DNA of 64,000 nucleotides from Burkholderiales bacterium (GTDB lineage: Bacteria > Pseudomonadota > Gammaproteobacteria > Burkholderiales > SG8-41): NCBI GenBank assembly GCA_019749945.1, contig JAIEPF010000016.1, positions 13,596-77,595 on the forward strand, given 5' to 3'. Both the position numbers and the translations under genes were made by a program. This document shows positions 1 to 64,000 of the stretch, one piece after another. Positions within the stretch are counted from its first letter, which is position 1. The number at the start of each line of letters is the position of its first letter. The notes beneath the pieces were generated by a model that worked only from the letters and a program-made list of their open reading frames with translations, had not been told where the DNA came from and did not search any database.

Positions 1-224
1 AAGGCGGTCGGTGCGCCCGTGCAGATGATCTCATGAGTGCATGATCATGGGGACATGAGTCAGGGATAAGTGCGGTGAAATGGGGCAGCGTAACGGTCCG
101 GACCGTTACGCGGGTTCCATGGATCGCCGCTTGCTTTAACCGGCAATCATTCAAGCGCCAGTGTTCCCGGTGGTTGCACTGGTCTGACCGGTACGGGCGA
201 ATCACGGGTATCGCAAAAGCCGGC

Positions 225-548
225 TCAAGCGATACCGGCAAACACCGCGAGTGAGCGATTGACCTTGAGCATCGTGGCGTCGTCGAGGCGGCCGATCACG
301 GCGCCGACCCGTTCCCGCGGCACCGACAGGATCTTGTCGATCTGGATTTGCGAGATGTTTTGCAGCCCGTTGTCCGGCCCCGGGTCCACCGTGATGCGGA
401 AGATGGGCGCGTTGCGCAGCTCGCTCGTCACCAGGCACAAGGCCACGCTGGGCAACTCGTCGAACAGGTCCGACTGGATGACCAGCGCCGGGCGCGGTTT
501 GCCGTAATCCCCGGGCGCCGCAACGGTCACCAAGTCACCGCGCCGCAT
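225..548 (-). CDS. Type II toxin, PemK/MazF family
   Basis: 107-aa ORF. N-terminus MRRGDLVTV...GKPRPALVIQSD and size are typical of PemK/MazF toxins. Overlaps the upstream small antitoxin ORF by 14 nt. Confidence 0.8.
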   Translation of the reverse strand: MRRGDLVTVAAPGDYGKPRPALVIQSDLFDELPSVALCLVTSELRNAPIFRITVDPGPDNGLQNISQIQIDKILSVPRERVGAVIGRLDDATMLKVNRSLAVFAGIA

Positions 549-747
549 CGTCCGTCCATGCCGCGGTCTGGCCGATGAACGCCAGCGCTTCGGTTTCAGC
601 CGGGTCGCCGCGCAGCAGCGCCGACTGGCGGCGGCATTCCGCTGCGAACACCGGCGAACGCGTGTCGGGCACCCAGAGCTGCACCAGCCGCAGGCCCGAG
701 GCCCGCTGCCGCACGCGGTACTTTTTCATGCGTTCGTTGACTTCCAT
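535..747 (-). CDS. MazE-like antitoxin (DUF3018-type)
   Basis: 70-aa ORF directly upstream of and overlapping the PemK/MazF ORF. The pattern MKKYRxRxRxxGLRxVQxWVPD is typical of the DUF3018 antitoxin family. GGGGG Shine-Dalgarno lies before the ATG. Confidence 0.7.
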   Translation of the reverse strand: MEVNERMKKYRVRQRASGLRLVQLWVPDTRSPVFAAECRRQSALLRGDPAETEALAFIGQTAAWTDDAAR

Positions 748-756
748 GGCGCCCCC

Positions 757-783
757 GTAACATGTTACGCAGCCATGTTATGG
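757..783. promoter_or_regulatory. Candidate operator of the MazEF-like operon
   Basis: Perfect 12-bp palindrome GTAACATGTTAC (757-768) and a second CCATGTTATGG element (773-783). Both share CATGTTA and lie 10-36 nt upstream of the antitoxin start. Confidence 0.3.
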
Positions 784-1040
784 CAACCGGAAGGCAGAAG
801 CAAGCCGTCATCCGATGGCAAACTCACCATCAAACAATCAATAACTATCTGTTTTTAATACAATAATTAAGTCAGCAATCACTCACTTCAGGACCCGGGC
901 GGCCGTGATCACCCGGGTCATGGTGATCACGGAATCCGGGATTGTGCCGATTCATGTCGGCAGCCATGACGAGGTGTATTGAGGGCTGAGTTTAAGAACC
1001 GGTGATGCAGGCCAGATCAATCGATACCGGTACCGGGGGC

Positions 1041-1616
1041 TCACTCGAGCGCCAGCGGCAACGGCCGGCCGTGGGCGATCAGCGTGTCGCGGATGAAATC
1101 CCGCCATTGTCGGGCGGGCTGCCACACGCGCAGCACATCATCGTAGGCCTGGTCCGGGTCTTCCTTGAGTGCAATCGCACGGTACAGGAATACGAAGCTC
1201 GAGGCGCGCAGGTTGATCTGGCAGTGAACCAGCACGCGTTTACCGCGCTGCGAATCGAGTATGCGCGCAAACTGTGCAAAGTCTTCAGGCATCGGCGCCG
1301 CAAAATCCACCGGGATATTGAAATAGCGCATGCCGCGCTGGGTCACCAGTGCCTCTTCATCGTCATGCGCACCCAAAACATTCGCCGGCGCCAGACTGAT
1401 GACGGTATCGAATCCGGCATTGGCGATGCCGGCGAATTGTGATCGCGTCGGCATGCCGGCGGAAGAAATCCGGGGGGTGTTCTCCACATAGTTCAGCGCC
1501 AGCGGGCCGGGGCTGACCATGAAGGGCATTGCGACGCGGCCAAAGACGATCAGCCCCGCGATCAACATGGCGGTGAATGTCAGGTAATCTGCCAGACGTG
1601 AACGATCAGCGAACAT
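1041..1616 (-). CDS. Membrane-anchored dual-specificity/tyrosine phosphatase-like protein (CX5R)
   Basis: N-terminal hydrophobic helix followed by the HCQINLRAS motif (HCX5R-S/T P-loop). Start chosen at the second ATG, which is preceded by GGGGGA. Confidence 0.65.
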   Translation of the reverse strand: MFADRSRLADYLTFTAMLIAGLIVFGRVAMPFMVSPGPLALNYVENTPRISSAGMPTRSQFAGIANAGFDTVISLAPANVLGAHDDEEALVTQRGMRYFNIPVDFAAPMPEDFAQFARILDSQRGKRVLVHCQINLRASSFVFLYRAIALKEDPDQAYDDVLRVWQPARQWRDFIRDTLIAHGRPLPLALE

Positions 1617-1674
1617 GGTTCCCCCGGATATCATGGGTCATCAACTGTGGTGAATCATTGACCTTCGTGACTCA

Positions 1675-1848
1675 TCAAGCGCACACGCAACCCTGCTCGG
1701 CGCCCTCGCAACCACAGGACTGCCTGCAATCGCATTGCGGCGGCAGGGCCATCGCCGGCGCGATGGAGGTGCCGGTCTGGCAGCCGCAGGGGCAGCCGGC
1801 GCCGGGGCAGTTGCAGCAGTTGCATTGGGCATTCATCGCCTGGCTCAT
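1675..1848 (-). CDS. 57-aa cysteine-rich metallothionein-like protein
   Basis: ATG at 1848 preceded by AAGGAAG. 13 Cys of 57 residues in CxC/CC/CxxC clusters, with no His or aromatic residues. It is the 3' part of a longer 199-aa ORF in the track. Confidence 0.55.
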   Translation of the reverse strand: MSQAMNAQCNCCNCPGAGCPCGCQTGTSIAPAMALPPQCDCRQSCGCEGAEQGCVCA

Positions 1849-2094
1849 GAAAAACTTCCTTATTAACAAGTATTTATGGTTGCGGACGGGCTTGTCCGAC
1901 ACCGGCATTGTGCTGGCCGGGCGCGTTTTCCACTTGAATGAAAGGGCTGACTTGCGGCGGGAAGGATGCAGCGCGTGAGCACCGCGCAGATTCGTGCGCC
2001 AGCCGCGGCGAAGCCCGTGCGCATCGCCGCACTCAAGATCGGCGTCGGGCGCGTCTGCATGTGACAGGGTGGCAGCCTGTGGATCGGGCGCGAG

Positions 2095-2802
2095 GTGGGG
2101 CGCGCGCAGCCCCACGCCCACCACGGCATACAGATCTCTCTGTCGCTGGATGGACCCGCCGGAAAACTCCTGCTGCGCAGTGGCACAGATGGCGAGTGGC
2201 CTGCTTTCAGGGCGGCCATCGTCAGGCCCAACCGCCGGCATGCGTTCGACGGCCTGGGCGGTTCCGTCGCCCAACTCTTTGTCGAGCCCGAAACCGTGCG
2301 GGGCCGCAGCCTGCTCAAGCGCTATGCGGTGGAGGACATCACCGCATTGCCGCTGGAAATGATTGAACCCGCATTAAACCGGCTGGCGAAGCGGTATGCG
2401 AAGGGCGGTGACATTCAGGCGCTGGTCGCGATCAGCCAGGGCATTGTCGACACGCTGGCCGGTGCGGAGCGCGCGCAACCTTCCGCGAATCCGCGCATCG
2501 CGGCGGCGATCGAATTCATCTCGCAGCACATGACCTCAACCCTCACGCTGCAGCAGGTGGCGGCCGCGGTGCATCTGTCACCCAGCCGACTGCGGCACCT
2601 CTTCGTGCAGGAAACGGGGACCACCTATCGTGGCTATGTGCTGTGGCTGCGCATCAACCGTGCAGTGGTGGCCATGATGGATGGCCGCAGCTGGACCGAG
2701 GCGGCCCATGAAACCGGATTTGCCGATTCGGCGCATCTCAGCCGGACGTTTCGGCGGATGTTTGGCATTTCGCCGGCGATGTTGATCAAGGAGAAGCGGT
2801 AG
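2095..2802 (+). CDS. AraC family transcriptional regulator
   Basis: C-terminal double HTH region (LTLQQVAAAVHLSPSRLRHLF ... FADSAHLSRTFRRMFGISP). The start codon is uncertain. Confidence 0.8.
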   Translation: MGRAQPHAHHGIQISLSLDGPAGKLLLRSGTDGEWPAFRAAIVRPNRRHAFDGLGGSVAQLFVEPETVRGRSLLKRYAVEDITALPLEMIEPALNRLAKRYAKGGDIQALVAISQGIVDTLAGAERAQPSANPRIAAAIEFISQHMTSTLTLQQVAAAVHLSPSRLRHLFVQETGTTYRGYVLWLRINRAVVAMMDGRSWTEAAHETGFADSAHLSRTFRRMFGISPAMLIKEKR

Positions 2803-5345
2803 GTAATCTCAATAAATCGACCCGGTAACGAAGGTTTTTCTCGGGCTCTCTTCGGATAGGATCTTGTCATTCGAGATGAGTGAATCGAACAAGAGGGAGT
2901 GAAAAAAGGATTAGGAACTTTTGGTTTTGTTGGCCCTATTTATATCTAGGTGCTGCAAATTGTTTTGGCGATAGCCAAGAGTTCACCTGGTATTTTTTCC
3001 CTTGTCACGGATAATTGTTTGATGAGAGAATTTTGTAGCGGTATTGAATTCGAGATCCCAAACCGCTTGGCACACATTGCAAGAAGTTCCTTGCCGGGAA
3101 AGAGTTGAAGCCATTGGTCAGAGTTCAACGCGCCCGCCACTTGCTTTTCCGCTGCATTAAGAACTTCATTAATGGCCGATTCAGACAAGGTTGTTTGAAA
3201 TTCAGCATGTATGCGTTGTGTGGACTCAAGGAGTTTAGTGCGCAGTATCTCTTGATGCTGAGTGACAGGAGTAACGCTACCGATAGTAAAGTACGACTCC
3301 GAAGTAAGTATTCTCCCAAGTGAAAAGTCTTGCGGTCTAACGGTCAAGTTGAGTCGGAACGCGACCATATCTCTGATAACGCTAGACGAGAGCTTATACG
3401 CATTCTCAAGAAAAATAGATTTTAATTCGACGGGAGTTTTTTGGAGCTGAAAAACTTCGGCAAGTACTTTTTGAATAAGCTCGAAATCAAGTAGATAGTT
3501 TTCAAGTTCGTGGCTTGACAGTACAAATATCCGTCCTGATGGGTGGGAACGATAACTATTGACCATTTCCTCAGTTAGATAATCCCGATCGCGTATAAGA
3601 GAAAATCTCATCCAGCCAAAATTGGCCTCCAAGATTGAGAGTATTGCCGCGTTAATACGATTCAGGGCGCCACTTGCTGTTGCGGGAATAAGTTTGACGG
3701 CCGCGTCGTCTTCTGAAAAAACGCTAGAAAAAAGTTTTCTGTCTTGACTGGTATTTTCGCCCTCTAAAAAGACAAGATTTTTGGCGACGCCGATGTATCC
3801 GGAGAAGCCAAATAAGTTTCTTAGTTCAGCTAGCGCCTCATTTTCATCGGTTGCTGCGATAAGTTTTGATTTCCGAGTCGCGGCGTCACGTGCTAGGTAA
3901 AGAACTTTGTCTCGTCCCGCCTCATCAATTATTTCGGCATTGTGTGTGGCCACCCATATCTGGTTTCCTGCCTTGATGGCTTTGATGTTTTGAATAAGTA
4001 GTCTTGACAATTCCGGGTGCAAATGAAGCTCGGGCTCATCGATAACAATAATTGCATTTTCGACGTTGTGACGAATAAAAAATGAAAGGATAAAAAATAC
4101 TTCTTTCTCTCCGGACGACAGATCGTTGAAAGTGATGACTTCCCCGGAGGGGATTTGAATAAACAAGTTCGAAGGAACTGGTTCATCGGGATTTGAAAAT
4201 TTGTATTCAGGAAAGAGTCTACTCAATAACTTTTCGTACGGAACAAGTGGGTCTTCAGGTTTTTGATTGACGGCGGCACCTTTGTTAATGGCGTCGTGAT
4301 ATGCGCCTAGTGCACGCAAATAATGGTAACGTTGCTGCACTAAAAACTCATACATTTCTCGATACTGAATGTCGCTGGTATTAAATGCCATCGACCACAA
4401 ATGCTCTTTGCGGCTAACGGTTTCAAATTCAAAAATTTTGTTGCGATCGAAAGATCGTTGAGGGTAGTTTCGATCTGCACGTAAAAAGAAACCTAAGGAG
4501 CGTTTAAGAATGTCTTTTAACTCTCGGGTGGCATACGAATGTAAATGGTTGTGTAAAGATTGGTCTTTTTGATATTCACCTTCAGTGTAGTTAAAGGCGC
4601 GATAGTAAATATTGCTCCGTCCTAGATACTCAAGCATTTGAAGGTGATGTTTGTATCCCCTGTTGTATTCTTCGGTTAACGCTTGGGTTCTTGCGGACTT
4701 TTGTTCAGGTGTGAAATCAGATTGCGCTACTACCCCCAATATTTTTTCATTGAGCAGTTTTTTGGGCTCCGATAGTTCATGATTTAGTTTGTCTCGAATG
4801 ATTGAGCATTCCTCCAACGTTAGTCCAATTCCAACCTCAAACGAAAAGCTTTCAAATGTTCTACCTAAACTCCAGTTCAGGCTGTAAGAGTTTGATAGCG
4901 CGTAACTGATGAGTTCTAGAACCGAGCTCTTTCCGCTGCCATTTGGACCGGCGAAGGCAATTAGATCAGAGAATTTTCCGAATAGATGTAAGGGGCCAAT
5001 AAACTCATTTTCTAAATGGCGAAACTTTTTTATTGAAACTGAGCTGATATACATTGGTGCGGCTCCTCATTTCCTATTTAAGCGTTTCCGAGGTAGTGAT
5101 GGGTCATATGTTTGTTGCATCAAAAGCAATATTTCGAACTAAGAATGGATGCGTGAGTTTGATGGCTACTTTCGTCAATAAAAAATTAGGGACCCAGTGT
5201 TTGTGCGGCCAGTTACATTTATAACAACTTAAATCCCTTTTTCAGCAGCTTGTTTGCACTTGAAATTCTCTCTCCTTGTTGTTCAATCCACGGCTTATCA
5301 AGGTCTAATGATGCGATTGCATCTGAGCTACGGCACCGAGATTCC
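2803..5345. mobile_element. AT-rich genomic islet (probable horizontal acquisition; no recombinase gene present)
   Basis: Composition changes abruptly from GC-rich to AT-rich immediately after the AraC stop. It returns to GC-rich at the duplicated lyase 3' segment near 5350. Confidence 0.55.
2946..5054 (-). CDS. ABC/AAA-type ATPase fused to a DUF4435/TOPRIM-like nuclease domain (OLD / PARIS AriA-AriB-like defence candidate)
   Basis: 702 aa. Walker A GPNGSGKS (aa 36-43), ABC signature LSSGE (312-316), Walker B IIVIDEPE (335-342), H-loop THN (370-372). These are followed by FLEGENTSQD (429-438), IRDRDY (487-492) and HELENY (515-520), which resemble TOPRIM/DUF4435 acidic motifs. Confidence 0.8.
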   Translation of the reverse strand: MYISSVSIKKFRHLENEFIGPLHLFGKFSDLIAFAGPNGSGKSSVLELISYALSNSYSLNWSLGRTFESFSFEVGIGLTLEECSIIRDKLNHELSEPKKLLNEKILGVVAQSDFTPEQKSARTQALTEEYNRGYKHHLQMLEYLGRSNIYYRAFNYTEGEYQKDQSLHNHLHSYATRELKDILKRSLGFFLRADRNYPQRSFDRNKIFEFETVSRKEHLWSMAFNTSDIQYREMYEFLVQQRYHYLRALGAYHDAINKGAAVNQKPEDPLVPYEKLLSRLFPEYKFSNPDEPVPSNLFIQIPSGEVITFNDLSSGEKEVFFILSFFIRHNVENAIIVIDEPELHLHPELSRLLIQNIKAIKAGNQIWVATHNAEIIDEAGRDKVLYLARDAATRKSKLIAATDENEALAELRNLFGFSGYIGVAKNLVFLEGENTSQDRKLFSSVFSEDDAAVKLIPATASGALNRINAAILSILEANFGWMRFSLIRDRDYLTEEMVNSYRSHPSGRIFVLSSHELENYLLDFELIQKVLAEVFQLQKTPVELKSIFLENAYKLSSSVIRDMVAFRLNLTVRPQDFSLGRILTSESYFTIGSVTPVTQHQEILRTKLLESTQRIHAEFQTTLSESAINEVLNAAEKQVAGALNSDQWLQLFPGKELLAMCAKRFGISNSIPLQNSLIKQLSVTREKIPGELLAIAKTICST

Positions 5346-5432
5346 TTGGTCTGTGGTCCCCCCAACCCCTTCCGCCCAAACACCATATATTCCGCACTGA
5401 TCACCTCGCGGAAATCCGCTGCCGTCAGGGGC
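5219..5432 (-). pseudogene. Displaced 3' fragment of the argininosuccinate-lyase-like gene
   Basis: Translates to ISAEYMVFGRKGLGGPQTKE, matching ISAETMVFGRKGLGGPQVKE near the C-terminus of the 6255-7706 gene. It has no N-terminal part. Confidence 0.6.
5351..5431. repeat. Direct repeat copy A (~81 bp, about 88 percent identical to 6402-6482)
   Basis: Aligned by eye: ctgtggtccccccaaccccttccgcccaaacaccata... versus ctgcggcccgcccaaccccttccgcccgaacaccata..., with 10 mismatches and no gaps. Confidence 0.8.
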
Positions 5433-5478
5433 GACCAATGGGGTCATGGGCGACCAATGCTAGGACCAATGGGGTCAG
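5433..5478. repeat. GACCAATGGGGTCA repeats next to repeat copy A
   Basis: GACCAATGGGGTCA occurs at 5433-5446 and 5465-5478, with a half copy CGACCAATGC at 5451-5460. Each unit has GACC/GGTC inverted arms. Confidence 0.5.
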
Positions 5479-5518
5479 GTCTAGCAAAGTAGCTCGTCCC
5501 TACATCCTGGCCGGTGAC

Positions 5519-5881
5519 TTAAGCCGCCTTGCGCGCCCGGGCACGACTCGGCACGCGTTTGGGGCCGGGCGCAGTCGAGTGCGCCGCGTTGAACGCGGCT
5601 CGAACTGCGGCCGGTTGTTTTGACGCGACCAGCAGCAGGGCGCGCGCGGGGCCATGCGGCTCTCGCCGGGCCTGCTCCCAATTGCGCAGCGTGCCGAGGC
5701 TGACGCCCATGAAGCCCGCGAATTCGGGCTGTGACAGGCCCAGTTCCTTGCGGATGGCCGGTACGTCAGCGGCAGTGGGCATGTCGACGACGTGGGTCTT
5801 CAGCTTCACTTCGCCACGGCGCCAGGCCTTGAGCTCTTCAAGGCCGGCGATGATTTCTTTGCCGATGTTGCGCTTGTTCAT
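5519..5881 (-). CDS. XRE-type HTH antitoxin (HigA-like)
   Basis: 120 aa with the HTH segment LGLSQPEFAGFMGVSLGTLRNWEQ. It lies downstream of the RelE/HigB-like toxin and overlaps it by 4 nt (ATGA). Confidence 0.8.
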   Translation of the reverse strand: MNKRNIGKEIIAGLEELKAWRRGEVKLKTHVVDMPTAADVPAIRKELGLSQPEFAGFMGVSLGTLRNWEQARREPHGPARALLLVASKQPAAVRAAFNAAHSTAPGPKRVPSRARARKAA

Positions 5882-6192
5882 TTGAATTCCTCAATGAGTT
5901 TGACCACTTGCTTCAGTTCGGCGGCGCTCAGGTTTCCTTTTTCGCTTTTTCCGTACAGCGTGAGAAACATGATCTGGTCTTCCGCCGTGAGCCAGTAATA
6001 GATCACGCGCAGGCCGCCCGACTTGCCCTTGCCGCCGGCGGCCCAGCGCACCTTGCGCACGCCGCCGGAACCGCGGATCACCGCGCCGGCGTCGGGCTGC
6101 ACCATCAGGTGGTTCTGCAGCGCCCGATAGTCTTCGTCGCCGAGGTATTCCCCCCGCAGCTTGCTGAACAGGCTGGCTTCGATGAATATCAT
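5878..6192 (-). CDS. RelE/ParE-superfamily toxin (HigB-like)
   Basis: 104 aa. The segment GGVRKVRWAAGGKGKSGGLRVIYYW...MFLTLYGKSEKGNLS is typical of HigB-type toxins. The toxin-first gene order matches HigBA. Confidence 0.8.
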   Translation of the reverse strand: MIFIEASLFSKLRGEYLGDEDYRALQNHLMVQPDAGAVIRGSGGVRKVRWAAGGKGKSGGLRVIYYWLTAEDQIMFLTLYGKSEKGNLSAAELKQVVKLIEEFK

Positions 6193-6254
6193 GGAGGAAT
6201 ATACGCCGTTGACGTATAGTAGGTCAATGACGCAGTATCGACTGTGGCCGGAGG

Positions 6255-7706
6255 TTACACCGGGCCGCCGTGCAGCGCCTGGAACGCACGATCGGCATGA
6301 GCCGCGCTCCGCGAGAGGTTTTCCGCCTTGTTGTTACGCCATGCCGCGCAGGCGCTGGCGAGGGTTCGGGTCGTTGCGAGCATGCGCTGCGTCTCTTTGA
6401 CCTGCGGCCCGCCCAACCCCTTCCGCCCGAACACCATAGTTTCCGCACTGATCGCCTCGCGGAATTCCGCTTCCGTCAGCGGCAGTTTATCCTTCGCCTG
6501 TTCCTCGTAAATCCGCTGCGCTTCGCTGTAGGGGATTTCGTGGATTTTCAGGCCCTTGCCGCGGCCGTAGTCGGTCAGCTTGCTGGCGAAATGGTGGCCG
6601 GTGCGGAAGGGCACTTCAGCTTTTTGTAGCAGGGCGTCGGCGATTTCGGTGGTGGTGGAGTAATCGGCGTTTACTTCTTCCAGCGCGCGTGCCTTGTTGA
6701 CCACCACTGCATCGACCACGCTGCCGAAGAGTTTGAACACCGTCAGCGCGCGGGCATAGGGCACCGGGTCATACATGCGGTAATCAAACATGCCGGTGCG
6801 GTTGTTGTGCGCGACAAAGGTCATGGTCTGCATTTCACTGAGCAGGATGCTGGACTGCGCGCGCAGTTGTTCGAGGGCGGCGGGGTTGCGCTTCTGCGGC
6901 ATGATGCTGCTGGTGCCGGTGAGTTCGCCGCTGCCGAGCATGAACCACGGTGTCGGGTTGGCGTACTGGGTGTGCAGGTCCTGCGCGAACATGCCGGTCT
7001 GCACCGCGGTCATCGCCCAGGCATTGGCGACGTCGAGCGCGCTGTCGATGGGTGCCAAGTGGTTGGCGTCGTAGGCGTTTTCGACCAGCCCGACAAAACC
7101 CAATAACTCGGCTAAGCGGTGCCGGTCGAGCGGGAAGCTGGAGGTCGCCAGTGCCGCCGTGCCCAGCGGGCATTGGTTCACCCGCGTGTAGGCCTGCTGC
7201 AAGCGCTCGGTCGCGCGCGCGAGGGCGGATTCAAAGGCCAGCAGGTAATGCGCGAACGTCGTCGGCTGCGCCTGCACGCCGTGGGTGTAGGCGGGGATGA
7301 TGGTTTCGATATGTTCTTCCGCGCGTTTGAGCAGTTTCTCGCGTGCTTCGATCAGCGCGCCGATGGTGTGCAGCAGGCCGTCGCGCAGGTTCATCCGCGC
7401 AATGGTCGAGGCCAGGTCCTGCCGGCTGCGGCCGGTGTGCAACCGCGAGGCTTCCTGTCCGGCGACGGCGATCAGGCGCGGTTCGTAATCGAGATAGTCC
7501 GCGGAGGTACGCTTCTCACCCGTGCGTTCATTTTCAATCACCTGCGCGATGCCCCTGGCGATGCGCTGCGCAACGTCCTTCGGCACGATGCCGGTCTCGG
7601 CGAGCATGACGATCGAGGCCTTGTTGATTTCATCCAGCCATTCAATCGAACGGCCGCCGCCGCGGAAGCTGGCGTTGATGTCGAGGGTGTGTGCGGAGTC
7701 GCTCAT
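6255..7706 (-). CDS. Argininosuccinate lyase-like enzyme (fumarate lyase superfamily)
   Basis: 483 aa with the fumarate-lyase signature GTSSIMPQKRNP and ArgH-like length and N-terminus. Confidence 0.85.
   Translation of the reverse strand: MSDSAHTLDINASFRGGGRSIEWLDEINKASIVMLAETGIVPKDVAQRIARGIAQVIENERTGEKRTSADYLDYEPRLIAVAGQEASRLHTGRSRQDLASTIARMNLRDGLLHTIGALIEAREKLLKRAEEHIETIIPAYTHGVQAQPTTFAHYLLAFESALARATERLQQAYTRVNQCPLGTAALATSSFPLDRHRLAELLGFVGLVENAYDANHLAPIDSALDVANAWAMTAVQTGMFAQDLHTQYANPTPWFMLGSGELTGTSSIMPQKRNPAALEQLRAQSSILLSEMQTMTFVAHNNRTGMFDYRMYDPVPYARALTVFKLFGSVVDAVVVNKARALEEVNADYSTTTEIADALLQKAEVPFRTGHHFASKLTDYGRGKGLKIHEIPYSEAQRIYEEQAKDKLPLTEAEFREAISAETMVFGRKGLGGPQVKETQRMLATTRTLASACAAWRNNKAENLSRSAAHADRAFQALHGGPV
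6402..6482. repeat. Direct repeat copy B (inside the 3' end of the lyase-like gene)
   Basis: Partner of 5351-5431. Confidence 0.8.
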
Positions 7707-7823
7707 GTTTTTTTCGAGGTGGTTGATGTGGCTGGATACTCATACCACGGTGCTGTCGGGGCGTCATTCCGGCGGAGCCCGCTTTTTGGCTGCGCCGGGA
7801 TGGCGGCGAATCATTTTAAAAAT

Positions 7824-7844
7824 ATCAATAAAATCAATTATTTA
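7824..7844 (+). repeat. AT-rich 21-nt motif ATCAATAAAATCAATTATTTA (family member 1)
   Basis: Near-identical copies at 62557-62577 and 54029-54049 (reverse complement). Contains an exact match to the IHF core WATCAANNNNTTR. Confidence 0.6.
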
Positions 7845-8413
7845 CAATCATTCCCCGCAGCGGGCTGCACGGGCTCTGCATACCGTGCCCTGACGCGCCG
7901 GCGCCACATCACCAGCAGCGGAATCACGATGGCGCTGGCGACGATATAGGCGAGCAGGATCAGCCAGGTGTTCATCTGCTGATCGGTTTCGTGCTTGAAA
8001 GTCTCGCGGTAGTCCATCAGCCGCTGCCCCTGCTGGTCGATCTGCCACGGCCGGTTGCCGAGGGCGGGATGCTGTTCGTACCACAGCGTGATTTCGCTGC
8101 CGCGGCGCAGTGCGCGGCTGGTGCGGGCATAGGCGCCGGGGTCGTTGCGGCGTCCGCTGTCGATGATGTATTCGGTGTCGGCGCCGCGCAGTTGCAGGTG
8201 CAGCGTGTACACATCGGGGCCGTGGCGGACGTGGCGCGAATCCTCGCTCAGGCGGTCGATGATGCCCGAGACCTGGGTCAGGTCGTCGCGGCCGGGGATG
8301 GACTGGTTCTGCAGCGCGAGGTTGGCCATCACAATGCCGAACACCAGCCAGAGCATTGCAAAAATCTCGGGGCGGTAGCGTTTGACGAATTCAGAGTCGC
8401 GGAGGCTGGTCAT
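7838..8413 (-). CDS. Hypothetical membrane protein
   Basis: 191 aa from ATG 8413, with predicted N- and C-terminal hydrophobic helices. The longer 303-aa ORF extension looks non-coding. Confidence 0.55.
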   Translation of the reverse strand: MTSLRDSEFVKRYRPEIFAMLWLVFGIVMANLALQNQSIPGRDDLTQVSGIIDRLSEDSRHVRHGPDVYTLHLQLRGADTEYIIDSGRRNDPGAYARTSRALRRGSEITLWYEQHPALGNRPWQIDQQGQRLMDYRETFKHETDQQMNTWLILLAYIVASAIVIPLLVMWRRRVRARYAEPVQPAAGNDCK

Positions 8414-8763
8414 CGGTCTGTGCTCAGCGGCTGCGTTCGGCCGGGCGGGCTTGGCCGCGGCAGTCGGCCTGGGTGTCGCGGGCGGAATCAGGCAAGGCAG
8501 CCCCCTGAAAACATGAATTGAATCAATTTCTTGTAAGGGATCCCGGGTTTGGCATCCAGCCTGGCGTTTCAGTTGGCAAAGTACTGACCCGGTTGTTATC
8601 GAGGGCCTGGACGGCACGGGGTGCGCGCAGGCACAAACGAGAATACACGGGATGCCATGGCTTGTGCTCGTGTGATCAACGGATGATTCCGCAATGTGTG
8701 GGGGCGTATGCCGGTAAGATGGGTCCTTGCGGCGGCAGTGGCGGGGCATAACGGGAGGCGCAG

Positions 8764-9405
8764 ATGGAATTTCTGAACATGATGGGCAGTCAAGGCGTCC
8801 GGCTGTGGCTGGCGCAGGCGACGGTGCTGTTTTTTCTGATGGGCGGTGTTGTGCTGCTGGGCATCGGCGTCAGTCTGCTCGTCAACAGCGCGCGGGCCCT
8901 GCGCTTTTTCGGCAGCATGAACCGCTGGGTGTCGATGCGCAGCGCGTCGAGGCCGCTGGAGATTCCCCGCGATACCCGGCAGGCGGTGCAGCAATACCGT
9001 TACTGGCTGGCGGCGGTTTTTGTCGCCGGCGGCGTGTTTGCGGTATTCAGCCTGCTCACCCAGTTCAAGGCCGCCGCAGTGGTGAACCTGTTCGGCCTCG
9101 ATTTCATGCGGCCGGCAGTCGCGGGCTGGCTGGTCGACAGCCTGCGCTGGATGCTGATCGCCGGCAACCTCGCCGCTGTGGTGGCCGGCATCATGCTCGC
9201 TTTTTTCCCCGATGCCGTGGTTGCGCTGGAAGCGCGCGGCAGCCACTGGTATTCGGAGCGCAAGATCACCAAGGGCGCCGATGACATGAACACCCGGCTC
9301 GATGCCTGGGTGACGGTTTATCCGCGGGCGGCGGGCGGCATCATCGTGGTTTTTGCGCTGGCGCTGATCGGCGCGTTCGGACTGATCCTGCCGAAGGTCT
9401 GGTAA
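8764..9405 (+). CDS. Hypothetical multi-pass membrane protein
   Basis: 213 aa with about 5 hydrophobic segments. GGGAGG lies upstream of the ATG. Confidence 0.6.
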   Translation: MEFLNMMGSQGVRLWLAQATVLFFLMGGVVLLGIGVSLLVNSARALRFFGSMNRWVSMRSASRPLEIPRDTRQAVQQYRYWLAAVFVAGGVFAVFSLLTQFKAAAVVNLFGLDFMRPAVAGWLVDSLRWMLIAGNLAAVVAGIMLAFFPDAVVALEARGSHWYSERKITKGADDMNTRLDAWVTVYPRAAGGIIVVFALALIGAFGLILPKVW

Positions 9406-9533
9406 ACCTGCTGCGTTACACCACGCGGCCCTTAAGTTCGGTAGCGAACTGACGCGGTTTCCCGCAGCGGGCAGGGTTGCTGTCCGGGCAGACGGAGCGG
9501 GGAGCGTACTGCCGCCAGCAAGGAGCCGCCACT

Positions 9534-9812
9534 ATGGAAACAAAACCGTTTGAAATGCGCGAACGCAAGGAAAGGCGCGCGCTTCCCGTGCGGCGCGCAA
9601 CCATTGACCAATTGACCGAGCAACTTTTTGTGGTGCAGAAGATCGGCCAATGGCTCGCGCGTGAAACCCACGGTGATGCCTATGTCCAAATCCGGGAACT
9701 GAACGAACTCTTTCACCAGGCGAACATTCAGCTGCGCCGGATCAAAAATGGCGCGGGTGCAAACAAGCGCTTGCCCTCATCCGGCGCAGCGTCTCAATTC
9801 ATGCCGGGTTGA
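9534..9812 (+). CDS. Hypothetical small protein
   Basis: 92 aa from ATG 9534, preceded by AAGGAG at 8-nt spacing. No family recognised. Confidence 0.35.
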   Translation: METKPFEMRERKERRALPVRRATIDQLTEQLFVVQKIGQWLARETHGDAYVQIRELNELFHQANIQLRRIKNGAGANKRLPSSGAASQFMPG

Positions 9813-10437
9813 TATTGTTTCGGGCCCTTTTGCCGTGCCCGGTGGTGCTGAAGGATGTGCGTGCCGCCAGCCGTGCGGCGAGCCGCGCCAGCGCCGGGTG
9901 TGATCCGCGCCATGCGTAATCCGGCAGCGCGAAGTCGAGATAACCCAGCGCGTAACCGGTGCTGATGTCGGCCAGCGTCAGGCGGCCGCCAAAACACCAG
10001 TCCTTGGTCCCCAGATCTTTTTCCAGCAACGCGAGACCGCGGTCTATTTTTGACTGCTGCTTGGCAAACCATGCGGCGGAGCGCTGCTTCTCCGCCGGTT
10101 CGCGGTATTCGTGGTTGATGGCAACGGTGGCTTCGGCGATGCCGTCGGCCAGCGCTTCCCAGCGTTTGACCTCGATGCGCGATTCAAAATCTTCCGGAAT
10201 CAGTTTCGCTCCGCTGCCGAAGGCATCCAGGTATTCGACGATCACCGGCGAGTCATACAGCGCGCGGCCGTCATCGCGTACCAGCGTCGGGATCTTGGCC
10301 AGAGGGTTGAACGCGGGCACCGGGGAATCCGGTGTCGAGGCGCGGGCGACGATGTACTCGCATGGAATGTTTTTTTCTGCAACAAACACGCGCACCTTGC
10401 GCACAAACGGGCTTCCCGGCGTGCCGAACAGTTTCAT
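9799..10437 (-). CDS. Glutathione S-transferase
   Basis: GST N-terminal thioredoxin-like pattern (MKLFGTPGSPFVRKVR...IPTLVRDDGRALYDSPVIVEYL) and matching length. Confidence 0.85.
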   Translation of the reverse strand: MKLFGTPGSPFVRKVRVFVAEKNIPCEYIVARASTPDSPVPAFNPLAKIPTLVRDDGRALYDSPVIVEYLDAFGSGAKLIPEDFESRIEVKRWEALADGIAEATVAINHEYREPAEKQRSAAWFAKQQSKIDRGLALLEKDLGTKDWCFGGRLTLADISTGYALGYLDFALPDYAWRGSHPALARLAARLAARTSFSTTGHGKRARNNINPA

Positions 10438-10571
10438 GTGACCTCCTCCAGTGGAGCGGGGATTCTAACGTCCACGCAGGCCGGGGCCGGTGGAGGCTGG
10501 CCGCGTGCTGCAAGCCACGCTAAGATGTGCGGCCCCGGGCTGGGTCGGCCCGGCCCCATCAGGGAGGCGGC

Positions 10572-10787
10572 ATGGAAACCCTTTACAAGTGGCGTGTTCA
10601 GGAAAAAGATCCGCGTGGCCGCGTGCGCTGGCGTCTTGTCAAAGCGCCGATGACCGAAGACACCGCCCGGTTCTGGGCGGCGAACAACAACAAGGTGATT
10701 GAGCGTATTGATGCGCTGAGCCCGGCGCAGCAGAGGCCGCAGCCGGGCACGGCCATCAATCCCGGCGTGTCGATGAAACTGCGCTGA
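10572..10787 (+). CDS. Hypothetical small protein
   Basis: 71 aa from ATG 10572, preceded by GGGAGG. No family recognised. Confidence 0.35.
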   Translation: METLYKWRVQEKDPRGRVRWRLVKAPMTEDTARFWAANNNKVIERIDALSPAQQRPQPGTAINPGVSMKLR

Positions 10788-10814
10788 GCGCGCGATCCGC
10801 CGTTCCCGCGGGCG

Positions 10815-11777
10815 TCAGCGCCTGGGGATGATCTCGTCCAGTCCCACGCCTTCGAGCGCGCCGAACAGCGCGGCGAGTTTCTGGCGGTCTGCATCCGGCA
10901 GCGGCGGCTGCAGGATGGCGTTGATGTTGGGAGCCAGGTGATCGGGATTGCCGGTGCCGAACAGCACGACATTGGCGCCGGGTTCGTGCCGCGCATAGCG
11001 ATAGGCGGCTTCGATGATGCTGCGCGCGCCCTGATCGTGCAGCAGGAAGTCCAGCGGGTTTTTCTTTTCGGCGAGCCATTTCGGCACCTTGCCCGCTGCC
11101 GCGAGTTCGGTGATGTCCTGCTGCAGGCGGCCCGGCACGCTGAAAATGGCGCGCACCGCGAACATCAGCAGCGTGCCGATGTTTTTGGCCTGTGTCGCCG
11201 GAAACACGCGTTGCCGCGCGTTCTGGTTGAGCATGTGGAAGGCCACCATTATCACGTCCCAGCAATCGTCGCTGAGCGCGCGGGCGAGCATGTCGTGCCG
11301 CGGATCGCGTCCGGCGAACTCGGTGATGCCGAGAAAACGGAACTTGCCTTTTTCCTTTTCGCGCAGCAGCGGCGGCACGATCTCGGCCAGCACGCGGTCG
11401 TATTCCTGCGGCAGCACGGTGTGCAGGCAGAACACATCGACATGGTCGGTGCCCAGCACCCGCAGCGAGCGGTCAAGCCCGGCGAGGACTTCCGCGACTG
11501 AGGCGATGCCGCTTTCACGCGATGCCACTTTGAGTTTGGTGGAGATGACCACAGAGTCGCGCGCGCGGTCCTTGATCGCTTTGCCGACGGCGGCTTCGGT
11601 GCCGTAGTGCTGCGCGGTGTCGATGAAGCTGATGCCGAGGTCGAGCGCGCGGCGCACGATGTCGACCGCATGCGCTTCGCTGTGGCCGGTGCCGAGGCCG
11701 AGTTTGCTGTTGCCGCCGCAGCCGAGGCCGGCGACGCTGACCTGGAGGCCGCTGCGGCCGAGGGTGGTGTATTGCAT
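10815..11777 (-). CDS. Aldo/keto reductase
   Basis: The segments LGRSGLQVSVAGLGCG and IDTAQHYGTE are typical AKR N-terminal motifs. Confidence 0.85.
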   Translation of the reverse strand: MQYTTLGRSGLQVSVAGLGCGGNSKLGLGTGHSEAHAVDIVRRALDLGISFIDTAQHYGTEAAVGKAIKDRARDSVVISTKLKVASRESGIASVAEVLAGLDRSLRVLGTDHVDVFCLHTVLPQEYDRVLAEIVPPLLREKEKGKFRFLGITEFAGRDPRHDMLARALSDDCWDVIMVAFHMLNQNARQRVFPATQAKNIGTLLMFAVRAIFSVPGRLQQDITELAAAGKVPKWLAEKKNPLDFLLHDQGARSIIEAAYRYARHEPGANVVLFGTGNPDHLAPNINAILQPPLPDADRQKLAALFGALEGVGLDEIIPRR

Positions 11778-11794
11778 AAGTCGTTTATAAAAAA

Positions 11795-11815
11795 ATTAAT
11801 AAAAACAATAACTTA
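11795..11815 (+). repeat. AT-rich motif variant ATTAATAAAAACAATAACTTA
   Basis: 18 of 21 positions identical to the 62557 copy. Intergenic. Confidence 0.45.
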
Positions 11816-11865
11816 TGAGTATACACCCTCTGCGCCCGCGGTGCCGGGCCTGTGCCGTGTCGAAC

Positions 11866-12840
11866 TTAATCCGCAGTGATCCCCGCCGCCTTGACCACCT
11901 TGCCCCATTTCGCGATTTCGCTTTTGATGTGCGCGGCGAATTGTTCCGGTGTGTTGCCGACGGCTTCCGAGCCGTCGGCGGCGAGGCGTTCGGCGGCCGC
12001 CGGCGAACGCAGGATGGCGACGATCTCGGTGTTGAGGCGGTTGATGATGTCGGCCGGTGTTTTTGCCGGGGCGAGGATGCCGTACCAGCCGCTGACGTCG
12101 TAGCCGGGGAATCCGGATTCGGCGACGGTGGGCACGCCCGGCGCGACCTGTGCGCGTTTGGCGGAGGACACCGCCAGCGCGCGCAGCTTGCCGGCATTGA
12201 CCTGCGGCATGCCCGACACCACGGTCGAGTACAACAGCGAGACATGGCCGCCGACGATGTCGGTGATCGCGGGCACGATGCCCTTGTACGGCACATGCAC
12301 CATGTTGATGCTGGCGCTGGTCTTCAGCAGCTCGAAGCCGAGGTGGCCCAGGGTGCCGGCGCCCGATGACGCGTAATTGATCTGTCCCGGCCGCATGCGC
12401 GCCAGCGCCACCAGTTCCCTGACGTTTTTCGCCGGCAGCGACGGATGCGCGAGCATCACGTAGGGCTGCGCGGTGGCCATGGTGACCGGTGCGAAGTCGG
12501 TGATGGAGTCGTAGGGCAGGTTGCGGCGCAGGCTGGGGTTGACGCTGTGCGTCGCGCTGACAATGGCGATGGTGTAGCCGTCGGCTGCGGCCTTGGCGGT
12601 CAGTTCGACGCCGATGATGCCGCCGGCGCCGGCGCGGTTTTCATGCACCACCGGCTGGCCGAATTTTTCCGCGAGCCGGCTGCCGATCATGCGCGCCACG
12701 GTGTCGGTGGCGGAGCCCGCCGATTGCGGGATGATGAAACGGATGGCGCGCGTCGGATAGTTTTGCGCCTGTGCCGCCGCGGCGCACAGGCTGCCGCAGG
12801 CGATCAGCGTGATGGCGACGGCGCGATGGATGATGGTCAT
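11866..12840 (-). CDS. Bug family (TctC-like) tripartite tricarboxylate transporter substrate-binding protein
   Basis: Signal peptide followed by QNYPTRAIRFIIPQSAGSATD. Length and C-terminus are typical of Bug proteins. Confidence 0.9.
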   Translation of the reverse strand: MTIIHRAVAITLIACGSLCAAAAQAQNYPTRAIRFIIPQSAGSATDTVARMIGSRLAEKFGQPVVHENRAGAGGIIGVELTAKAAADGYTIAIVSATHSVNPSLRRNLPYDSITDFAPVTMATAQPYVMLAHPSLPAKNVRELVALARMRPGQINYASSGAGTLGHLGFELLKTSASINMVHVPYKGIVPAITDIVGGHVSLLYSTVVSGMPQVNAGKLRALAVSSAKRAQVAPGVPTVAESGFPGYDVSGWYGILAPAKTPADIINRLNTEIVAILRSPAAAERLAADGSEAVGNTPEQFAAHIKSEIAKWGKVVKAAGITAD

Positions 12841-12867
12841 GGTGACTCCTCTCCGGGGTTTCCGGTT

Positions 12868-13858
12868 TTATTCAGGCTTGATGCCGGCGGTCTGGATCAC
12901 CTTCGACCATTTCGCCGATTCGGTCTGGATCACCTTGCGGAATTCTTCCGGGGTGCTGCCGATGACATCGGTGCCCTGGCCGGCCATGCGTTTTTTGACC
13001 TCGGGCTGCTGCGTGATCTTGACCAGCTCGGCATGCAGTTGTTTGATGATCGGCGCGGGCACTTTGACCGGCGCGACAATGCCATGCCAGGACGTGGATT
13101 GATAACCGGGGAATCCGCTTTCGGCGATGGTCGGGATGTCGGGTGCCGCGATGGAGCGTTTGGCGCTGGTCACACCGAGGCCGCGCAGCCGGCCGTTGGC
13201 GACAAACGGCGTCGCCGGCAGCAGGTTGATGAACATGAACTGGACCTGGCCGGAGAGCACGTCGTTCATGCCGACGCCGCTGCCCTTGTACGGGATGTGC
13301 ACGACATCGATGCCGGACAACATGCGAAAGAGTTCGCCGGAGAAATGGTTGCCGGTGCCGACGCCGCCTGAAGCGAAGTTCATTTTGCCGGGCTGGGATT
13401 TCGCCAGCGCCACCAGCTCCTTCACCGATTTGGCGGGCACATTGGGATTCACCACCAGCAGATACGGCGTTTCGGTGAGCAGCGAGATCGGTGCAAAGTC
13501 ACGCAGCGGTTCATACGGCAGTTTCAGGTAGAGGCCGGGGTTGATCGACATGGTGCCGGGTGGCCTGCATCAGGGTGTAGCCGTCGGGCGCGGCATTTTT
13601 GGCGATTTCACAGGCGATGTTGCCGGCGGCGCCGCCGCGGTTGTCGATCACCACCTGCTGGCCGAGGGATTCGCCGAGTTTTTGCGCAAACATGCGGCCG
13701 ACGATGTCGCTGGGGCCGCCGGGCGGGAAGGGCAGCATCAGCCGGATCGGACGATCGGGATAAGCGCCGGCTGCCGTTGCGGTTCCTGCGAACAGCGCGG
13801 CTGCGATCACAACGGCAATACGGGACAGGCATGCAAACGAACTCATCAATACCTCCAT
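12868..13858 (-). pseudogene. Bug family binding protein interrupted by a frameshift
   Basis: The N-terminal 115-aa ORF and C-terminal 227-aa ORF are in different frames. Together they rebuild one Bug protein. The shift maps to the GGG run near 13557. Confidence 0.75.
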
Positions 13859-13870
13859 GGCTGGATTGTT

Positions 13871-14548
13871 TTATGCCGGCGGCCAGATGCGGCGGCCGAC
13901 GGCGGGTGAATACGGGGCATGGGTCAGCTGCGGCACCACGCGACCCATCCAGGTGTCCGGGTCGTCGCGTTCGGCTTCGTGCGGAGCGAAAAACCGTTCG
14001 CGCAGTTCGAGGCTGCTGAACTCGTGCAGTATGGCGTGTTTGTAGAGTCCGACCGTCGCCAGCATTTTGCGCGCACCGACGCAGCCGGGCAGTTTCATCA
14101 GCAGCGGAAACCGCTGCTGCGCGTACCAGCCGCCGAGGTCGTCCTCGACGGCGGGCGTCGGCGCGTTGTAGTTGCCGATCTGCAGCACCGGCGCGGGAGC
14201 CAGGCCGGGGCCGCGCCTGGCGGCATCGGGGCCATAGATGCGCGTCTCTTCGGCGAGAATGCAGGCGGCGGGCTGCTGCCGCATGCCGATGAATGCTCGG
14301 GTCTCGGCACTTTGCCGTGATGCAAGCTGGCCGGGGCTGGGATTGAGGAAGCTGTGCGTGGTTTCGCCGCCGAACAAGGCAAGATAACCCCTGCCGCGTC
14401 CGCCGTGGCCGAGTTCATAGTGCGCGGCCCATTGATAACCGGGGCGGGCGAGTTTTTCCGGGATGTGCACGCGATGAAACCAGTCGCAGTATTCCACGCG
14501 CTGTTGTGCGGCGATGTCGTACCAGATTGCCCAGATGCCGTGATCCAT
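13871..14548 (-). CDS. Hypothetical protein (two similar ~100-aa halves)
   Basis: 225 aa from ATG 14548. No confident family assignment. Confidence 0.5.
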   Translation of the reverse strand: MDHGIWAIWYDIAAQQRVEYCDWFHRVHIPEKLARPGYQWAAHYELGHGGRGRGYLALFGGETTHSFLNPSPGQLASRQSAETRAFIGMRQQPAACILAEETRIYGPDAARRGPGLAPAPVLQIGNYNAPTPAVEDDLGGWYAQQRFPLLMKLPGCVGARKMLATVGLYKHAILHEFSSLELRERFFAPHEAERDDPDTWMGRVVPQLTHAPYSPAVGRRIWPPA

Positions 14549-14629
14549 GTGCGGCTTTTGCAGTTTTGCGGGTGCCACGGATTCCACGGCACTGCCGGAA
14601 GCGGGCGGCTGCAGCGCCGCCCGCAATGT

Positions 14630-15106
14630 TCAGGAGAGTGTCAGTTCGAAGCTGGCGCGCAAGGTGTCGTGGTCGAGCAGTGTCCGCGCATGAACGCTGT
14701 TGCCGGTGTCACCGCCGCGCTCGAAATGCAGTTCGGCGTAATGGGGCCCGCCCGCCGGGGGCGTCACATAAACATGCATCGGCTGGAGGCCGTCGGCGGA
14801 CTGATGCGGGGCATCGCTGCTGAAAACAAAGCGGCCGTCGGCATCGCTGATCGCGCCGCAGCGGTCGATGCCGGGTTTGCCGCACATGGGCCAGGCGAGG
14901 ACCGCGGCGCCGGCGAGCGGTCGTCCATCGGCTGCAATGAGGCGTCCGGAGACGACCATCGTAGTGGCGTGGGGCGCGGCAGCGCAATTCGCGGGCGCGG
15001 CACGGGCGGTGCGCGTGGCCGCAAACCAGGCGGCGGGGACCGCGGCCATGGCGGTGCCGGCGATCATCAGCTGTCTGCGCTGCAGCGATATCAAATCAGG
15101 TTTCAT
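14630..15106 (-). CDS. Tat-signal exported protein, beta-sandwich (dioxygenase/carboxypeptidase-regulatory-like)
   Basis: Twin-arginine motif LQRRQLMIAG, then VSGRLIAADGRPLAGAAV...DADGRFVF. Confidence 0.5.
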   Translation of the reverse strand: MKPDLISLQRRQLMIAGTAMAAVPAAWFAATRTARAAPANCAAAPHATTMVVSGRLIAADGRPLAGAAVLAWPMCGKPGIDRCGAISDADGRFVFSSDAPHQSADGLQPMHVYVTPPAGGPHYAELHFERGGDTGNSVHARTLLDHDTLRASFELTLS

Positions 15107-15404
15107 CTGCGCATCCTCACGGTATCGTTGTCCGTTTCTTCGCCCCTTGCCGAAAGCTCGGGAACACCGCACTGCTGCGCCATCATACGCCGCGCTTGTG
15201 CTTGCGGGTAAGTTTGCGTGCGGCCGGTTCGAGGCTTAAGATATCGTCATATAAAGCGACGATCTGCTGCCAGAGGATCGCGCGGTGTCCCGGGGAACGC
15301 CAGAACAATAATAATTCGAAAACATCTCGAAAAATAAGCGGTTATTGCCGACAGATTTGGACGCCGGCATTTAACTCCGGTGTTCACGTCAGCGAGGGAC
15401 CACC

Positions 15405-16337
15405 ATGAAGCTCATGTATTTCAACGATTTCCGCCTGGGCGTACTGAAGGGTGACAACGTCGTCGATGTCACGACTGCGGTACAGAATATTCCACATACC
15501 GGGCCCGGCAACCTGATCAACGGTGTCATCGAACGCTGGGCTGATGTGCGCGGCGCGCTTGAACGCGCCGCCGCATCCGGCAGCGGCCTGCCGGTGAGCC
15601 AGGTCAAGATCCGTCCGCCGCTGCCCAAACCCGTCAACGTCGATTGCATGGCCGTCAATTACATGGAAGACGGCACGCGCAAGGAGCCGGCGCCGATCAA
15701 TGCCTTCCACAAGTCGCCGGGCTGCATCATCGGCCACGGCGACACCATGGTGATGCCGGATATTCCGATTTCGATTCTCGAGGGCGAGGCCGAGATGGCG
15801 GTGGTGATCGGCAAGCGCGCGCGCAACGTGCCGGCGGCAAAGGCGATGGAGCATGTCTTCGGCTACGTCAATTTCATCGACGGCTCGGCGCGCGATGCGA
15901 CCAAGCTTGGCAATTCTTTTTACCAGGTGAAGTCCCGGGATACTTTTGCACCCATCGGCCCGTATCTGGTCACCGCCGACGAAATCAAGGATCCGCTCAG
16001 GCTGCAGGTGCGGCTGTGGGTCAACGGGGTGATCAAGCAGAACTACAACACCAGCGACATGGCGCACAAGATCGACCGCTGCATCGAGTGGATCTCAGGC
16101 ATCCATGACCTGGAGCCGGGCGACATCCTCGCCACCGGCACCAATCACCGCGGGCTGTCGAGTTTCCAGGACGGCGACACTGTCGATCTGGAAGTGGAGG
16201 GGCTGGGCAGGCTGACGATCAGGGTGCGCGACGACCTGAAGCGCACCTGGGCGCGGGAAACCCGTCTCGAGCGCGAGCAGAAGGGCCTCAAGGGGTATAC
16301 GCCGCAGCTGAGCGGGAAATACGCGCCCACCGCCTGA
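15405..16337 (+). CDS. Fumarylacetoacetate hydrolase family protein
   Basis: 310 aa with the FAH-family core (GEAEMAVVIGKRA...FIDGSARD). Confidence 0.85.
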   Translation: MKLMYFNDFRLGVLKGDNVVDVTTAVQNIPHTGPGNLINGVIERWADVRGALERAAASGSGLPVSQVKIRPPLPKPVNVDCMAVNYMEDGTRKEPAPINAFHKSPGCIIGHGDTMVMPDIPISILEGEAEMAVVIGKRARNVPAAKAMEHVFGYVNFIDGSARDATKLGNSFYQVKSRDTFAPIGPYLVTADEIKDPLRLQVRLWVNGVIKQNYNTSDMAHKIDRCIEWISGIHDLEPGDILATGTNHRGLSSFQDGDTVDLEVEGLGRLTIRVRDDLKRTWARETRLEREQKGLKGYTPQLSGKYAPTA

Positions 16338-16461
16338 CTGCTGGCACAATGCCGGCTTGGGGGTGATGACCGTTTTGGGCCGATAGCCGGTTCCGTCGGG
16401 AACGGTCTGTCGGCCTTGTTTATTGATGGGCGCGGGCCTGTCGCAATCAAAGGGGAAGTGG

Positions 16462-17529
16462 ATGAGCATACGCAACACGGAGCACTGCTGCGCGGACGAT
16501 GGCGGCATCATTTTTACAGGCTGCAACATGAGCAATGCCGCGCAGGGACAGGCCGGCGGACGGCGCCGGCAGGTGATGGTCGGCGGCAAGCGCGTCAAAA
16601 CCATCGATGTACACGCGCATTGCGTGGTGGGCGAGGCGCTGGCGCTGCTCGGCATGAAGGTTGCGGACCAGCGCGGTCCGGGCATCGGCGACGTCGGTTC
16701 GCGGCGCATCGCCGAAATGGACGAGCAGGGCATCGACATCGAGGCACTGAGCATCAATCCCGTCTGGTATCACGCCAAGCGCGATGTGGCGGAAGAGGTG
16801 GTGCGCATCCAGAACGAAAAACTGGCTGAATGGTGCGGCACCTATCCCGACCGCTTTGTCGCCTATGCCTCGGTGGCTTTGCAGTTTCCGGAGCTGGCGG
16901 CGCAGCAGCTTGAGCATGCGGTGAAAAAGCTCGGACTGCGTGGCGCCGCGGTCGGCACCAGCATACCGGGCAAGGAGTTTTCGGATCCCTTCCTGCACCC
17001 GTTCTGGAAAAAAGCCGAGGAACTCGGGGTGCTGATTTTTATCCACCCGCGCAGCACGCCGGAACTGGAGCCGCGCTTCAAGGGCAACGGCTGGCTTTCG
17101 AACACCATCGGCAATCCGCTCGATACCACCATCGCGCTGTCACACCTGATTTTCGACGGCACGCTCGACCGTTTCCCCGGCCTGAAAATCTGCTCCGCAC
17201 ATGGCGGCGGTTACCTGCCGTCGTATGCGCCGCGTTCGGACAACGCCCTGCGCGTCGCCCCCGAGATGGACACCGGCGTCAAGCTGAAGAAAAAACCGAC
17301 CGAGTATTTGCGTGACATGTATTACGACACGCTGGTGTTCACCGACGAAGCGCTGCGCCATCTGGCGGCGGAAGTCGGCGTCGACAAGCTGGTCATCGGC
17401 ACCGACCACCCGATTCCGTGGCAGGCCGATTCGGTCAATCACATTCTCAATGCGCCGGGATTTACCGACGCCGAGCGCCGCATGATGCTGAGCGAGACGG
17501 CGGCAAAGCTGCTGGGCATTCCCCTTTGA
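16462..17529 (+). CDS. Amidohydrolase 2 family (ACMSD-like decarboxylase/hydrolase)
   Basis: IDVHAHC metal-binding motif near the N-terminus and GTDHP near the C-terminus. The start is uncertain (16423, 16462 or 16528). Confidence 0.8.
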   Translation: MSIRNTEHCCADDGGIIFTGCNMSNAAQGQAGGRRRQVMVGGKRVKTIDVHAHCVVGEALALLGMKVADQRGPGIGDVGSRRIAEMDEQGIDIEALSINPVWYHAKRDVAEEVVRIQNEKLAEWCGTYPDRFVAYASVALQFPELAAQQLEHAVKKLGLRGAAVGTSIPGKEFSDPFLHPFWKKAEELGVLIFIHPRSTPELEPRFKGNGWLSNTIGNPLDTTIALSHLIFDGTLDRFPGLKICSAHGGGYLPSYAPRSDNALRVAPEMDTGVKLKKKPTEYLRDMYYDTLVFTDEALRHLAAEVGVDKLVIGTDHPIPWQADSVNHILNAPGFTDAERRMMLSETAAKLLGIPL

Positions 17530-17551
17530 TTTTTCCGAACTGGAGCCTGTC

Positions 17552-18442
17552 ATGGAGCGCAAAAAAGCAAGCGATTTTCCGCCGGAAGTGCTGAAACTGT
17601 TTGACGGTTACGTGCATGGCCAGCTGGACCGGCGCGAGTTTCTCGATCGCGCCGCGAAATTCGCGGTCGGCGCATTTACAGCGACCGCGATGCTGGAAAG
17701 CCTGAAGCCGAATTTCGCCTGGGCGCAGCAGGTGGCGAAGGACGACAAACGCATCAAGGCCGGTTACGCGGATTACGACTCCGCCACCGGTTCGGGAAAA
17801 ATGCGCGGCTATCTGGCGCAGCCGGCCGCCGCCGCCGGCAAGCTGCCGGCGGTGCTGGTGATCCATGAAAACCGCGGGCTCAATCCCTATATCGAAGATG
17901 TGGCGCGGCGTCTGGCGACGGCGAACTTCGTGGCTTTCGCGCCGGATGCCCTGGCGCCGCTCGGCGGTTACCCCGGTGACGAGGACAAGGCGCGTGCGAT
18001 GTTCGCCGGGCAGGATGCGAAAAAGCGCGAAGAGGATCTTTACAACGCCGGGCTGTATCTGAAATCACGGCCGGAAACCAACGGCAGGATGGGCGTGGTC
18101 GGATTCTGCTTCGGCGGCTACATCTGCAACCTGCTGGCTGTGCGCATGCCCGAACTCGCCGCCGCGGTGCCGTACTACGGCCGCCAGGTGCCCGCCGCCG
18201 ACGTGCCGAAGATCAAGGCGGCGTTGCTGCTGCACTTCGCCAGCGACGACGAAGGCGTCAACAAGACCTGGCCGGCATACGAAGAGGCTTTGAAGGCGAA
18301 CAAGATCCGTTACACGGCGCATGTCTATCCGAACACGCTGCACGGTTTTCACAACGACACGACACCGCGTTACGACGAGGCGGCGGCGAAACTGTCGTGG
18401 CAGCGCACCCTGGAGTTTTTCAACCAGCATCTGCGGGGTTGA
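17552..18442 (+). CDS. Dienelactone hydrolase family protein
   Basis: Tat-like leader (DRREFLDRAAKFAVGA), then VIHENRGLNPYIEDVARRLA and GFCFGG. Confidence 0.85.
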   Translation: MERKKASDFPPEVLKLFDGYVHGQLDRREFLDRAAKFAVGAFTATAMLESLKPNFAWAQQVAKDDKRIKAGYADYDSATGSGKMRGYLAQPAAAAGKLPAVLVIHENRGLNPYIEDVARRLATANFVAFAPDALAPLGGYPGDEDKARAMFAGQDAKKREEDLYNAGLYLKSRPETNGRMGVVGFCFGGYICNLLAVRMPELAAAVPYYGRQVPAADVPKIKAALLLHFASDDEGVNKTWPAYEEALKANKIRYTAHVYPNTLHGFHNDTTPRYDEAAAKLSWQRTLEFFNQHLRG

Positions 18443-19440
18443 GCACGGCCACGCCGCGTTTATCCTTGTGTTTTGCGCGGCGACTGGCCTGGGCGCTTGC
18501 CGTCGCCGCCGCACCCTGTGTCGCGCAACCGCCCCCGGCGGAGTATCCAGTGCGCTCGATCCGGCTGATTGTTGCTGAATCTCCGGGATCGGCAGACGAA
18601 TTTTTTGCGCGTTCGATCAGCAAGGAACTCGAGATGCTCTACGGACAGCGGGTGGTGATTGACAGCCGTCCGGGTGCCGGCGGACTGATCGGCAACACCC
18701 TTGTGTCGCAGGCGGCGGCTGATGGCTACACGCTGGGCATGGTCGGCGTCACCCGGCTGATCACGGCGCTGATGCGTGAACAGCCGCCGTACCGGCCGCT
18801 GGCGGATATTGTCGGCGTTGCCCATGTGGCCTCGATCACCAATGTGCTGGTGGTGACGCCGCAGATACCCGTGCGCGGCGCCGCGGAATTTGTGCGTTAC
18901 GCCAGGGTGCGTCCGGGCGAACTCAATTTTGCCTCGCTGGGCATCGGTTCGGCATCACATCTTGCCGGTGTGGTGTTTTCACGGGCGCTAGGCGTGACCG
19001 CCGTGCACGTGCCGTTCCGGACGATCACCAGCACGGATGTCGAAATGAGGCTGGGGCTTGTGCATTACGCGGTGCTGACGCTGCCGGCCGTACTGGCATC
19101 GTTGCGGGAGGAGCGGCTGCGTGCGCTGGCGGTGATGACGCCGCAGCGCAGTGTAATGCTGCCCGAGGTGCCGGCGATCGCCGAGGTCGGCTTGCCGGAC
19201 GCGCAGTTTGACACCTGGTCGGGGATTGTTGCGCCGCGCAGCACGTCACGGCGCATCGTCGAACAGTTGCACGGCGACATCATGCTGGGTTTGCGCAAGT
19301 CCGCGTTGCGCAGGAGTTTCATGCGTCAGGGCGCGGAATCGATGGTCGACAATACGCCGGACGGGTTCATGCGCATGATGCAGGAGGAATATCTGCGTTA
19401 CGAGGCGCTGATCCGCGACGGCGGAATCCGGCCGGAATGA
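18397..19440 (+). CDS. Bug family substrate-binding protein
   Basis: AEYPVRSIRLIVAESPGSADE and the Bug-like remainder. The ATG at 18397 overlaps the upstream gene; a TTG at 18466 is an alternative start. Confidence 0.8.
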   Translation: MAAHPGVFQPASAGLSTATPRLSLCFARRLAWALAVAAAPCVAQPPPAEYPVRSIRLIVAESPGSADEFFARSISKELEMLYGQRVVIDSRPGAGGLIGNTLVSQAAADGYTLGMVGVTRLITALMREQPPYRPLADIVGVAHVASITNVLVVTPQIPVRGAAEFVRYARVRPGELNFASLGIGSASHLAGVVFSRALGVTAVHVPFRTITSTDVEMRLGLVHYAVLTLPAVLASLREERLRALAVMTPQRSVMLPEVPAIAEVGLPDAQFDTWSGIVAPRSTSRRIVEQLHGDIMLGLRKSALRRSFMRQGAESMVDNTPDGFMRMMQEEYLRYEALIRDGGIRPE

Positions 19441-19465
19441 TGCGGACGCGGCGCGTCGTGGCGGA

Positions 19466-19490
19466 TAAAAAAGCCCCGCTGCGGCGGGGC
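19466..19490 (-). terminator. Rho-independent terminator of the MBL-fold gene
   Basis: 7-bp GC stem GCCCCGC/GCGGGGC with a 4-nt loop, followed on the minus strand by TTTTTT. Confidence 0.55.
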
Positions 19491-19516
19491 TGTTGCAGAT
19501 CAAACCGTAACGGCGT

Positions 19517-20416
19517 TCAGGTGCCGCGACCCCACAGGCCGCAGTAGCGGCGCAGCACGAACGGCAGATTGTTCTTGTAGCCGGCCCAGTTTTCGTACTG
19601 CGGCAGCGTGACTTCCTTCTCCGCCGGCTCCCAGCACTTGCCTTCGCGTGCAGCGGCTTTCACGGCTTCAGAGGCGTCGCGCAAAAATTGCAACTGCGCG
19701 CGCACGTCATCCTTGGTGCCGAGGCGGCCGTTGGGTGCGCCGGGGTGGCCGGGGATCAGGCGTTCCCAATCCATGGCCAGCATGGACTCGATGGATTTTT
19801 CGGCTTCCAGCGGATGGAAGTCGATCATGCCGCGGCCGGGCACCGATCCCACGGGCAGCACGTCGACCACGAACAGGATTTTTTCCTTGGGCAGGCGCAT
19901 CGCGATGGTGCTGTCGGAATGGTTGAGGCCGTGGTAGGTCAGCTCGAGCGTGGTATCACCGAGCTTGATCACGCGTTTTTTGTCCATGACCTCGTCCGGA
20001 AGCGGGGTAAACGGATCCTTGATCACCGCCAGGCGCTCCTTAGCGCGTTTGTGGGCGATGATTTTCGCACCCGCGTCCTTGAACGGCTGGCCGCCGGCGA
20101 TGTGGTCGTAATGGTGGTGGCTGTAGATCAGGTACTTGACCGGTTTGTCGGTGACTTTTTTGATTTCATCAAGGTAGGTGGTTACCGCCTGAGGTCGGCC
20201 GTAGCCGATGGGATCGGTGGCGATGACACCGGCGGAGGTGACGACAAACATCGCCTGGTGATTGCCGTAACGGAATACATAGACGTTGTCGGTGCCGTCG
20301 ACTTTGGTGGTGGCGTAGAGCGGCGGTTTTTCGGCGGGTGCGGCGGCGGGTTTGTCCTGCGCGGTGGCGCCAGTGATGAACCCAAGGGTGATGATGGAAA
20401 GCATGATGCGCAACAT
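19517..20416 (-). CDS. MBL-fold metallo-hydrolase, exported
   Basis: Signal peptide, HHHYDH metal motif, and GGAGG before ATG 20416. Confidence 0.8.
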   Translation of the reverse strand: MLRIMLSIITLGFITGATAQDKPAAAPAEKPPLYATTKVDGTDNVYVFRYGNHQAMFVVTSAGVIATDPIGYGRPQAVTTYLDEIKKVTDKPVKYLIYSHHHYDHIAGGQPFKDAGAKIIAHKRAKERLAVIKDPFTPLPDEVMDKKRVIKLGDTTLELTYHGLNHSDSTIAMRLPKEKILFVVDVLPVGSVPGRGMIDFHPLEAEKSIESMLAMDWERLIPGHPGAPNGRLGTKDDVRAQLQFLRDASEAVKAAAREGKCWEPAEKEVTLPQYENWAGYKNNLPFVLRRYCGLWGRGT

Positions 20417-20589
20417 GTTGGACCTCCAAGATTGGGCAGTCGGGCCTCCCCCCACTGCGACGGTGATCATTATGCCTACTGAAGCTGTTAAAAAAACGGC
20501 CTGAAAAAAAATCACGGACAGCGGGAATAGCAGGTATGTTGCCTGTGTTTCCTGCCGCCATCCCGCTTTACAACAGCTAAGCGCGCGGC

Positions 20590-20618
20590 GAGAATCATCA
20601 CACTATTTGATAATCATC
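20590..20618. promoter_or_regulatory. Direct repeat GA(G/T)AATCATC x2, weak Fur-box-like
   Basis: GAGAATCATC at 20590-20599 and GATAATCATC at 20609-20618 in the divergent promoter region. TGATAATCAT matches the centre of the Fur consensus. Confidence 0.2.
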
Positions 20619-20653
20619 CGGTCAATGACCCGGCTGCCAAGGGGGAAATCAGC

Positions 20654-21637
20654 ATGTCAGGCAACAACCAGGTTCGCAGCATTTGCATTTTGTTGGGCAT
20701 CACCCTGTTCGGCGGAGCGCTGGGCGTTGCAGCGCAGCAGAATTATCCGGCGCGGACGATCAGGATCATCATCCCTTCCGGCGCCGGTGGCGGAACCGAT
20801 TCGACGACACGGATGGTCATCCCCAAAATGGATGAATCTCTCGGCCAGCGGGTGATTGCGGAAAACCGTCCTGGCGCCGGCTCCATCGTCGGCAGTGAAG
20901 CGGTCGCCCGCGCCGCGCCCGACGGTTACACGCTCCTCACGGCAATCAGCAGCATGACCATCCAGCCGTCGATGCAGAAGAACCTGCCCTTCGATCCGGT
21001 GCGCGATTTTGCGCCGATCAGCCAGTTTGTGGTGTTACCCAACATGCTGGTGGGCCATCCTTCGATGCAGCCGAAAACCATCAAGGAACTCATTGCTTAC
21101 TCGAAGGCCCGTCCCGGCAAGCTGGAGTTCGGTTCGGCCGGCACCGGGTCCAATCTGCACCTGTGCATGGAAATGTTTCTGAGCATGGCCGGGCTGAAGA
21201 TGGTGCATGTGCCGTACAAGAGTGCGAACACGGCCATTTCTGATCTGATCGCAGGTTATGTGCCGTTCATGGTCACCAACATGATCGTCGGCGCGCAGCA
21301 GCTCAAGGCCGGCCGAGTACACGCCTACGGAGTCACCAGTGCCGCACGTTCAAAGATCGCACCCAACATTCCCACCATCGCCGAACAGGGTGTCACCGGT
21401 TATGACGCCGTGCAGTGGTACGGCCTGATGGCCCCGGCGAACACGCCGAAGGACATCGTTGCCAAGCTGCACAAGGCCGTGGTGTTCGCGCTGCAGGACC
21501 CCGGCGTGCGCGAGCGTTTCCTCGCGAGTGGTGCCGACCCGGTCGGCAATACACCGGAGGAATTCTCAGCCTTGGTGCGCTCGGAAGTGACCAAGTGGGC
21601 CAAGGTGGTACAGGCTGCCGGCATCAAACCGGAGTAG
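20654..21637 (+). CDS. Bug family substrate-binding protein
   Basis: Signal peptide, then QNYPARTIRIIIPSGAGGGTD. Confidence 0.9.
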   Translation: MSGNNQVRSICILLGITLFGGALGVAAQQNYPARTIRIIIPSGAGGGTDSTTRMVIPKMDESLGQRVIAENRPGAGSIVGSEAVARAAPDGYTLLTAISSMTIQPSMQKNLPFDPVRDFAPISQFVVLPNMLVGHPSMQPKTIKELIAYSKARPGKLEFGSAGTGSNLHLCMEMFLSMAGLKMVHVPYKSANTAISDLIAGYVPFMVTNMIVGAQQLKAGRVHAYGVTSAARSKIAPNIPTIAEQGVTGYDAVQWYGLMAPANTPKDIVAKLHKAVVFALQDPGVRERFLASGADPVGNTPEEFSALVRSEVTKWAKVVQAAGIKPE

Positions 21638-21646
21638 TCTTCCCGG

Positions 21647-22867
21647 TCAGTACGGCGTAACGACCACGCGCCCGCTGGCTTCGACAAACCAGCGTTCGCT
21701 GTCAAACGGTTTGCCCGCGAGGCGGGCGTTCATCCAGTCCGCGACCAGCACCGCGGGTGTCGGGCCAAGACTCGCGGCGGGCACGTTGCCGACCGAGTGG
21801 CGGCTGTCCTGATACACCACCAGCCGTTTCGGGCATTGCAGCGTCGCCAGCAGCCGTTCGGTGTGGGCGAGCGGCGACAGTTCATCGGCTTCGCCGGCCA
21901 CGCACAGGTAGGGGACGCGGATTTTTGCGGCGTGTCCTTCCCAGGTCAGCGTCTTGCGGAATTCGTCAAAAGCGGCTTCGTCGGTATAACCGGACATGTA
22001 CATGAAGCGCTGCTTGAAGGTGGGGGAGGCTTCCTCGAAGATGGTGTGGCAGCCTGGCTCCAGGCAGGTGGCGGTCACTGCGCAGGCACGGTAGCGCGGT
22101 TCGGCGGCGGCCGAGATGGTCGCAAAAAATGAGCCGAAGCTCTGGCCGGTGACGCCGATGCGCTGCGGATCGATTTCGGGGCGCGCCGCCATCCACTCCA
22201 TGAGCGCGCGGCCGGCCTCGATCCAGTTCGGCATGCTGACGGGGATGCCCAGCACCGCGCTTTCGTATTGCCCCGGTCCTTCGACGCTGAGCACTGCGAT
22301 GCCGCGCGACAGCCAGCGGTCGCCGTACATGGCGACGCCCGCTTCCTTGAAGCCGTCCATTCCGGGGATTGCCACCACGGCCGGAATGCGTCCGCCGCTG
22401 TAGCCGGGCGGCAGATGAAACCAGCCGGGGAGCGCCTTGCCCTGAAACGGTATCCATGCCGCCTCGACCTTGTGGTCGGCGTATTTGGCGTAATTCTGAT
22501 AACACTCGCGCTTGCGCCGGTTGAGCGCCAGGTTTTTTTCATTGTTTTCGTCATAAGGCCACTGCGAGGCGGCGTACTGCACCGCGGCGATGAAATAGTT
22601 CTGGCGCGCGGTGACGGTCTCACCGGCCTCTTCCGCGGCCCGGGCTTTCGCTTCGCGCCGTTTGGCCGCGGTTTCGAACGCCGGTGAAATATCGGCGTAT
22701 TTTTTGACGCGCTCGCGGATGGCGGCGAAGTCGGGGTTGGCTTCAGGGCCGCAGGGCGCGTTGTAGTTGATGCTGCGCGGCTGGTCCCAGTCGATGCCGA
22801 CCGAGCGGATGATGTTGTCGATCAGCCAGCGTTGTTCGGTCCAGCGTCGGGTCAGGGGTGCGTTCAT
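21647..22867 (-). CDS. Alpha/beta hydrolase (dihydroxypseudooxynicotine-hydrolase-like)
   Basis: 406 aa with the nucleophile elbow GQSFGS and an N-terminal helical cap typical of this subfamily. Confidence 0.75.
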   Translation of the reverse strand: MNAPLTRRWTEQRWLIDNIIRSVGIDWDQPRSINYNAPCGPEANPDFAAIRERVKKYADISPAFETAAKRREAKARAAEEAGETVTARQNYFIAAVQYAASQWPYDENNEKNLALNRRKRECYQNYAKYADHKVEAAWIPFQGKALPGWFHLPPGYSGGRIPAVVAIPGMDGFKEAGVAMYGDRWLSRGIAVLSVEGPGQYESAVLGIPVSMPNWIEAGRALMEWMAARPEIDPQRIGVTGQSFGSFFATISAAAEPRYRACAVTATCLEPGCHTIFEEASPTFKQRFMYMSGYTDEAAFDEFRKTLTWEGHAAKIRVPYLCVAGEADELSPLAHTERLLATLQCPKRLVVYQDSRHSVGNVPAASLGPTPAVLVADWMNARLAGKPFDSERWFVEASGRVVVTPY

Positions 22868-22965
22868 GATGTGGCATTGCTCACGGTGATGGACGAGCGG
22901 GCATTCTACTCACGCCCCGGTGCGTCGTGTATTGTTGCGGTCATTCATTTTCGTGAGCCCGGCCA

Positions 22966-23913
22966 ATGTCCAGTGAAAAAAAACCGCTGCAGACCGTCAA
23001 CATGATCACCTTCGGCGGCGGTTATTCGCTGCCGGCCTGGGTGGCGCAGAAGCAGGGTTTTTTCGCGAAGCACGGCATCGAGGTCAACATCACCCATACG
23101 CCGAACTCGGTGTTCCTGATGAAAAACCTGATCGAAGGCAGCTTCGATCTCACCGTGACTGCGATGGACAACCTGGTGGCCTACCAGGAGGGGCAGGGCG
23201 AGGCGGAATACACGGGGACCTGCGATCTGGTCGCCTTCATGGGTGTGGACGACAGCTTTCAGAGTTTGATGGCGGCACCGGAGATCAAGTCGGTGGCCGA
23301 CCTGCGCGGCAGGAAAATCGCGGTCGATGCGCTGACCACCGGTTATGCCTTCATCCTGCGCGAGATGATCGCGCGTGCCGGCATGAGCGATGCCGACGTC
23401 AGCTACGAGCGCACCGGCGGCGGTCCAATGCGCCTCAAGGCGATGCTCGACGGCAATTATGCCGCGGGCCTGCTCGCCACCCCGCTGGACAGGATCGCCG
23501 CCGACCGGGGATTTACCAGGCTGGGTACGGCGCGCGAATTGCTCGGCCGTTATCAGGGCCGTACCGGTTTTGCGCAGCGCTCATGGATCAAGAACAACGA
23601 GGCCGCAGTGATCGGTTTCATGCGCGGTTATCGCGATGCGATGGACTGGCTTTATGACCGCAACAACCGCGCTGCCGCCGCCGATCTGCTGATGGCCAAC
23701 GATGCTTCCGTGACGCCGGATCTGGCGCGTTTGTCGCTCGACATCCTGCTTGATGAAAAGGACGGTTTCTGGCGCGACCTGGCGCTGGACCTCGAAGGCA
23801 TCCGTACCGTGCTGGCGTTGCGTACGCGTTTTGGTGTGCCGCAGAAAACCCTGACTGATCCCATGCCTTATGTGGATCTGTCGCTGCACGACAGGGCGTT
23901 CGCGAACCTCTAG
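22966..23913 (+). CDS. NMT1/THI5-like (NitT/TauT-type) substrate-binding domain protein
   Basis: 315 aa with periplasmic-binding-protein type 2 patterns. No obvious signal peptide. Confidence 0.65.
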   Translation: MSSEKKPLQTVNMITFGGGYSLPAWVAQKQGFFAKHGIEVNITHTPNSVFLMKNLIEGSFDLTVTAMDNLVAYQEGQGEAEYTGTCDLVAFMGVDDSFQSLMAAPEIKSVADLRGRKIAVDALTTGYAFILREMIARAGMSDADVSYERTGGGPMRLKAMLDGNYAAGLLATPLDRIAADRGFTRLGTARELLGRYQGRTGFAQRSWIKNNEAAVIGFMRGYRDAMDWLYDRNNRAAAADLLMANDASVTPDLARLSLDILLDEKDGFWRDLALDLEGIRTVLALRTRFGVPQKTLTDPMPYVDLSLHDRAFANL

Positions 23914-23925
23914 TCGCGGCCCGGC

Positions 23926-24915
23926 TTATTCCGGCTTGATGCCGCTTTCGCGCGCCACCCTGGCCCATTTTTGCAGTTCAGACTGCACGATGGGCCGGAA
24001 TTCATCGGGGCCCGCACCCGCGGGCTGGGTGCCGATGGCGGCAAGACGGGCTTTGACGTCTTCCGTGCCCAGCGCCCTGAGGGTTTCCTTGTGCAGCCGG
24101 TCGACAATGGAACGCGGTGTTTTGGCCGGCACAAAAAAACCGTACCAGACCCTGATCTCATAACCGGGCAGGCCGGCTTCTTCCATCGTCGGCACTTCCG
24201 GCAGCAACGCAAACCGTTCCTTCGCCGCGACGCCCAGCGCCTTGATTTTGCCCTGCTTGACGAATTGCAGCATGGCCGTGGGGGTGTCGATGTACATGGA
24301 GACTTCGCCGCTGATCATCGCCGCCGATGCCGGTGCGCCGCCCTTGTAGGGCACGTGGGTCATGCGGATTTTGGCCATGAAATTCAGCAGTTCGCCGGCG
24401 AAATGCGGCACGGTGCCGGTGCCGCCGGAGCTGAAATTGAATTGCCCCGGCCGCGTTTTGATGAAGGCAATCAGCTCCTGCAGCGAGTTGGCGGGTACGG
24501 CGGTGTTGACGAAAACCAGCATCGGTGCCGAGCCGATCATGGTCACCGGCTGCAGGTCCTTGTCGACGTCGTAGGGCAGCTTGCGATAAACGTTCGGTGA
24601 AATGGTCAGCGTGGTGCTGGTAACCAGCAGCGTGTAGCCGTCGGGATTGGCCTTGGCGACAACGTCCGCACCGATGGTGCCGCCGGCTCCGGCGCGGTTG
24701 TCGACGATCACCTGTTGCCCGATGCCGTCGGTGATGTGCCTGCCGATCAGTCGCCCGACGATGTCATTCGGGCTGGCGCCCGGCGGAAAGGGCACTACCA
24801 GGCGTATCGGGCGGGTGGGATAGGTTTCGGCGGCCCAGGCCACGGTCGGCGCGGAGTGCGCCAGCAGGGGAACCAGCAACAGCGCACGGCAGCAAACGCC
24901 AGCGTCCAGTTTCAT
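23926..24915 (-). CDS. Bug family substrate-binding protein
   Basis: Signal peptide, then ETYPTRPIRLVVPFPPGASPND. Confidence 0.9.
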   Translation of the reverse strand: MKLDAGVCCRALLLVPLLAHSAPTVAWAAETYPTRPIRLVVPFPPGASPNDIVGRLIGRHITDGIGQQVIVDNRAGAGGTIGADVVAKANPDGYTLLVTSTTLTISPNVYRKLPYDVDKDLQPVTMIGSAPMLVFVNTAVPANSLQELIAFIKTRPGQFNFSSGGTGTVPHFAGELLNFMAKIRMTHVPYKGGAPASAAMISGEVSMYIDTPTAMLQFVKQGKIKALGVAAKERFALLPEVPTMEEAGLPGYEIRVWYGFFVPAKTPRSIVDRLHKETLRALGTEDVKARLAAIGTQPAGAGPDEFRPIVQSELQKWARVARESGIKPE

Positions 24916-25068
24916 GTGCTCCTCCTTTTACACGTCGATCCCGTCGCCGTCGGCGGGCGGCAGGGCTGCTGCTGATCGGCGGTTTTGTGGTTTTCGCCGG
25001 TCATGCCTTGCCTCCGGCGCCGTTTCATGTGAGCGCTGCAGGAGTATCCCCAGCAGCCGTGGCCGCAG

Positions 25069-25320
25069 TCAATCCCGCCGCAGTTTTTGCAGCCGCTCGC
25101 GGATGCGGGGCTGGGCGAATCTGACAAAGCTGCGTACGTTCGGCGACTGGTGGCGCGCCGAGGGGTAGATGATGCTGGCCGGGACCGGCTTTTCCTCGTA
25201 GGCATCCAGCAGGCGGCCGGCCTTGATCTGATCCAGCACATGATAGTCGAAGAATTGTCCGAAGCCCGCGCCCCGCAGGCAGGCGAGAATCCCGGCATCG
25301 ATCTTGTTGGTGACCGAACT
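25069..25320 (-). pseudogene. LysR-family regulator, C-terminal remnant only
   Basis: Reverse-strand translation reads SVTNKIDAGILACLRGAGFGQFFDYHVLDQIKAGRLLDAYEEKPVPASIIYPSARHQSPNVRSFVRFAQPRIRERLQKLRRD*. The HTH and N-terminal ~215 aa are absent. Confidence 0.65.
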
Positions 25321-25523
25321 ACCGGGCGCGGATCGAGCGTGGTGTGGTGATCAGCGTCGAAGGCTACGACTGGAATTGCCCGCAGCACATCACGCCGCGT
25401 TTTACCGAGGCGGAGATTGCGGCGGCTACCGCGCCGCTGCGCGAGGAGATCGCCCGATTGCAGGAATTGCTCGACAACAGGGGGCGCGCTGACGGTGACC
25501 CGAAGCTCGTCACCGTCATGTAA
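25314..25523 (+). pseudogene. Pyridoxamine-5'-phosphate-oxidase-family protein, C-terminal remnant only
   Basis: Translation reads IERGVVISVEGYDWNCPQHITPRFTEAEIAAATAPLREEIARLQELL...*. There is no start codon or N-terminal domain. Confidence 0.5.
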
Positions 25524-25638
25524 TGTCCGCAACCCCGAGCGGAATGATTTCCGGTGGATTGCAAATTGCTTTTCGCGCTGTGTAATGGTTCAATTCCGGC
25601 AACGATAAAAACAACAAAATGCATTCGAGAGGAGAGCC

Positions 25639-26625
25639 ATGCAGAACCTGATCCATCACTGCGCCGGTTTTGTGAGAGTGCTGCTGGCGGCTGCAGTTGT
25701 CGCCGCCGCCGCACCGGCTTACGCCCAATCCTTCCCGACCCGCCCGGTGCGCATGGTCGTGCCTTATCCGCCCGGCGGGGCCAACGACATCGTCGCGCGC
25801 CTGCTGGCACCGTCGCTGACCCAGCAACTGGGCCAGAACGTGATCGTCGACAACCGTGGCGGCGGCAATACGCTGATCGGTTCCGAGATTGTCGCCACCT
25901 CCGCGCCCAACGGCTACACGCTGCTGGTGGTGGCCGCCGGCCATGCCATCAATCCGGCTTTGTACAAAAAACTGCCCTATGACACTGCGCGTGATTTTGT
26001 ACCGGTGGCCTTGTTCGGCGACGGCGCCTATGTGTTTGTCGCGCATCCCGGCACCGGTGTTGCATCGAGCAGCGAACTGATCGCGCTGGCGAAAGCAAAG
26101 CCGGGGCAGGTTTCGTACGCGTCGTCGAGCACCGGTAACCTGACGCATCTCGCTGCTGAGCTGTTCAACGCGCTGGCCGGCATCAGGATGCTGCATGTGC
26201 CGTACAAAGGCGGCAATCCGGCGATGGCGGATCTGCTCGGAGGCAGGGTCAATGTGTTTTTCTCGACGGTTGCGGTGGCACGACCGCACCTGCAGTCGGG
26301 CAAGATCAGGGCGCTGGGGGTGACGACACCGAAGCGTACGCCGGCATTGCCCAATGTTCCGACCATTGCCGAATCAGGTCTGCCGGGCTACGCGGTCAGC
26401 GGCTGGTACGGCGTGGTTGCACCCAGGGGCACGCCAAAAGCGGCGATCGAGCGGCTGCATGCGGTGATCCAGGTCGCGCTGCGGCAGCCGGAAACCAAAG
26501 AGCGGTTGCTCGGCATCGGCGTCGAGGCAGCCGAGGCGTCCACCGCAGAATTCGGAAAACTGATCGATACCGATATCGCGAAATGGATCAAGGTGGCGAA
26601 GCCGCTGAACATCAACATGGAATGA
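25639..26625 (+). CDS. Bug family substrate-binding protein
   Basis: Signal peptide, then QSFPTRPVRMVVPYPPGGANDI. GAGAGGAG lies before the ATG. Confidence 0.9.
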   Translation: MQNLIHHCAGFVRVLLAAAVVAAAAPAYAQSFPTRPVRMVVPYPPGGANDIVARLLAPSLTQQLGQNVIVDNRGGGNTLIGSEIVATSAPNGYTLLVVAAGHAINPALYKKLPYDTARDFVPVALFGDGAYVFVAHPGTGVASSSELIALAKAKPGQVSYASSSTGNLTHLAAELFNALAGIRMLHVPYKGGNPAMADLLGGRVNVFFSTVAVARPHLQSGKIRALGVTTPKRTPALPNVPTIAESGLPGYAVSGWYGVVAPRGTPKAAIERLHAVIQVALRQPETKERLLGIGVEAAEASTAEFGKLIDTDIAKWIKVAKPLNINME

Positions 26626-26628
26626 CAC

Positions 26629-26682
26629 GCGCAGTGTGAACAAAAAACCCCGCAGCTGCGGGGTTTTTTGTTCACACTGCGC
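26629..26682. terminator. Bidirectional intrinsic terminator (54-bp perfect palindrome)
   Basis: GCGCAGTGTGAACAAAAAACCCCGCAG|CTGCGGGGTTTTTTGTTCACACTGCGC between convergent genes. The GC core is flanked by A6 and T6. Confidence 0.7.
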
Positions 26683-26688
26683 AAACGG

Positions 26689-27552
26689 TCATGCGGCTTT
26701 TTGCAGGGCACGCAACTGTCTGGCAATGAAGGCCTTGACCATTTCGTGCGAACGGTCGGCTTCCGGGCCGGGTACGGCGGTCCATTCGTGTTCGCAGCCC
26801 TCGAAAATCTCGAGCTGGCATTCACCGCCGGCGGCACGGTAGGTCGCGGCGAATTTTTCCTGGATCGGCGGAATCACGTTGTCGTCGAGGCCGCCCTGCA
26901 TGATAAGCATCGGCAGCAGATTGACCTTTTCCTTGCGTTCGAGGATTTCCTGCGGATTGCCCTCGTGAATGGTTTCCGGCGGATTGAAGAAGGTGTCGGA
27001 CTTTTTCATCATGTCCTTGTTGCCCTTCTTTTCCGCCTGGGCGCGGCGCGCCACCGGGTTGCTGATCGGCGAACGGGTGGCGACGTAGGAGAAGGTGGCG
27101 TCGAGCTGCGGCGCTTCCGGCAGCGGGATCGCGGCGTATTTCGGATCGTGCGGTTTCATCGCAAGCAGCTGGGCAACGTGGCCGCCGCTGGAGCTGCCCA
27201 GCACGCCAAAATGGGTCGGGTCGCCGTTCCATCCGCGGGATTTGTGTTTCAACCAGCGGATGGCGTAGTGCGCGTCCTGCACGCAGGCGGGATAGGGCGC
27301 TTCGCTGGAGATGCGCAGGTCGGGCGACACCACCAGCATGCCGGCGGCGGCGATGGCGCGCGCCATGGGTTCATTGGCATAACGGTCCTTGCGGCTCCAC
27401 GCCCCGCCGTGGAGATCAAGCAGCACCGGGAACGGTCCCGTGCCCTGCGGCTGGTAGATGCGCGCAATCAGCGTGCGCTGGTCGGTCTTGCGGAATTCCA
27501 CTTCCCAGACTTTGACGGCAAACAGGCTGGCGGGATTGTAGGCGAGCGTCAT
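26689..27552 (-). CDS. Alpha/beta hydrolase fold-3 esterase/lipase
   Basis: HGGAW oxyanion motif and the GSSSGG nucleophile elbow. Confidence 0.8.
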   Translation of the reverse strand: MTLAYNPASLFAVKVWEVEFRKTDQRTLIARIYQPQGTGPFPVLLDLHGGAWSRKDRYANEPMARAIAAAGMLVVSPDLRISSEAPYPACVQDAHYAIRWLKHKSRGWNGDPTHFGVLGSSSGGHVAQLLAMKPHDPKYAAIPLPEAPQLDATFSYVATRSPISNPVARRAQAEKKGNKDMMKKSDTFFNPPETIHEGNPQEILERKEKVNLLPMLIMQGGLDDNVIPPIQEKFAATYRAAGGECQLEIFEGCEHEWTAVPGPEADRSHEMVKAFIARQLRALQKAA

Positions 27553-27668
27553 CGCGGTTTCTCCAAACAGGGGCGGTTCACAAAGTGCAATATGATAAGC
27601 CTTCCCGCGCGGTTCGCGTGATCCGCCGAATGCGGGAAAAAGTCCACATTTAATTTCGGAGAATCACC

Positions 27669-27971
27669 ATGCTTTGGGCCATTTCCTGCGTCGACAAACC
27701 GAATACTGCCGCGATCCGCGATTCCGTATTGCAGCCGCATCGTGATTATCTTGGCAGCCAGAAACACATCCTGGTGCTGGCGGGTGCTACGCAGAACGAC
27801 GAGGGCACCGCGGCCGTCGGCAGCCTGTTCATCGTCAACGTCAACAGCCGCGCGGAGGCGAAAAAATTTTCGGATGGTGATCCGTTTACGCAAAAGGGCG
27901 TGTTCGCCAGCATCACCATCACCCGCATGCGCAAGGGACAATGGAATCCGGACGCGGCCGAGGGCGCATGA
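27669..27971 (+). CDS. YciI family protein
   Basis: 100 aa with RxxHxxYL and DPF motifs typical of YciI. Confidence 0.85.
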   Translation: MLWAISCVDKPNTAAIRDSVLQPHRDYLGSQKHILVLAGATQNDEGTAAVGSLFIVNVNSRAEAKKFSDGDPFTQKGVFASITITRMRKGQWNPDAAEGA

Positions 27972-28005
27972 GGTTGCGGGGTTCATTCCGAAGGCAAACC
28001 GGTGA

Positions 28006-29205
28006 ATGGCGGTGAGCAGCGAGCGATTTTATTCCGCATTGCCTGTGATCACCGACTTCGAGGCGATCACGCTTGCGGAGAGTTATGCGGCATTGCCCGA
28101 CGACTGGCATGTCGCGTTGTGCGACGTGCGCAATTCCACCGCCGCGGTCACCGAAGGCAAATACCGCAACGTCAATTCGATCGGCGCCGCAGCGATCACC
28201 GCGATCATCAATGCCGCCGGTGAGGTCGAGGTGCCGTTCAGTTTCGAGGGGGACGGCAGCCTGGTGTGCGTACCGCAGCAGTTGCTGGAGGTTACCCGCG
28301 CTGCACTGGCAAAGACACAGCAGGTCGCACGCGATGCCTTCGGCCTTGATCTGCGCATCGCGACGGTGCCGGTGACGGCTATTCGCGCCGCTGGGTTTTC
28401 GGTGCGGGTGGCGCGTTACCGCGTTTCCGAGAACTATATACAGGCGGTGTTTTCCGGCGGCGGTGTTGCCTGCGCCGACAGCCTGATCAAGGACCCGGCC
28501 ACCGAGGCGATATATGCCATCGCGCCTGGCAGCGTGGAGCCGCGCGGCAGCTTCGACGGTTTCGAGTGCCGCTGGGAGGATATACCCAGCCGCCACGGTG
28601 AGACGGTGAGCCTGATGGTGCTGGCGCTGCATTACGAACCCGAGCGTGCGGCGGCGGTGTACCGCGAGGTGATCCGCAAGGTGCGCGAAATTTACGGTGA
28701 CGAGGATGCCTGTCATCCGGTGTCGGTGCCGCAGCTGGCGATGACGCTGAAGTCGGATTTGCTTGCCGACGAACTGGGCGTGCGCACCGGCAAGGCTGGG
28801 GGATTTGACCGCTGGCGGCGGCTGATGAAAACGCGCGGGATCGTGCTGCTGGGCAGAGCGCTGATGCATTTCGGCATGCAAACCGAGGAAACCGACTGGA
28901 GTCAGTACAAGGCGACGCTGGCGCGCAACTCCGACGTGCGCAAATTCTCCGATGTCTACCGGCAGATTCTCGCCGGTAACGAGGCGCAGCGGCTGGCGCT
29001 TGATGCCTGGCTGCAGCAGCAGTTCAAGCGGCGCCAGTTGTTGTACGGTCTTCACGTCACTGATCGCGCCCACATGACCTGCCTGGTGTTCGATTATTCC
29101 GGCCGCCATCTGCATTTCATCGACGGCGCCGACGGCGGGCTGTTTCTCGCGGCCAAGGCGTTCAAGGACCGGGCGAACCAGTACGTCAGCCGTACCGGAG
29201 TCTAG
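28006..29205 (+). CDS. DUF3095-like protein (possible nucleotidyl-cyclase-type fold)
   Basis: 399 aa. The N-terminal pattern FYSALPVITDF...W.VALCDVRNSTAAV..GKYRNVN..GAA.I.A..N....E.PF.FEGDG recalls DUF3095 as I remember it. Confidence 0.65.
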   Translation: MAVSSERFYSALPVITDFEAITLAESYAALPDDWHVALCDVRNSTAAVTEGKYRNVNSIGAAAITAIINAAGEVEVPFSFEGDGSLVCVPQQLLEVTRAALAKTQQVARDAFGLDLRIATVPVTAIRAAGFSVRVARYRVSENYIQAVFSGGGVACADSLIKDPATEAIYAIAPGSVEPRGSFDGFECRWEDIPSRHGETVSLMVLALHYEPERAAAVYREVIRKVREIYGDEDACHPVSVPQLAMTLKSDLLADELGVRTGKAGGFDRWRRLMKTRGIVLLGRALMHFGMQTEETDWSQYKATLARNSDVRKFSDVYRQILAGNEAQRLALDAWLQQQFKRRQLLYGLHVTDRAHMTCLVFDYSGRHLHFIDGADGGLFLAAKAFKDRANQYVSRTGV

Positions 29206-29351
29206 AACAGAGAACAACATAACCTGTTGTTATTAAAAGATATTTTATTCTATACCGTCGGACACCAGTTTTGCTTTCATCGGGGCTGGCGTGTATTGTC
29301 ATTTTCATGACGATCCGGACGCCGATCCGACGCCACCAGGGAGAGAGAACC

Positions 29352-30317
29352 ATGACGCATCATTTGCCGAAGCTGCTGTTTGCAGTTGCCGCAGTGGTTT
29401 CGTTGCAGGTCACGGCACAGGATTACCCGACACGCTCGATCCGGGTGGTGGTGCCGTTTCCGCCGGGCGGCGCCGGCGACACTCTGGCGCGGCTGATTGC
29501 GCCGCCGGTTTCAAAAGCGCTGGGCCAGAACATGGTGATCGAAAGCCGCACCGGCGCCAACACCGTGATCGCCACCGAGGTCGTGGCGCGCGCGCCGGCC
29601 GACGGCCATACCCTGCTGGTGATGGCGACGAGTTTCACGGTGAATCCGTTCGCCTATTCAAAACTGCCTTATGACACGCTGCGCGATTTTCACGGCGTGA
29701 CGCGGATGGTCTATAACCCGCTGATTTTCTGTACGCATCCGTCACTGCCGGTGAAAACCATGAAGGAACTTGTGGCGCTGGCGAAGGCGCGGCCCGGCGA
29801 GCTGACCTGGGCCGTGTCGAGCATCATCGGCGGCGGCCGCATTGCCGGGGAGCTGTTCAAGGAGATCGCGAAAATCGACATGATCAACGTGCCCTATGGC
29901 GGCGGCGCGCCGGCGGCGACCGCAGTCCTCGGCGGTCACACCAGCATGATCGTCGGCAATGTGCTCGAGTGCGTGCCGCACGTATTGTCGGGCAAGTTGC
30001 GCGGCATCGCGGTGACCTCGGCGCAACGCGCCGAGATTCTGCCGAACGTGCCGACCGTGGATGAATCGGGGTGGCCGGGTTTTGAGTCACTGAACTGGTT
30101 CGGCATCGTGGTCCGCGCCGGCACGCCGCGGCCGATCATCGAGCGCTTGTCAGGAGAAATCGGCAAGTCGCTGCAGACACCGGAGGCGCGCACGGTGCTG
30201 ATGAAGCAGGGTTTTACCGCAGGCACAATGACGCCCGCAGACTACGACGCCTACATCCGCAACGAGATGCAGCGCAACGAGAAAATCCTGAAAAAACTGA
30301 ACCTGAAGCTCGATTAG
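29352..30317 (+). CDS. Bug family substrate-binding protein
   Basis: Signal peptide, then QDYPTRSIRVVVPFPPGGAGD. Start chosen at the ATG after GGGAGAGAG. Confidence 0.85.
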   Translation: MTHHLPKLLFAVAAVVSLQVTAQDYPTRSIRVVVPFPPGGAGDTLARLIAPPVSKALGQNMVIESRTGANTVIATEVVARAPADGHTLLVMATSFTVNPFAYSKLPYDTLRDFHGVTRMVYNPLIFCTHPSLPVKTMKELVALAKARPGELTWAVSSIIGGGRIAGELFKEIAKIDMINVPYGGGAPAATAVLGGHTSMIVGNVLECVPHVLSGKLRGIAVTSAQRAEILPNVPTVDESGWPGFESLNWFGIVVRAGTPRPIIERLSGEIGKSLQTPEARTVLMKQGFTAGTMTPADYDAYIRNEMQRNEKILKKLNLKLD

Positions 30318-30380
30318 CCCGGAAATAAAAGCAGAAATGCGGCAGCGGTGCGGCCCGACCGGGCGGCACCATGCATCAGG

Positions 30381-30956
30381 TCAGCGCATTTTTTCCAGCA
30401 CTTCGAGCAGTTCATCGTTGGGCATGATGCCGCGGGGATCTTCAACCTTGGCGTAGCGGATGACCCCCTCCCTGTCGATGATGAACCATGAGCGTTTCGC
30501 GCGCAGGTAGCCGGCGATGCGCTTGGCATCATTGGCCATTGCCGGATTGTCGTTGAGCACGCCGTAATCACGGGTCATTATCCGGCGCGTGTCACTCAGC
30601 AACGGGAACTTCAGGCCGAGTTTTTCGGCGAACACCGTATTGGCGGCGTTGAAATCGACACTGATGCCCAGAACCTGGGCATTGGCGGCCTCGAACTTGG
30701 GGAGATCAAGCTGGAAGGCCACGATTTCGGTCGTTCAGGTGTCGGTGAAGGCGCCGATATAGAAGAACAGCACCACGTTTTTCTTGCCGAGATAATCGGC
30801 AAGCGCCACCGGTTTGCCGGTGGATGAGATGACCGAAAAGGCGGGGGCCTTGTCGCCAACCTTCAGGGTCTGCGCCTGGGCAGTCCCGGCGAACAGCGCA
30901 GCGCTTCCCAGCAAACCCGCCGCGATCCAGCGTTGCAACAACGACATCCGGGACAT
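30381..30956 (-). CDS. Exported peroxiredoxin (AhpC/TSA-Bcp type) with an in-frame TGA at the peroxidatic position; candidate selenoprotein
   Basis: ORFs 30735-31058 and 30381-30722 are in the same frame and separated only by TGA (30735-30737). The readthrough gives VVLFFYIGAFTDT-U-TTEIVAF, matching the Prx motif FTxxCxxE. Signal peptide present; AGGAGG before ATG 30956. No other Cys after the signal peptide. Confidence 0.7.
30687..30720 (-). other. Candidate SECIS-like hairpin for the Prx-like gene (weak)
   Basis: Interrupted 12-bp hairpin GGCCUUccAGCUUG-AUCUCCC-CAAGUUcGAGGCC starting 14 nt after the UGA. The loop lacks G. A tighter hairpin AUGCCCAG-GUU-CUGGGCAU lies further downstream (~52 nt). 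Confidence 0.25.
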
Positions 30957-30981
30957 GGAGCACCTCCTGTGGTGGTGAAAA

Positions 30982-31512
30982 TCATTGTTTGGCGAGTTTG
31001 CGCGCGTAATTGCGCAGCACCTGGCCGTCAAAATCGACGTGGCCCAGGCCGCGCGCATTGATCATGCCCTTTTTGTCGACGATCACGGTGGACGGCACGC
31101 CGCGTACGCCGAAGCCGCGCGCAACATCCATGTTCTGATCAAGCAGTGCGGGCAGGGAATAGCCGCCCTTGGCGAACACCGGTTTGACCGCGGCCTCGCC
31201 GGTGCCGTCGATGGAAATGGTGATGACGTTGATGCCGTCTTTTTTCAGCTCGTCATGTGCCCTCTGCACGGAGGGCATTTCGCGGACGCAGCTACTTCAC
31301 CAGGAGGCCCAGAAGCGGATCACCGTGACCTTGTTGCGCAGGTCGGCATCGCTGCCGCTGGTGCCGTTGAGCCCCGGAAGCTTGAACACCGGCATGGGAA
31401 CCGGTGGTGAAACCGGCGCCAGCGTATCGCCGAGCGCAGGTTGTGCCAGTACGAAGCCGAACATGCAGCACGCGGCAATCAGGGATTTGAGGCTTGTCGT
31501 TGTCAGGGGCAT
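30982..31512 (-). CDS. TlpA/ResA-like thioredoxin-fold thiol:disulfide oxidoreductase with an in-frame TGA in a UxxC motif; candidate selenoprotein
   Basis: ORFs 31297-31545 and 30982-31278 are in the same frame and separated only by TGA (31297-31299). The readthrough gives VIRFWASW-U-SSCVREMP, matching FWAxWCxxCxxEMP. Hydrophobic N-terminal leader. Start is ATG 31512 (GGGAG upstream) or 31545. Confidence 0.7.
31258..31277 (-). other. Candidate bacterial SECIS hairpin for the TlpA-like gene
   Basis: The mRNA segment UGCCCUC-CGUGCA-GAGGGCA forms a 7-bp perfect stem with a G-containing 6-nt loop. It starts 19 nt downstream of the UGA. Confidence 0.4.
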
Positions 31513-31665
31513 GGGAACTCCCGTAATTAACAGCGTGGTTAACATCTGTCCCGGGGATTCTAATCCGAATGACGCCTTGGCGAAGGTTTACGATGCGGCC
31601 CGTTCGTTGGTTGTCATGGACAGGGCCCCGGCGGTCGCATGCGCGCGACGCCTGGGTAATCCAGA

Positions 31666-32628
31666 TTACTGCGGTTCGATGCCCGCAGCCTTGGCGATAT
31701 CAGCGAAACGTTTGACGTCAGCGCGGAACTGCTTGGCCCAGACTTCCGGCGGATCGCCGTTGGGCTCGTAGCCGTTGTCGATGAAGTGGGCATGGATCTT
31801 CGGCTCCTGCAGCGCCTTGTGGATGGCCTGCTGCAGTTTCCTGGCGACGGGCATCGGCATTTTGGCTGGACCGAACACGCCGTGCCAGCCGGCATCGGCC
31901 ACGTAACCGTTGACCGTTTCGCCGACGGTCGGGATTTCCGGCAGCGAGGCCAGACGCTTGGCGCCGGTGAAGGCGATGGCGCGGACGCGACCGGCCTTGT
32001 GTTGCGGCACACCGACCGAACCCGCGGGGAAATGCACCTGCACTTCACCGCCGGCAACGGCGGCGACGGCCGGGCCGCCGCCCTTGTAGGGCACATGCAG
32101 CATGTCGATTTTGGCCATGGTGTTGAGCAGCGCGCCCGCCAGATGCTGGCCGTTGCCGACCCCAGCGGTGCTGTAGCGCAAGGGCTGTTTTTTTGCGGCC
32201 TCAATAAGTTCGGCGGTGTTTTTGACCGGCAGCTTGGGATTGACGACGACCAGATAACCCAGGCCGGTGGCGACATTGGTGACCGGCAGGAAGTCGCGAA
32301 CCACATCAAACGGCATTTTTTTCATGATCGCCGGATTCACCGCAAAACCGAACGAAGTGTTCATGATGGTGTAACCGTCGGGGTTGGCATTCTTGACGGT
32401 GTCCGCGCCGACGATGCCGTTGGCGCCGCCACGGTTGTCGATGACGAAAGTCGCACCGAGTTCGGTTTCAACCTGTTTGAACAGCACGCGGGAGAACACG
32501 TCGACGTTGCCGCCGGCGGGGAAAGGCACGATCAGCCGGATCGGCCGGTTCGGGTATTGCTGGGCGATGCAATGGCCCGCCAGTGAGAGCGCAAGCAGGC
32601 CGAGCATAATGGAAATACTGCGCTGCAT
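31666..32628 (-). CDS. Bug family substrate-binding protein
   Basis: Signal peptide, then QQYPNRPIRLIVPFPAGGNVD. GGAGGAG before ATG 32628. Confidence 0.85.
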   Translation of the reverse strand: MQRSISIMLGLLALSLAGHCIAQQYPNRPIRLIVPFPAGGNVDVFSRVLFKQVETELGATFVIDNRGGANGIVGADTVKNANPDGYTIMNTSFGFAVNPAIMKKMPFDVVRDFLPVTNVATGLGYLVVVNPKLPVKNTAELIEAAKKQPLRYSTAGVGNGQHLAGALLNTMAKIDMLHVPYKGGGPAVAAVAGGEVQVHFPAGSVGVPQHKAGRVRAIAFTGAKRLASLPEIPTVGETVNGYVADAGWHGVFGPAKMPMPVARKLQQAIHKALQEPKIHAHFIDNGYEPNGDPPEVWAKQFRADVKRFADIAKAAGIEPQ

Positions 32629-32813
32629 GATGTCTCCTCCGATGTTTTTGAACATGGATGCCGGGTGCGCGGATTTTTGGCTGCGCTTCGTTTGCTGCGT
32701 CACCGACAGGTTCATTTTAGTGGTACCGGCGGTCATGCAGGAAATAAGTTGGGCCGGGCCGGAATCGGGTAATCTGCGCGGCAATCAATGATTGCAGGCA
32801 AAGGGAGTGGAAT

Positions 32814-33794
32814 TTGGGAAAACCGGTCGTACTGGTGACTGCGGCAACGGTCTCCGAACTGGCGCAGAAGCTGCTGCGGGAAGGTGGCGCCGATATCGAG
32901 TTCATGCCGGGTGCCGTAGACGAGGATGCGCTGGCAACGGCTCTGGCAAGGGACCATGTTGCCGCAGTGTTGCTGCGCGGTTCGCCGCCGCTGACGGAGC
33001 GTGTGTTTGCCGCCGCCCGCGGCCTGAAAATTGTCGCCAAACATGGCGCCGGCGTCGATTCGGTGGATATGGCCAGCGCCACCCGACACGGTATTGCGGT
33101 GATGGTCGCCGGCGGCGCCAATGCCGATGCGGTGGCCGAACATGCGCTGACCCTGATGTTGTGTCTGGCGCGGGAGGTGCCGCGTTTTGACCGTGAGACC
33201 CGCTGTGGCGCGTGGCGCGACCTGAAACATTTCACCCGTGAATTCCATACCCTGACCGTCGGCATCGTCGGTTACGGCCAGATTGGCGAACGCACTGCCC
33301 GACTGGTACAGGCCTGCGGCGCAAAGGTGGTGGTGCATACCCGTTCCAAACCCGCACTGCCGGAGGGCATGACGCTGGAAACCGACCTCGAGCGTCTGCT
33401 GGAGCGCGTCGATGTTTTGAGCCTGCATTGCCCGTTGACGGACAAGACCCGCGGCATGATCGGCGCCGCCCGGTTCGCGCGCATGAAGCCGGGCGCCATT
33501 GTGGTCAACACCGCGCGCGGGCCGATCATCGACGAGCCGGCGCTGGTGGCGGCGCTAAAGAGCGGAACAATCGCCGGCGCCGGACTGGATACTTTCGCAA
33601 CGGAGCCGCCTGATGCGGCGAATCCGTTGTTTGCATTGCCCAATGTGCTGGTTACGCCGCATATCGCCGCCGCGACCACCGACGCCATGGTGCGTATGGG
33701 CACGATCGCTGCCAGCAACATCACCAGCTACCTGCGCGGAGAGGTATACGACAGGCGCAATTTTCTGAATCCGGAGGTATTCAAAGGCGTTTGA
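32814..33794 (+). CDS. D-isomer-specific 2-hydroxyacid dehydrogenase
   Basis: NAD-binding segment GIVGYGQIGERTA and catalytic region NTARG...TPHIA. TTG start after AAGGGAG. Confidence 0.85.
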   Translation: MGKPVVLVTAATVSELAQKLLREGGADIEFMPGAVDEDALATALARDHVAAVLLRGSPPLTERVFAAARGLKIVAKHGAGVDSVDMASATRHGIAVMVAGGANADAVAEHALTLMLCLAREVPRFDRETRCGAWRDLKHFTREFHTLTVGIVGYGQIGERTARLVQACGAKVVVHTRSKPALPEGMTLETDLERLLERVDVLSLHCPLTDKTRGMIGAARFARMKPGAIVVNTARGPIIDEPALVAALKSGTIAGAGLDTFATEPPDAANPLFALPNVLVTPHIAAATTDAMVRMGTIAASNITSYLRGEVYDRRNFLNPEVFKGV

Positions 33795-33893
33795 TGTAAA
33801 AAATGCAGAACGTATTGTGGTCGCTTGCTGGCACGGAAGGCGGCTGCCATGTTCAACTATCGGGGTCAGATACCACTCTCTGGGGATACAAAA

Positions 33894-34682
33894 ATGGCTG
33901 CAGACAGGATACTTGCCGGCAAGGAAGGCCCGATCGGCTTCCTGATTTTCAACAACCCCGAGCGCCGCAACGCGGTGTCGCTGGAAATGTGGCAGCGTGC
34001 CGGAGAGGTGCTCACGGAATTTGCCGGCGATGACGGCGTAAGGGTAATCGTGCTGACCGGCGCGGGCGACAAATCCTTCGTCTCCGGCGCGGACATTTCG
34101 AGATTTGAAAGTGAGCGCGCCAATGCGGAGGCGCAGGAAAAATACACCAAGACCTCCTCGGGCATGCGCAAAATACTGCGCGAGGTCGGCAAACCTACCA
34201 TCGCGATGATCCGCGGCTATTGCATCGGCGGCGGCATGTCGCTGGCCTTGAGCTGCGACATGCGCATCTGCTCCGACGACGCCCAGTTCGGCATCCCGGC
34301 GGCGCGCCTCGGCATCGGTTACGGCATCGAAGGCCTGGGCCGGCTGGTGGAACTGGTCGGCCCTTCGGCAGCCAAGGAATTCATCTACACGGCGCGCCGC
34401 TACAATGCCGACGAGGCGCTGCGCATGGGTATCGTCAATCGGGTGTTTCCGGCGCAGGCGCTGGGTGCCGCGGTGCGCGAAATGGCGAACGGCATGGCGG
34501 ACAACGCGCCGCTGTCGATCCTGACCGCAAAACGCGTGGTCGATGAACTGATGAAAGACCCAGCCAAGCGTAATGTCGCGTTGTGCGAACAGTTGGTCAA
34601 GGATTGTGGCGCGAGCGAAGATTTCATCGAAGGCCGCCGCGCGTTCATGGAAAAACGCAAACCGGTGTTCAAGGGGCGCTGA
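33894..34682 (+). CDS. Enoyl-CoA hydratase/isomerase family protein
   Basis: Crotonase motifs (FNNPERRNA, VLTGAGDKSFVSGADI, GYCIGGG). The start is uncertain (33825, 33849 or 33894). Confidence 0.8.
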   Translation: MAADRILAGKEGPIGFLIFNNPERRNAVSLEMWQRAGEVLTEFAGDDGVRVIVLTGAGDKSFVSGADISRFESERANAEAQEKYTKTSSGMRKILREVGKPTIAMIRGYCIGGGMSLALSCDMRICSDDAQFGIPAARLGIGYGIEGLGRLVELVGPSAAKEFIYTARRYNADEALRMGIVNRVFPAQALGAAVREMANGMADNAPLSILTAKRVVDELMKDPAKRNVALCEQLVKDCGASEDFIEGRRAFMEKRKPVFKGR

Positions 34683-34684
34683 TA

Positions 34685-35686
34685 ATGAAGCAACGCAATT
34701 CCGCGTGGTACCGATTCGGCAGGGTTACCGCCGCAGTGTTGTTTGCGGCATGGAGCGGCGCGTCCGTTGCGGCTGACGCAACCAGCGGTTATCCCAATCG
34801 CCCGGTGCGCTTCATCGTCGCCCAGGCTGCGGGCGGTAACGCCGACTTTGTCGCGCGCATGGTTGCTGCCGAGCTGGTAAAAAAACTGGGGCAGCAGTTC
34901 GTGGTTGACAATCGCTCCGGTGGCGGTGGTGGCGTGCTCGCTGCCGACATGGTGGCCAAGGCCAACCCGGATGGCTATACGATGCTGCTCGTCGGCAGTT
35001 CCTTTGGCGTCAATCCCAGCATCTACAAAAAACTGCCTTACGACTCGGAGCGTGATCTTGCACCGATTACGCTGGCGTCCACCGCATCGCAGATCCTGGT
35101 GGTCAACCCCTCCTTGCCGGTGAACACCGTGCAGGACCTGATCAAACTCGCCCAGGCCAGGCCTGGTGAACTGAATTTCGGTTCTTCGGGCAATGGCGGC
35201 GGCCCGCATCTGGCGGGGGAACTCTTTAACCTGATGGCGAAGACGAAGATGACCCACATTCCGTACAAGGGTGCTTCGGGTTCCATTCTTGATCTGCTGT
35301 CCGGACGGATCCAGGTGGTGTTCGCCACCATGCCTTCGGTGATGTCGCACATCCGGTCGAACAAACTGCGCGGTGTCGCGGTGACCAGTCTCGAACGCTC
35401 GGCGCTGGTGCCGGAGCTGCCGACGATTTCCGAGGCAGGGTTGAAGGGATTCCAGTCGGGCACCTGGCAGGGAATATTTGTGCCGCGCGGTACGCCCGAG
35501 CCGATCATCAAACTGCTCAACCGCGAAATCGTTGCTGTCGTGAAATTGCCAGAGGTGCGCAAACGTTTCGAGCTGGAGGGCGGTGTGCCGGTGGGCAATA
35601 CGCCGCATGAATTTGCCGTATGGCTGCACGCGGAAATCGCGAAATGGGCGAAAGTGGTCAAGGCGGCGAACATCACGCTGGAATAG
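34685..35686 (+). CDS. Bug family substrate-binding protein
   Basis: Signal peptide, then SGYPNRPVRFIVAQAAGGNAD. The ATG lies 2 nt after the upstream stop. Confidence 0.85.
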   Translation: MKQRNSAWYRFGRVTAAVLFAAWSGASVAADATSGYPNRPVRFIVAQAAGGNADFVARMVAAELVKKLGQQFVVDNRSGGGGGVLAADMVAKANPDGYTMLLVGSSFGVNPSIYKKLPYDSERDLAPITLASTASQILVVNPSLPVNTVQDLIKLAQARPGELNFGSSGNGGGPHLAGELFNLMAKTKMTHIPYKGASGSILDLLSGRIQVVFATMPSVMSHIRSNKLRGVAVTSLERSALVPELPTISEAGLKGFQSGTWQGIFVPRGTPEPIIKLLNREIVAVVKLPEVRKRFELEGGVPVGNTPHEFAVWLHAEIAKWAKVVKAANITLE

Positions 35687-35701
35687 AGTAAAGAGGGCAG
35701 C

Positions 35702-36721
35702 ATGGCGAAGCGCTGGAAAAACCGCCCCGAGGGTTCGAACTGGGGCGAATTCGGTGACGACGATCAGCATGGTCGGCTGAACCTGCTGACGCCTCAGCGG
35801 CGGCTCGCAGCGATGAAGGAGGTGCAGGCGGGCCTGGTGTTCTGCCTGTCGCACCCGCTCGACAAGCCCGGTGGCAGCGTGCTGAATCCCTTCCGCAAGC
35901 CGCCGGAATTCCACCCGGTGATGCGCGAGGGCAAACTGTATTTCAACCTCGACATGAGCGAGACCAACCCGCGTTACACCGACGTCGGCTCGGATGAGGC
36001 GATTTTCCTGTATTCGCAGTATTCGACGCACTGGGACGGCTTTGCGCACAAGGGCGTGCGTTTTGACGCCGATGGCGACGGAGTCGCAGAGAAGGTTTCG
36101 TACAACGGATTCAGCCTGGTCGATGCGCAGGGCCGTGGCCTGCATGGCGATACCGGCGCGGTGGCCTTGTCGGTGGCGGAGATGGCGGAAACCGGCGTGC
36201 AGGGCCGGGCAGTGCTGGTCGATCTGCGCCACCACTTCGGCGATGCCCGCACTGTCATCACTTGCGAAATGCTGGAAAAGGTCATGAAAGACGACGCGAT
36301 TACCGTGGAGCAGGGCGACATCCTGTGCCTGCACACCGGTCTCGGCCAGTTGATCCGCGATGCCAACGGCAAACTCGACAATGCAATCAAGACGCAGTGC
36401 GCGGTGCTCGACGGCCATGACAAACGGCTGCTGGAGTGGATCTCGGATATCGGCGTGGCGGCGATCGCTGCGGACAACCTCGCAGTTGAGCGCTCCGGCA
36501 CGCTGGGCATAGATCCGCGCATGCCGCACCGCGGACCGCAGCTGCCGTTGCACGAACATTGCTTGGTCAAGCTGGGCATCCACCTCGGCGAATTGTGGTA
36601 TTTCACCGAGCTCGCGGCATGGCTGCGCAAAAACAAACGCAGCCGTTTCCTGCTGACCGCGCCACCGCTCAGAATGCCCGGTGCCGCGGGTTCGCCGGTG
36701 ACGCCGGTTGCGACTGTTTGA
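35702..36721 (+). CDS. Putative cyclase family protein (kynurenine-formamidase-like)
   Basis: 339 aa with the STHWDGFAH motif, resembling the cyclase-family HxGTHxDxPxH. Confidence 0.7.
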   Translation: MAKRWKNRPEGSNWGEFGDDDQHGRLNLLTPQRRLAAMKEVQAGLVFCLSHPLDKPGGSVLNPFRKPPEFHPVMREGKLYFNLDMSETNPRYTDVGSDEAIFLYSQYSTHWDGFAHKGVRFDADGDGVAEKVSYNGFSLVDAQGRGLHGDTGAVALSVAEMAETGVQGRAVLVDLRHHFGDARTVITCEMLEKVMKDDAITVEQGDILCLHTGLGQLIRDANGKLDNAIKTQCAVLDGHDKRLLEWISDIGVAAIAADNLAVERSGTLGIDPRMPHRGPQLPLHEHCLVKLGIHLGELWYFTELAAWLRKNKRSRFLLTAPPLRMPGAAGSPVTPVATV

Positions 36722-36919
36722 GTGCGGATCGAGGCGCGCTTACATTTTTTTACATCCAGGATGTGACGGTTATCACGCTTTTGGGCCTAGTACGGCGCTC
36801 TGGGTGCGCAGACGCACAATCCGGACGGTTTTCCCGGGGTACGATCCTAAGTGCAGGTTTTGCCGCAGCCTGCATTAACTTAACTGGGCTGCGAATTGAT
36901 CAACAGAAAAGGAACAGTC

Positions 36920-37453
36920 ATGAAAATCAATAAATCCATGTCGATCAGCCGGGTCATGGCACTGGTCATCGCAGGAACCCTGGTTACAACGCCGGTGTTC
37001 GCCGAAAAGCCGGACTTCGCGGGCAAAGGAAAGTCCCAGGGTGAACGCGATAACCGCGGCGGCAAGCATCGTGACCGCGATGATCGCAAGAGCCAGGGTG
37101 GCAAGCACGATGATCGTGATGACCGTGCGCAGGGCGGCCGCAGTCATTTTGGCGATCGCCAGCATGTGATCGTCCGCGAGTACTACGAGCAGGAATATCG
37201 CGGCGGCCACTGCCCGCCGGGACTGGCCAAAAAGAACAATGGCTGCATGCCGCCGGGACAGGCGAAAAAATGGCATAAGGGCCGGCCTTTGCCGCGTGAT
37301 GTCGTGTACTACGATGTGCCGCCGCAACTGGTGGTGCGCCTGGGCGCTCCGCCCGCCGGGCACAAGTATGTGCGCGTCGCTTCCGACATCCTGCTGATTG
37401 CCGTCGGCACATCGATGGTGGTGGACGCGATCAGCGACCTCGGCCGGATGTAA
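36920..37453 (+). CDS. Secreted RcnB/CigR-like protein
   Basis: Signal peptide and a charged G/K/D/R-rich region. C-terminal segments PPGLAKK...PPGQAKKW...LP are typical of this family. Confidence 0.55.
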   Translation: MKINKSMSISRVMALVIAGTLVTTPVFAEKPDFAGKGKSQGERDNRGGKHRDRDDRKSQGGKHDDRDDRAQGGRSHFGDRQHVIVREYYEQEYRGGHCPPGLAKKNNGCMPPGQAKKWHKGRPLPRDVVYYDVPPQLVVRLGAPPAGHKYVRVASDILLIAVGTSMVVDAISDLGRM

Positions 37454-37473
37454 GCCGCACCGGCTCCACCCAG

Positions 37474-37504
37474 ACGCGGGCCGCATTGCGGCCCGCGTTT
37501 TATT
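37474..37504 (+). terminator. Rho-independent terminator
   Basis: 11-bp GC-rich stem ACGCGGGCCGC/GCGGCCCGCGT with a 3-nt loop, then TTTTATT. Confidence 0.65.
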
Positions 37505-37566
37505 GTGTCCCGTGAATTCGCTGCCCCCCGATGTAATAATTGCCCAATCTTCACGGAGTAATCGCC

Positions 37567-38427
37567 ATGACCATGCGCAAGCTGCATCAAATAATCCCGG
37601 CAATGCCGACCTCGGATGGCGCCGGCGTGAAATTGCGCCGCAGCCTCGGCCAGTCGCAGCAGGCGCGGCTTGATCCCTTCCTGATGCTCGACGAATTTTC
37701 TTCGGAAAACGCCGATGATTATCTCGCCGGATTTCCGAACCACCCGCACCGCGGTTTCGAGACAGTGACTTACATGCTCGACGGCCACATGCTGCATGAA
37801 GATCATCTCGGGAATCGCGGTGACCTCAAAAGCGGGGATGTGCAGTGGATGACCGCGGGTCGCGGCATCATCCATTCCGAAATGCCGCAGCAGCTGCAGG
37901 GGCGGATGCGGGGCTTCCAGCTGTGGATCAACCTGCCGGCGAAGGAAAAGATGAAACCCGCCGGTTACCGCGATATCCCAGCAGCCTCGATACCGGTGGT
38001 TGCGCTGCCGGGCGGGGGCAGTGTGAAAGTGATTGCCGGAACCCTGATCGTGGACGGACGGCGTACGCCGGGACCGATGCAGGGGCTCAGCACCGAGCCG
38101 CTGTATTTCGATGTGTCATTACAGCCGGACGAGATATTTGCGCAGGCGCTGCCCGCCGGGCATAACGCGTTTCTTTATGTCTACGAGGGTGACGTCACTG
38201 TCGGCGGCGCAGGGGATGCGCGCAAGCTGCCGCGGCACAGCGCCGGCGTGCTGTCCGAGGGTGATGTCGTAACCATCACGGCTGCGGATGCCGCGACGCG
38301 GTTCATTCTGCTGGCCGGCAAACCCTTGCGCGAACCGGTGGTGCAGTACGGGCCGTTCGTGATGAATACGCGGGAGGAAATCGAGCAGGCGATCAGTGAC
38401 TATCAGACAGGGCGCCTCACGGCATGA
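37567..38427 (+). CDS. Pirin family protein
   Basis: HPHRGFETVTYML motif and bicupin length. Confidence 0.85.
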   Translation: MTMRKLHQIIPAMPTSDGAGVKLRRSLGQSQQARLDPFLMLDEFSSENADDYLAGFPNHPHRGFETVTYMLDGHMLHEDHLGNRGDLKSGDVQWMTAGRGIIHSEMPQQLQGRMRGFQLWINLPAKEKMKPAGYRDIPAASIPVVALPGGGSVKVIAGTLIVDGRRTPGPMQGLSTEPLYFDVSLQPDEIFAQALPAGHNAFLYVYEGDVTVGGAGDARKLPRHSAGVLSEGDVVTITAADAATRFILLAGKPLREPVVQYGPFVMNTREEIEQAISDYQTGRLTA

Positions 38428-38472
38428 TGCCGGGGAAACCCGCCGGCCGCCGGCCGGCGGGTTGACGCTCAA

Positions 38473-39459
38473 TTACTGAGGTTGAATGCCGGCCAGTTGC
38501 ATGGCTTTCTTGTAACGGGCAATTTCCTTCGGCAGCAGATCCGGCAACTGTGCCAGCGGCAGCGGCCAGGCTTCGGCGCCCTGGGTATCGAGGAATTTCT
38601 TCATGTCCGCACTGGCGATGATCTTGTTGATCGCCGCGTTGATGAAGTTCAGGCGCTCTGCTGACATTCCTGCCGGCGCGAAAGTGCCCCACCACAGCTG
38701 GTATTCGTAGCCCGGTACGCCCTGTGAGGCAATGGTCGGCAGATCAGGGAGCAGGGGAGACTTTTCCAGACTGGTGACGCCGAGGATGCGAATCCGTCCT
38801 GAATCGCGTTGCGGCAACAGCGCCGACGAACTGGCGATTACGATCTCGACTTCGCCGGAGGCAATCGCGGTCACGGCCAGTGAAATGCCCTTGTACGGCA
38901 CATGCTCCATTTTGATACCGGCAGCTGAAGCGAAAAGTGCGCCGGAGAAATGATTGTTGCCGCCGGTGCCCGATGAGCCATAGTTGAACTTACCCGGGTT
39001 TTTCTTGGCGAGGGCGATCAGTTCCTTGATGTTCTTTGCCGGCACCGACGGATGCAGTGCAAACAGCATTGGCGCGCGAGCCGTCATGCCTACCGGGATG
39101 ATGGCTTTGGCGGGATCAAAAGGCAGCTTGGCACGCACGGCAGCAGTTGCCGGATAGGAAGAGGTATGGCCGAGCAGCGTATGGCCGTCGGGTTCTGCTT
39201 TGGTGACCATCTCAGTGCCGATCATGCCGCTGGCGCCGGGGCGGTTGTCGACGATGACATTGCGTCCCCAGGCTTCGCCCAGCCGCTGCGCGATGGCCCG
39301 GCTCATTGCGTCGGCGGAGCCGGCTGCCGTGTAGGGCACGATCATCACCAGGTTTTTTGACGGAAAAGTGGTTTGCGCCAGCGCAGCCGGTGCAGCCAGC
39401 AGCGATATGGCGGTGATTGCGGCAGTGCCGGCTGAGACGGCGAATGACGGTTTTTTCAT
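38473..39459 (-). CDS. Bug family substrate-binding protein
   Basis: Signal peptide, then TTFPSKNLVMIVPYTAAGSADA. Confidence 0.9.
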   Translation of the reverse strand: MKKPSFAVSAGTAAITAISLLAAPAALAQTTFPSKNLVMIVPYTAAGSADAMSRAIAQRLGEAWGRNVIVDNRPGASGMIGTEMVTKAEPDGHTLLGHTSSYPATAAVRAKLPFDPAKAIIPVGMTARAPMLFALHPSVPAKNIKELIALAKKNPGKFNYGSSGTGGNNHFSGALFASAAGIKMEHVPYKGISLAVTAIASGEVEIVIASSSALLPQRDSGRIRILGVTSLEKSPLLPDLPTIASQGVPGYEYQLWWGTFAPAGMSAERLNFINAAINKIIASADMKKFLDTQGAEAWPLPLAQLPDLLPKEIARYKKAMQLAGIQPQ

Positions 39460-39501
39460 GTGTGCCTCCGTTATTGGTTGGTGCGGTGTAAGTCCCGCAT
39501 T

Positions 39502-40332
39502 TTAATCCCACGCCGGCGCACGGCCTGCCGGGTTGGCTATGCGGCCGTCAGGCCGCGCCAGTCCGTGAATGCGTTTCATCTCGTCCGCTGTCAGTGTGAA
39601 GTTGAACACGTCGAGGTTTTGCGCAATGCGCTGCGGATTTGAAGAGCGCGGGATGGGCGCAATGTTGCCTTGTTGCACGATCCAGCGCAACACGACCTGC
39701 GCGATGGTTTTTTCCTTGGTCTGGGCGATGTCAGCCAGCACGGGATCCTGGAACAGGCGACCACGGGCGAGCGGACAGTAGGCGGTGAAAATCATGCCGT
39801 GCTTTCTGCAGTATTCGAGCACTTTGCTCTGGTCGAGGTATGGGTGGTATTCGCCCTGCAGCGTGGCCAGGGGTTCCGGACAGGCGTGCCGCGCTTCTTC
39901 GAGCAGCGCGATATTGAAGTTGGCGACACCGATATGGCGCGTGAGTCCCTGCCGCTTCGCTTTGGCCAGGGCACCCATGGTTTCAGCCATCGGAATTTTG
40001 TCGACGGTCGGCCAGTGCACGTGCAGCATGTCGACATAATCCACCTGCAGGTTTTGCAGGCTTTCCTCCACTGATCTCGCAAAATCGTCGGCGCGCAGGT
40101 ATTCGTGGGACACCTTGGTGACCAGGAAAATTTCGCTGCGCGGTACACCGGAGGCGCGGATGCCGGCGCCGACACCTTTTTCGGAGCCGTATTTCCACGC
40201 CGTATCAATGTGGCGGTAACCGAGCCCCAGCGCGGTCGCGACCAGATCGGCGCAATCACCGAGTTGTGAGGTGCCGAAGCCGATCTGCGGCATGGTGCAG
40301 CCGTGGGCGCTGAGTGAGGGAATGGCGGGCAT
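39502..40332 (-). CDS. Aldo/keto reductase (2,5-diketo-D-gluconate reductase-like)
   Basis: 276 aa with [14 protein letters not shown] and other AKR motifs. Confidence 0.85.
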
Positions 40333-40521
40333 GGTGATCAGAACTCCTCCTGGCCAAATGGGATTGGTGGTATGCGGTCTGCGCCGCCGGTGTGGCGGAA
40401 TCCTACACTGGCCGGTGACGTGTTGCGCGGCCAGGCACGTGATATGGTCGTCTGCCGGCGGGTACGCTTAAAATACTCACCTTGGTTCATTCATTGGGTT
40501 CAACCACACCGGATACCGCAA

Positions 40522-40941
40522 ATGGCACAACCGTCTTTCCATCTCGCTTTTCCCGTCGATGATCTGGCCCGCGCCCGCGCGTTTTATGGCGGATTGCTGG
40601 GTTGCCCGGAGGGGCGTTCTTCCCCGGAATGGGTTGATTTCAATTTTTACGGTCACCAGATCGTCGCGCATCTGGCACCGGATGAGGTCGGTCATCGCAG
40701 CACCAGTGCTGTGGACGGCGACAATGTGCCGGTGCGCCATTTTGGTGCCATCCTGGCGATGGCCGAATGGCAGGCGCTGGCCGACAAACTGGTCAAGGCC
40801 GGGACCAAGTTCGTCATCGAACCGCACATCCGCTTCAAGGGGCAGGTCGGGGAGCAGGCAACGATGTTTTTTCTGGATCCCTGCGGTAATGCCCTGGAGT
40901 TCAAGTCGTTCCAGGACATGTCGCAGGTCTTTGCCAAATAG
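40522..40941 (+). CDS. VOC (glyoxalase/bleomycin-resistance/dioxygenase) family protein
   Basis: 139 aa from ATG 40522, beginning [22 protein letters not shown]. Confidence 0.75.
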
Positions 40942-41047
40942 GTCCGCTGCGGCGCAAGGTTGACCGTCGCGGGGAATGTTCCTAAACTCGATAGACCACA
41001 ATCTGAAAAAACCGTGGGTTAAAAATCAACCTGTTGGAGGAAAAGAC

Positions 41048-42010
41048 ATGCATCAACTATTCAAGGCTTTGGCACTGGCGGCATGTGCGCTGATTACACT
41101 GCCGGCGACCGCAGCTGAAACCGTCAACCTGTCCATCGCCACCGGTGGCACCGGCGGCGTGTATTACCCGCTGGGCGGCGGCATGGCGAACGTGTTTTCG
41201 AAAAACATTCCCGGCATGACCGCGACCGCGGAGGTGACCGGCGGTTCGGTCGATAACATGCGCCTGATCGGCACCGGCAAGCCCTATATCGCCCTGTCCC
41301 AGGCCGATGCGGTAATCGATGCATACAACGGTGAAGGCAAGTTCAAGGGCACCAAGATTCCGGTGCGCGCGATGATGATGCTCTACACCAACATCATGCA
41401 TGCGGTGACGATCGAGGGCACGGGGATCAACACCATCAATGATCTCAAGGGCAAACGTGTGTCCACCGGTTCGCCGGGCAGCGCAACGGAAGTGTTCGCA
41501 TTCCGCGTGCTTGAGGCGGCGGGACTGGATCCGCAAAAGGACATGAAGATCGAGCGCCTGGGCGCGGCCGAGTCGGCCAATGCGATGAAGGACAAGAAAA
41601 TCGACGCGTTTTTCTTCGTGGTCGGCCTGCCGACCTCGGCCGTGACCGATCTTGCGGCCACACCCGGGGTAAAGATCAAATTCCTTGATCATGCGAATCT
41701 GCTGCCGGCGATGACCAAGAAAAACGGCCCCCCGTACATCGCCGATGTCATTCCGAAATCGACTTATCCGGGCATGACCGCAGACAATCAGGCGACCGCC
41801 GTGGCCAATCTGCTGGTGACGAATGCCAACATGAGCGAACAGACGGTTTACAACATCGTCAAGACCATTTTCGAAAAGCGGTCCGATCTGATCGCGGTAC
41901 ATAAAATCGCCGCCGATATCACGATGGAGCGACAAAAGCCTGAAGCGTCACCGGTGCCCTGGCATCCGGGCGCAGTGCGCTATTTCAAGGAAAAAGGGCT
42001 GAAGTTCTGA
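41048..42010 (+). CDS. TAXI-family TRAP transporter solute receptor
   Basis: Signal peptide, then the hallmark IATGGTGGVYYPLGGGMA. Confidence 0.85.
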   Translation: MHQLFKALALAACALITLPATAAETVNLSIATGGTGGVYYPLGGGMANVFSKNIPGMTATAEVTGGSVDNMRLIGTGKPYIALSQADAVIDAYNGEGKFKGTKIPVRAMMMLYTNIMHAVTIEGTGINTINDLKGKRVSTGSPGSATEVFAFRVLEAAGLDPQKDMKIERLGAAESANAMKDKKIDAFFFVVGLPTSAVTDLAATPGVKIKFLDHANLLPAMTKKNGPPYIADVIPKSTYPGMTADNQATAVANLLVTNANMSEQTVYNIVKTIFEKRSDLIAVHKIAADITMERQKPEASPVPWHPGAVRYFKEKGLKF

Positions 42011-42030
42011 TTGGGACAGCCCGCGTTCAG

Positions 42031-42060
42031 ACCCCGTCCGGTTACGGACGGGGTTTTTCG
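42031..42060 (+). terminator. Intrinsic terminator/attenuator between the TRAP receptor and permease genes
   Basis: 9-bp stem CCCCGTCCG/CGGACGGGG with loop GTTA, followed by TTTTT. Confidence 0.55.
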
Positions 42061-42149
42061 TTTCTGGACTTGCACGTATCGAAGCGTATTTCGCGCGCAT
42101 GTCCGGGACGGCATGACAAGACACAAAAAAACCTGGGCCGGAGAAAATA

Positions 42150-44264
42150 ATGGCTGAAAATTCCATTCCCGAATCATCCCGGGAGGAGCCCTTGCTCAGT
42201 GAGGAGGCGCGCAAGCGCGTCGAAGAACTGATCGAGGAAGAAGAGGGTACCCACAACCGTTATACCGGCGTACTCGCGGTCTTGCTGACGCTGGCCGCGG
42301 TGATCATGTCGCTGTTTCACCTTTATGCCGCGGTGGAGATCGTGCCGGCATTCAGGTTGCGGCCCATCCACGTCGCTTTTGCGCTGACACTGGTATTTCT
42401 GCTGTTCCCGATCGCGAAACGTTTCCGTCATCGCCTGATGTGGTGGGATGTCATCTTCGCCGCCGCATCGCTGGCAATCATCGGCTACATACTGTACTGG
42501 GGGGACTTGCTGGGCGACCGGGCAACGGTTCCGACAACGCTCGACCAGGTGGTTGGTGTCGCGTTGATTCTGCTGATCCTCGAGGCCAACCGGCGGAGCT
42601 CGACGTGGATACTGCCGTTCATAGTCTCGCTGTTCCTGGCTTATGCGCTGTTTGGCCCGTCTCTGCCGGCGCCGTGGACGCACAAGGGTTACGAAATTGC
42701 GCGGCTGACCGGGGCCTTGTACATGACGCTGGAGGGTATCTTTGGCGTTGCTGTTGATGTCTCTTCCACGCTGATCATCCTGTTCACCATTTTCGGCGCC
42801 TTTCTGCAGTATTCAGGCGCCGGCAAGTTTTTCCTCGACTTCTCGTTTGCCGCGATGGGCGGCAAGCCGTCGAGTGCGGGTCGCGCGGTGGTGATGTCCT
42901 CGTTCCTGCTCGGCGGTCCTTCGGGTTCCGGCGTGGCGACCACGGTGACCATCGGCGCCGTGGCCTACCCGCTGCTGGCCAAGGCGGGTTATGGCAAGGA
43001 GGCCGCCGGCGGATTGCTGGCGGCGGGGGGGCTGGGCGCGATCCTGTCGCCGCCGGTGCTGGGCGCGGCGGCCTTCCTGATCGCCGAGTTTCTCCGGATT
43101 TCCTATCTCGACGTGATCCTGATGGCCACCATCCCGACCATCATGTTTTATCTCGGCATTTTCATCATGGTCGAGATTGATGCGCGCAAATTCAACATGA
43201 AGGCGGTCGCTCTCGAAAAGCACCACCGTCCTCTGGAACTGGCCAAGCGCTACTGGTACCACTTTGTATCGCTGGTATCGATTGTGGTTTTCCTGCTCGC
43301 CGGTTATTCGCCGGTGCTGTCGGTGTTTTATGCCACGCTCGTGACCGCGCTGGTTTCGTTTTTTCAGAGGGATTCAGCGCTCATCCCCTACGACTGGTTC
43401 CGCGGCCGCATGCCCTGGATCAGGGGGTTCTGGGAGTCGGGGTTCATCAAGGCGCTGGAGGGCGGCTCGGTGGGCGTGCTCAACGTGGCGATGACCTGCG
43501 CATCGGCGGGCATCATCGTCGGCGTGGTGACATTGACCGGCCTGGGGCTGAAGTTCAGTTCCATCGTGCTGGACTACGCCGATTCCGGTTCGAAAGGGCT
43601 GGTCAGCCTGTGGGTGATGTTCGGCGCGGCCGCAACACCCGAACTGCTGCATGACATGAAGCTGCTGCTGACGGCGCTCTTCACTTCGCTGATTGTGTGG
43701 GTGGTCGGTCTGGCGGTGCCGGTGACCGCGTCGTACATCATCTGTGCGGTGATCACCGCGCCGGCGATGATCAAGCTCGGGGTTCCGGATTTTGCCGCGC
43801 ACATGTTCATTTTCTATTACGCGGTGTTGTCCGAGGTGTCGCCGCCCACCGCGCTGTCGCCGTTTGCGGCGGCGGCGATTACCGGCGGCGGCCCATACCG
43901 CACGACGCTGCAGAGCTGGAAATACTGCGCACCGGCGTTTCTGCTGCCCTTCATGTTTGTGCTTGACCCGTCGGGTACCGGCTTGCTGCTTGGCGGTTCC
44001 TTCAAGAATCTGGCCGCTGCCAACTGGGGTTCCATCGCGTTGGTGGCCGGTACTGCAGCGGTGGGCATTGCCGCGCTGGCCGGCGGCTTGCAGGGCTGGC
44101 TGCTCTGCAAGACCACCGCGCTTGAACGCTGGATGCTGATCATCGCCGGTCTTGCGCTGGTGTACCCGACGACGTTTGCCGATATCCTGGGGATCGTGCT
44201 GGTGGTGATCGTGGTGGCATTGCAGAAACTGCGGCCGCCGGCGCAAACGACCGTCACGACATGA
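42150..44264 (+). CDS. TRAP transporter fused permease (TAXI type)
   Basis: 704 aa, highly hydrophobic multi-pass protein, immediately downstream of the TAXI receptor. Confidence 0.85.
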   Translation: MAENSIPESSREEPLLSEEARKRVEELIEEEEGTHNRYTGVLAVLLTLAAVIMSLFHLYAAVEIVPAFRLRPIHVAFALTLVFLLFPIAKRFRHRLMWWDVIFAAASLAIIGYILYWGDLLGDRATVPTTLDQVVGVALILLILEANRRSSTWILPFIVSLFLAYALFGPSLPAPWTHKGYEIARLTGALYMTLEGIFGVAVDVSSTLIILFTIFGAFLQYSGAGKFFLDFSFAAMGGKPSSAGRAVVMSSFLLGGPSGSGVATTVTIGAVAYPLLAKAGYGKEAAGGLLAAGGLGAILSPPVLGAAAFLIAEFLRISYLDVILMATIPTIMFYLGIFIMVEIDARKFNMKAVALEKHHRPLELAKRYWYHFVSLVSIVVFLLAGYSPVLSVFYATLVTALVSFFQRDSALIPYDWFRGRMPWIRGFWESGFIKALEGGSVGVLNVAMTCASAGIIVGVVTLTGLGLKFSSIVLDYADSGSKGLVSLWVMFGAAATPELLHDMKLLLTALFTSLIVWVVGLAVPVTASYIICAVITAPAMIKLGVPDFAAHMFIFYYAVLSEVSPPTALSPFAAAAITGGGPYRTTLQSWKYCAPAFLLPFMFVLDPSGTGLLLGGSFKNLAAANWGSIALVAGTAAVGIAALAGGLQGWLLCKTTALERWMLIIAGLALVYPTTFADILGIVLVVIVVALQKLRPPAQTTVTT

Positions 44265-44764
44265 CCGGCCGGGGACCGCTGGCGGGGCGGACGGAAACCC
44301 GCTACGCCGCACCGTTTGCCGTGCTGGGCATCGTCACTGATGGAAAAGTGATCACCAGCGTACGTTATCTGCCGCACAGCACGCCGCCGGCCATGCCGCA
44401 GGATCGCGTGGCGGAGCGCGCCTGCCGTGAAATCGAACGTTATCTGGCTGATCCCGAGTACCTTTTCACGGTACCCTATCGTTTGGATGGCACTCCGTTC
44501 CAGTGCCGGGTGTGGCGCGAAATAGAAAAACTTTGTCCAATAAAAACAATTACTTATGGTGGAATGGCGCAGCGCCTGCGCAGCGGCCCGCGCGCCGTGG
44601 GCGGCGCCTGCGGCGCCAATCCGGTGCCGCTGATCGTGCCCTGTCATCGCGTGCTCGCGGCCGGTGGCGCGCTGGGCGGCTTCATGGGCGGCAAGGATCC
44701 GTTTCCCTTGAGCGTCAAACGCTGGCTGCTGCGGCATGAAGGAATCCTCAAAGCAGATCATTGA
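44261..44764 (+). CDS. ogt: Methylated-DNA--protein-cysteine methyltransferase
   Basis: Active-site PCHRV motif, with TYGGMA upstream. The start overlaps the permease stop (ATGA). Confidence 0.8.
   Translation: MTGRGPLAGRTETRYAAPFAVLGIVTDGKVITSVRYLPHSTPPAMPQDRVAERACREIERYLADPEYLFTVPYRLDGTPFQCRVWREIEKLCPIKTITYGGMAQRLRSGPRAVGGACGANPVPLIVPCHRVLAAGGALGGFMGGKDPFPLSVKRWLLRHEGILKADH
44536..44556 (+). repeat. AT-rich motif variant TCCAATAAAAACAATTACTTA inside the ogt-like CDS
   Basis: 17 of 21 positions identical to the 7824 copy. It encodes PIKTITY, part of the conserved methyltransferase segment. Confidence 0.4.
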
Positions 44765-45635
44765 CGCGTTCTGCGATGCGTTGTGGCTGGAGGACGGTCT
44801 GGCGCGCAACACCCTCGACAGTTATCGCCGCGATCTGCAGCAGTTCGCCGGCTGGCTGGAAAAACGCGGCGGCAGCGATCTGCTGGCGGCCGACCAGGCC
44901 TTGATCCAGGATTATCTGGCGCACAAGTTCCGCAGCAAGGCGCGCGCGTCTACCGCGGCACGGCTGTTGTCGACCTTGAAGCGGTTTTATCGTCATGGCC
45001 TGCGCCAGAACATGATCAGGTCGGATCCCACGCTGCGCATCGACACGCCGAAGCTGCCGCGGCCGCTGCCGAAAACGCTGACCGAAGCCGATGTCGAAGG
45101 CCTGCTCGCGGCGCCGGCGCTGGATCAGCCGCTGGGCCTGCGCGACCGGGCGATGCTGGAAGTGCTTTATGCCAGCGGCCTCAGGGTGTCCGAACTGGTG
45201 ACGCTGAAAGTGCCCCAGGTCAGCCGCGACATGGGTGTGGTGCGCGTGATGGGCAAGGGCTCCAAGGAACGGCTGGTGCCGCTCGGCGAAGAGGCGCTGT
45301 CGTGGCTCGAGCGGTATCTGAAGGAAGCGAGACCGGTACTGCTTGGCGGCAAAACCAGCGATGCGCTGTTCGTCACCACCCGCGCGGCGGTGATGACGCG
45401 CCAGGCCTTCTGGCATTTGCTCAAACGTTATGCGCTGCAGGCGGGGCTCAACAAGCCGATTTCGCCGCACACGCTGCGCCACGCCTTTGCCACGCACCTG
45501 CTGAATCACGGCGCCGACCTGCGCGTGGTGCAGTTGTTGCTCGGCCACGCGGACATTTCAACGACGCAGATTTATACCCACGTTGCGCAGGAACGGATGA
45601 AGCAGTTGCATGCCAAGCACCATCCGCGGGGATGA
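44736..45635 (+). CDS. xerD: Site-specific tyrosine recombinase XerD
   Basis: 299 aa. XerD-like N-terminus (FCDALWLEDGLARNTLDSYRRDL) and C-terminal catalytic segment HTLRHAFATHLL...LLGH...TQIYTHV. Confidence 0.9.
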   Translation: MKESSKQIIDAFCDALWLEDGLARNTLDSYRRDLQQFAGWLEKRGGSDLLAADQALIQDYLAHKFRSKARASTAARLLSTLKRFYRHGLRQNMIRSDPTLRIDTPKLPRPLPKTLTEADVEGLLAAPALDQPLGLRDRAMLEVLYASGLRVSELVTLKVPQVSRDMGVVRVMGKGSKERLVPLGEEALSWLERYLKEARPVLLGGKTSDALFVTTRAAVMTRQAFWHLLKRYALQAGLNKPISPHTLRHAFATHLLNHGADLRVVQLLLGHADISTTQIYTHVAQERMKQLHAKHHPRG

Positions 45636-45705
45636 TGACCCATTGATGAGCTATGAGTGACGAGTGAGGAGTGAGGAGCGAAAACCGGATGTAACGTCTG
45701 GCGGA

Positions 45706-46062
45706 TCAGTTCTTTGTTCCGCGCTCGATGTGGATGCCGAGTTTTTTGACGCCGGCCAAAGGGGCGAGTTTGGCAATGCTGATGCGCAGCCACGGCGCCT
45801 TGAAATCCCGGATCACCATGTTGGCGATGGATTCCGCCGCATGTTCCAGCAGTGAAAAATGCTGTTCCGCAAAAAGTTTTTTGATGGCGGCAACGACTTT
45901 CGCATAATCGATGGTGTCTTCAATGCGGTCGCTGTCGGCGGCATGTTTGCCGCGCAGGCCGATTTCGAGATCAAGCTGCACGGTCTGCTTTGCCTGCTGC
46001 TCCCACGGGTAAATGCCGATGCGTGTTTCGATGCGCAGTTCGCTGATGAATATGGTGTCCAT
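45706..46062 (-). CDS. folB: Dihydroneopterin aldolase
   Basis: 118 aa; the segments IFISELRIETRIGIYPWEQ and DYAKV are typical of FolB. Confidence 0.85.
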   Translation of the reverse strand: MDTIFISELRIETRIGIYPWEQQAKQTVQLDLEIGLRGKHAADSDRIEDTIDYAKVVAAIKKLFAEQHFSLLEHAAESIANMVIRDFKAPWLRISIAKLAPLAGVKKLGIHIERGTKN

Positions 46063-46133
46063 GTGCGGCAGGTGTGCCTGAAACGGCGGTTCCGGTTGGG
46101 CTAAAATGGCCGCGCCATTCTAGGGGAAATCAT

Positions 46134-46739
46134 TTGGCGTTACTAATCGTGGTGATTACGGCCTATCTGCTCGGCTCGGTTTCGTTTGCGGTGGTCGTCA
46201 GCCGCGCGTTCCGGCTGCCGGATCCGCGGGCATACGGATCGGGCAATCCGGGTGCGACCAATGTGCTGCGCAGCGGGCGCAAGTCGGCGGCGGTGCTGAC
46301 CTTGCTCGGCGATTGCGTCAAGGGCTGGCTTGCGGTGTTTGCCGCCGGGCAGTGGGTTGTCGACGGCACTGCAATGGCGATGGCGCTTGCGGCGGTGGCG
46401 GTCATTCTCGGCCATCTGTATCCGGTGTTCCATGATTTCAAGGGCGGCAAGGGTGTCGCGACGGCGCTGGGCGCCCTGCTTGCGCTGAGTCCCTATCTGG
46501 GACTGGGCGTGCTGCTCACCTGGATCATCATTGCGGTGTTTTTCCGCTACTCTTCGCTCGCGGCATTGATTTCCGCGCTGTTTGCGGTGTTTTTCACCTT
46601 GATCCTGTTCAACCCCGCGCATCCGTTTTTGTTTGCGGTGATCGTGATCGCAGCGCTGCTGATCTGGCGCCATCGCTCGAACATCCGTAACTTGCTGGAT
46701 GGCAAAGAAGGCAAAATCGGCGCGAAAGCCGACAGTTAA
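46134..46739 (+). CDS. plsY: Glycerol-3-phosphate acyltransferase PlsY
   Basis: [14 protein letters not shown]...[12 protein letters not shown] motif. TTG start after AGGGGAAA; the ORF track's ATG at 46074 is probably too early. Confidence 0.85.
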
Positions 46740-47764
46740 CCAGCGGCGAGGTTTGCCAGATCCCAGCGCGGGCGCACGGTAAACCCGGAACCGCCACCCT
46801 GCGTGTTTTCCTGCTTATCCTGCTGCAAACGCAGCGCGCCGGCAAACGCGATCATCGCGCCGTTGTCGGTGCAGAACTCGAACGGCGGATAAAACACCGC
46901 GCAGCCATGGCGTTGCGCACCCGCACTCAGTTGCGCGCGCAAGCGGTGATTGGCGCCGACACCACCCGCAACCACCAGCCGTGTCAGTCCGGTCTGTGCC
47001 ATGGCCGCGAGGGCTTTGCCGGCCAGCACATCAACGATGGCCGCCTGCAGTTCGGCGGCGAGGTCGGCGCGGGCCTGTGCCTCCGGCGGCAGATTGCGCA
47101 CGGCGGTGAGCACTGCGGTTTTGAGGCCGCTGAAACTGAAATCGAGGTTGTTACTGTGCAGCATCGGCCGCGGCAACGGGTATTTTCCGGCATGTCCTGA
47201 TTCAGCGAGTGCTGCGATCGCCGGACCGCCGGGGTAGCCCAGGCCCAGCAGTTTTGCCGATTTGTCGAAGGCTTCACCGGCGGCGTCGTCCAGGGTCTCG
47301 CCGAGCAGGGTGTAGTCGCCGACACCGCCGACCCGCATCAGCTGGGTGTGGCCGCCCGAGACCAGCAGCGCGACAAACGGGAACTGCGGCGCCGGATCGG
47401 CCAGCAGCGGCGACAACAGGTGGCCTTCGAGGTGGTGGATACCGATTGCGGGGATATCCAGAGCGTAGGCGAGGCTGGTGCCGACCCCGGCGCCGACCAG
47501 CAGCGCGCCGGCCAGTCCGGGGCCGGCGGTGTAAGCCACGGCGTCGAGCTCGGCCAGTGTGGCGTTAGCCTCGCGCAGCACCTCCCGGGTCAGCGGCAGC
47601 ACCCGGCGAATATGGTCGCGGGAGGCCAGCTCCGGCACCACCCCGCCATAATCGGTGTGCAGCGCCACCTGGGAGTGCAGGGCATGGGCGCGCAGGCCCC
47701 GCCCGCTGTCATACAGGGCGATGCCGGTTTCGTCGCAGGAGGTTTCGATGCCTAATACAAGCAC
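46736..47764 (-). CDS. tsaD: tRNA N6-adenosine threonylcarbamoyltransferase TsaD
   Basis: [20 protein letters not shown]-terminus, with GTG start inferred at 47764. About 342 aa. The 457-aa ORF extension is not TsaD-like. Confidence 0.85.
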
Positions 47765-47839
47765 GGGATTCTGGCCGGGGGTAGAAAAGGGGGCAAACCG
47801 GAGGCATTCCGGGCTCTGTAACTCCGGGCCGGATGTGGT

Positions 47840-47845
47840 TATAAT
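47840..47845 (+). promoter_or_regulatory. Candidate -10 box (TATAAT) for rpsU
   Basis: Perfect TATAAT in the GC-rich tsaD-rpsU divergent region, 75 nt upstream of the rpsU ATG. The -35 is weak. Confidence 0.3.
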
Positions 47846-47920
47846 ACGCGCCTTTCCGATTCCGGCCGACTGCATGTTCGGGTACGGCAGGTAGTGTCGG
47901 ATACGACAGACGAGGGTTTG

Positions 47921-48133
47921 ATGACGACAGTACGTGTAAAGGAAAACGAGCCGTTCGAGGTGGCCCTGCGCCGCTTCAAGCGCACCGTGGAAAAAACCGG
48001 GCTGCTGACCGAACTGCGTGCCCGCGAGTTCTACGAAAAACCGACTTCCGAGCGCAAGCGCAAGCTGGCCGCCGCGGTGAAGCGCACGCACAAACGCCTG
48101 CGCTCGCAACTGCTGCCGCCGAAGCTCTACTAA
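47921..48133 (+). CDS. rpsU: 30S ribosomal protein S21
   Basis: 70 aa; [42 protein letters not shown] is a near-canonical S21. Confidence 0.9.
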
Positions 48134-48163
48134 GAAGCGTCCGGCGCGCCGTTCAGGCCGTCA

Positions 48164-48200
48164 AAGGGTGCAGGGGCCAAGCCTCGCACCCTTTTGTCAT
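48164..48200 (+). terminator. Possible partial terminator after rpsU
   Basis: 8-bp stem AAGGGTGC/GCACCCTT with a 14-nt loop, followed by TTGTCATTT. Confidence 0.35.
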
Positions 48201-48217
48201 TTCTGGAGTCCAGTCCC

Positions 48218-48667
48218 ATGTCTTTGCGTGAACAGATCAACGATGACTTGAAGGCGGCGATGCGCGGCGGTGAGGTTGCGCGCCGCGACACCATCCGGCT
48301 GCTGCTCGCCGCGCTGAAACAGCGTGAAGTCGACGAACGCAAGGTGCTGACCGATGCCGACGTGCTGGGCATCATCGAAAAAATGCTCAAGCAGCGCCGC
48401 GATTCGATCAGCCAGTTTGAAAAGGGTGGCCGCCAGGATCTGGCCGACAAGGAAAAGCAGGAACTCGTGCTGTTGCAGGCGTACATGCCGCAGGCGCTGA
48501 GTGATGCGGAAATCACCGCAGCCGTTGCGGCGGCGGTGACCGAGACGGCTGCTGCTGCGCCGTCCGATATGGGCAAGGTGATGGCGGTGCTGAAGCCGAA
48601 GCTGGCCGGGCGCGCCGATATGACCAAAGTGTCCGCTGCCGTCAAAGCGCAACTGACGAAATCATAA
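48218..48667 (+). CDS. GatB/YqeY domain-containing protein
   Basis: 149 aa. The segments LREQINDDLKAAMRGGE, LLLAALKQREVDE and MGKVMAVLKPKLAGRADM are typical of YqeY. Confidence 0.85.
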   Translation: MSLREQINDDLKAAMRGGEVARRDTIRLLLAALKQREVDERKVLTDADVLGIIEKMLKQRRDSISQFEKGGRQDLADKEKQELVLLQAYMPQALSDAEITAAVAAAVTETAAAAPSDMGKVMAVLKPKLAGRADMTKVSAAVKAQLTKS

Positions 48668-48825
48668 TCCCTTTATACCCCGTTGTTTTTGCGGCTGTTT
48701 TTGCGGGGGTGCCACGATTCCGCCCTGATGCAGCGTGCCGCTCCGCACTGCCTGCCCATATAATTCCCTGATAACCACGGCCCGCCACCGGGTCGCCGGT
48801 TCCGAGTGGAGCATTTGCCGCGCGC

Positions 48826-50586
48826 ATGATTCCGCAGTCGTTCATCCAGGATTTGCTCGGCCGGGTCGACATCGTCGAAGTGGTCGATCGCCACGTGAAA
48901 CTGAAGCGCAGCGGCGCCAATTATTCGGCGTGCTGCCCGTTCCACACCGAAAAATCCCCGTCATTCACCGTCAGTCCGACCAAGCAGTTCTATCACTGCT
49001 TCGGCTGCGGCGCGCACGGCACCGCCATCGGCTTCATGATGGAGTACAGCGGCATGGGGTTTGTCGATGCGGTGAAGGATCTCGCGCAAAGCGTCGGCAT
49101 GCAGGTGCCGGAAGAAGCGCGTTCCGAATACACCCAGCGCCGCACCGAAGAGGGCCCTGATCTGTACGGCGTGTTGCTGCAGGCGGCGCAGTTCTACCGC
49201 AACCAGTTGAAGGATGCGCCGCGGGCCATCGAATACCTGAAGAAGCGCGGCCTTTCGGGTGAAATCGCGAAGCGCTTTGGCATCGGTTACGCCCCGGACG
49301 GCTGGCAGAACCTGGAGCAGGTGTTCCCCGACTACGCGGACAAGGCGCTCAATGCCGCCGGCCTGGTCAAGCAGAACGAGGAAGGTCGGCGTTATGACGT
49401 GTTCCGCGACCGCATCATGTTTCCGATCGTCGATGTACGCGGCAACATCATCGGTTTCGGCGGCCGCGTGCTTGGTGATGGTGAACCCAAATACCTGAAT
49501 TCCCCGGAAACCCCGGTGTTCGAAAAAGGCCGCGAACTCTACGGCCTGTTTCACGCACGGCGCGCGATCCGCGACGCCGGATGCGTGATCGTGGTTGAAG
49601 GCTACATGGATGTGGTGGCGCTGGCGCAGGCGGGTGTCGAGTACGCGGTGGCGACACTGGGTACGGCGACCACGCCGAACCATGTGCAAAAACTGCTGCG
49701 CCAGTCGGACGAGATCGTGTTTTGTTTCGATGGGGATGCCGCCGGCCGCCGCGCGGCGTGGCGCGCGCTGGAGAACAGCCTCACGCAACTGGTGGACGGC
49801 AAACAGCTGCGTTTCCTGTTCCTGCCCGACGGCGAGGATCCCGATACCTATGTGCGAACGAACGGCAAAGCCGCGTTCGAAGCTTTGCTCGCCAAGGCGG
49901 AGCCGCTGTCGCGATTTTTGCTCGATGAGCTGCGCGCGAATGTTGACATTCATACTTCCGAAGGCCGCGCCAGGCTGATGCAGCAGGCGAAACCGCTGGT
50001 GAAGCAGATTGCCGCGCCGATGCTGTCGCTGCTGATCCGCAAGGAACTGGCGCAACTGGCCGGCGTGTCGCAGCAGGAACTCGACGCAAATTTCGAAATC
50101 CGGGCGCAGGGCACGCCGGCGCCGGCGCGGCGGGCAGCGCCGGCGACGCAGTCGATTTTACGCACGGTGCTCGAATTGCTGATCGTGGAGCCGCGGTTTG
50201 CAGCGCTGATCAGGCGCGATGATCTGGCCGCGGCGGTCGGTGTCGCGGGCGTGGATCAGGCGGATCTGCAGGCCCTGGATGCGGTGCTGGAGGCGACGGG
50301 CGGCGGGGAGGCCGTGATCAATCTGGGTGAATTGTTTCGCGGTTCGCCGCATGAGGCCGCGGTCCGTCAGGCCGAGGCCGGGGCCCTGCGCTGGCAGGAC
50401 CGGACGCTGGAGCCGGGGGAATTCGAGGCCGAGTTCCGCGGCGCCTGGGAGCAGGCTATGGTCTTGATTCGTAAGGCCAGAATCAATGCACTGTTGGAAA
50501 AATCCAAGCGACAGGGCTGGAATTCCGAGGAGCAGGCCCAATATCGTCTTTTGCAACAAGCACTTAGCATGCCAGCCGGCAAGTGA
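48826..50586 (+). CDS. dnaG: DNA primase
   Basis: Zinc-ribbon segment CCPFHTEKSPSFTVSPTKQFYHCFGCGAHG, the TOPRIM segment VVEGYMDVV, and 586 aa length. Confidence 0.9.
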   Translation: MIPQSFIQDLLGRVDIVEVVDRHVKLKRSGANYSACCPFHTEKSPSFTVSPTKQFYHCFGCGAHGTAIGFMMEYSGMGFVDAVKDLAQSVGMQVPEEARSEYTQRRTEEGPDLYGVLLQAAQFYRNQLKDAPRAIEYLKKRGLSGEIAKRFGIGYAPDGWQNLEQVFPDYADKALNAAGLVKQNEEGRRYDVFRDRIMFPIVDVRGNIIGFGGRVLGDGEPKYLNSPETPVFEKGRELYGLFHARRAIRDAGCVIVVEGYMDVVALAQAGVEYAVATLGTATTPNHVQKLLRQSDEIVFCFDGDAAGRRAAWRALENSLTQLVDGKQLRFLFLPDGEDPDTYVRTNGKAAFEALLAKAEPLSRFLLDELRANVDIHTSEGRARLMQQAKPLVKQIAAPMLSLLIRKELAQLAGVSQQELDANFEIRAQGTPAPARRAAPATQSILRTVLELLIVEPRFAALIRRDDLAAAVGVAGVDQADLQALDAVLEATGGGEAVINLGELFRGSPHEAAVRQAEAGALRWQDRTLEPGEFEAEFRGAWEQAMVLIRKARINALLEKSKRQGWNSEEQAQYRLLQQALSMPAGK

Positions 50587-50654
50587 AGGCGCTGGTGGTT
50601 TGCGGTATAATTTGCGGCTTTTTCACCGAACCATCGCCCGGCGGAGCCTAACCC

Positions 50655-52991
<2,337 letters not shown>

Positions 52992-53060
52992 GCAACGCGG
53001 GTTGAGCAACCGGGGCCGGAACCGGCGGCCCGCTTGCACACCGGGCGAATTCCGGAATGC

Positions 53061-53137
<77 letters not shown>

Positions 53138-53219
53138 GTATTGCCGCGGGCCGGTTTGATCCCCACAAAAATCGGGGGCATACGGCAGTGGAGTTTTGCA
53201 AAGCAATGGAGGAGAGGGC

Positions 53220-54026
53220 ATGACGGGCACGGTTACCGCGGTTAATCCGGTAAAAGCGATGATGCGCGAAGGCAAGGTCGCGCTCGGCATGAACGTGCGG
53301 CTGGCGCGCTCCGGCGACATTGCGCGGATCGCCAAATCCAGCGGCCACGATTTCATTTTCATCGATGCCCAGCATTCGCTGTTCAATCTCGAAACCATCG
53401 GCCATATCGCGCAGGCGGCGCTGGGCTGCGGCGTGGCGCCCCTGGTGCGGGTGCGCAGCTGCGATGATCCCGATACCTCCCTGTTGCTCGACAACGGCGT
53501 CACCGGCATCGTGTTTCCCGACATCGGCAGCGCAGAAGAGGCCAGGCGCGCCGTGAACCGCGCGAAATTTCCGCCGCTAGGCCGGCGCTCGGTGTCGGGC
53601 GGTTACGCGCTTTTTGATTACCGTCCGATGTCCACCGCCGATGCCGTGCCGGCGCTGCAGGAGAACACGCTGGTGGTGTGCATGATTGAAACCCGCGAAG
53701 GCGTTGAAAACATCGATGCCATTGCCGCGGTGGAAGGTGTCGATGTGATCCATGTCGGCGCCAATGATCTGCTGACGGCACTGGGCAAGCCGGGGCAGTT
53801 CGGTGATGCGGAGGGGGCTGCGGCGATCGAGAAGGTGATTGCGTCCGCGGTTCGTCACGGCAAGATTGCCGGCGTCGGCGGCGACCGCAATCTCGGGCGG
53901 CAGATGGAATACATCCGCCGCGGCGCGCGCTTCATCACCACCAACAGCGAGATCGCTTTCATCATGGCGGAAGCATCCCGCGTCACCGCTGAGCTGCGGC
54001 GTGCTCTGCAGTCTGCGGGAAATTAA
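53220..54026 (+). CDS. HpcH/HpaI family aldolase
   Basis: 268 aa with the family pattern (GHDFIFIDAQHS...MIETREGVENIDAIAAVEGVD). Confidence 0.8.
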   Translation: MTGTVTAVNPVKAMMREGKVALGMNVRLARSGDIARIAKSSGHDFIFIDAQHSLFNLETIGHIAQAALGCGVAPLVRVRSCDDPDTSLLLDNGVTGIVFPDIGSAEEARRAVNRAKFPPLGRRSVSGGYALFDYRPMSTADAVPALQENTLVVCMIETREGVENIDAIAAVEGVDVIHVGANDLLTALGKPGQFGDAEGAAAIEKVIASAVRHGKIAGVGGDRNLGRQMEYIRRGARFITTNSEIAFIMAEASRVTAELRRALQSAGN

Positions 54027-54028
54027 AC

Positions 54029-54049
54029 TAAATTATTGATTATATTGAT
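54029..54049 (-). repeat. AT-rich motif ATCAATATAATCAATAATTTA (reverse strand)
   Basis: 20 of 21 positions identical to the 62557 copy. Contains the IHF core match. Lies between the aldolase stop and the Bug start. Confidence 0.55.
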
Positions 54050-54068
54050 ATTTTTTGGAGAAATAAGC

Positions 54069-55046
54069 ATGGCAAAAACCCTGAAACCGGCACTCGCCGG
54101 CATGATCGTGGTGGCACTGGCGCTGCCGGTATTTGTGCAGGCGGCCGATTGGGCGCCGACCAAACCGGTGCGGGTGATCGTGCCCTTCCCGCCGGGCGGC
54201 AGCAACGACATTGTCGGTCGCCTGGTCGCCAATGATCTGAGTCCGCTGCTCGGTCAGCAGGTGGTGATCGACAACCGCGGCGGCGCGGGCGGCATCATCG
54301 GTTCCGAAATCGCCGCGAATGCGCAGCCCGACGGACACACGCTGCTGATTGCCTCGGTGGCTTTTGCCTACAACCCTTCGATCTACAAATCGCAGGTGCG
54401 CTTCAATCCGGAGAAGTCGTTCACGCCGATCGCGCTGATCGGCACCGGCCCCAGCGCGCTGACGGTGAACCCGAAGATGGCGGCGAAGACGACCAAGGAG
54501 CTGATCGACATGGCGAAGGCCAAGCCGGGTTCGCTGAACTATGCGACCGCCGGCATCGGCAGCTTCCAGCACCTCAGCACGGAACTGCTGAAGCTGCAGG
54601 CCAAGATCAATATTGTTCACATCCCGTTCAAGGGCGGCGGTCCGGCGATGGCCGACGTGATCGCCGGCAACACCCAGATCACCATGGGTTCGTTGCTGCA
54701 ACTCGTGCCGCACATCCAGAGCAACCGGCTGCGCCTGCTCGCCGTCGGCAGCGCCAAGCGCAACAGCGCGTTTCCCAACACGCCGACGGTCGCGGAAACC
54801 GTTCCCGGCTACGAGGCGAACAACTGGTGGGGCATCCTTGCGCCCGCCGGCGTGTCGCCCGCGATCGTGCGCACACTGGAAGCCGCTGTCGCAAAAGTGG
54901 TGAACACGCCGGACATGCAGAAGAAGTTCGATACCCAGGGTGCCGAGGTTGCGTACATGAACTCTGTGAATTACGGCAAGTTCATCAAGGCTGAAACGAC
55001 CAAGTGGTCAAAGGTTGTCCGCGACGCGGGCATCAAGGACGAATAA
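54069..55046 (+). CDS. Bug family substrate-binding protein
   Basis: Signal peptide, then DWAPTKPVRVIVPFPPGGSNDI. Confidence 0.85.
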   Translation: MAKTLKPALAGMIVVALALPVFVQAADWAPTKPVRVIVPFPPGGSNDIVGRLVANDLSPLLGQQVVIDNRGGAGGIIGSEIAANAQPDGHTLLIASVAFAYNPSIYKSQVRFNPEKSFTPIALIGTGPSALTVNPKMAAKTTKELIDMAKAKPGSLNYATAGIGSFQHLSTELLKLQAKINIVHIPFKGGGPAMADVIAGNTQITMGSLLQLVPHIQSNRLRLLAVGSAKRNSAFPNTPTVAETVPGYEANNWWGILAPAGVSPAIVRTLEAAVAKVVNTPDMQKKFDTQGAEVAYMNSVNYGKFIKAETTKWSKVVRDAGIKDE

Positions 55047-55092
55047 ATCTGGCCGGGCGGCGCGGGCGCCGTCCTTTTTTCTGGAGACTCAA

Positions 55093-56064
55093 ATGCCGCA
55101 CGTCATACGCATACATCAGAACGGTGGTCCGGAGCAGATGCGCTGGGAGGAAATCACTGTCGGTGATCCCGGCCCCGGTGAAGTCCGCGTCCGCAACACC
55201 GCGATCGGGCTCAATTACATCGATACCTATCATCGTTCCGGCCTCTATCCGATGCCCTTGCCGCTGGTGCTGGGCTCCGAGGGCGCGGGCGTGGTCGAAG
55301 CGGTCGGGCCGAAGGTCAGGGAGTTCAAGGTCGGTGACCGCGTCGCCTACGCGCAGCCGATCGGGGCTTATGCCGAAGTGCTGATCCGTCCGGTGGCGCG
55401 GCTGGTGAAAATTCCCGCCGGCATCAAGGATGAAACGGCGGCGGCGATGATGCTGAAGGGCATGACCGCCTGGTATCTGTGCCGGCGCACTTACCGCGTG
55501 AAAAAGGGCGACACCATCGTTGTCCATGCCGCGGCGGGCGGCGTCGGCCAGATCCTCTGCCAGTGGGCGAAACACCTGGGCGCCACCGTGATCGGCACCG
55601 TCGGCAGCGACGAAAAAGTCGCGCTCGCCAAAAAAGCCGGCTGCAAACATGTGGTGGTGATGTCGCGTGAAAAACTGTCCGAACGCGTCAAGGCGATCAC
55701 CAAGGGTCGCGGCGTGCCGGTGGTGTACGACGGCATCGGCAAGGACACCTTCGTCGAATCGCTGGACTGCCTGGCGCCGCTGGGTCTGATGGCGAGTTTC
55801 GGCAACGCTTCGGGTGCCGTGGCGCCGGTCAACATCGGCATACTCGCGCAGAAGGGTTCGCTGTTCCTGACGCGGCCGACGCTGGGCAATTACACGGCGA
55901 CGCGCGAAGACCTGCTCGCCGCAACCCGCGAGCTGTTTGCCGTGGTCAAAAAGGGCGCGGTGAAGATCACCATCAACCAGCGTTATCCGCTGCGCGAAGC
56001 GGCGCAGGCGCATCGCGATCTTGAGGCGCGCAAGACCACCGGTTCCACGGTGCTGCTGCCCTAG
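55093..56064 (+). CDS. NADPH:quinone oxidoreductase (zinc-type ADH superfamily)
   Basis: 323 aa with GLNYIDTYHRSGLYP and the AAGGVG nucleotide-binding motif. Confidence 0.85.
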   Translation: MPHVIRIHQNGGPEQMRWEEITVGDPGPGEVRVRNTAIGLNYIDTYHRSGLYPMPLPLVLGSEGAGVVEAVGPKVREFKVGDRVAYAQPIGAYAEVLIRPVARLVKIPAGIKDETAAAMMLKGMTAWYLCRRTYRVKKGDTIVVHAAAGGVGQILCQWAKHLGATVIGTVGSDEKVALAKKAGCKHVVVMSREKLSERVKAITKGRGVPVVYDGIGKDTFVESLDCLAPLGLMASFGNASGAVAPVNIGILAQKGSLFLTRPTLGNYTATREDLLAATRELFAVVKKGAVKITINQRYPLREAAQAHRDLEARKTTGSTVLLP

Positions 56065-56119
56065 GTCCTCTCAACAGGCCCGAATCCCCTTCACACGGGC
56101 GCAGCGGTATGATGGCCGC

Positions 56120-58222
56120 ATGCTTGAACATGCGCCCGCCCCAGCCCAAAACGCAATCGCCGCGGCGCCCGCGGCTGACAGTGATGCTGTCAACCGGCTG
56201 GCGCTGCGGCTGATTGCCGCCAATGCGCGGGTTAATGCCATCGCGCTGGTGGTGGCATTCAGCCTGATTGCGCTCGGCGCCTGGGCTTACTCCGGCATTG
56301 AGCAGTCGCTGCGCGACCTGCGTGCGGCGGGACTTGCCGCGGTGCTCGATGCCGAAGTGCAGGCCCTGGGTTTGTGGATAGAAGACCGCAAAGACGAAGT
56401 CCGGCATTGGGCCGCCGATCCGCGCATCCGTGCCGCCACCGTGGCGCTGTCCACCCGCGCCGCGCCGGAAAAGGCCCGCGCCAATCTCGCGGCGGCGCTG
56501 GCACCGGCACTCAAGGAATCGGGTGCCGCGGCCTACAACGTCATCGACCGGCAGGGTGTGGTCATGGCCTCATCGGCGACCGAGTATTTCGGCCGCCGCA
56601 TCAGTCCCGGCGAGTATCTGGCGGCCGTGCGTGATGTGCTCGGCGGATCCACGCGTTTTGTCCGTCCCTATCGCGAACGTGATCGCATCGAGGGTGAACC
56701 CAGTGCGGTATTTGCGCGGCCGATGGTCTGGTTCAAGAGCCCGGTTTTTGATGCGAATGGCGAAGCCGTTGCCGGCCTCGGTTTTGCGCGTTATGCCGAC
56801 AGCCGGTTCACCGGAATACTCGGTGCGGCGAGCCCGGGCGTCACCGGCGAGATTTATGCGCTGACCGCGGATGGCCTGATGTTGTCGGACAGCCGTTACG
56901 CGACTGAACTGCGCGCGGCCGGCGCCTTGCCGCCAGCCGCCGGCAACGGCGCGCTGCAGGTGCAGATCCGCGATCCCGGCGGGGCGTTTGCCAAAGGCCA
57001 CAAGCTGCCGGCCGACTGGGCGGCTGCGCCGCTGACGCGGCTGGCGGCGCTGGCCGGGGCGGCCCGCGGCAAAACGGATCCGGCGGAACAGCGCGGGGTG
57101 ATCCTGGAACCCTATCGCAATTATCGCGGCAGCGAAGTGATCGGCGCCTGGCGCTGGCTCGCCGATTACGACTTTGCGGTGGCCGTCGAAATGTCGCGCG
57201 ACGAGGCTTACGCGCCGCTGCGTTATCTCAATTTCGCCTTTGGCCTGCTCGGCGCCCTGGTCGGCCTCGCGGTCCTCGCGGTGCTGGGCTCGATGTGGAA
57301 TGTGCGCCGGCTGCGTCTGGCCGCGGGCGACGCCCGCGTTATCGGCCAGTACCAGCTGGAGCGGCAGCTCGGCGAAGGTGCGATGGGTACGGTTTATCTC
57401 GCGCGGCATGCCCTGCTCAAACGGCCGACCGCGATCAAACTGCTGAAACCCCATCTGGCCACCGACGAGATGATCGGACGGTTCGAGCGCGAGGCGCGCC
57501 TGGCCAGCCAGCTGGTACATCCGAACACGATCAGCATTTACGACTACGGACGCACGCCGGAAGGCGTTTTTTATTATGTGATGGAGTATCTGGAAGGACA
57601 GTCTCTTGACGAGATCGTGCTTGCCTGGGGACCGCTGCCGGTGGCGCGGGTGATCCACGTCTTGCGCCAGACCTGCGCTGCGCTGCGCGAGGCGCATGGC
57701 CGCGGCCTGATTCATCGCGATATCAAGCCGCATAACCTGATGCTGTGCCAGCGTGGCGGCGAATTTGATGTGGTCAAGATACTCGATTTCGGCCTGGTCA
57801 AGGATCTGACAACGCCGCAATCGCGCAACATCACCCAGTTTCAGCGCGTCGTCGGCACCCCGGTGTACATGGCGCCGGAACGCGTGCGCAACCCAGCCGA
57901 CGCGGATAACCGCTCCGACATCTATGCGGTCGGCGCGACGGCATTTCACCTGCTGACCGGCCGGCCGCCGTACGAAGCTGCCGGAGAACATGACCTCACT
58001 TACCAGATCCTGCATGCGCCAGTGCCGGCAATCGGCGATTTCGCGCCGCAGCTGCCGCCGCGCCTCGGCGAACTGATCACGCGCTGCCTGGCCAAGGAAC
58101 GCGGCGAACGCCCGCACGACATCGTGGTCATACTGGCGGCGCTGGAGGCGCTGGCCATCGTACATCCGTGGACGCAACGCGAAGCTGCTGCATGGTGGGC
58201 CGGGATCCGTGCGGCGTCGTGA
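56120..58222 (+). CDS. Receptor-type Hanks Ser/Thr protein kinase with an N-terminal periplasmic Cache-like sensor
   Basis: TM1, then ~290-aa extracytoplasmic region, then TM2, then the kinase domain: GEGAMGTVY, AIK, HRDIKPHN, DFG, GTPVYMAPE. Confidence 0.85.
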   Translation: MLEHAPAPAQNAIAAAPAADSDAVNRLALRLIAANARVNAIALVVAFSLIALGAWAYSGIEQSLRDLRAAGLAAVLDAEVQALGLWIEDRKDEVRHWAADPRIRAATVALSTRAAPEKARANLAAALAPALKESGAAAYNVIDRQGVVMASSATEYFGRRISPGEYLAAVRDVLGGSTRFVRPYRERDRIEGEPSAVFARPMVWFKSPVFDANGEAVAGLGFARYADSRFTGILGAASPGVTGEIYALTADGLMLSDSRYATELRAAGALPPAAGNGALQVQIRDPGGAFAKGHKLPADWAAAPLTRLAALAGAARGKTDPAEQRGVILEPYRNYRGSEVIGAWRWLADYDFAVAVEMSRDEAYAPLRYLNFAFGLLGALVGLAVLAVLGSMWNVRRLRLAAGDARVIGQYQLERQLGEGAMGTVYLARHALLKRPTAIKLLKPHLATDEMIGRFEREARLASQLVHPNTISIYDYGRTPEGVFYYVMEYLEGQSLDEIVLAWGPLPVARVIHVLRQTCAALREAHGRGLIHRDIKPHNLMLCQRGGEFDVVKILDFGLVKDLTTPQSRNITQFQRVVGTPVYMAPERVRNPADADNRSDIYAVGATAFHLLTGRPPYEAAGEHDLTYQILHAPVPAIGDFAPQLPPRLGELITRCLAKERGERPHDIVVILAALEALAIVHPWTQREAAAWWAGIRAAS

Positions 58223-58268
58223 TGCCGGCGGCATTAAACCTCGATACAACAGGCATGGGGGCATCAAC

Positions 58269-58622
58269 ATGAAACGATGGATATTTGCCGCCGTACTGTG
58301 CGTGGCGGGCGGGGTGCAGGCACAGGTCCCCGTGGAGGAGCGGGGTAACGCGCTGCAGCAGGGCCAGTACCGCGCCGGTGTTGCCTGGCGCGAACTGCAG
58401 CAGGCGCGCCATGACGCAAAACTGGCGGAGCAGGATGTGCTGAACCTGCGCGACGCACACACGGCCGCCCAGCAGCAGGCCGACTTGCGCAAGCGTGAGC
58501 TGGATGCCGCGCAAAAAGCATGGGATGCCGCACGCAACAGACTGGCCGCGACGCAGAAAGCCTATGATCAGGCGGTCAACGCCGTCGATGCCACCCAGCG
58601 CGCCGCGAAGCAAGTCCCCTAG
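58269..58622 (+). CDS. Secreted coiled-coil protein, hypothetical
   Basis: 117 aa with signal peptide MKRWIFAAVLCVAGGVQA, then an A/Q/R-rich helical sequence. Confidence 0.5.
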   Translation: MKRWIFAAVLCVAGGVQAQVPVEERGNALQQGQYRAGVAWRELQQARHDAKLAEQDVLNLRDAHTAAQQQADLRKRELDAAQKAWDAARNRLAATQKAYDQAVNAVDATQRAAKQVP

Positions 58623-58701
58623 GGGGGGCGCCGCGAAGCAAGTCCCCCTGGGGGACGCGGCGCCTGCCGCGCAGGCCAAATAAAAAACCGAAGCCGGCGG
58701 C

Positions 58702-59478
58702 TCAGGCGCGGCGGCTGCTCGCGCCGCCATCCACCGTGATGATGGTGCCGGTGGTGTAACCCGACAGCGGTGAGCAGAGAAAAGCGACCAGGGCGCCGAT
58801 TTCCTCCACGGTGGCCATGCGGCCGAACGGCGATTTGCTGACCAGTTCCGGCCAGCGCTCGGCGTTGCCCAGTTCCCTGGCCGCGCGTTCGCGCAGCCGT
58901 TTTACCGCGCGGTCGGTGGCGGTGCCGCCGGGATTGATGCCGACCACGCGCACGCCGAATTCGGGGCTTTCAGCGCCGAGCGCGCGGGTCATCGCCATCA
59001 GCGCGGCATTGCCCATGCTGCCGGCGATGTAACTGGCGACCGGCCGTTCGCCGGCGGCGCCGATCACGTTGACAATGACACCGCTGCGCCGCTCACGCAT
59101 GCGTTTGTAAATTTCGCGGGTGATGTCGATGAAGCCGAAGACCTTGAGGTCCCAGGATTGTTTCCACGTCGCATCGTCCAGCGTATCCAGAGTGCCCTGC
59201 GGAATGGCGCCGGCATTGTTGACCAGAAAGTCGACATCGCCGCATTCCCGCGCCAGCACCGCGGCATTTGCGCCATTCGACAGATCCACGGCGTGGCAGC
59301 TGATCTCAACCTGGTGGTCGCGCAGGATGCCGGCTTTTGCCGTTTCCAGATCAGCAGCACTGCGGGCGGCGAGATGCAAATGGCATCCTTCGCCGGCCAG
59401 CACTTGTGCGGCACCCAGACCGATGCCGCGGGAGCCGCCGGTGATCAACGCGTGTTTGCCCTGAAGTCCCAGTTTCAT
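58702..59478 (-). CDS. SDR family oxidoreductase
   Basis: TGGSRGIG cofactor motif; GGAGG before ATG 59478. Confidence 0.85.
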   Translation of the reverse strand: MKLGLQGKHALITGGSRGIGLGAAQVLAGEGCHLHLAARSAADLETAKAGILRDHQVEISCHAVDLSNGANAAVLARECGDVDFLVNNAGAIPQGTLDTLDDATWKQSWDLKVFGFIDITREIYKRMRERRSGVIVNVIGAAGERPVASYIAGSMGNAALMAMTRALGAESPEFGVRVVGINPGGTATDRAVKRLRERAARELGNAERWPELVSKSPFGRMATVEEIGALVAFLCSPLSGYTTGTIITVDGGASSRRA

Positions 59479-59651
59479 GTTGAATTTCCTCCGGATCGTC
59501 GTGATTTGACGACATTCCTGCGATGTTAACACCGCGATGGCGCCGCTCCGTCAACCGGGATGCGCTACAGGCGTTATGGGCATACGACCCGAAAAGTTCG
59601 GGACGAATCGCGCAACAACGCGAACTACAAATTCAAGAAACTGGAGAAATC

Positions 59652-59978
59652 ATGAACAAACTGCTGACCACCCTGCTTGCCACCGCCTTTGCCGCGGTAA
59701 CCTTCAATGCTGTTGCCCAGACCGCGCCGGCGACTCCGGCAGCCCCGGCAAAAGCAACGCCGGCGACCCCGGCAGCGCCGGCCAAGGCTGACGCAGCGAA
59801 AGCGACCCCGGCAACGCCGGCCGCGCCTGCTGCCAAGGCGGATGCACCGAAAAAAGCGAAAGCCAAGTCGGATGCGCCGAAAAAAGCCAAAGCCAAGTCC
59901 GACAAGCCGAAAAAAGCCAAAGCCGACGCGCCGAAAAAAGCGCCGAAAGCCGAAGCAGCGCCGGCACCGGCGAAGTAA
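59652..59978 (+). CDS. Secreted low-complexity Ala/Pro/Lys repeat protein
   Basis: 108 aa with a signal peptide, ATPATPAAPAKA repeats and DAPKKAKAKS repeats. GGAG before the ATG. Confidence 0.55.
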   Translation: MNKLLTTLLATAFAAVTFNAVAQTAPATPAAPAKATPATPAAPAKADAAKATPATPAAPAAKADAPKKAKAKSDAPKKAKAKSDKPKKAKADAPKKAPKAEAAPAPAK

Positions 59979-60025
59979 CCGTGTAGTACCGTCGCCGCCG
60001 GTTTCGGCGGCGCGTTACAATCAGC

Positions 60026-60057
60026 AAGGCAGGCGCAATGCGCCTGCCTTCTTTTTT
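60026..60057 (+). terminator. Rho-independent terminator
   Basis: Stem GGCAGGCGC/GCGCCTGCC with loop AAT, followed by TTCTTTTTT. Confidence 0.7.
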
Positions 60058-60127
60058 GTTAACGACGTCAGGCGGACAGGGAAGTTAGTACTTACCTTAC
60101 AGACGCCTCCCGCAGCAGTAAAGGTTT

Positions 60128-60143
60128 ATCAATAAAATCAATG
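60128..60143 (+). repeat. Partial AT-rich motif ATCAATAAAATCAATG overlapping a start codon
   Basis: The first 15 nt are identical to the 7824 and 62557 copies. The ATG of the downstream PLP enzyme lies inside it. Confidence 0.45.
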
Positions 60144-61277
60144 GACTACATAGATTCACAAAACGGCACCCACTACCCGTCCAAGGCCGCGAGATGGTGC
60201 GGTGACCAAGGCGCTTACCTCAATCTCGCGCCCGGGCCGGGCATGACGCGCGATGCGATCCAGGCGGACGACCGCTCGGTGTGGCGTTATGCGCGGGCTA
60301 TCGATGTGGACCGGCAGAGTGCGGTGTCGCTGGGCGAAGGCGGCACGCCGCTGCTCAGCCGCACCTGGCATGGCGTAGCGGTGCGTTTCAAGCTCGAATT
60401 CATGATGCCCACCGGTTCGTTCAAGGATCGCGGCATGACGGTGATGGTCAGCTACCTGAAAAGCCGCGGCATCGATCATGTGCTGGAGGATTCATCGGGC
60501 AATGCCGGTGCGTCGTTGTCGGCCTACGCTGCGGCGGCGGGCATGCGTTGCTGCATCCTCGTCCCGGAAACGGCGTCGTATCCGAAAATCGCGCAGATCG
60601 CCGCCTGCGGCGCGGATGTGGTGACGGTGCCGGGCACGCGCCAGAACGTGGCCGATGCCGCGCTGTGCATGAGCAGCGAAATTTTTTATGCCAGCCACAA
60701 CTGGCAGCCCTTTTTCATCGAGGGCACCAAGACGCTGGCCTACGAATTGTGGGAATCGCTGGGTTTTCGTGCGCCGGACAATGTGGTCACGCCGCTGGGT
60801 TACGGCAGCAACGTGCTGGGTCTCGATCGCGGTTTCGACGAACTGCTGCGCAACGGCGAGATCAAAAAACGCCCGCGCATTTTCGGCGTGCAGGCGGCGA
60901 ATTGCGCGCCCTGCCATGCCGCCTGGCGGGCCGGCAGTGAGTCGCCGGTGCCGGTCACGGTGACGCCGACCGTGGCCGAGGGCATAGCTTCATCGCAACC
61001 GACGCGACTGCGTGAAGTGCTGCGCGCCGTGCGCAGCTCGGATGGCGCCATCGCTGCAGTCAGTGAAACGGAAATTGTCGATGCGCTGTGCGGACTTGCC
61101 GGCATGGGCTTTTATGTGGAACCGACCTGTGCCGCGGCGGCCGCAGGCCTGACGCAGCTACTCGACTCCGGCGCGATCCGCCGCGATGAAGAAACCATCG
61201 TGGTGCTGACCGGCAGCGGCCTGAAAAGCTCGGAACGCATCGGTCAGTTGCTGAATCTGCGGCCGCGCACGCTGTAA
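60141..61277 (+). CDS. PLP-dependent threonine-synthase-like enzyme
   Basis: PTGSFKDRG lysine motif and EDSSGNAG. Confidence 0.8.
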   Translation: MDYIDSQNGTHYPSKAARWCGDQGAYLNLAPGPGMTRDAIQADDRSVWRYARAIDVDRQSAVSLGEGGTPLLSRTWHGVAVRFKLEFMMPTGSFKDRGMTVMVSYLKSRGIDHVLEDSSGNAGASLSAYAAAAGMRCCILVPETASYPKIAQIAACGADVVTVPGTRQNVADAALCMSSEIFYASHNWQPFFIEGTKTLAYELWESLGFRAPDNVVTPLGYGSNVLGLDRGFDELLRNGEIKKRPRIFGVQAANCAPCHAAWRAGSESPVPVTVTPTVAEGIASSQPTRLREVLRAVRSSDGAIAAVSETEIVDALCGLAGMGFYVEPTCAAAAAGLTQLLDSGAIRRDEETIVVLTGSGLKSSERIGQLLNLRPRTL

Positions 61278-61391
61278 TACCCGCGCTGCGCGGTCGCATG
61301 TTGGACCCGTTGCGGGCGTTCTTGACACTGCGAATGCCGGGCGCATAGATTCAGGCCCTTCATTTTGATCCGTTCACCAAGGGCAGCCGCC

Positions 61392-62543
61392 ATGAAAATC
61401 ACCGCCGTCAAAAGCTACGCCGTACATCCGGGCTGGCGCAAAAATCTCATTTTTGTCAAAGTCGAAACCGATGCCGGCATCCACGGCTGGGGCGAAGCCT
61501 ATTCGCAGTACGACCGCGACACCGCGGTGATGGCGCAGCTCAACGCGCTGGGCCCCTATCTCGTCGGGCGCAGCCCCTTCGACATCAAACATTTCACCCA
61601 GTTTGCCTTCGACGATTACGCGGCGCGCCGCGGTTCGGTGGAACTGTTCTGCGCGATCAGCGGCATCGAGCAGGCGCTGTGGGACATCGTCGGCAAGGCG
61701 ACCCAGCAGCCGGTGTACAACCTGCTCGGCGGCAAATACCGCGAAAAAATCCGCGTCTATGCCAACGGCTGGAGTTACGGCATGAAAGAACCCGCGGATT
61801 ACGCGCGTGCCGCGGAAAAAGTGGTGAAGCAGGGTTTCACCGCGATGAAATTCGATCCACTGCCCTCGCCGTGGCGCACCTGGATACCCAAGGAACACGA
61901 GAAACGCGCGATCAGCGTGGTGAAGGCGATCCGCGACGCGGTCGGTCCCGATGTCGATCTGTTGATTGAACAGCACCGGCGTCTCGCGCCGATGCACGCC
62001 ATTCGCCTCGACAAACAATTGGCCGAATTCGACCTGTACTGGATGGAAGAATCCTGCCAGGCGGAATTCCCCGATGAACTCGCGCAGATCCGCCGCGAGA
62101 TCGGCGTGCCGGTGGTGATCGGCGAGGCGACCTACACCAAGACCGGATTCAGGCCGCTGCTGGAAAAACGCTCGGCCGACATCCTCAATCCCGATGTCGC
62201 CTGCGTTGGCGGCATACTGGAACTGAAGGAAATCGCCGCGATGGCCGAGTCCTTCCTGGTCGCCATGTCACCGCACAATTACAACTCGACGCTGGTGGCG
62301 CTGGCGTCAACGGTGCATGCATCGGCGACCATGCCCAACTTCATCATCACTGAATACTTCCTGCCCTTCGTCGATTTCTGCGACAAGATTTCGCCGAACC
62401 AACTGAAACCGAAAAACGGCTATATCGATCTGCCGACCGCGCCCGGACTGGGCATCGATGTCGATGAGGAAGCGCTGAAAAAACATCCGGCCAAGGTCTA
62501 CCCGCAGCGCAAGCTGCGCACCCCGGCCGATGAGGGGCCGTAG
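61392..62543 (+). CDS. Mandelate racemase/muconate lactonizing enzyme family (sugar-acid dehydratase-like)
   Basis: Enolase-superfamily N-terminus (VKVETDAGIHGWGEA) and barrel motifs. Confidence 0.85.
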   Translation: MKITAVKSYAVHPGWRKNLIFVKVETDAGIHGWGEAYSQYDRDTAVMAQLNALGPYLVGRSPFDIKHFTQFAFDDYAARRGSVELFCAISGIEQALWDIVGKATQQPVYNLLGGKYREKIRVYANGWSYGMKEPADYARAAEKVVKQGFTAMKFDPLPSPWRTWIPKEHEKRAISVVKAIRDAVGPDVDLLIEQHRRLAPMHAIRLDKQLAEFDLYWMEESCQAEFPDELAQIRREIGVPVVIGEATYTKTGFRPLLEKRSADILNPDVACVGGILELKEIAAMAESFLVAMSPHNYNSTLVALASTVHASATMPNFIITEYFLPFVDFCDKISPNQLKPKNGYIDLPTAPGLGIDVDEEALKKHPAKVYPQRKLRTPADEGP

Positions 62544-62556
62544 GCGGCATTAAAAC

Positions 62557-62577
62557 ATCAATAAAATCAATAATTTA
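62557..62577 (+). repeat. AT-rich motif ATCAATAAAATCAATAATTTA
   Basis: Lies between convergent gene ends. Contains an exact IHF core match. Confidence 0.6.
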
Positions 62578-62581
62578 TATT

Positions 62582-63625
62582 TCAGGCGGCGTGAAACACG
62601 GCATGGTTGCCGTCGATTTTGATCGCGGTCTTGAAGGGCGCGCTGCGTAGGCGCAAAGCTTGCAGCGTTGCCTGTTCATGCGCCAGATCGCAGATCACCG
62701 TTTCGTTGCGCTCGTTGTGACGGACGAATTCGAATGAGGCGTTTTCGCAGACCCGGCCGTTCAGCGTGACACGGGCGAGCATGCCCACCCAGTCGCCGTG
62801 TTTTTTGCCGCCGTGTCCGGTGTGGAAGGAAAAACTGCCGAGGCCGTAGAACACCGGTTTGCCCTTGTAGATTTCCACCGGCAGCGCATAGTGCGGGCCG
62901 TGGCCGATGACGATGTCGGCGCCGGCGTCGATCACGGCGTGGGCAATTTCGGTCATGTAATCCAGCACGTCCTCCTTGAAGCCCCAGTGCTGTGAAGCCA
63001 CCAGCACATCGACCTCCTTGCGCAGCGTTGCGATTTCCGCGATGTATTCAACCAGGTATTCCGGATCGGCCCAGGTCACGATCACCGGCGGCACACCGGG
63101 GCGGTTGGCCGGCGGAATGTCCTGGCGCGTCTTGTGCAATGGCAGCTGGTAGGCGGTGTGGCCGCGCAGTGCGGCAACGCCGGGCGAATGTTCACCCGCT
63201 TCATGGTTGGTCGGCCAGTAGACGGAGGTGCGCTGCACGAAGCCGTAACGCAGGCCGTTGCGGGTGATGATCACCGGTTTGCGCGCCTCAGCGCGGTTGA
63301 GACCGGTGCCGGTGCCGGGGATGCCGAGTTTTTCCAGCTCACGCAACGAAGACTTGATGGCTTCGGCGCCGTAGTTGACGTTGTTGGCGTTGCCGATGGC
63401 ATGATAACCGGCGAGCTTGAGCGCCTGACCGGCGGCGGGTGCCGCATAAAAACCTTCGTCGGTCACCGATACTTCGGCGGAGGGCTGATACAGGCAGCAT
63501 TCCAGATTGCCGAACAACACGTCAGCGCTGTGCAGCGTGTCGGCAACACGCGCGAAGGGCAGCGCGGGATCGGCGACATTCATCAGGTTGATGTCGCCAG
63601 TGAACATCATCAGCGTACGGCTCAT
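62582..63625 (-). CDS. CapA family (PGA_cap metallophosphatase-like) protein
   Basis: The segments FTGDINLMN and ADVLFGNLEC are typical of the CapA N-terminus. Confidence 0.8.
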   Translation of the reverse strand: MSRTLMMFTGDINLMNVADPALPFARVADTLHSADVLFGNLECCLYQPSAEVSVTDEGFYAAPAAGQALKLAGYHAIGNANNVNYGAEAIKSSLRELEKLGIPGTGTGLNRAEARKPVIITRNGLRYGFVQRTSVYWPTNHEAGEHSPGVAALRGHTAYQLPLHKTRQDIPPANRPGVPPVIVTWADPEYLVEYIAEIATLRKEVDVLVASQHWGFKEDVLDYMTEIAHAVIDAGADIVIGHGPHYALPVEIYKGKPVFYGLGSFSFHTGHGGKKHGDWVGMLARVTLNGRVCENASFEFVRHNERNETVICDLAHEQATLQALRLRSAPFKTAIKIDGNHAVFHAA

Positions 63626-63854
63626 GCCAGGTTTTCTCCGGGTGTGTCGGGAGGGGGGGGATTCGCGGTGCGCGCCCGGCGCGACGGCGCTTTGTTTATC
63701 GCTCAGCCGCAGACGCGGCGCAAGTGCGCCCGGTCTTTGCCGCTGGGGGGTATTTCGTGAAACAGGTCACAGACGAGACGCCGCAGCCCTTTCCGGTTTA
63801 GTTATTCTCATTCGTTCGACAATAAAATTTATATTGCGAAGCAACAAAAATCGC

Positions 63855-63882
63855 TTGACCGCGAACTTGGCCGTGGCAGAAT
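63855..63882 (+). promoter_or_regulatory. Candidate sigma-70 promoter (-35 TTGACC, 16-bp spacer, -10 CAGAAT)
   Basis: Preceded by an AT-rich UP-like tract. About 95 nt upstream of a strong terminator, with no ORF in between. Confidence 0.4.
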
Positions 63883-63888
63883 GGGAAC

Positions 63889-63984
63889 CGTGTTGGGTGT
63901 CTTTACAGACATCGGCACACATCCTCCAAAACCTCCTCCTTTGGTGGAACTTCAGCGCAACCCTCCGGGGTTGCGCTTTTTTTT
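63889..63984 (+). ncRNA. Candidate small RNA (~95 nt) with CU-rich anti-Shine-Dalgarno loop
   Basis: Three predicted hairpins. The second presents ACCUCCUCC in its loop (stem CCAAA/UUUGG, 63926-63944) next to CAUCCUCC. It ends in an intrinsic terminator. Confidence 0.45.
63955..63984 (+). terminator. Rho-independent terminator
   Basis: 9-bp stem GCGCAACCC/GGGTTGCGC with loop TCCG, followed by T8. Confidence 0.8.
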
Positions 63985-64000
63985 GTGCTGTCGATGCGGC

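Follow-up and report, generated by a model that had tools for sequence, protein, structure and literature searches.

In the 64-kb stretch of Burkholderiales DNA analysed here (the window), one AT-rich islet lies between an AraC-family regulator gene on one side and, on the other, a relic lyase 3′ end, a toxin-antitoxin pair and an argininosuccinate-lyase-like gene. The GC content at positions 2803–5345 was 0.422, compared with a mean of 0.623 and a standard deviation of 0.029 elsewhere in the window (500-nt windows; z of about −7), and this was the sole stretch with a GC content below 0.52. The third-position GC content (GC3) of the only long ORF in this region, encoding 702 aa, was 0.41 against 0.73–0.88 for the neighboring genes, so that both GC content and codon usage agreed with the islet reported in a preliminary description of this DNA. 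That description had the composition flip exactly after the AraC stop codon and back at a duplicated lyase segment. The sharp flips were borne out, with cumulative GC change points at approximately 2778–2803 and 5330–5345, but the left edge had to be moved: comparison with two other loci revealed that native sequence runs on past the AraC stop at 2802 to around 2830, and the variable, AT-rich part (GC 0.42; no strand) is therefore approximately 2830–5342.

The AraC-family regulator (2095–2802, plus strand; Pfam HTH_18, E = 2e-20, and HTH_AraC) forms the distal conserved flank, which ends in a native intergenic motif, TAAATCGACCCGGTAAC (2813–2829, plus strand), directly 3′ of the AraC stop. This motif was common to the window and to two related loci, L018 and L089, with divergence after approximately 2830, and further copies lie between genes and at the distal ends of islets in L005, L008, L019, L020 and L094. 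The AraC 3′ end adjoins other cargo in both L018 and L089. The AraC flank of L089 is near-identical to that of the window (99% DNA identity) and is followed by a different sequence, in which the start of a 33-aa ORF after AraC had neither an NCBIfam match nor a match elsewhere.

The sole long ORF of the islet runs from 2946 to 5054 on the minus strand, as the preliminary description had stated in naming an ATPase–TOPRIM fusion as the only convincing gene inside. Its further statement that no integrase, transposase or tRNA lies at the borders also held: a domain search of the ORFs flanking the islet returned no integrase or transposase domain, and the only tRNA of the window is at 53061. Rfam gave no match within positions 2500–6500, a promoter and terminator scan returned sites no more numerous than in shuffled sequence, and a megablast search of window positions 1–9000 against plasmids gave only a 56-nt argH match. 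Assemblies made independently from several runs contain both islet junctions with 100% identity, L001–L003 and L084–L088 spanning window positions 1–5387 and L100 and L101 spanning 5372–6484, so that the structure is not an assembly artefact. Strain variation was considered as the cause of the contig break at 5387 and was rejected, the better fit being that co-occurring species share a 31-mer of the conserved lyase block.

The 702-aa protein matched the PADLOC AriAB model (PDLC02981) with an E-value of 3.4e-140, its residues 1–697 aligning with profile positions 1–689 of 694, and the runner-up models were PtuA (4e-27), AbiLi (2.7e-19), GajA (6.5e-13) and Old (1.9e-12). Pfam matches were obtained for AAA_15 (E = 7e-21) and AAA_21 (E = 8e-20), and DUF4435 scored 25.8 bits, slightly below its 27-bit cut-off. 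We found 355 homologs at E ≤ 1e-20, and almost all that were listed are about 700 aa long; among the matches listed, the closest were 74–60% identical and came mostly from Bacteroidota and from a few Betaproteobacteria. Homologs on plasmids were partial matches of 23–27% identity only, relatives in IMG/VR were likewise only 23–27% identical, and a phage collection gave one 25% partial match.

Residues 1 to approximately 400 (3855–5054, minus strand) were assigned to an AriA-like ABC ATPase part from motifs, family profile and fold. Walker A (GPNGSGKS, K42), the signature LSSGE (312–316), Walker B (D339/E340) and the H-loop (H371) were all present, and the motif residues were invariant in 36 homologs. 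The family profile matched the AriA chains 8ux9_B and 8v45_A at E = 3e-9, the fold of this part resembles PtuA, retron ATPases and GajA, and a comparison of the full-length model with the PDB returned ABC ATPases only. Residues 405–702 (2949–3842, minus strand) were assigned to an AriB-like Toprim/DUF4435 part from an AlphaFold2 model (pLDDT 82.7) and invariant acidic residues. The sole PDB match of this model at E ≤ 0.001 was 8ux9_A (E = 3.6e-5, 321 columns, probability 1.0, TM 0.38), which is chain A (306 residues) in the PARIS complex and was taken as AriB from its size. With the metal-binding acidic residues of E. coli AriB (E26, D30, D88, E90 and E122) as the mark of an AriB-type nuclease, the Toprim residues E431, D438, D489, D491 and E518 were invariant in the 36 homologs, their pairing with the AriB residues following motif order, not superposition.

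By sequence profile and predicted fold, the 702-aa protein is thus a single-chain fused AriA–AriB form of PARIS, with the system complete in one gene. It shares with PARIS two domains in the same order and the conserved catalytic residues of the ATPase and Toprim parts, and among PDB structures its C-terminal fold matches AriB alone. It differs in being a single chain, in lying in a chromosomal core hotspot and not in a phage satellite, and in a sequence very distant from the studied proteins of E. coli B185: similarity to E. coli AriA was weak (E-values of 5e-6 to 3e-9) and confined to the Walker B region, and sequence and profile searches of the PDB recovered AriA weakly and AriB not at all, AriB being recognizable by fold only. 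OLD-family nucleases, Gabija GajA and AbiL likewise join an ABC ATPase with a Toprim nuclease, and the ATPase fold here matches GajA and PtuA, but the Old, GajA and AbiLi models fell far behind AriAB in the PADLOC search, and the C-terminal domain fits AriB and not the Toprim of OLD or GajA. Fused AriA–AriB proteins have been reported (PMC11464382, PMC12409363).

The action of such a protein can be outlined from the published work on two-protein PARIS. By analogy, the ATPase part would form an oligomeric sensor that keeps the nuclease part inactive; binding of a phage trigger, for example an Ocr-type anti-restriction protein, would unleash the Toprim nuclease in an ATP-dependent manner; and the nuclease would then cut host tRNA (tRNA-Lys in E. 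coli), so that translation would stop and the infection would abort. Since both parts are in one chain, activation cannot be the release of free AriB, and the published release and dimerization of free AriB cannot apply literally. Purely by inference, activation might proceed by rearrangement or dimerization within the oligomer, and the switch of a single-chain PARIS would differ from the published one in involving no AriB release.

On the other side of the islet, the argininosuccinate-lyase-like gene (6255–7706, minus strand; Pfam Lyase_1 and ASL_C2) forms the proximal conserved flank. Its score against the argH model TIGR00838 was 261.9 bits, slightly under the cut-off of 279.5, and its last 46 codons (6255–6393, minus strand), which we term tail A, lie beyond a junction that is conserved among relatives. 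Next to it is a toxin-antitoxin pair (5519–6192) consisting of a HigB/RelE-like toxin (5878–6192, minus strand; Pfam RelE) and an HTH antitoxin (5519–5881, minus strand; Pfam HTH_3), and for this pair NCBIfam gave a NadS/MqsA-like match under the family cut-off. This HigBA block is GC-rich and is situated between the live lyase and a relic lyase end; the lyase, tail A and HigBA block are colinear in L094 with 85% identity.

The relic begins with a lyase core fragment, copy B (5343–5432, minus strand), which was recognized by its lyase similarity and encodes ...DFREVISAEYMVFGRKGLGGPQ. Already seen as a duplicated lyase 3′ segment in the preliminary description, it is 90 nt long, 86% identical to positions 6394–6483 and 88–94% identical to the lyases of relatives. 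Copy B is followed by tail B (5219–5342, minus strand), an AT-rich lyase tail of 41 codons and a stop whose frame is still open; its translation, TKESRCRSSDAIASLDLDKPWIEQQGERISSANKLLKKGFKLL, has the pattern of tryptophan and phenylalanine positions (W/F pattern) of lyase tails, and its GC content and GC3 are both 0.41. At the join of the HigBA block and the relic fragment, GACCCCATTGGTC occurs in two exact copies and one partial copy (5433–5476, minus strand), and it was absent from 89 loci (L001–L089). A query combining the lyase core with tail B, as in a hypothetical variant without HigBA, retrieved no such protein on record. Beside the closest PARIS homologs (74–68% identical; contigs L090–L092) no lyase was found, and the unit of tail B and PARIS was not seen in these contigs. 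Copy B and tail B together are a remnant of a lyase 3′ end, the sequence that islets of this kind usually abut in related genomes.

In approximately 13 related Burkholderiales genomes, DNA similarity to the lyase ends right after the same codon (...GRKGLGGPQ), at window positions 6399–6403 in nine close relatives (corresponding to 5350 in the relic) and at 6371–6403 in most loci. An AT-rich islet of 1.8–6.5 kb, with a GC content of 0.42–0.52 compared with approximately 0.63, follows directly in L005, L008, L009, L010, L013, L015, L016, L018, L019, L020, L021, L023 and L060. At least 12 distinct cargos were found at the hotspot, including SIR2 with HerA, a BglII restriction endonuclease with a methyltransferase, a methyltransferase with HATPase, PDC-S60, a PD-T4-6-like kinase, MazG_C/UDG, a 5-hmdU-kinase cluster, a Bil-like system with CapH/CapP, a type IV Mrr system and unknowns. 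Known defense systems are carried by the window, L013, L016/L023, L018, L019, L020, L060 and L094, and the others carry defense-like domains or unknowns. Cargo outside known defense annotation included two genes in L021 with no Pfam or PADLOC match, AAA_22 proteins of 871 aa (L008) and 815 aa (L009), and a MazG_C, ThyA-like and UDG-Panacea trio in L010. None of the scanned islet cargo proteins had a recombinase, integrase or transposase domain.

While the lyase flank is present in all of these loci, the distal flank varies by sub-lineage, being AraC in the window, L018 and L089, a YdeN-like hydrolase in L005, L009, L010, L013, L021 and L060, or other genes. Each allele encodes its own lyase tail of 43–52 aa with conserved W and F positions. 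Although the lyase cores are approximately 94% identical within the clade, DNA identity between tails drops to the random level (0.35), and the tails nevertheless keep their length and W/F pattern; 94% identical cores with unalignable tails show that tails have been replaced. Distant relatives with 62–72% identical lyases lack an islet, and their tail is GC-rich and conserved. Scars of recombination were seen as relic lyase 3′ pieces in the window (90 nt) and in L020 (243 nt), and as an AraC 3′ fragment after the islet in L018. The nucleotide-sharp left junction, in the lyase, that is common to more than ten alleles would also fit a site-specific mechanism with the recombinase encoded elsewhere.

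Several candidate signatures at these borders were set aside. An att-like core in the approximately 90 nt before the junction was rejected, as the identity of this block (0.87–0.88) is within the range of the gene's other conserved blocks and the same block is kept in distant relatives without islets. GC3 just before the junction is slightly lower in islet-bearing loci (0.73 vs 0.85). No common terminal motif was found at the distal islet ends, and AAATCGACYCCGGTAC, which occurs at several distal borders, is not islet-specific: it proved to be an intergenic element present throughout the lineage, in some cases as hairpin pairs. Incongruence of tails and cores was uninformative as proof of horizontal transfer because similar tails always accompany similar cores, and no two genomes were found to share an allele while differing clearly in lyase background.

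These observations define a hotspot specific to one lineage of freshwater Burkholderiales, an uncultured clade, with its start at the 3′ end of the argininosuccinate-lyase-like gene. We consider it likely that the islet is one allele of this core defense hotspot, with a fused PARIS gene as cargo, and that alleles are swapped through the flanks. The relatives do not carry the segment of the window but have other AT-rich defense cargo at the same lyase junction, contrary to the outcome that the preliminary description had named as refuting its reading. In the search for an empty site, which it had also proposed, the AraC flank of L089 ran into other sequence, and no truly empty site (a lyase with its native tail directly beside AraC) was found. 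The same description had taken the islet for foreign defense cargo left without its mobility genes or mobilized in trans. This reading was supported, with one refinement. A fused PARIS gene of foreign composition agrees with foreign defense cargo, and no mobility genes lie at the borders, but nothing points to the islet itself having once carried any.

The exchange probably occurs by recombination through the flanks. Whole alleles, consisting of tail and cargo, would pass between related genomes via homologous recombination or, alternatively, homology-facilitated illegitimate recombination through the conserved flanks, by analogy with O-antigen and capsule loci and with the core defense hotspots of Pseudomonas, and element-encoded site-specific integration would not be required. 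A second event in the present genome may have placed the lyase, its GC-rich tail and the HigBA block upstream, which would have left the older lyase 3′ end (5219–5432) as a relic beside PARIS.

The arrangement is of a known kind. Low-GC core defense hotspots often lack mobile genes and homologous-recombination exchange has been proposed for them (PMC10250203), as has exchange mediated by the flanks (PMC10250203, PMC10121019). The present locus resembles cDHS1/2 of Pseudomonas aeruginosa and the E. coli hotspots without a detectable mobile element in its conserved core-gene flanks, a GC content below that of the genome, defense cargo that is highly variable among relatives and the frequent absence of a mobility gene. 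It differs in that the islets are small and usually hold one system, the proximal border is within a coding sequence so that each allele brings the last ~45 lyase codons, and the distal flank differs between sub-lineages.

As an alternative, the islets could be cis-mobilizable cassettes that a tyrosine or serine recombinase from elsewhere inserts at an attB site in the lyase 3′ end, each bringing an attP-linked replacement tail, with the 90-nt repeats as attL/attR-type sites of a tandem insertion. The left junction at the same codon in more than ten alleles, the lyase tail of conserved length and pattern that every allele supplies, like elements targeting gene 3′ ends, and the 90-nt direct repeat at 86% identity in the window would all suit this account, and islands integrating at gene 3′ ends (tRNA, tmRNA and guaA-type targets) and CIMEs similarly target a gene 3′ end with a replacement that keeps the frame open. 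However, scans of islet cargo proteins and of ORFs beside the islet of the window revealed no recombinase, the repeats bracket the HigBA block and not the PARIS islet, with no copy at the AraC end, and the counterpart duplicate in L020 is 243 nt and not 90 nt long. The distal ends share no terminal motif, conservation of the pre-junction block does not exceed that of other blocks in the gene, its GC3 is only mildly lowered, and unlike 3′-end islands and CIMEs, the islets have no integrase, bounding att repeats or conserved element ends. We therefore regard insertion of such cassettes as unlikely. The broader proposal that the lyase 3′ end is a dedicated cassette slot, served by an unrecognized site-specific mechanism with either a recombinase elsewhere or a new mode of targeting, appears quite improbable as well. 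If it were true, the cut would fall at one fixed ORF position after the GGPQ codons, every defense cassette would bring a compatible substitute for the C-terminal ~45 residues of the enzyme, and defense cassettes would be swapped in an integron-like manner inside a metabolic gene.

Descent of the islet from a phage satellite or prophage that lost its integrase and structural genes is very improbable. PARIS was originally discovered in the hotspots that P4-like satellites and P2-like prophages carry (PMC11464382) and the islet is foreign in composition, but neither the islet nor its flanks contain a phage or satellite gene, no att-like repeat surrounds the islet, the IMG/VR and phage-collection relatives are as distant as given above, and the sister alleles in the same slot are likewise without phage genes. 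That assembly or binning produced a chimera at the conserved lyase block is very improbable as well, for although all short-read contigs from the same samples are broken within this block (5387, 5372 and 6484), the independent contigs on either side overlap by 16 nt (5372–5387), and a repeat misjoin would yield a lyase core with tail B and not a 90-nt fragment bounded by non-lyase DNA.

Read as an allele of a core defense hotspot, the islet adds a small and clean hotspot of this type in freshwater Burkholderiales of an uncultured clade. Metagenomes could be searched for defense genes with the conserved lyase junction as bait, and the unannotated alleles of L021, L008, L009 and L010 are candidate new systems. 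To our knowledge, the large fused AriAB family has not been studied so far, and as it cannot release AriB, it would be useful for testing how PARIS becomes activated. Because the hotspot border lies within a coding sequence, the C-terminal tail of an enzyme is swapped together with the defense cargo, and this tail swapping may serve as a natural experiment on how much of its tail the lyase needs.

A sliding-window calculation with 500-nt windows gave a GC content of 0.422 for positions 2803-5345, against a mean of 0.623 (sd 0.029) elsewhere in the 64 kb (z of about -7), and the GC content fell below 0.52 nowhere else in the window. Change points of cumulative GC were located at ∼2778-2803 and 5330-5345. 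The islet contained one long ORF (2946-5054, minus strand, 702 aa), the GC3 of which was 0.41 versus 0.73-0.88 in the adjoining genes. No integrase or transposase domain was found in the scanned ORFs flanking the islet on both sides, and the only tRNA gene in the window was at 53061. On the lyase side, a 90-nt segment (5343-5432) was 86% identical to positions 6394-6483 inside the lyase gene. These results agree with the preliminary description of a single-gene AT-rich islet in a GC-rich chromosome, bordered by no integrase, transposase or tRNA gene and lying beside a duplicated lyase 3' segment near 5350. Neither an Rfam match nor an excess of promoter-like or terminator-like sites was found in the islet. 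Because positions 1-5387 and 5372-6484 were recovered at 100% identity in short-read assemblies made independently from several sequencing runs, the structure, including an odd join at 5432/5433, was not an assembly artefact.

The best PADLOC match of the 702-aa protein was the fused AriA-AriB (PARIS) model, full-length and at E 3.4e-140; PtuA (4e-27), AbiLi (2.7e-19), GajA (6.5e-13) and Old (1.9e-12) came next with far weaker matches. Pfam AAA_15 and AAA_21 covered residues 1-377, and DUF4435 was matched at residues 428-632 with 25.8 bits, slightly short of its 27-bit cut-off. A search at E <= 1e-20 gave 355 homologues; of the 120 that were listed, almost all were ∼700 aa long. Among the matches listed, the closest were 74, 70 and 68% identical, and many named members (∼60% identical) belonged to Bacteroidota and one to Sulfuricella. 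In a 36-member alignment, the invariant residues were Walker A K42, the ABC signature LSSGE (312-316), Walker B D339/E340 and H371 in the ATPase part, and the acidic E431, D438, D489, D491 and E518 in the C-terminal part. Escherichia coli AriA (8ux9_B, 8v45_A) was matched weakly and in the Walker B region only (E 5e-6 for the sequence alone, 3e-9 for the family profile). Sequence searches with the protein or the family profile gave no match to AriB, and residues 405-702 were therefore modelled (pLDDT 82.7). The sole PDB match of this model at E <= 0.001 was 8ux9_A (E 3.6e-5, probability 1.0, 321 aligned columns). This is chain A of the PARIS complex and, from its size of 306 residues, we take it to be AriB. 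The TM score was low (0.38), which suggests differing sub-domain orientations. In the full-length model (pLDDT 80.8), the ATPase part matched PtuA, retron ATPases and GajA. The gene is a member of a known but unstudied PARIS subtype.

Close relatives of this family were found neither in IMG/VR (best 27%), nor in the phage collection (only a 25% partial match), nor on plasmids (partial matches of 23-27%). The closest homologues were located in genomic contexts different from that of the window, likewise in AT-richer patches within GC-rich DNA, with an integrase fragment near one of them. An rve transposase and an HNH gene were found near the Sulfuricella homologue.

The mode of action can be inferred from the two-protein PARIS of E. 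coli, where the trigger is Ocr and the nicked tRNA is tRNA-Lys (PMC11464382, PMC12409363). By analogy, the ATPase part would oligomerise and hold the Toprim part inactive until ATP-dependent binding of a phage trigger activates the nuclease, which would then nick a host tRNA and stop translation. As the fused AriB cannot depart as a free dimer, activation would, we speculate, have to take place within the oligomer.

Along the strand of the lyase gene, which is the minus strand of the window, the lyase core (7706-6394) was followed by a GC-rich tail of 46 codons (tail A, 6393-6255) and a HigB/RelE-like toxin with an HTH antitoxin (HigBA, 6192-5519). A near-palindrome, GACCCCATTGGTC, was present in two exact copies and one partial copy (5476-5433) precisely at the join of the HigBA block and the 90-nt relic of a lyase core (5432-5343); no further copies (0-1 mismatch) were found in the window or in the 89 loci L001-L089. 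The relic continued into an AT-rich tail of 41 codons with its frame still open (tail B, 5342-5219), the PARIS gene (5054-2946), all on the same strand, and a convergent AraC-type gene ending at 2802. The lyase (6255-7706) scored 261.9 bits on TIGR00838 (argH), slightly short of the 279.5 cut-off, and TctC/Bug-type genes surround it in relatives; it may be a paralogue, not the housekeeping argininosuccinate lyase. A second toxin-antitoxin pair, a MazF/PemK toxin (225-548) and a MazE-like antitoxin (535-747), was found ∼2 kb past the AraC gene. A Cys-rich metallothionein-like peptide (…CNCCNCPGAGCPCGCQTG…CDCRQSCGCEGAEQGCVCA) was encoded at 1675-1848 by the C-terminal portion of a long minus-strand ORF, with the AraC gene on one side and a DSP-phosphatase-like gene on the other; gene callers on public contigs picked the opposite strand there.

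We then scanned the lyase protein against one genome per species and obtained 80 loci, nearly all from metagenome-assembled Burkholderiales or Betaproteobacteria. DNA similarity to the window lyase ended at 6399-6403 for nine close relatives and at 6371-6403 for most loci, directly past the codons for ...GRKGLGGPQ, and similarity to the relic copy ended at the equivalent position 5350. Directly past this junction, AT-rich islets of 1.8-6.5 kb with different cargo were found in L005, L008, L009, L010, L013, L015, L016, L018, L019, L020, L021, L023 and L060. The cargo comprised SIR2 and HerA (L060), a BglII-type endonuclease with a methyltransferase (L016, L023), a methyltransferase with a HATPase_c_3 protein and two further genes (L013), PDC-S60 (L020), a PD-T4-6/mad6-like kinase (L018), and a Bil-like ubiquitin-type system (BilC JAB, E1/ThiF BilD-like) with CapH/CapP-type regulators (L019:11888-16926). 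The islet of L005 (11449-17541) and L015 encoded a PPTase, an XRE-type HTH ORF (assigned from its sequence only) with IrrE, a papain-like protease, MazG_C and a 5-hmdU DNA kinase; the protease carries a chagasin-like inhibitor domain. Type IV Mrr enzymes were found in L094. Four alleles are candidates for new defence systems: MazG_C with a ThyA-like protein and UDG/Panacea (L010:11545-14233), AAA_22 proteins of 871 aa (L008:11409-14024) and 815 aa, the latter with an HSDR_N domain (L009:11514-13961), all without a PADLOC match, and two genes of 505 and 367 aa without a Pfam or PADLOC match (L021:11498-14182). No recombinase or transposase domain was found among the scanned cargo proteins of the related islets. 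In distant relatives (lyase 62-72% identical), there was no islet and the tail was GC-rich and well conserved (...GGPQLAEVNRMLAEER..AWL...LARAEAALE.AFAALA). The islet of the window is a fused PARIS gene; it represents one allele of a core defence hotspot that is shared across the lineage and starts inside the lyase 3' end, which supports and sharpens its earlier reading as foreign defence cargo without mobility genes.

Lyase cores in the clade were up to ∼94% identical at the DNA level, and the mean pairwise identity past the junction was 0.35, a random level. Such a fall rules out divergence of the tails in place; the tail is replaced jointly with the islet. All tails were 43-52 residues long and followed a weak pattern (acidic at +3, basic at +5 or +6, W near +21, F near -6); this kept length and residue pattern identify them as homologous lyase tails belonging to the variable allele. 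Most were AT-rich, as were their islets. Tail A (6255-6393), the type of which recurs in P0223, P0141, P0150 and P0214, had a GC content of 0.68, yet its GC3 was 0.61 versus 0.82 for the remainder of the lyase gene; it looks like a once-foreign tail partly adapted to host composition.

At the distal border, the window, L018 and L089 agreed in the 3' end of AraC and in a short motif (2813-2829) and diverged past ∼2830. L018 carried other cargo in the same AraC-bordered slot. In L089, a contig of a co-occurring variant from the same sample series (run SRR15085129), AraC was 99% identical and the shared motif was followed by unrelated, GC-richer sequence (1059-1321), in which the start of an ORF (MHASHIVARVLGGVQDLMHAGRFKALHDVAAAA) had no match in any search made; L089 holds either another allele of the hotspot or an insertion beside AraC. 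In other sub-lineages, the distal flank was the promoter region of a YdeN-like hydrolase gene, and no terminal motif was common to the islets. The motif, (A)AAATCGACYCCGGTAC, of ∼17 nt and usually with an A-run before it and CTTT after it, recurred between genes of the clade and at many distal islet borders (window 2813-2829; L005:17774-17790; L008:14068-14084, 15100-15116 and 16104-16120; L019:9087-9103, 9874-9890 and 17067-17083; L020:16523-16539; L094:2356-2373). It formed inverted pairs, potential hairpins, in L006 (5884-5927), L019 and L020, and looks like a REP-like or terminator-like lineage element.

The lyase-HigBA block of the window, including tail A, was colinear with L094 at 85% identity, where the Mrr islet came next and the relic was absent. 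In the simplest history, an ancestor would have carried the lyase, tail B, PARIS and AraC, and a relative's segment of lyase, tail A and HigBA would have recombined in, with a homology anchor upstream and an illegitimate join at 5432/5433. The reverse order, insertion of PARIS with a piece of donor lyase after HigA, is possible; both lyase copies of the window were equally near to the relatives' lyases, which is compatible with both histories. L020 (11592-13374) was similarly two-layered: an intact, more diverged lyase (79% identical to that of the window) with a GC-rich tail and a 452-aa GC-rich gene preceded a fragment of a relic lyase (residues ∼340-437; 91% identity with the window lyase) with an AT-rich tail and the PDC-S60 islet. 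This relic, more than the intact copy, resembled the usual lyase of the clade, and the relic 3' fragments differed in length (90 nt in the window, 243 nt in L020). In L010 (4623-4679), L012 (1220-1342) and L018 (4931-5095), the lyase 5' end recurred as partial copies of 57-165 nt (83-98% identity with the resident gene), 2.7-5.3 kb upstream of the intact lyase. The intervening genes were metabolic and of normal GC content (TctC/Bug-type and others), and the region upstream of the lyase has therefore undergone repeated rearrangement too. Together with an AraC 3' fragment in L018, these partial genes are scars of recombination between related chromosomes. Site-specific islet exchange by a recombinase encoded elsewhere would fit the nucleotide-identical left junction in >10 alleles, but is improbable. 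Nothing points to private integration machinery: no recombinase was found among the scanned proteins, bracketing att repeats and conserved islet ends were absent, and the block ahead of the junction was no more conserved than other lyase-gene blocks.

With its low GC content and conserved flanks, the window locus behaves as do the core defence hotspots of Pseudomonas, where mobile genes are missing from 29-47% of sites and recombination via the flanks has been put forward as the route of transfer (PMC10250203; see also PMC10121019). Neither the gene nor the hotspot is new in type; modestly new are the hotspot border within an ORF, with its exchange of enzyme tails, and the sister alleles that lack annotation.

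Follow-up and report, generated by a model that had tools for sequence, protein, structure and literature searches.

Integrative elements that target the 3′ end of a gene and rebuild it, such as the islands of tRNA and tmRNA genes, or e14 and phage 21 in icd, have a tyrosine integrase gene beside one att site and fixed att boundaries, and displace the native gene end to the far side; the latter two also exemplify gene ends borne on attP.

Jackson et al. (2009, PMC2935791) described C-terminal displacement at rhs loci, as well as at CDI and mafB loci, and Kirchberger et al. (2017, PMC5361080) the sequential displacement of T6SS effector-immunity modules through homology-facilitated illegitimate recombination. 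Additionally, Oliveira et al. (2017, PMC5635113) described horizontal-transfer hotspots that lie between core genes and are free of mobile genetic elements, and P. aeruginosa has core defence hotspots (PMC10250203). The anti-phage system PARIS (AriA/AriB) has been described in a fused form (PMC11464382). Here we analyze a 64-kb stretch of DNA from a Burkholderiales bacterium (the window), in which a preliminary description took a duplicated lyase gene end for an att-type integration scar. We assign a probability of around 60% to a different reading, that the repeats are the 3′ ends of two lyase alleles, juxtaposed by recombination between versions of one chromosomal hotspot; the scar is most likely a leftover of island exchange that occurs without a recombinase and resembles C-terminal displacement.

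Anatomy of the duplicated lyase gene end

Blastn comparison of the window against itself recovered the direct repeat (E ~8e-25) as two copies, A and B (Table 1), and no third copy in the 64 kb. The copies align without gaps over 90 nt, with 77 identical positions (86%) and 13 mismatches, share a longest exact run of 17 nt and are spaced 1051 bp from start to start, whereas identity falls to 17–30% in the 60 nt flanking the repeat on both sides. The ~81-bp repeat first reported (5351–5431 and 6402–6482), for which a self-comparison had been recommended, has exactly 10 mismatches and no gaps, and its extension yields the 90 nt. Its identification as a duplicated lyase 3′ end was correct: copy B codes for lyase residues ~408–438 and copy A reads in the same register. 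Copy A is, as was also proposed, an orphan fragment, with an in-frame stop just upstream and without an ATG, and it sits at a compositional boundary, from 61% GC in copy A to 41% in positions 5219–5342 and 42% across 2810–5342.

Table 1. Position of the features of the locus in the window.
Feature	Position	Strand	Characteristics
AraC-family regulator	2095–2802	+	Conserved right flank of the hotspot; Pfam HTH_18
AT-rich block	2810–5342		42% GC versus ~63% around; tail A, intergenic stretch and AriAB
Predicted fused PARIS AriAB	2946–5054	-	702 aa, 42% GC; ABC-type ATPase and DUF4435/TOPRIM
Tail A	5219–5342	-	43 aa plus stop, 41% GC; in-frame continuation of copy A
Repeat copy A	5343–5432	-	Orphan lyase core fragment; encodes PLTAADFREVISAEYMVFGRKGLGGPQTK in the register of copy B
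Junction spacer	5433–5518		Unique to this genome; imperfect ~19-nt micro-duplications (TGACCCCATTGGTCGCCCc)
HTH antitoxin (XRE/NadS/MqsA-like)	5519–5881	-	120 aa; Pfam HTH_3
RelE-family toxin	5878–6192	-	104 aa; Pfam PF06296, 35 bits versus a cutoff of 27
Promoter-like site	6198–6227	-	TTGACC-18-TATATT, 10/12 matches; upstream of the toxin, within the TA cassette
Tail B	6255–6393	-	Working 45-aa C-terminal tail, 68% GC; family-typical, 50.7 bits versus the tail HMM
Intact lyase	6255–7706	-	483 aa; Pfam Lyase_1 and ASL_C2
Repeat copy B	6394–6483	-	Last strongly conserved lyase block (…PLTEAEFREAISAETMVFGRKGLGGPQVK), inside the intact lyase

Over its 90 nt, copy A departs from the consensus of its clade only by four private substitutions, including two that alter invariant Glu codons (LTEAEF to LTAADF); a possible fifth lies just beyond its left edge. 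The private changes at invariant residues, together with the lack of a start codon, are consistent with a decaying pseudogene, and the repeat itself is an inert scar.

Independent contigs from Logan and ENA reproduced the window at 100% identity from 6484 to 5372 and from 5387 to 724. The 45-nt conserved centre of copy A (5358–5402) is spanned by none of them, and this link rests on the window's own assembly; unitigs from the side of the toxin-antitoxin (TA) pair end at 5372 and those from the AriAB side begin at 5387, from which it follows that other lyase alleles identical to 5358–5402 occur in the same samples. The fact that all independent unitigs break at one of these two positions would be expected of an assembly chimera, in which the TA side had been joined, through the 45-nt centre shared by co-occurring strains, to the AriAB side of a strain with an intact lyase and tail A. 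We regard such a chimera as highly improbable, because the same samples yield unitigs of both sides, the shared centre is flanked by private substitutions at 5357 and 5414, a distance of 57 nt that fits within one read, and the same layout is seen in the unrelated assemblies of loci L175 and L017. Moreover, the orphan lyase fragment following the TA spacer was independently confirmed in contigs L081 and L082, and hence the scar exists either way.

The intact lyase scored 261.9 bits against the argH model TIGR00838, under the cutoff of 279.5, and does not qualify as an ArgH equivalog; we classify it as a paralogue in the argininosuccinate-lyase/fumarase superfamily, not a certified ArgH. The closest solved structures (6rx8 and 6g3d) align with it up to residue 466 and also include the tail region; the tails are homologous to the normal lyase tail, with no toxin domain. 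Nucleotide homology of the lyase gene to all orthologues stops at 6371–6394. Upstream, the lyase body is 94% identical to those of L001, L002, L004 and L005, versus 77–88% for the flanks; the body is thus a recombinant patch relative to the flanks, and the reading favored here needs at least one further event.

An HMM built from 136 lyase tails gave tail A a score of 15.3 bits, which was reached by none of 2000 shuffles (maximum 10.3), and its length fits the range of the family, in which most tails have 43–48 aa. Tail A is a complete but highly diverged lyase tail, which makes the orphan a whole lyase 3′ end. Tails A and B show no relation at the DNA level and their GC contents are 27 points apart. 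The enclosed tail B had been regarded as a replacement C-terminus, but it is the family-typical, GC-rich one, of a type also found in L084, L085, L086, P0001 and P0031, and the unusual, island-linked tail is the one on copy A.

Between the lyase and the orphan lies the TA pair, originally designated HigBA-like. The arrangement held, with a small RelE toxin gene upstream of the HTH antitoxin gene and a 4-nt overlap of the antitoxin start with the toxin stop, but not the family name, since among the NCBIfam and PADLOC models the toxin had no match to HigB families and matched only PF06296 (RelE). The antitoxin was nearest to the NadS and MqsA models, with scores under their cutoffs. An identical toxin protein occurs on contigs L081–L083, and homology of the TA cassette to unrelated TA loci begins at ~6244/6231. 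The lyase, tail B, RelE and HTH genes are collinear in L085 (85% nucleotide identity) and L086 (81%), each with a single repeat copy, and homology of the antitoxin gene to both loci stops at its stop codon. The flanks of L086 are 84–86% identical to the window, on par with the divergence of its tail B and TA pair, and the segment with tail B and the TA genes therefore looks native. Conversely, tail B is present but the TA pair absent in L084, and the TA cassette is found in 80 other loci without any lyase.

The spacer between the antitoxin gene and copy A matches itself over 17 nt (94%) with a spacing of 19, and its final micro-duplication runs into the first bases of the orphan lyase fragment. 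A 14-mer from this spacer occurs twice in the window, none of 100 shuffles gave at least three matches, and other loci lack it except for contigs from the same source. TRF detected no tandem array in this region, which is too short for it, and the micro-duplications are defined by self-alignment and direct reading. A unique and micro-duplicated spacer is what is expected of an illegitimate join, and the window left join, at 5432/5433, does look illegitimate.

On the other side, the AT-rich block is the only strongly AT-rich stretch of the 64-kb window. Its gene, which had been supposed to be a defence gene, matches the PADLOC fused PARIS model end to end (AriAB, PDLC02981; E 3.4e-140, residues 1–697 on profile positions 1–689 of 694) and contains the Pfam domains AAA_15, AAA_21 and DUF4435; we predict that it is a fused PARIS anti-phage system. 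The nearest AriAB homologs, 68–74% identical, lie in other contexts, and those of ~60% identity are mostly from Bacteroidota. Variable DNA begins directly after the AraC stop codon. The AraC flank is shared by L175 (10006–11742 versus window 2804–1040, 86.6%) and L015 only, so that the right end of the putative patch is unmappable. Exact look-ups, the AriAB homologs, which are in unrelated contexts, and an orphan-peptide search did not reveal a haplotype with an intact lyase, tail A and AriAB that could be the donor, nor did the latter search retrieve a close match to tail A.

A hotspot of exchangeable tails and defence genes

Comparison with related loci, all of them from MAGs or metagenome contigs, showed that the site is a hotspot with repeated exchange of foreign DNA, in agreement with the successive insertions envisaged at first. 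In 13 of ~20 close loci the GC content drops from 62–65% in the lyase body to 37–46% immediately past the GGPQ codons and does not recover in the island. In most close relatives, AT-richness extends to the working lyase tail, which belongs to a different defence island. Pairwise identity is 0.89 for lyase bodies and 0.21 for tails (0.79 and 0.45 in the distant group), and 49 lyase proteins contained 36 tail clusters. Loci L002 and L012 have a common tail type despite bodies that are only 80–82% identical. We considered rapid divergence in place as the source of tail diversity and rejected it: it leaves unexplained both a GC content of 37–46% beside a core that is 90–95% identical and the fact that a single tail type persists on lyase bodies only 80% identical.

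The cargo of the island is different in each relative and is mostly related to defence, including BglII/MT-A70 restriction-modification, Eco57I methylase with a MORC-like ATPase, Mrr, PDC-S60, a mad6/PD-T4-6-like kinase and 5-hmdU/MazG genes; the STAND/AAA ATPases of L005 and L006 have a defence-like look and no PADLOC match. Neither a six-frame search with the tail HMM nor a blast search with the 90-nt repeat detected a displaced tail at the distal end of the island in single-island loci, and no third repeat copy or displaced native tail appeared in the window and 30 related loci. The single-island loci thus indicate replacement, not insertion.

These comparisons bear on the proposal that a ~1-kb element, comprising the TA pair and a replacement C-terminus, had been inserted at an att-type site by a recombinase that was lost or acted in trans. 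Such an event would account for the direct repeats of a gene 3′ end flanking a short cargo and for their 17-nt identical core; likewise, divergence from all orthologues starts within ~3 nt of the Gln codon, and the surrogate tails carried by islands resemble gene ends borne on attP. Nevertheless, Pfam and NCBIfam searches of all ORFs in window positions 1–8749 found no integrase or transposase between the repeats or in the AT-rich block, and there was no recombinase among ~30 island ORFs from 14 related loci. The left edge of the orphan is not fixed, with cores of 90, 219 and 244 nt in different loci, and cargo and tail travel separately, as seen in L084, in the lyase-less TA loci, and in L085 and L086, where the lyase, tail B and the TA pair exist without a second copy. 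The native 3′ end that should be displaced beyond each island is also missing from the single-island loci. We hence deem an att-type scar very unlikely. Relatives with both repeat copies but without the TA and ATPase genes, which had been put forward as evidence against integration, were not found, although this outcome fails to separate integration from exchange.

Two independent parallels and the direction of the exchange

The same layout, with an intact lyase with a GC-rich tail followed by resident genes, an orphan core with an AT-rich tail and a defence gene, occurs independently in L017 and L175. The resident part of L017 consists of a divergent lyase, its GC-rich tail and a PAS/HD gene, 77–86% identical to anything else, and is followed by a 244-nt orphan core, an AT-rich tail, PDC-S60 and an esterase/hydrolase gene, 93–97% identical to the clade of the window. 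From these identities, the L017 orphan clearly heads an imported patch of ~5 kb. We initially found that this orphan began at the same base as that of the window, but this was an artefact of the 90-nt query. Likewise, L175 combines the AraC flank seen in the window with a native block collinear with L009, beyond which there are a 219-nt orphan core, an AT-rich tail and a different AAA_15 ATPase gene. Other passenger fragments in this hotspot also derive from flanking genes: L015 has an orphan AraC 3′ piece (a copy of window positions 2556–2800, 92.7%), and L018 and L007 contain 166 nt from the 5′ end of a hydrolase gene; the fragment in L178 (P0242) is too short to class as an orphan. Only one orphan was seen per locus.

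An origin of the repeats within this genome, through tandem duplication of the lyase 3′ region and subsequent divergence and insertion of genes between the copies, agrees with the repeats being direct and in the same orientation. It is, however, hardly credible, because the two tails are unrelated at the DNA level and so distant in GC content, copy A is closer to alleles from other strains than to copy B, and the copies in L017 come from different lyase lineages.

The exchange could also have occurred in reverse, as in rhs displacement, with a resident lyase with tail A and AriAB whose old tail and defence gene were pushed downstream by an incoming core fragment with tail B and the TA pair, either in a one-sided homologous event in the lyase or by a single crossover of a circle with ~90 nt of core. 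There is a published model for this mechanism (PMC2935791), and several observations agree with it: what lies between the repeats is exactly tail B, the TA pair and the spacer (1051 bp), as in a Campbell-type product; the lyase body and copy A are like those of the L001/L005 group, and tail B and the TA pair like those of L084–L086; and, after removing the private substitutions, copies A and B differ at only ~3–4 sites. If these substitutions postdate the event, the copies were then ~96% identical and a single homologous crossover may have been possible. We nonetheless consider this direction unlikely. Tail B and the TA pair diverge from L085 and L086 as much as the flanks do; in L017 it is the orphan side that is clearly imported, and its lyase alleles are only 77–80% identical, which makes homologous recombination implausible; and the proximal block of L175 is in the native arrangement seen in L009. 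Additionally, it demands that three joins fell independently within the final 250 nt of a resident lyase, and leaves the origin of the circle unexplained.

We favor instead the import of the orphan side. In this Burkholderiales group, the DNA right after the conserved lyase codons …MVFGRKGLGGPQ is a recombinase-free hotspot for anti-phage genes, and in most strains the last ~45 lyase codons belong to the AT-rich island, tail and island being one exchangeable unit. The usual exchange would proceed by homologous recombination in the lyase core and in the conserved right flank, and would leave no duplication. The native state of the window lineage would have been a lyase with the GC-rich tail B followed by the RelE/HTH pair, and a donor fragment with the last ~90 nt of a lyase core, tail A and AriAB would have been gained downstream of the TA pair, on the side towards the AraC flank. 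The donor lyase piece would not have recombined with the resident lyase, possibly because that outcome would delete tail B and the addictive TA pair; rather, it would have joined illegitimately 86 nt past the antitoxin stop, in a one-sided event of the homology-facilitated illegitimate recombination type, and would since have decayed as a pseudogene. Precedents for this mechanism have been described (PMC5361080, PMC2935791, PMC5635113). As a counterpoint, the three orphan cores are all short (90–244 nt), and the ends of random fragments might be expected to vary more.

Implications and comparison with known systems

The locus shows in unusual detail the turnover of a defence island without the machinery of mobile elements, with the border of the hotspot inside the reading frame of a conserved enzyme and dozens of old, mutually unrelated tails that travel with different defence cargos. 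Partial copies of flanking genes mark where one-sided recombination joined two haplotypes, and an orphan gene end together with a GC break could serve as a sequence-level marker for imported patches at recombinase-free hotspots. In practice, calling a duplicated 3′ end of a gene an att site requires that there also be a recombinase and boundaries that are fixed. The locus also suggests the idea that chromosomal TA pairs shape island exchange by penalizing replacements that delete them. We tentatively extend this to a generalization, which we hold to be somewhat less probable than not, that the ~90 nt coding for …MVFGRKGLGGPQ act as a population-wide homology arm for recombinase-free swaps of anti-phage cassettes, each with its own AT-rich tail. 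This would take C-terminal displacement beyond polymorphic toxins, with orphan ends left where a clean double crossover is lethal or costly on account of resident genes, for instance an addictive TA pair.

With integrative elements of gene 3′ ends the locus shares the duplicated gene end, the foreign surrogate end and the break in composition inside the gene, but the adjoining integrase, the fixed boundaries and the native end on the far side were all not found here. The likeness of the predicted defence protein to fused PARIS, as a single polypeptide with an ABC ATPase and DUF4435/TOPRIM and a full-length match to PADLOC AriAB, is limited to the cargo and does not inform the origin of the repeat.

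As in the core-gene hotspots (PMC5635113 and, for the part of it compared here, PMC10250203), there is a fixed chromosomal site with a fast turnover of defence genes without integrase or transposase, as well as raised recombination in the flanking core gene, which here is reflected in the 94% identity of the lyase body versus 77–88% in the flanks. Unlike in those hotspots, insofar as the compared portions describe them, the border lies within the reading frame of the flanking gene, whose C-terminus is accessory DNA; we found no description of such a border in the papers considered here.

The T6SS modules combine one homologous anchor in a conserved gene with one illegitimate end, as is clear in L017 and would hold for the window, and they are alike in the keeping of old modules as orphans, in having no specific integration site, and in that double homologous replacement, which leaves no orphan, is commoner. 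However, retention is explained there by the benefit of keeping immunity genes, whereas here the resident TA pair or metabolic genes are retained, and the orphan, a mere end of a gene, is non-functional.

The displacement of rhs tips is similar in its conserved GC-rich core with an exchangeable 3′ tip of lower GC that starts at a conserved peptide motif, in its very large pool of old tip types, and in the dissociated core fragment, of variable length, found with its tip and downstream gene behind the intact gene; there is no recombinase in either. Conversely, the core gene is here a metabolic lyase and does not encode a secreted polymorphic toxin, its tip codes for a structural tail of 43–48 aa homologous to the normal tail instead of a toxin domain, and the linked cargo consists of anti-phage genes instead of a cognate immunity gene. 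A single orphan per locus was seen here, versus strings of them at rhs loci, and the direction is probably reversed, the orphan being imported instead of displaced.

Direct repeat and orphan lyase end

The direct repeat proposed in the preliminary description (5351–5431 and 6402–6482) was confirmed as an ungapped alignment with 10 mismatches, and a blastn comparison of the window against itself recovered it (E ~8e-25) with no third copy in the 64 kb. It extends to 90 nt (13 mismatches, 86% identity, 1051 bp from start to start) and has sharp edges, with only 17–30% identity in the adjoining 60 nt on both sides. As described, copy B lies in the intact lyase gene, where it codes for residues ~408–438, and copy A, which specifies the same peptide, sits at a composition boundary (GC 61% to 41%). 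Independent contigs are 100% identical to the window from 6484 to 5372 and from 5387 to 724; since they end at 5372 and 5387, none bridges the centre of copy A (5358–5402). All Logan unitigs, from at least seven samples, also break within copy A; by implication, lyase alleles with an identical centre are present in co-occurring strains.

Features of the window around the direct repeat
Feature	Position	Strand	Remarks
PemK/MazF-type toxin	225-548	minus	Pfam families as annotated on contig L172, which is identical
MazE-like antitoxin	535-747	minus	Pfam families as annotated on contig L172, which is identical
ATPase, 702 aa (fused PARIS AriAB)	2946-5054	minus	Full-length PADLOC match, E 3.4e-140
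Copy A	5343-5432		Orphan lyase core fragment
HTH antitoxin	5519-5881	minus	
RelE-family toxin	5878-6192	minus	
Promoter-like site of the TA cassette	6227-6198		
Lyase	6255-7706	minus	Lyase_1 + ASL_C2
Copy B	6394-6483		Within the intact lyase gene

The reading frame continues beyond copy A for another 43 codons, up to a stop at 5219. Against an HMM of 136 distinct lyase tails, the deduced product, tail A, scored 15.3 bits, a value reached by none of 2000 shuffles (maximum 10.3), and its length is inside the usual range of the family, in which most tails have 43–48 aa. The GC-rich tail of the intact lyase, tail B, scored 50.7 bits against the same HMM; it is the family-typical type, and tail A is highly diverged. 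The orphan is therefore the whole 3′ end of a lyase gene, and not just the 90-nt repeat. The alignment with the closest solved structures (6rx8 and 6g3d) covers the tail as well, with its conserved Trp, and the tail is thus a genuine component of the fold. Copy A matches the clade consensus except for four private substitutions, two of them in invariant Glu residues, with a possible fifth just beyond its left edge; private bases are located at 5354/5357 and 5414/5421. Additionally, it is preceded by an in-frame stop, and it is hence a decaying pseudogene.

The lyase is named argininosuccinate lyase, although its score is under the equivalog cutoff for ArgH; the best solved relatives, 6g3d and 6rx8, are 508-aa EDDS lyase proteins, and its neighbours include TctC/Bug-type transporter genes. 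For these reasons, it is probably a C-N lyase with a substrate other than argininosuccinate. A second TA pair (225–747), whose MazE-like and PemK/MazF-type genes overlap, is located ~2 kb beyond the AraC regulator gene that flanks the region on the right.

Exchange of lyase tails and defence islands

In a comparison set of 80 loci and 120 proteins, nucleotide homology with every orthologue ended at 6371–6394, the end of the GGPQ codons. Distant orthologues (62–72% identity) have a recognisable tail in common, and the tails of the closest relatives are almost unrelated to one another. Among 49 proteins with bodies at least 85% identical to that of the window lyase, the median pairwise identities of body and tail were 0.89 and 0.21, respectively, and the tails formed 36 clusters; the corresponding values for the distant group were 0.79 and 0.45. 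At 6394–6420 (and also 5343–5370), the point where the tails diverge lies directly 3′ of a G-rich run in the coding strand, GGGGTTGGGCGGGCCGCAG (clade consensus, GGGGTTGGGGGGGCC). In most close loci, GC content falls from 62–65% in the body to 37–46% in the tail and is still low over the next 0.5–2 kb or more, such that the working C-terminus of the enzyme belongs to the AT-rich island. Tail types are old, since loci L002 and L012 have the same tail type and an island of 6.5 kb in common, with lyase bodies just 80–82% identical. The window lyase body is itself a patch of 94% identity to L001, L002, L004 and L005 (6484–7750), with an upstream flank (7751–14000) that reaches at most 77–88% to any relative; its identity to L001 increases toward the 3′ end, and the core looks like a recombination-homogenised patch.

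The idea that the locus is a hotspot was supported, as relatives carry differing defence cargo behind the lyase. Besides the full-length AriAB of the window, we found STAND/AAA ATPases (L005 and L006; no PADLOC match), BglII plus MT-A70 restriction-modification (L013), an Eco57I methylase with a MORC-like ATPase (L010), a mad6/PD-T4-6-like kinase (L015), PDC-S60 (L017) and Mrr (L085). Chromosomal islands in L002 (11449–17538) and L007 (11545–14230) contain MazG_C, 5-hmdU DNA kinase, thymidylate-synthase-like and UDG-Panacea fusion genes; gene sets of this type are known from phage thymidine hypermodification, and here they lie 3′ of the lyase in a bacterial hotspot. We detected neither integrase nor transposase genes in the islands of these nine loci or of the window. 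AriAB homologues elsewhere are not accompanied by the lyase tail, and AriAB is therefore generic cargo. The contigs of two AriAB protein variants, P0121 and P0241, have the break point within copy A in common. In an unrelated metagenome contig (L090, 4312–4659), a truncated Phage_integrase ORF adjoins a 68%-identical AriAB homologue, hence this cargo also moves elsewhere on integrase-bearing elements.

A conserved right flank, with esterase, hydrolase and TauD genes, is common to many loci; the window and L175 have an AraC flank in common, which begins exactly at the AraC stop codon. In loci with a single island, the end of the island away from the lyase bears no displaced tail, and the islands were therefore replaced and not integrated.

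Resident genes and parallel scars

The repeat had been interpreted as an att-type integration scar, with the TA pair and a replacement lyase C-terminus as the insert. This interpretation was not supported: collinearity of the window with L085 and L086 (85 and 81% nucleotide identity) begins at the lyase start, takes in tail B and the two TA genes and ends with the homology at the antitoxin stop codon; neither locus contains a second lyase copy. The identity of tail B plus the TA genes to these loci equals that of the flanks between the window and L086 (84–86%). Likewise, tail B occurs in L084 with no TA pair, and 80 loci with related TA cassettes (toxin identity 50–72%) have no lyase, their homology being limited to window positions ~6244 to ~5583, including the promoter-like site. 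A unit of surrogate tail plus TA pair between repeats thus falls apart. It is possible, nevertheless, that in the window the direction was the reverse, with the TA unit as the incoming part; we infer the direction of the event from the following two independent parallels and from divergence levels.

L017 begins with an intact, divergent lyase, whose tail has 71% GC, and a PAS/HD gene; next is an orphan, in which 244 nt of core are retained, with an AT-rich tail and then PDC-S60. Identity to any other locus is at most 77–86% to the left of this orphan, and 93–97% to window-clade loci from the orphan to ~18000; this segment is an imported patch of ~5 kb with the orphan at its head. In L175, the order is GST, intact lyase with a GC-rich tail, five metabolic genes (collinear with the island-less relative L009), orphan, AT-rich tail, an AAA_15 ATPase differing from that of the window (38–43% GC), and the window's AraC-71aa-191aa flank (86.6%). 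Its orphan comprises 219 nt of core, 93% identical to its own lyase and 95% to L001. The orphan tail (8001–8348) is ~15 codons longer than usual and overlaps the start of the ATPase gene (8323), possibly through loss of the original stop codon. Orphan cores thus measure 90, 219 and 244 nt in the window, L175 and L017, with constant polarity.

Other passenger fragments are present in this hotspot. The kinase island of L015 ends in a 245-nt orphan AraC 3′ fragment (13960–14204; 92.7% to window 2556–2800), and it evidently came from a donor with a window-type AraC flank. A 166-nt direct repeat surrounds an esterase-like gene in L018 (14258–14423 and 15537–15702) and L007 (14389–14554 and 15668–15833), with copies 84–87% identical and 1279 bp apart; one of them is an orphan, derived from the 5′ part of the gene for a 200-aa hydrolase downstream, and this is the same kind of scar as that of the window, here at the right border of the hotspot.

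Junction and proposed mechanism

Antitoxin stop and copy A are separated by a spacer of 86 nt, which was found in this genome only. Its sequence is a ~19-nt unit repeated imperfectly (…ATTGGTCGCCCA·TGACCCC·ATTGGTCGCCCC·TGACGGCAGCGG…), with the last copy overlapping the start of the lyase fragment; we infer a micro-duplication typical of an illegitimate join. A Campbell-type homologous crossover in the window is also possible. The best-supported reading is a recombinase-free exchange system with the conserved lyase core as the left homology arm. If island and lyase are directly adjacent, tail and island would be swapped cleanly by a double homologous crossover. Some recipients, however, have resident genes between lyase and hotspot, namely the TA pair (window), the PAS/HD gene (L017) and the five metabolic genes (L175), which a clean swap would delete; surviving recombinants would then be one-sided joins that kept these genes and left the donor lyase arm as an orphan. 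The comparison loci, all MAGs or metagenome contigs, did not yield a donor haplotype. The repeat is, in summary, an ordinary recombination scar.

Hotspots lacking mobile elements and turning over through homologous recombination in flanking core genes are a documented class (PMC5635113), which the window-clade islands fit in being replaced without mobile elements. The proposed one-sided join follows the logic of homology-facilitated illegitimate recombination, or sequential displacement (PMC5361080). The architecture of the locus corresponds to the C-terminal displacement of rhs-type genes (PMC2935791), although the tip here is not a toxin. The surrounding pattern is a variation on these known hotspot and displacement architectures: a metabolic enzyme with an accessory, AT-rich C-terminus linked to defence islands.

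Follow-up and report, generated by a model that had tools for sequence, protein, structure and literature searches.

The window analysed here, a 64-kb stretch of DNA, carries on its minus strand two co-oriented genes with in-frame UGA codons (Table 1), the downstream of which encodes a candidate peroxiredoxin. Automated gene callers report the peroxiredoxin gene as two fragments of 73 and 113 aa. The first-pass annotation of this DNA had proposed that ORFs 30735-31058 and 30381-30722 form a single coding sequence, and the two were indeed found to share one frame with no further stop between them, the translation reading VVLFFYIGAFTDT-*-TTEIVAFQ...WFIIDREGVIRY. As had also been claimed, the interrupting TGA sits at the peroxidatic site: it aligns with the peroxidatic Cys both in ordinary BCP/PrxQ proteins and in Bcp4-type proteins of solved structure. 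A GGAG-type motif is present in most homologous loci at the spot equivalent to the Shine-Dalgarno sequence.

Table 1. Features of the UGA-containing gene pair and their positions in the window.
Feature	Position	Strand	Remarks
Candidate exported 1-Sec peroxiredoxin gene	30381..30956	-	191 codons with read-through of one UGA; ATG 30956-30954, single in-frame TGA 30737-30735, terminal TGA 30383-30381
UGA codon, putative Sec74	30735..30737	-	Motif F-T-D-T-U-T-T-E; position of the peroxidatic Cys
Shine-Dalgarno AGGAGG	30963..30968	-	6 nt 5' of the peroxiredoxin ATG
Predicted signal peptide MSRMSLLQRWIAAGLLGSAALFAGTAQA	30873..30956	-	Predicted cleavage AQA|Q; read from sequence
HP1, SECIS candidate by position	30685..30722	-	MFE fold, covariation, RNAalifold
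HP2	30664..30682	-	Covariation, lowest synonymous diversity
TlpA/ResA-like thioredoxin-fold gene, FWASW-U-SS-C	30982..31545	-	Upstream, co-oriented; start codon uncertain
UGA codon (putative Sec) of the TlpA-like gene	31297..31299	-	N-terminal position of a CxxC-type motif
Canonical SECIS hairpin of the TlpA-like gene	31258..31277	-	Stem UGCCCUC/GAGGGCA, loop CGUGCA

A gene pair with in-frame UGA codons

The N-terminus of the predicted peroxiredoxin was recognised by inspection as a signal peptide, in agreement with the export anticipated from the sequence, and equivalent n/h/AxA-type N-termini were seen, likewise by inspection, in nearly all 52 family members. The mature protein had been described as devoid of Cys. 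This extends to the entire precursor, and the mature region is also Cys-free in 50/50 scored family members.

The proposal of an adjoining second UGA-containing thioredoxin-fold gene was borne out by translation and by comparison across loci, with a W-TGA-xx-C gene located about 560 nt upstream in 48/48 loci with enough upstream DNA, and in one additional locus (L078). The protein encoded by this gene matches the Pfam families AhpC-TSA, Redoxin and Thioredoxin_8 and presents a hydrophobic N-terminus; its homology to TlpA is at the fold level only (NF047696, 51.8 bits versus 230). In the associated SECIS hairpin, which begins 19 nt 3' of the UGA, the loop contains a G. The 28-nt element is almost invariant in sequence, and compensatory C-G to U-A and U-A to G-C changes were detected among 49 sequences. 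A window-wide scan for TGA-interrupted ORF pairs with high GC3 did not yield a third convincing selenoprotein candidate, and a promoter and terminator scan of positions 30200-31900 returned nothing useful.

Conservation of the UGA codon and of the downstream hairpins

The comparative analysis of the peroxiredoxin gene encompassed 53 related GTDB species genomes, all of them MAGs, with 45-93% identity to the peroxiredoxin. TGA was present at the identical codon in the 51 close loci and in the two distant loci L052 and L053 (53/53), which excludes chance, and several metagenome contigs also contain the TGA form. The first-pass annotation had contemplated that relatives might carry TGC or TGT at this position; TGA was found instead in every GTDB relative, down to 45% identity. 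Cys occupies the UGA column in BCP/PrxQ loci (L054-L066) and in three homologues (P0048, P0064 and P0074). Cys forms of the peroxiredoxin itself are rare (three metagenome contigs, about 56% identity), and Sec forms are vastly commoner than Cys forms in the clade. One locus, L073, has a Cys/Cys version of the gene pair. In databases, the closest relatives appear as truncations of 113 aa or as JGI calls that place a 'W' at the site, where inspection at the DNA level identified the codon as TGA. On the 5' side of the TGA the median dN/dS of the gene was 0.166, and on the 3' side it was 0.160. The peroxiredoxin gene is real but mis-annotated, and constitutes a single ORF under selection.

Two adjacent hairpins follow the UGA codon. 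HP1 starts 12-14 nt after the UGA. Its lower and upper stems, of 8 and 6 bp, are separated by a CC/C internal loop, and its apical loop (AUCUCCC) begins 28 nt after the UGA. HP2 starts 52 nt after the UGA, abutting HP1, and consists of an 8-bp G+C-rich stem (AUGCCCAG/CUGGGCAU) closed by a GUU loop (G-U-N across the family). The 96-nt stretch folds at -38.7 kcal/mol, compared to -24.1 +/- 3.1 for shuffled sequences (z = -4.67), with none of 200 shuffles as stable. In an alignment of 49 distinct sequences, 94.3% of the cells in HP1 and 99.7% of those in HP2 were paired, with four and three pairs, respectively, changed on both sides. Both hairpins combined had 96.3% of their cells paired, a figure that did not exceed 50% when the partners were slid, and the observed values, including the seven pairs with compensatory changes, were not matched by any of 500 shuffles. 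RNAalifold independently recovered both hairpins.

Synonymous diversity dropped to 0.26 in codons +1 to +25, compared to 0.42 on either side, with the drop confined to these 25 codons and the lowest value within HP2 (0.19, versus 0.42 elsewhere). In the Cys homologues the peptide FQLDLPKFEAANAQV is unchanged, yet only 13-17 of the 22 hairpin pairs are kept (9-11/14 in HP1 and 4-6/8 in HP2). The first-pass description of the hairpins, which assigned to HP1 a loop lacking G and to HP2 a GUU loop beyond the usual spacing from the UGA, was accurate. Its rating of the SECIS evidence as weak no longer stands: covariation in both hairpins, synonymous constraint only there and the decay of pairing in Cys homologues make this evidence strong.

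The putative recoding event would entail reading of the UGA as Sec by SelB and Sec-tRNA(Sec), directed by an RNA element within the next 25 codons. Neither hairpin on its own is a clean fit to the published bacterial SECIS consensus. The HP1 loop (AUCUNCC) would contain a G only upon opening of its closing pair, G31-C39; the loop of HP2 (GUN) does contain one, but at a distance of 60 nt from the UGA. Rfam searches did not detect a SECIS element in the whole window at gathering thresholds, where the only match was one tRNA-Met, nor a SECIS or any other RNA family in positions 30500-31400 at E <= 10. On the basis of its canonical distance to the UGA, HP1 is here taken as the putative primary SECIS, with HP2, which abuts it and has a GU-containing loop, as an accessory element, but the reverse is possible.

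If the roles were reversed, HP2 would be the SECIS element bound by SelB and HP1 a looped-out structured spacer, and the gene would still be a selenoprotein gene. The self-folded 34-nt core of HP1 (30720-30687) would then bring the HP2 loop (GGUNC) to a normal distance: upon removal of HP1 (alignment columns 18-51) the loop G falls 27 nt after the UGA, and the equivalent G in the SECIS of the TlpA-like gene is located 28 nt after its UGA. This arrangement is also favoured by the invariant G-U of the HP2 loop, which is typical of loops bound by SelB, by the resemblance of the HP2 stem (AUGCCC.../...GGGCAU) to that of the partner-gene SECIS (AUGCCCUC-CGUGCA-GAGGGCAC), by the stricter conservation of HP2 in both pairing and synonymous diversity, and by the fact that RNAalifold lengthens HP2 until it directly abuts HP1. 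Several observations point nevertheless to HP1. In the distant Terriglobia locus L053, HP2 is missing and the position of HP1 is occupied by a lone hairpin with a GGC loop. In HP1, the G in column 31 is invariant and borders the loop on its 5' side, exactly 28 nt after the UGA, so that HP1 could be a normal SECIS. Furthermore, conservation of the G-U in the HP2 loop is also imposed by a Val codon, and no precedent for a split SECIS was found in the literature consulted. We hence regard the reversed assignment as a serious but less probable option than HP1 acting as the primary SECIS.

Peroxiredoxin family and putative envelope pathway

Assignment of the protein to the AhpC/TSA family of peroxiredoxins, as initially put forward, is supported by a match to Pfam AhpC-TSA (PF00578) with 114.2 bits (cut-off 26; E = 4.7e-33) that covers 123 of the 124 profile positions. 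None of the curated NCBIfam peroxiredoxin equivalogs reached its cut-off. The best-scoring model was NF006960 (BCP/thioredoxin-dependent thiol peroxidase), with 73.2 bits against a cut-off of 140, and the PrxU equivalog NF040737 obtained 54.8 bits against 270. The closest PDB structures are of the Bcp4 type (E = 1.9e-24 and 1.3e-23), followed by AhpE (1XVW, about 5e-17). An AlphaFold model of moderate quality, built on a shallow alignment of 16 sequences (pLDDT 71, with low confidence near the active-site loop), returned only peroxiredoxins in a fold search. We place the protein in the BCP/PrxQ-AhpE branch.

The sequence determinants of peroxiredoxin catalysis are for the most part conserved. 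The residue encoded by the UGA aligns with CP of 2YWN/3HJP, and all 52 members have the Thr of the PxxxTxxC motif (U-3). The conserved catalytic Arg is R155 (K-R-S-W-F-I-I-D, aligned to K-R-A-V-F-V-I-D in 2YWN), and the corresponding motif, R-x-x-[FIVLY]-[IVF]-[IV]-D, was identified in 50/52 members. The canonical Pro of PxxxTxxC (U-7) is missing from the Sec forms, replaced by Ile in 49/52 and by Val in 3/52, and is present in the three Cys homologues. The protein shares with archaeal Bcp4 (2YWN/4G2E, 3HJP) and the 1-Cys AhpE of M. tuberculosis (1XVW) the A-F-T-x-x-C-T-x-E string and the Arg of K-R-x-x-F-[IV]-ID. In contrast to it, those enzymes are cytoplasmic, use Cys and retain the motif Pro, and Bcp4 lacks a 7-residue insertion present here (NDNPAMANDAKRIAG region). 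Taken together, the data make it likely, with a probability that we put at roughly 0.85, that the gene product is a peroxiredoxin of this branch that is secreted (to the periplasm or envelope) and has selenocysteine as its peroxidatic residue.

Both genes have counterparts among established selenoprotein families, which include Prx (TxxU) and Prx-like (UxxC) proteins (PMC13188914, PMC2398784, PMC5029168). Among the Sec-peroxiredoxins, PrxU from Eubacterium acidaminophilum is the experimentally studied prototype (Sohling et al. 2001, as cited in PMC13188914). Like other members of the Prx family (pfam00578), the protein described here combines the AhpC/TSA fold with a putative Sec that substitutes for the peroxidatic Cys in T-x-x-U, and a SECIS-type hairpin in the coding region just 3' of the UGA. 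Its score far below the NF040737 cut-off indicates that it is not a PrxU equivalog. It also departs from known Sec-peroxiredoxins in the Ile or Val that replaces the Pro of PxxxTxxU, in its signal peptide and lack of any other Cys, in the presence of two covarying hairpins rather than one, and in its invariable pairing with a UxxC selenoprotein gene. A further difference is the prevalence of Sec over Cys forms in this clade. Many Cys homologues are reported for the Sec-peroxiredoxin family (PMC13188914, PMC2398784, PMC5029168). The partner gene resembles Prx-like oxidoreductase selenoproteins (pfam00578, UxxC/UxxU; GOS 'Prx-like 1') in its AhpC-TSA/Redoxin-type thioredoxin fold, its U-x-x-C motif and its canonical SECIS with a G-containing loop (PMC2398784, PMC13188914), but differs in its constant operonic link to a TxxU peroxiredoxin. 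No report of such a link was found in the literature consulted, and the pairing is absent from the selenoprotein operons of a 2026 review.

A possible functional analogue of this pairing is provided by the envelope peroxide-reduction pathway of Caulobacter crescentus, in which electrons pass from ScsB/DsbD to TlpA and on to PprX (Cho et al. 2012, PMC3322552). PprX homologues in beta-proteobacteria would depend on DsbD (PMC3322552). In both systems, an exported PrxQ/BCP-type peroxiredoxin is accompanied by an exported TlpA-type thioredoxin-like reductant, with both export and the reducing role being predicted in the case reported here. The system in the window would differ in having Sec at the reactive positions of both proteins, and differs in combining both genes in one cassette and in lacking a resolving Cys in the peroxiredoxin. 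Moreover, the membrane donor is known in Caulobacter, whereas no ScsB/DsbD/CcdA-type gene was detected with Pfam among the annotated neighbours of the cassette. The best reading of these results is that the two genes may form a two-selenoprotein cassette for peroxide reduction in the envelope, equivalent to a Sec version of the TlpA-PprX pathway, in which the TlpA-like protein probably recharges the peroxiredoxin by reducing it.

We infer Sec insertion, the peroxidase activity, the relationship between the partners and the ultimate electron donor, and derive the catalytic steps from established peroxiredoxin and thioredoxin chemistry. The signal peptide would take the precursor out of the cytoplasm. 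The selenolate, activated by the Thr of T-x-x-U and the Arg of R-x-x-F-I-I-D, would then reduce H2O2 or an organic hydroperoxide and become a selenenic acid, which the mature peroxiredoxin would be unable to resolve alone because it has no Cys. The TlpA-like protein, presumably co-transcribed and exported, could attack this intermediate through the Sec of its U-x-x-C motif, giving rise to a mixed Se-Se bond that its own Cys would resolve into an internal Se-S bond. The latter would be reduced by a DsbD/ScsB/CcdA-type electron transporter in the membrane, with its gene located elsewhere. A relay between two envelope selenoproteins through an intermolecular diselenide, together with a composite SECIS in which the 34-nt HP1 spacer presents HP2 to SelB, is only tentatively suggested. 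If true, the diselenide relay or the composite SECIS would represent a mechanism undescribed for bacterial selenoproteins.

The protein could also be a selenoprotein with the Prx fold and a physiological role other than bulk peroxide removal, such as the reduction of sulfenylated or selenenylated envelope proteins or of lipid hydroperoxides, or a redox relay or sensor function with the TlpA-like protein. Such a role is compatible with the lack of the motif Pro in the 52 Sec forms, all of which have Ile or Val instead, and with the scores below the cut-offs of all curated peroxiredoxin equivalogs. In Caulobacter, moreover, no peroxidase activity is detectable for PrxL, a ScsB substrate that resembles peroxiredoxins, and deletion of pprX does not result in a peroxide phenotype (PMC3322552). 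However, PrxL belongs to a different CDD family and lacks the catalytic residues in question (PMC3322552). Conversely, Thr, Sec and Arg are found at the catalytic positions of the protein studied here, and the nearest proteins of known structure, of the Bcp and AhpE types, are active peroxidases. A role of this kind hence appears unlikely.

Decoding of the UGA codon and implications

Genes encoding the Sec machinery are not expected to be linked to selenoprotein genes. Searches of the 64-kb window and of all fetched loci identified no selA, selB, selD or tRNA-Sec gene. ARAGORN did not detect tRNA-Sec in the window and 40 loci, and tblastn searches with E. coli SelA, SelB and SelD against the window and all loci returned no relevant match, leading us to reject linkage of this machinery to the cassette. 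Two of the loci (L043 and L045) originate from Entotheonella, which has been reported to possess the full Sec machinery (PMC11703216).

The lack of Sec machinery genes in the window and fetched loci, and the W assigned to the codon in JGI annotations, would agree with decoding of the UGA as something other than Sec, be it insertion of Trp or Cys by near-cognate read-through or the use of an alternative code. TGA is nonetheless an ordinary stop here, terminating both cassette genes in the window, and other members of the peroxiredoxin clade end in TGA, TAA or TAG. With Trp at the catalytic site the enzyme would be inactive, which is at odds with the purifying selection on the gene. The RNA structure is kept in Sec forms and lost in Cys forms, a signature of SECIS-dependent recoding, and the UGA of the neighbouring gene falls on the redox-active site within a CxxC motif. 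An alternative code was rejected on this comparative evidence, and any decoding other than Sec is considered very improbable. The two fragments delivered by gene callers could also be taken to denote a pseudogene or sequencing error, in which an ordinary Cys peroxiredoxin would have acquired a nonsense mutation and be made only in truncated form, but the same TGA in 53 independent species-level genomes and several metagenome contigs, the equal purifying selection on either side of it and the compensatory evolution of the hairpins lead us to reject this notion with near certainty.

The enzyme type is already known, and the advance is therefore incremental; what is new is the clade, its predicted export, its obligate pairing and its putative tandem-hairpin SECIS. 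Current annotations present both cassette genes in four fragments or truncated, for instance as a 113-aa 'redoxin domain-containing protein', and as a result more than 50 uncultured species would each harbour two unrecognised selenoproteins. A curated model for the peroxiredoxin clade would mend this annotation. The combination of a Cys-free peroxiredoxin with a UxxC reductant would offer a clean system in which to study Se-Se and Se-S exchange, and the two covarying hairpins a natural test of the reach of bacterial SECIS elements and of the structure they need. Under the interpretation favoured here, the only characterised envelope peroxide-reduction pathway, TlpA-PprX, would be extended to an all-selenium version, which would imply that some freshwater and soil Burkholderiales, as well as Entotheonella, spend selenium on the protection of the periplasm.

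An in-frame UGA at the peroxidatic position

Re-reading of the sequence bore out in every detail the first-pass annotation of two open reading frames that share a frame and are split by a lone TGA. Together they form a 191-codon peroxiredoxin gene with no other internal stop, in which the peptide flanking the TGA reads VVLFFYIGAFTDT-*-TTEIVAFQ. The protein has no Cys along its whole length, and its N-terminus (MSRMSLLQRWIAAGLLGSAALFAGTAQA) resembles a signal peptide. Both features extend to the family: in nearly every member the N-terminus runs from a basic n-region through a hydrophobic core to an AxA-type site, and the mature region, taken as starting at the VGDKAP motif and reaching the C-terminus, is Cys-free in all 50 scored members. 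The window has a GC content of 61.4%, and several genes for TctC/Bug-family periplasmic binding proteins, which are typical of Burkholderiales, surround the locus.

Features of the peroxiredoxin locus and its surroundings (window coordinates)
Feature	Position	Strand	Remark
TlpA/ResA-like thioredoxin-fold gene	31545-30982	minus	motif FWASW-U-SS-C; ends 25 nt before peroxiredoxin start
Shine-Dalgarno-like AGGAGG	30968-30963	minus	six bases before ATG
Peroxiredoxin frame	30956-30381	minus	191 codons
Start codon ATG	30956-30954	minus	sequence reading
Internal TGA	30737-30735	minus	candidate Sec codon
Hairpin HP1	30722-30685	minus	3' of the UGA
Hairpin HP2	30682-30664	minus	3' of HP1
Terminal stop TGA	30383-30381	minus	sequence reading
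TctC/Bug-family gene	29271-30317	plus
TctC/Bug-family gene	31666-32784	minus
TctC/Bug-family gene	34583-35686	plus
DUF3095 gene	28006-29205	plus	399-aa ORF; so annotated on identical Logan contigs

When searched with Cys in place of the stop, the protein matched the Pfam families AhpC-TSA (4.7e-33) and Redoxin (1.6e-23). No curated NCBIfam equivalog reached its cut-off, the top model being BCP/PRK09437 (73 bits vs 140), and the Sec-peroxiredoxin model PrxU scored 54.8 against a cut-off of 270. The nearest solved structures are those of Sulfolobus Bcp4-type proteins (2YWN/4G2E, 1.9e-24; 3HJP, 1.3e-23), followed by M. tuberculosis AhpE. The A-F-T-x-x-C-T-x-E string and the Arg of the K-R-x-x-F-[IV]-I-D motif in the Bcp4-type structures match the window protein column for column, and thirteen loci at 30-40% identity (L054-L066) are conventional BCP/PrxQ genes in which the UGA column falls in ...TPGC-T.... 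These alignments place the UGA exactly at the peroxidatic position, as had been proposed. An AlphaFold model of moderate confidence (pLDDT 71) returned only peroxiredoxins as PDB fold matches. The Thr at U-3 is present in all members and the catalytic Arg motif in 50 of 52; the Pro of the PxxxTxxC motif is replaced by Ile in 49 members and by Val in three.

A protein database search returned dozens of 113-residue proteins (79-94% identity), each starting right after the stop, together with JGI 'full-length' proteins in which W occupies the site, and three genuine Cys forms (alignment A1). The codon underlying one such W, checked at the DNA level, is TGA, and the W is thus a gene-calling artefact. 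The same rendering recurs in JGI/IMG calls on short contigs (P0001-P0010 and others; L078:2059-2634) and apparently stems from an alternative-code call. In public databases these genes are annotated as truncated products, and the JGI/IMG calls add to public protein sets 'full-length' peroxiredoxins whose catalytic residue is given as W.

Relatives with TGC or TGT at this codon had been named as grounds for reading the gene as a pseudogene. Among the 68 loci returned by a scan of GTDB species genomes, TGA occupies the catalytic codon in all 51 close loci (54-93% identity), in a deltaproteobacterial locus (L052, 53%) and in one from Terriglobia (L053, 45%); close homologues with Cys were limited to the three from the protein search. 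Median dN/dS against the window sequence is 0.166 upstream of the TGA (44 codons) and 0.160 downstream of it (90 codons), and TGA is an ordinary stop in the host genome, terminating this gene and its upstream neighbor alike. TGA conservation, equal dN/dS and normal stop usage rule out a pseudogene, a sequencing error and a reassigned code. [quoted passage not shown]

The predicted recoding element

Both hairpins of the first-pass annotation are present. The 96-nt segment surrounding and following the UGA has a folding energy of -38.7 kcal/mol, compared with -24.1 +/- 3.1 in dinucleotide-shuffled controls (z = -4.67). In a gap-free alignment of 52 sequences, each covering 93 nt from the UGA onward (alignment A2), 96.3% of cells in the two-hairpin structure are standard-paired; sliding the partners by 1-3 columns gives 26-50%. 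Both-sided changes occur in seven pairs, and none of 500 shuffles matches any of five measures. RNAalifold independently found the same hairpins, extending HP2 to abut HP1. Some compensations alter the protein, with CUU...AAG becoming CUG...CAG in HP1 (Lys to Gln) and AAU...AUC becoming AAC...GUC in HP2 (Ile to Val). Synonymous diversity falls from 0.42 upstream to 0.26 in codons +1 to +25 (0.19 under HP2) and returns to 0.42 further downstream. The peptide FQLDLPKFEAANAQV is identical in the three Cys homologues, which keep only 17, 13 and 14 of 22 pairs. The structure is thus under selection only with the UGA codon, as a bacterial SECIS would be. The SECIS evidence had been rated as weaker here. 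The lack of a G in the HP1 loop and the distant spacing of HP2 stand, but covariation, low synonymous diversity and the Cys control support a SECIS.

On sequence grounds, HP1 is the primary SECIS candidate. It lies at the usual position. Its apical loop starts 28 nt 3' of the UGA, where an invariant G forms the 5' edge of the loop, although the loop proper (AUCUNCC) has no G. In a less probable arrangement, to which we would give perhaps half the weight of its contrary, HP2 would bind SelB and the HP1 core would be a looped-out spacer. The loop of HP2 is G-U-N and its stem is similar to the SECIS of the upstream gene, and removal of the 34-nt HP1 core brings the HP2 loop G to 27 nt from the UGA, the equivalent G in the upstream gene lying at 28. 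However, HP2 begins 52 nt after the UGA, and in the distant L053 a hairpin occupies the HP1 position while HP2 is missing. This single, different hairpin (GGCGUAUCA-GGC-UGAUAUCGCC; L053:10139-10235, 45% identity, motif ANTPG-U-TKE) starts ~15 nt after the UGA.

The putative TlpA-like partner and the proposed relay

A second UGA-containing gene had been noted next to the peroxiredoxin, and each of the 48 loci reaching far enough does contain a W-TGA-x-x-C gene ~560 nt upstream of the TGA in the peroxiredoxin, as does one JGI contig. This partner has a hydrophobic N-terminus and a textbook SECIS (stem UGCCCUC/GAGGGCA, loop CGUGCA, onset 19 nt after its UGA) with compensatory changes from C-G to U-A and from U-A to G-C. 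The two partners are not strictly coupled in their use of Sec, since L052 pairs a peroxiredoxin with TGA and both hairpins (position 10184) with a Cys-containing thioredoxin-like neighbor (GATWCSSC). No UxxC or CxxC motif was found within 1.5 kb upstream in L053. The flanking genes are of unrelated metabolic or transport function (TctC/Bug, DHDPS, LysR, DUF3095, 2-hydroxyacid dehydrogenase), and the cassette is made up of these two genes alone. The DUF3095 gene lies two genes downstream of it in all three longer contigs.

In the mechanism proposed, the exported selenolate would reduce peroxide and become a selenenic acid. Because the peroxiredoxin lacks a resolving residue, the partner would attack the selenenic acid through the exposed Sec in its U-x-x-C motif, yielding a mixed diselenide that the partner Cys could resolve into an internal Se-S bond. 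A DsbD/ScsB/CcdA-type transporter, encoded elsewhere, would then re-reduce the partner. The proposed relay parallels the experimentally established Caulobacter pathway from ScsB through TlpA to PprX, an exported PrxQ-type peroxiredoxin; for Bordetella and Burkholderia the same work suggests DsbD as donor (PMC3322552).

Cys homologues, distribution and relation to known selenoproteins

The only close Cys homologues (~56% identity; L073:2681-3247/P0048, L074:593-1159/P0074 and L075:342-908/P0064) keep the motif Pro (FFYPGAFTNAC) and present YLRPNASVIVVD or YLRADAKVIVVD in place of YLRAKRSWFIID. Because the Arg is missing from its canonical catalytic position, they may have diverged in function and not be plain Cys equivalents. 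L073, the sole one with context, has a W-C-S-I-C neighbor and hence represents a Cys/Cys pair. The 59-77% of SECIS pairs left in these homologues could be the decaying fossil of a Sec ancestor.

All carriers among L001-L053 are metagenome-assembled genomes, with zero cultured isolates. Several near-identical beta-proteobacterial loci bear implausible labels (among them uncultured Streptomyces, Chitinophaga pinensis, Bordetella parapertussis and Rhizobiaceae), which suggests mislabelled or mis-binned records. In the closest genomic relative (L018:10001-10578, 93%), the match length is not divisible by three and the frame is open only from VISSTGK; the apparent frame break, which falls within the signal peptide, probably reflects faulty assembly. 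A DDE transposase gene directly follows the cassette on one JGI contig (sample 3300067032), hinting at horizontal movement, which would fit the spread of the cassette across Betaproteobacteria, Entotheonella, Deltaproteobacteria and Terriglobia.

Experimental support for Sec peroxiredoxins (pfam00578, TxxU) as a selenoprotein family dates back to PrxU of Eubacterium acidaminophilum, and the kind is thus already known. Neither this clade nor the Prx/UxxC pairing was found described in the published selenoprotein-family work compared; the operon section of a 2026 review lists Prx/SelW-like and Prx-like/AhpD-like neighbors and no Prx/UxxC-Prx-like pair. Whereas Cys peroxiredoxins outnumber Sec forms by ~30 to 1 in marine GOS data, this clade is almost entirely of the Sec form. 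The evidence supports the first-pass interpretation. Judged from sequence, the window gene is a genuine but systematically mis-annotated 1-Sec peroxiredoxin with predicted export. More than 50 uncultured species carry such a gene in a conserved cassette of two predicted selenoproteins, the other being a putative TlpA-like reductant.
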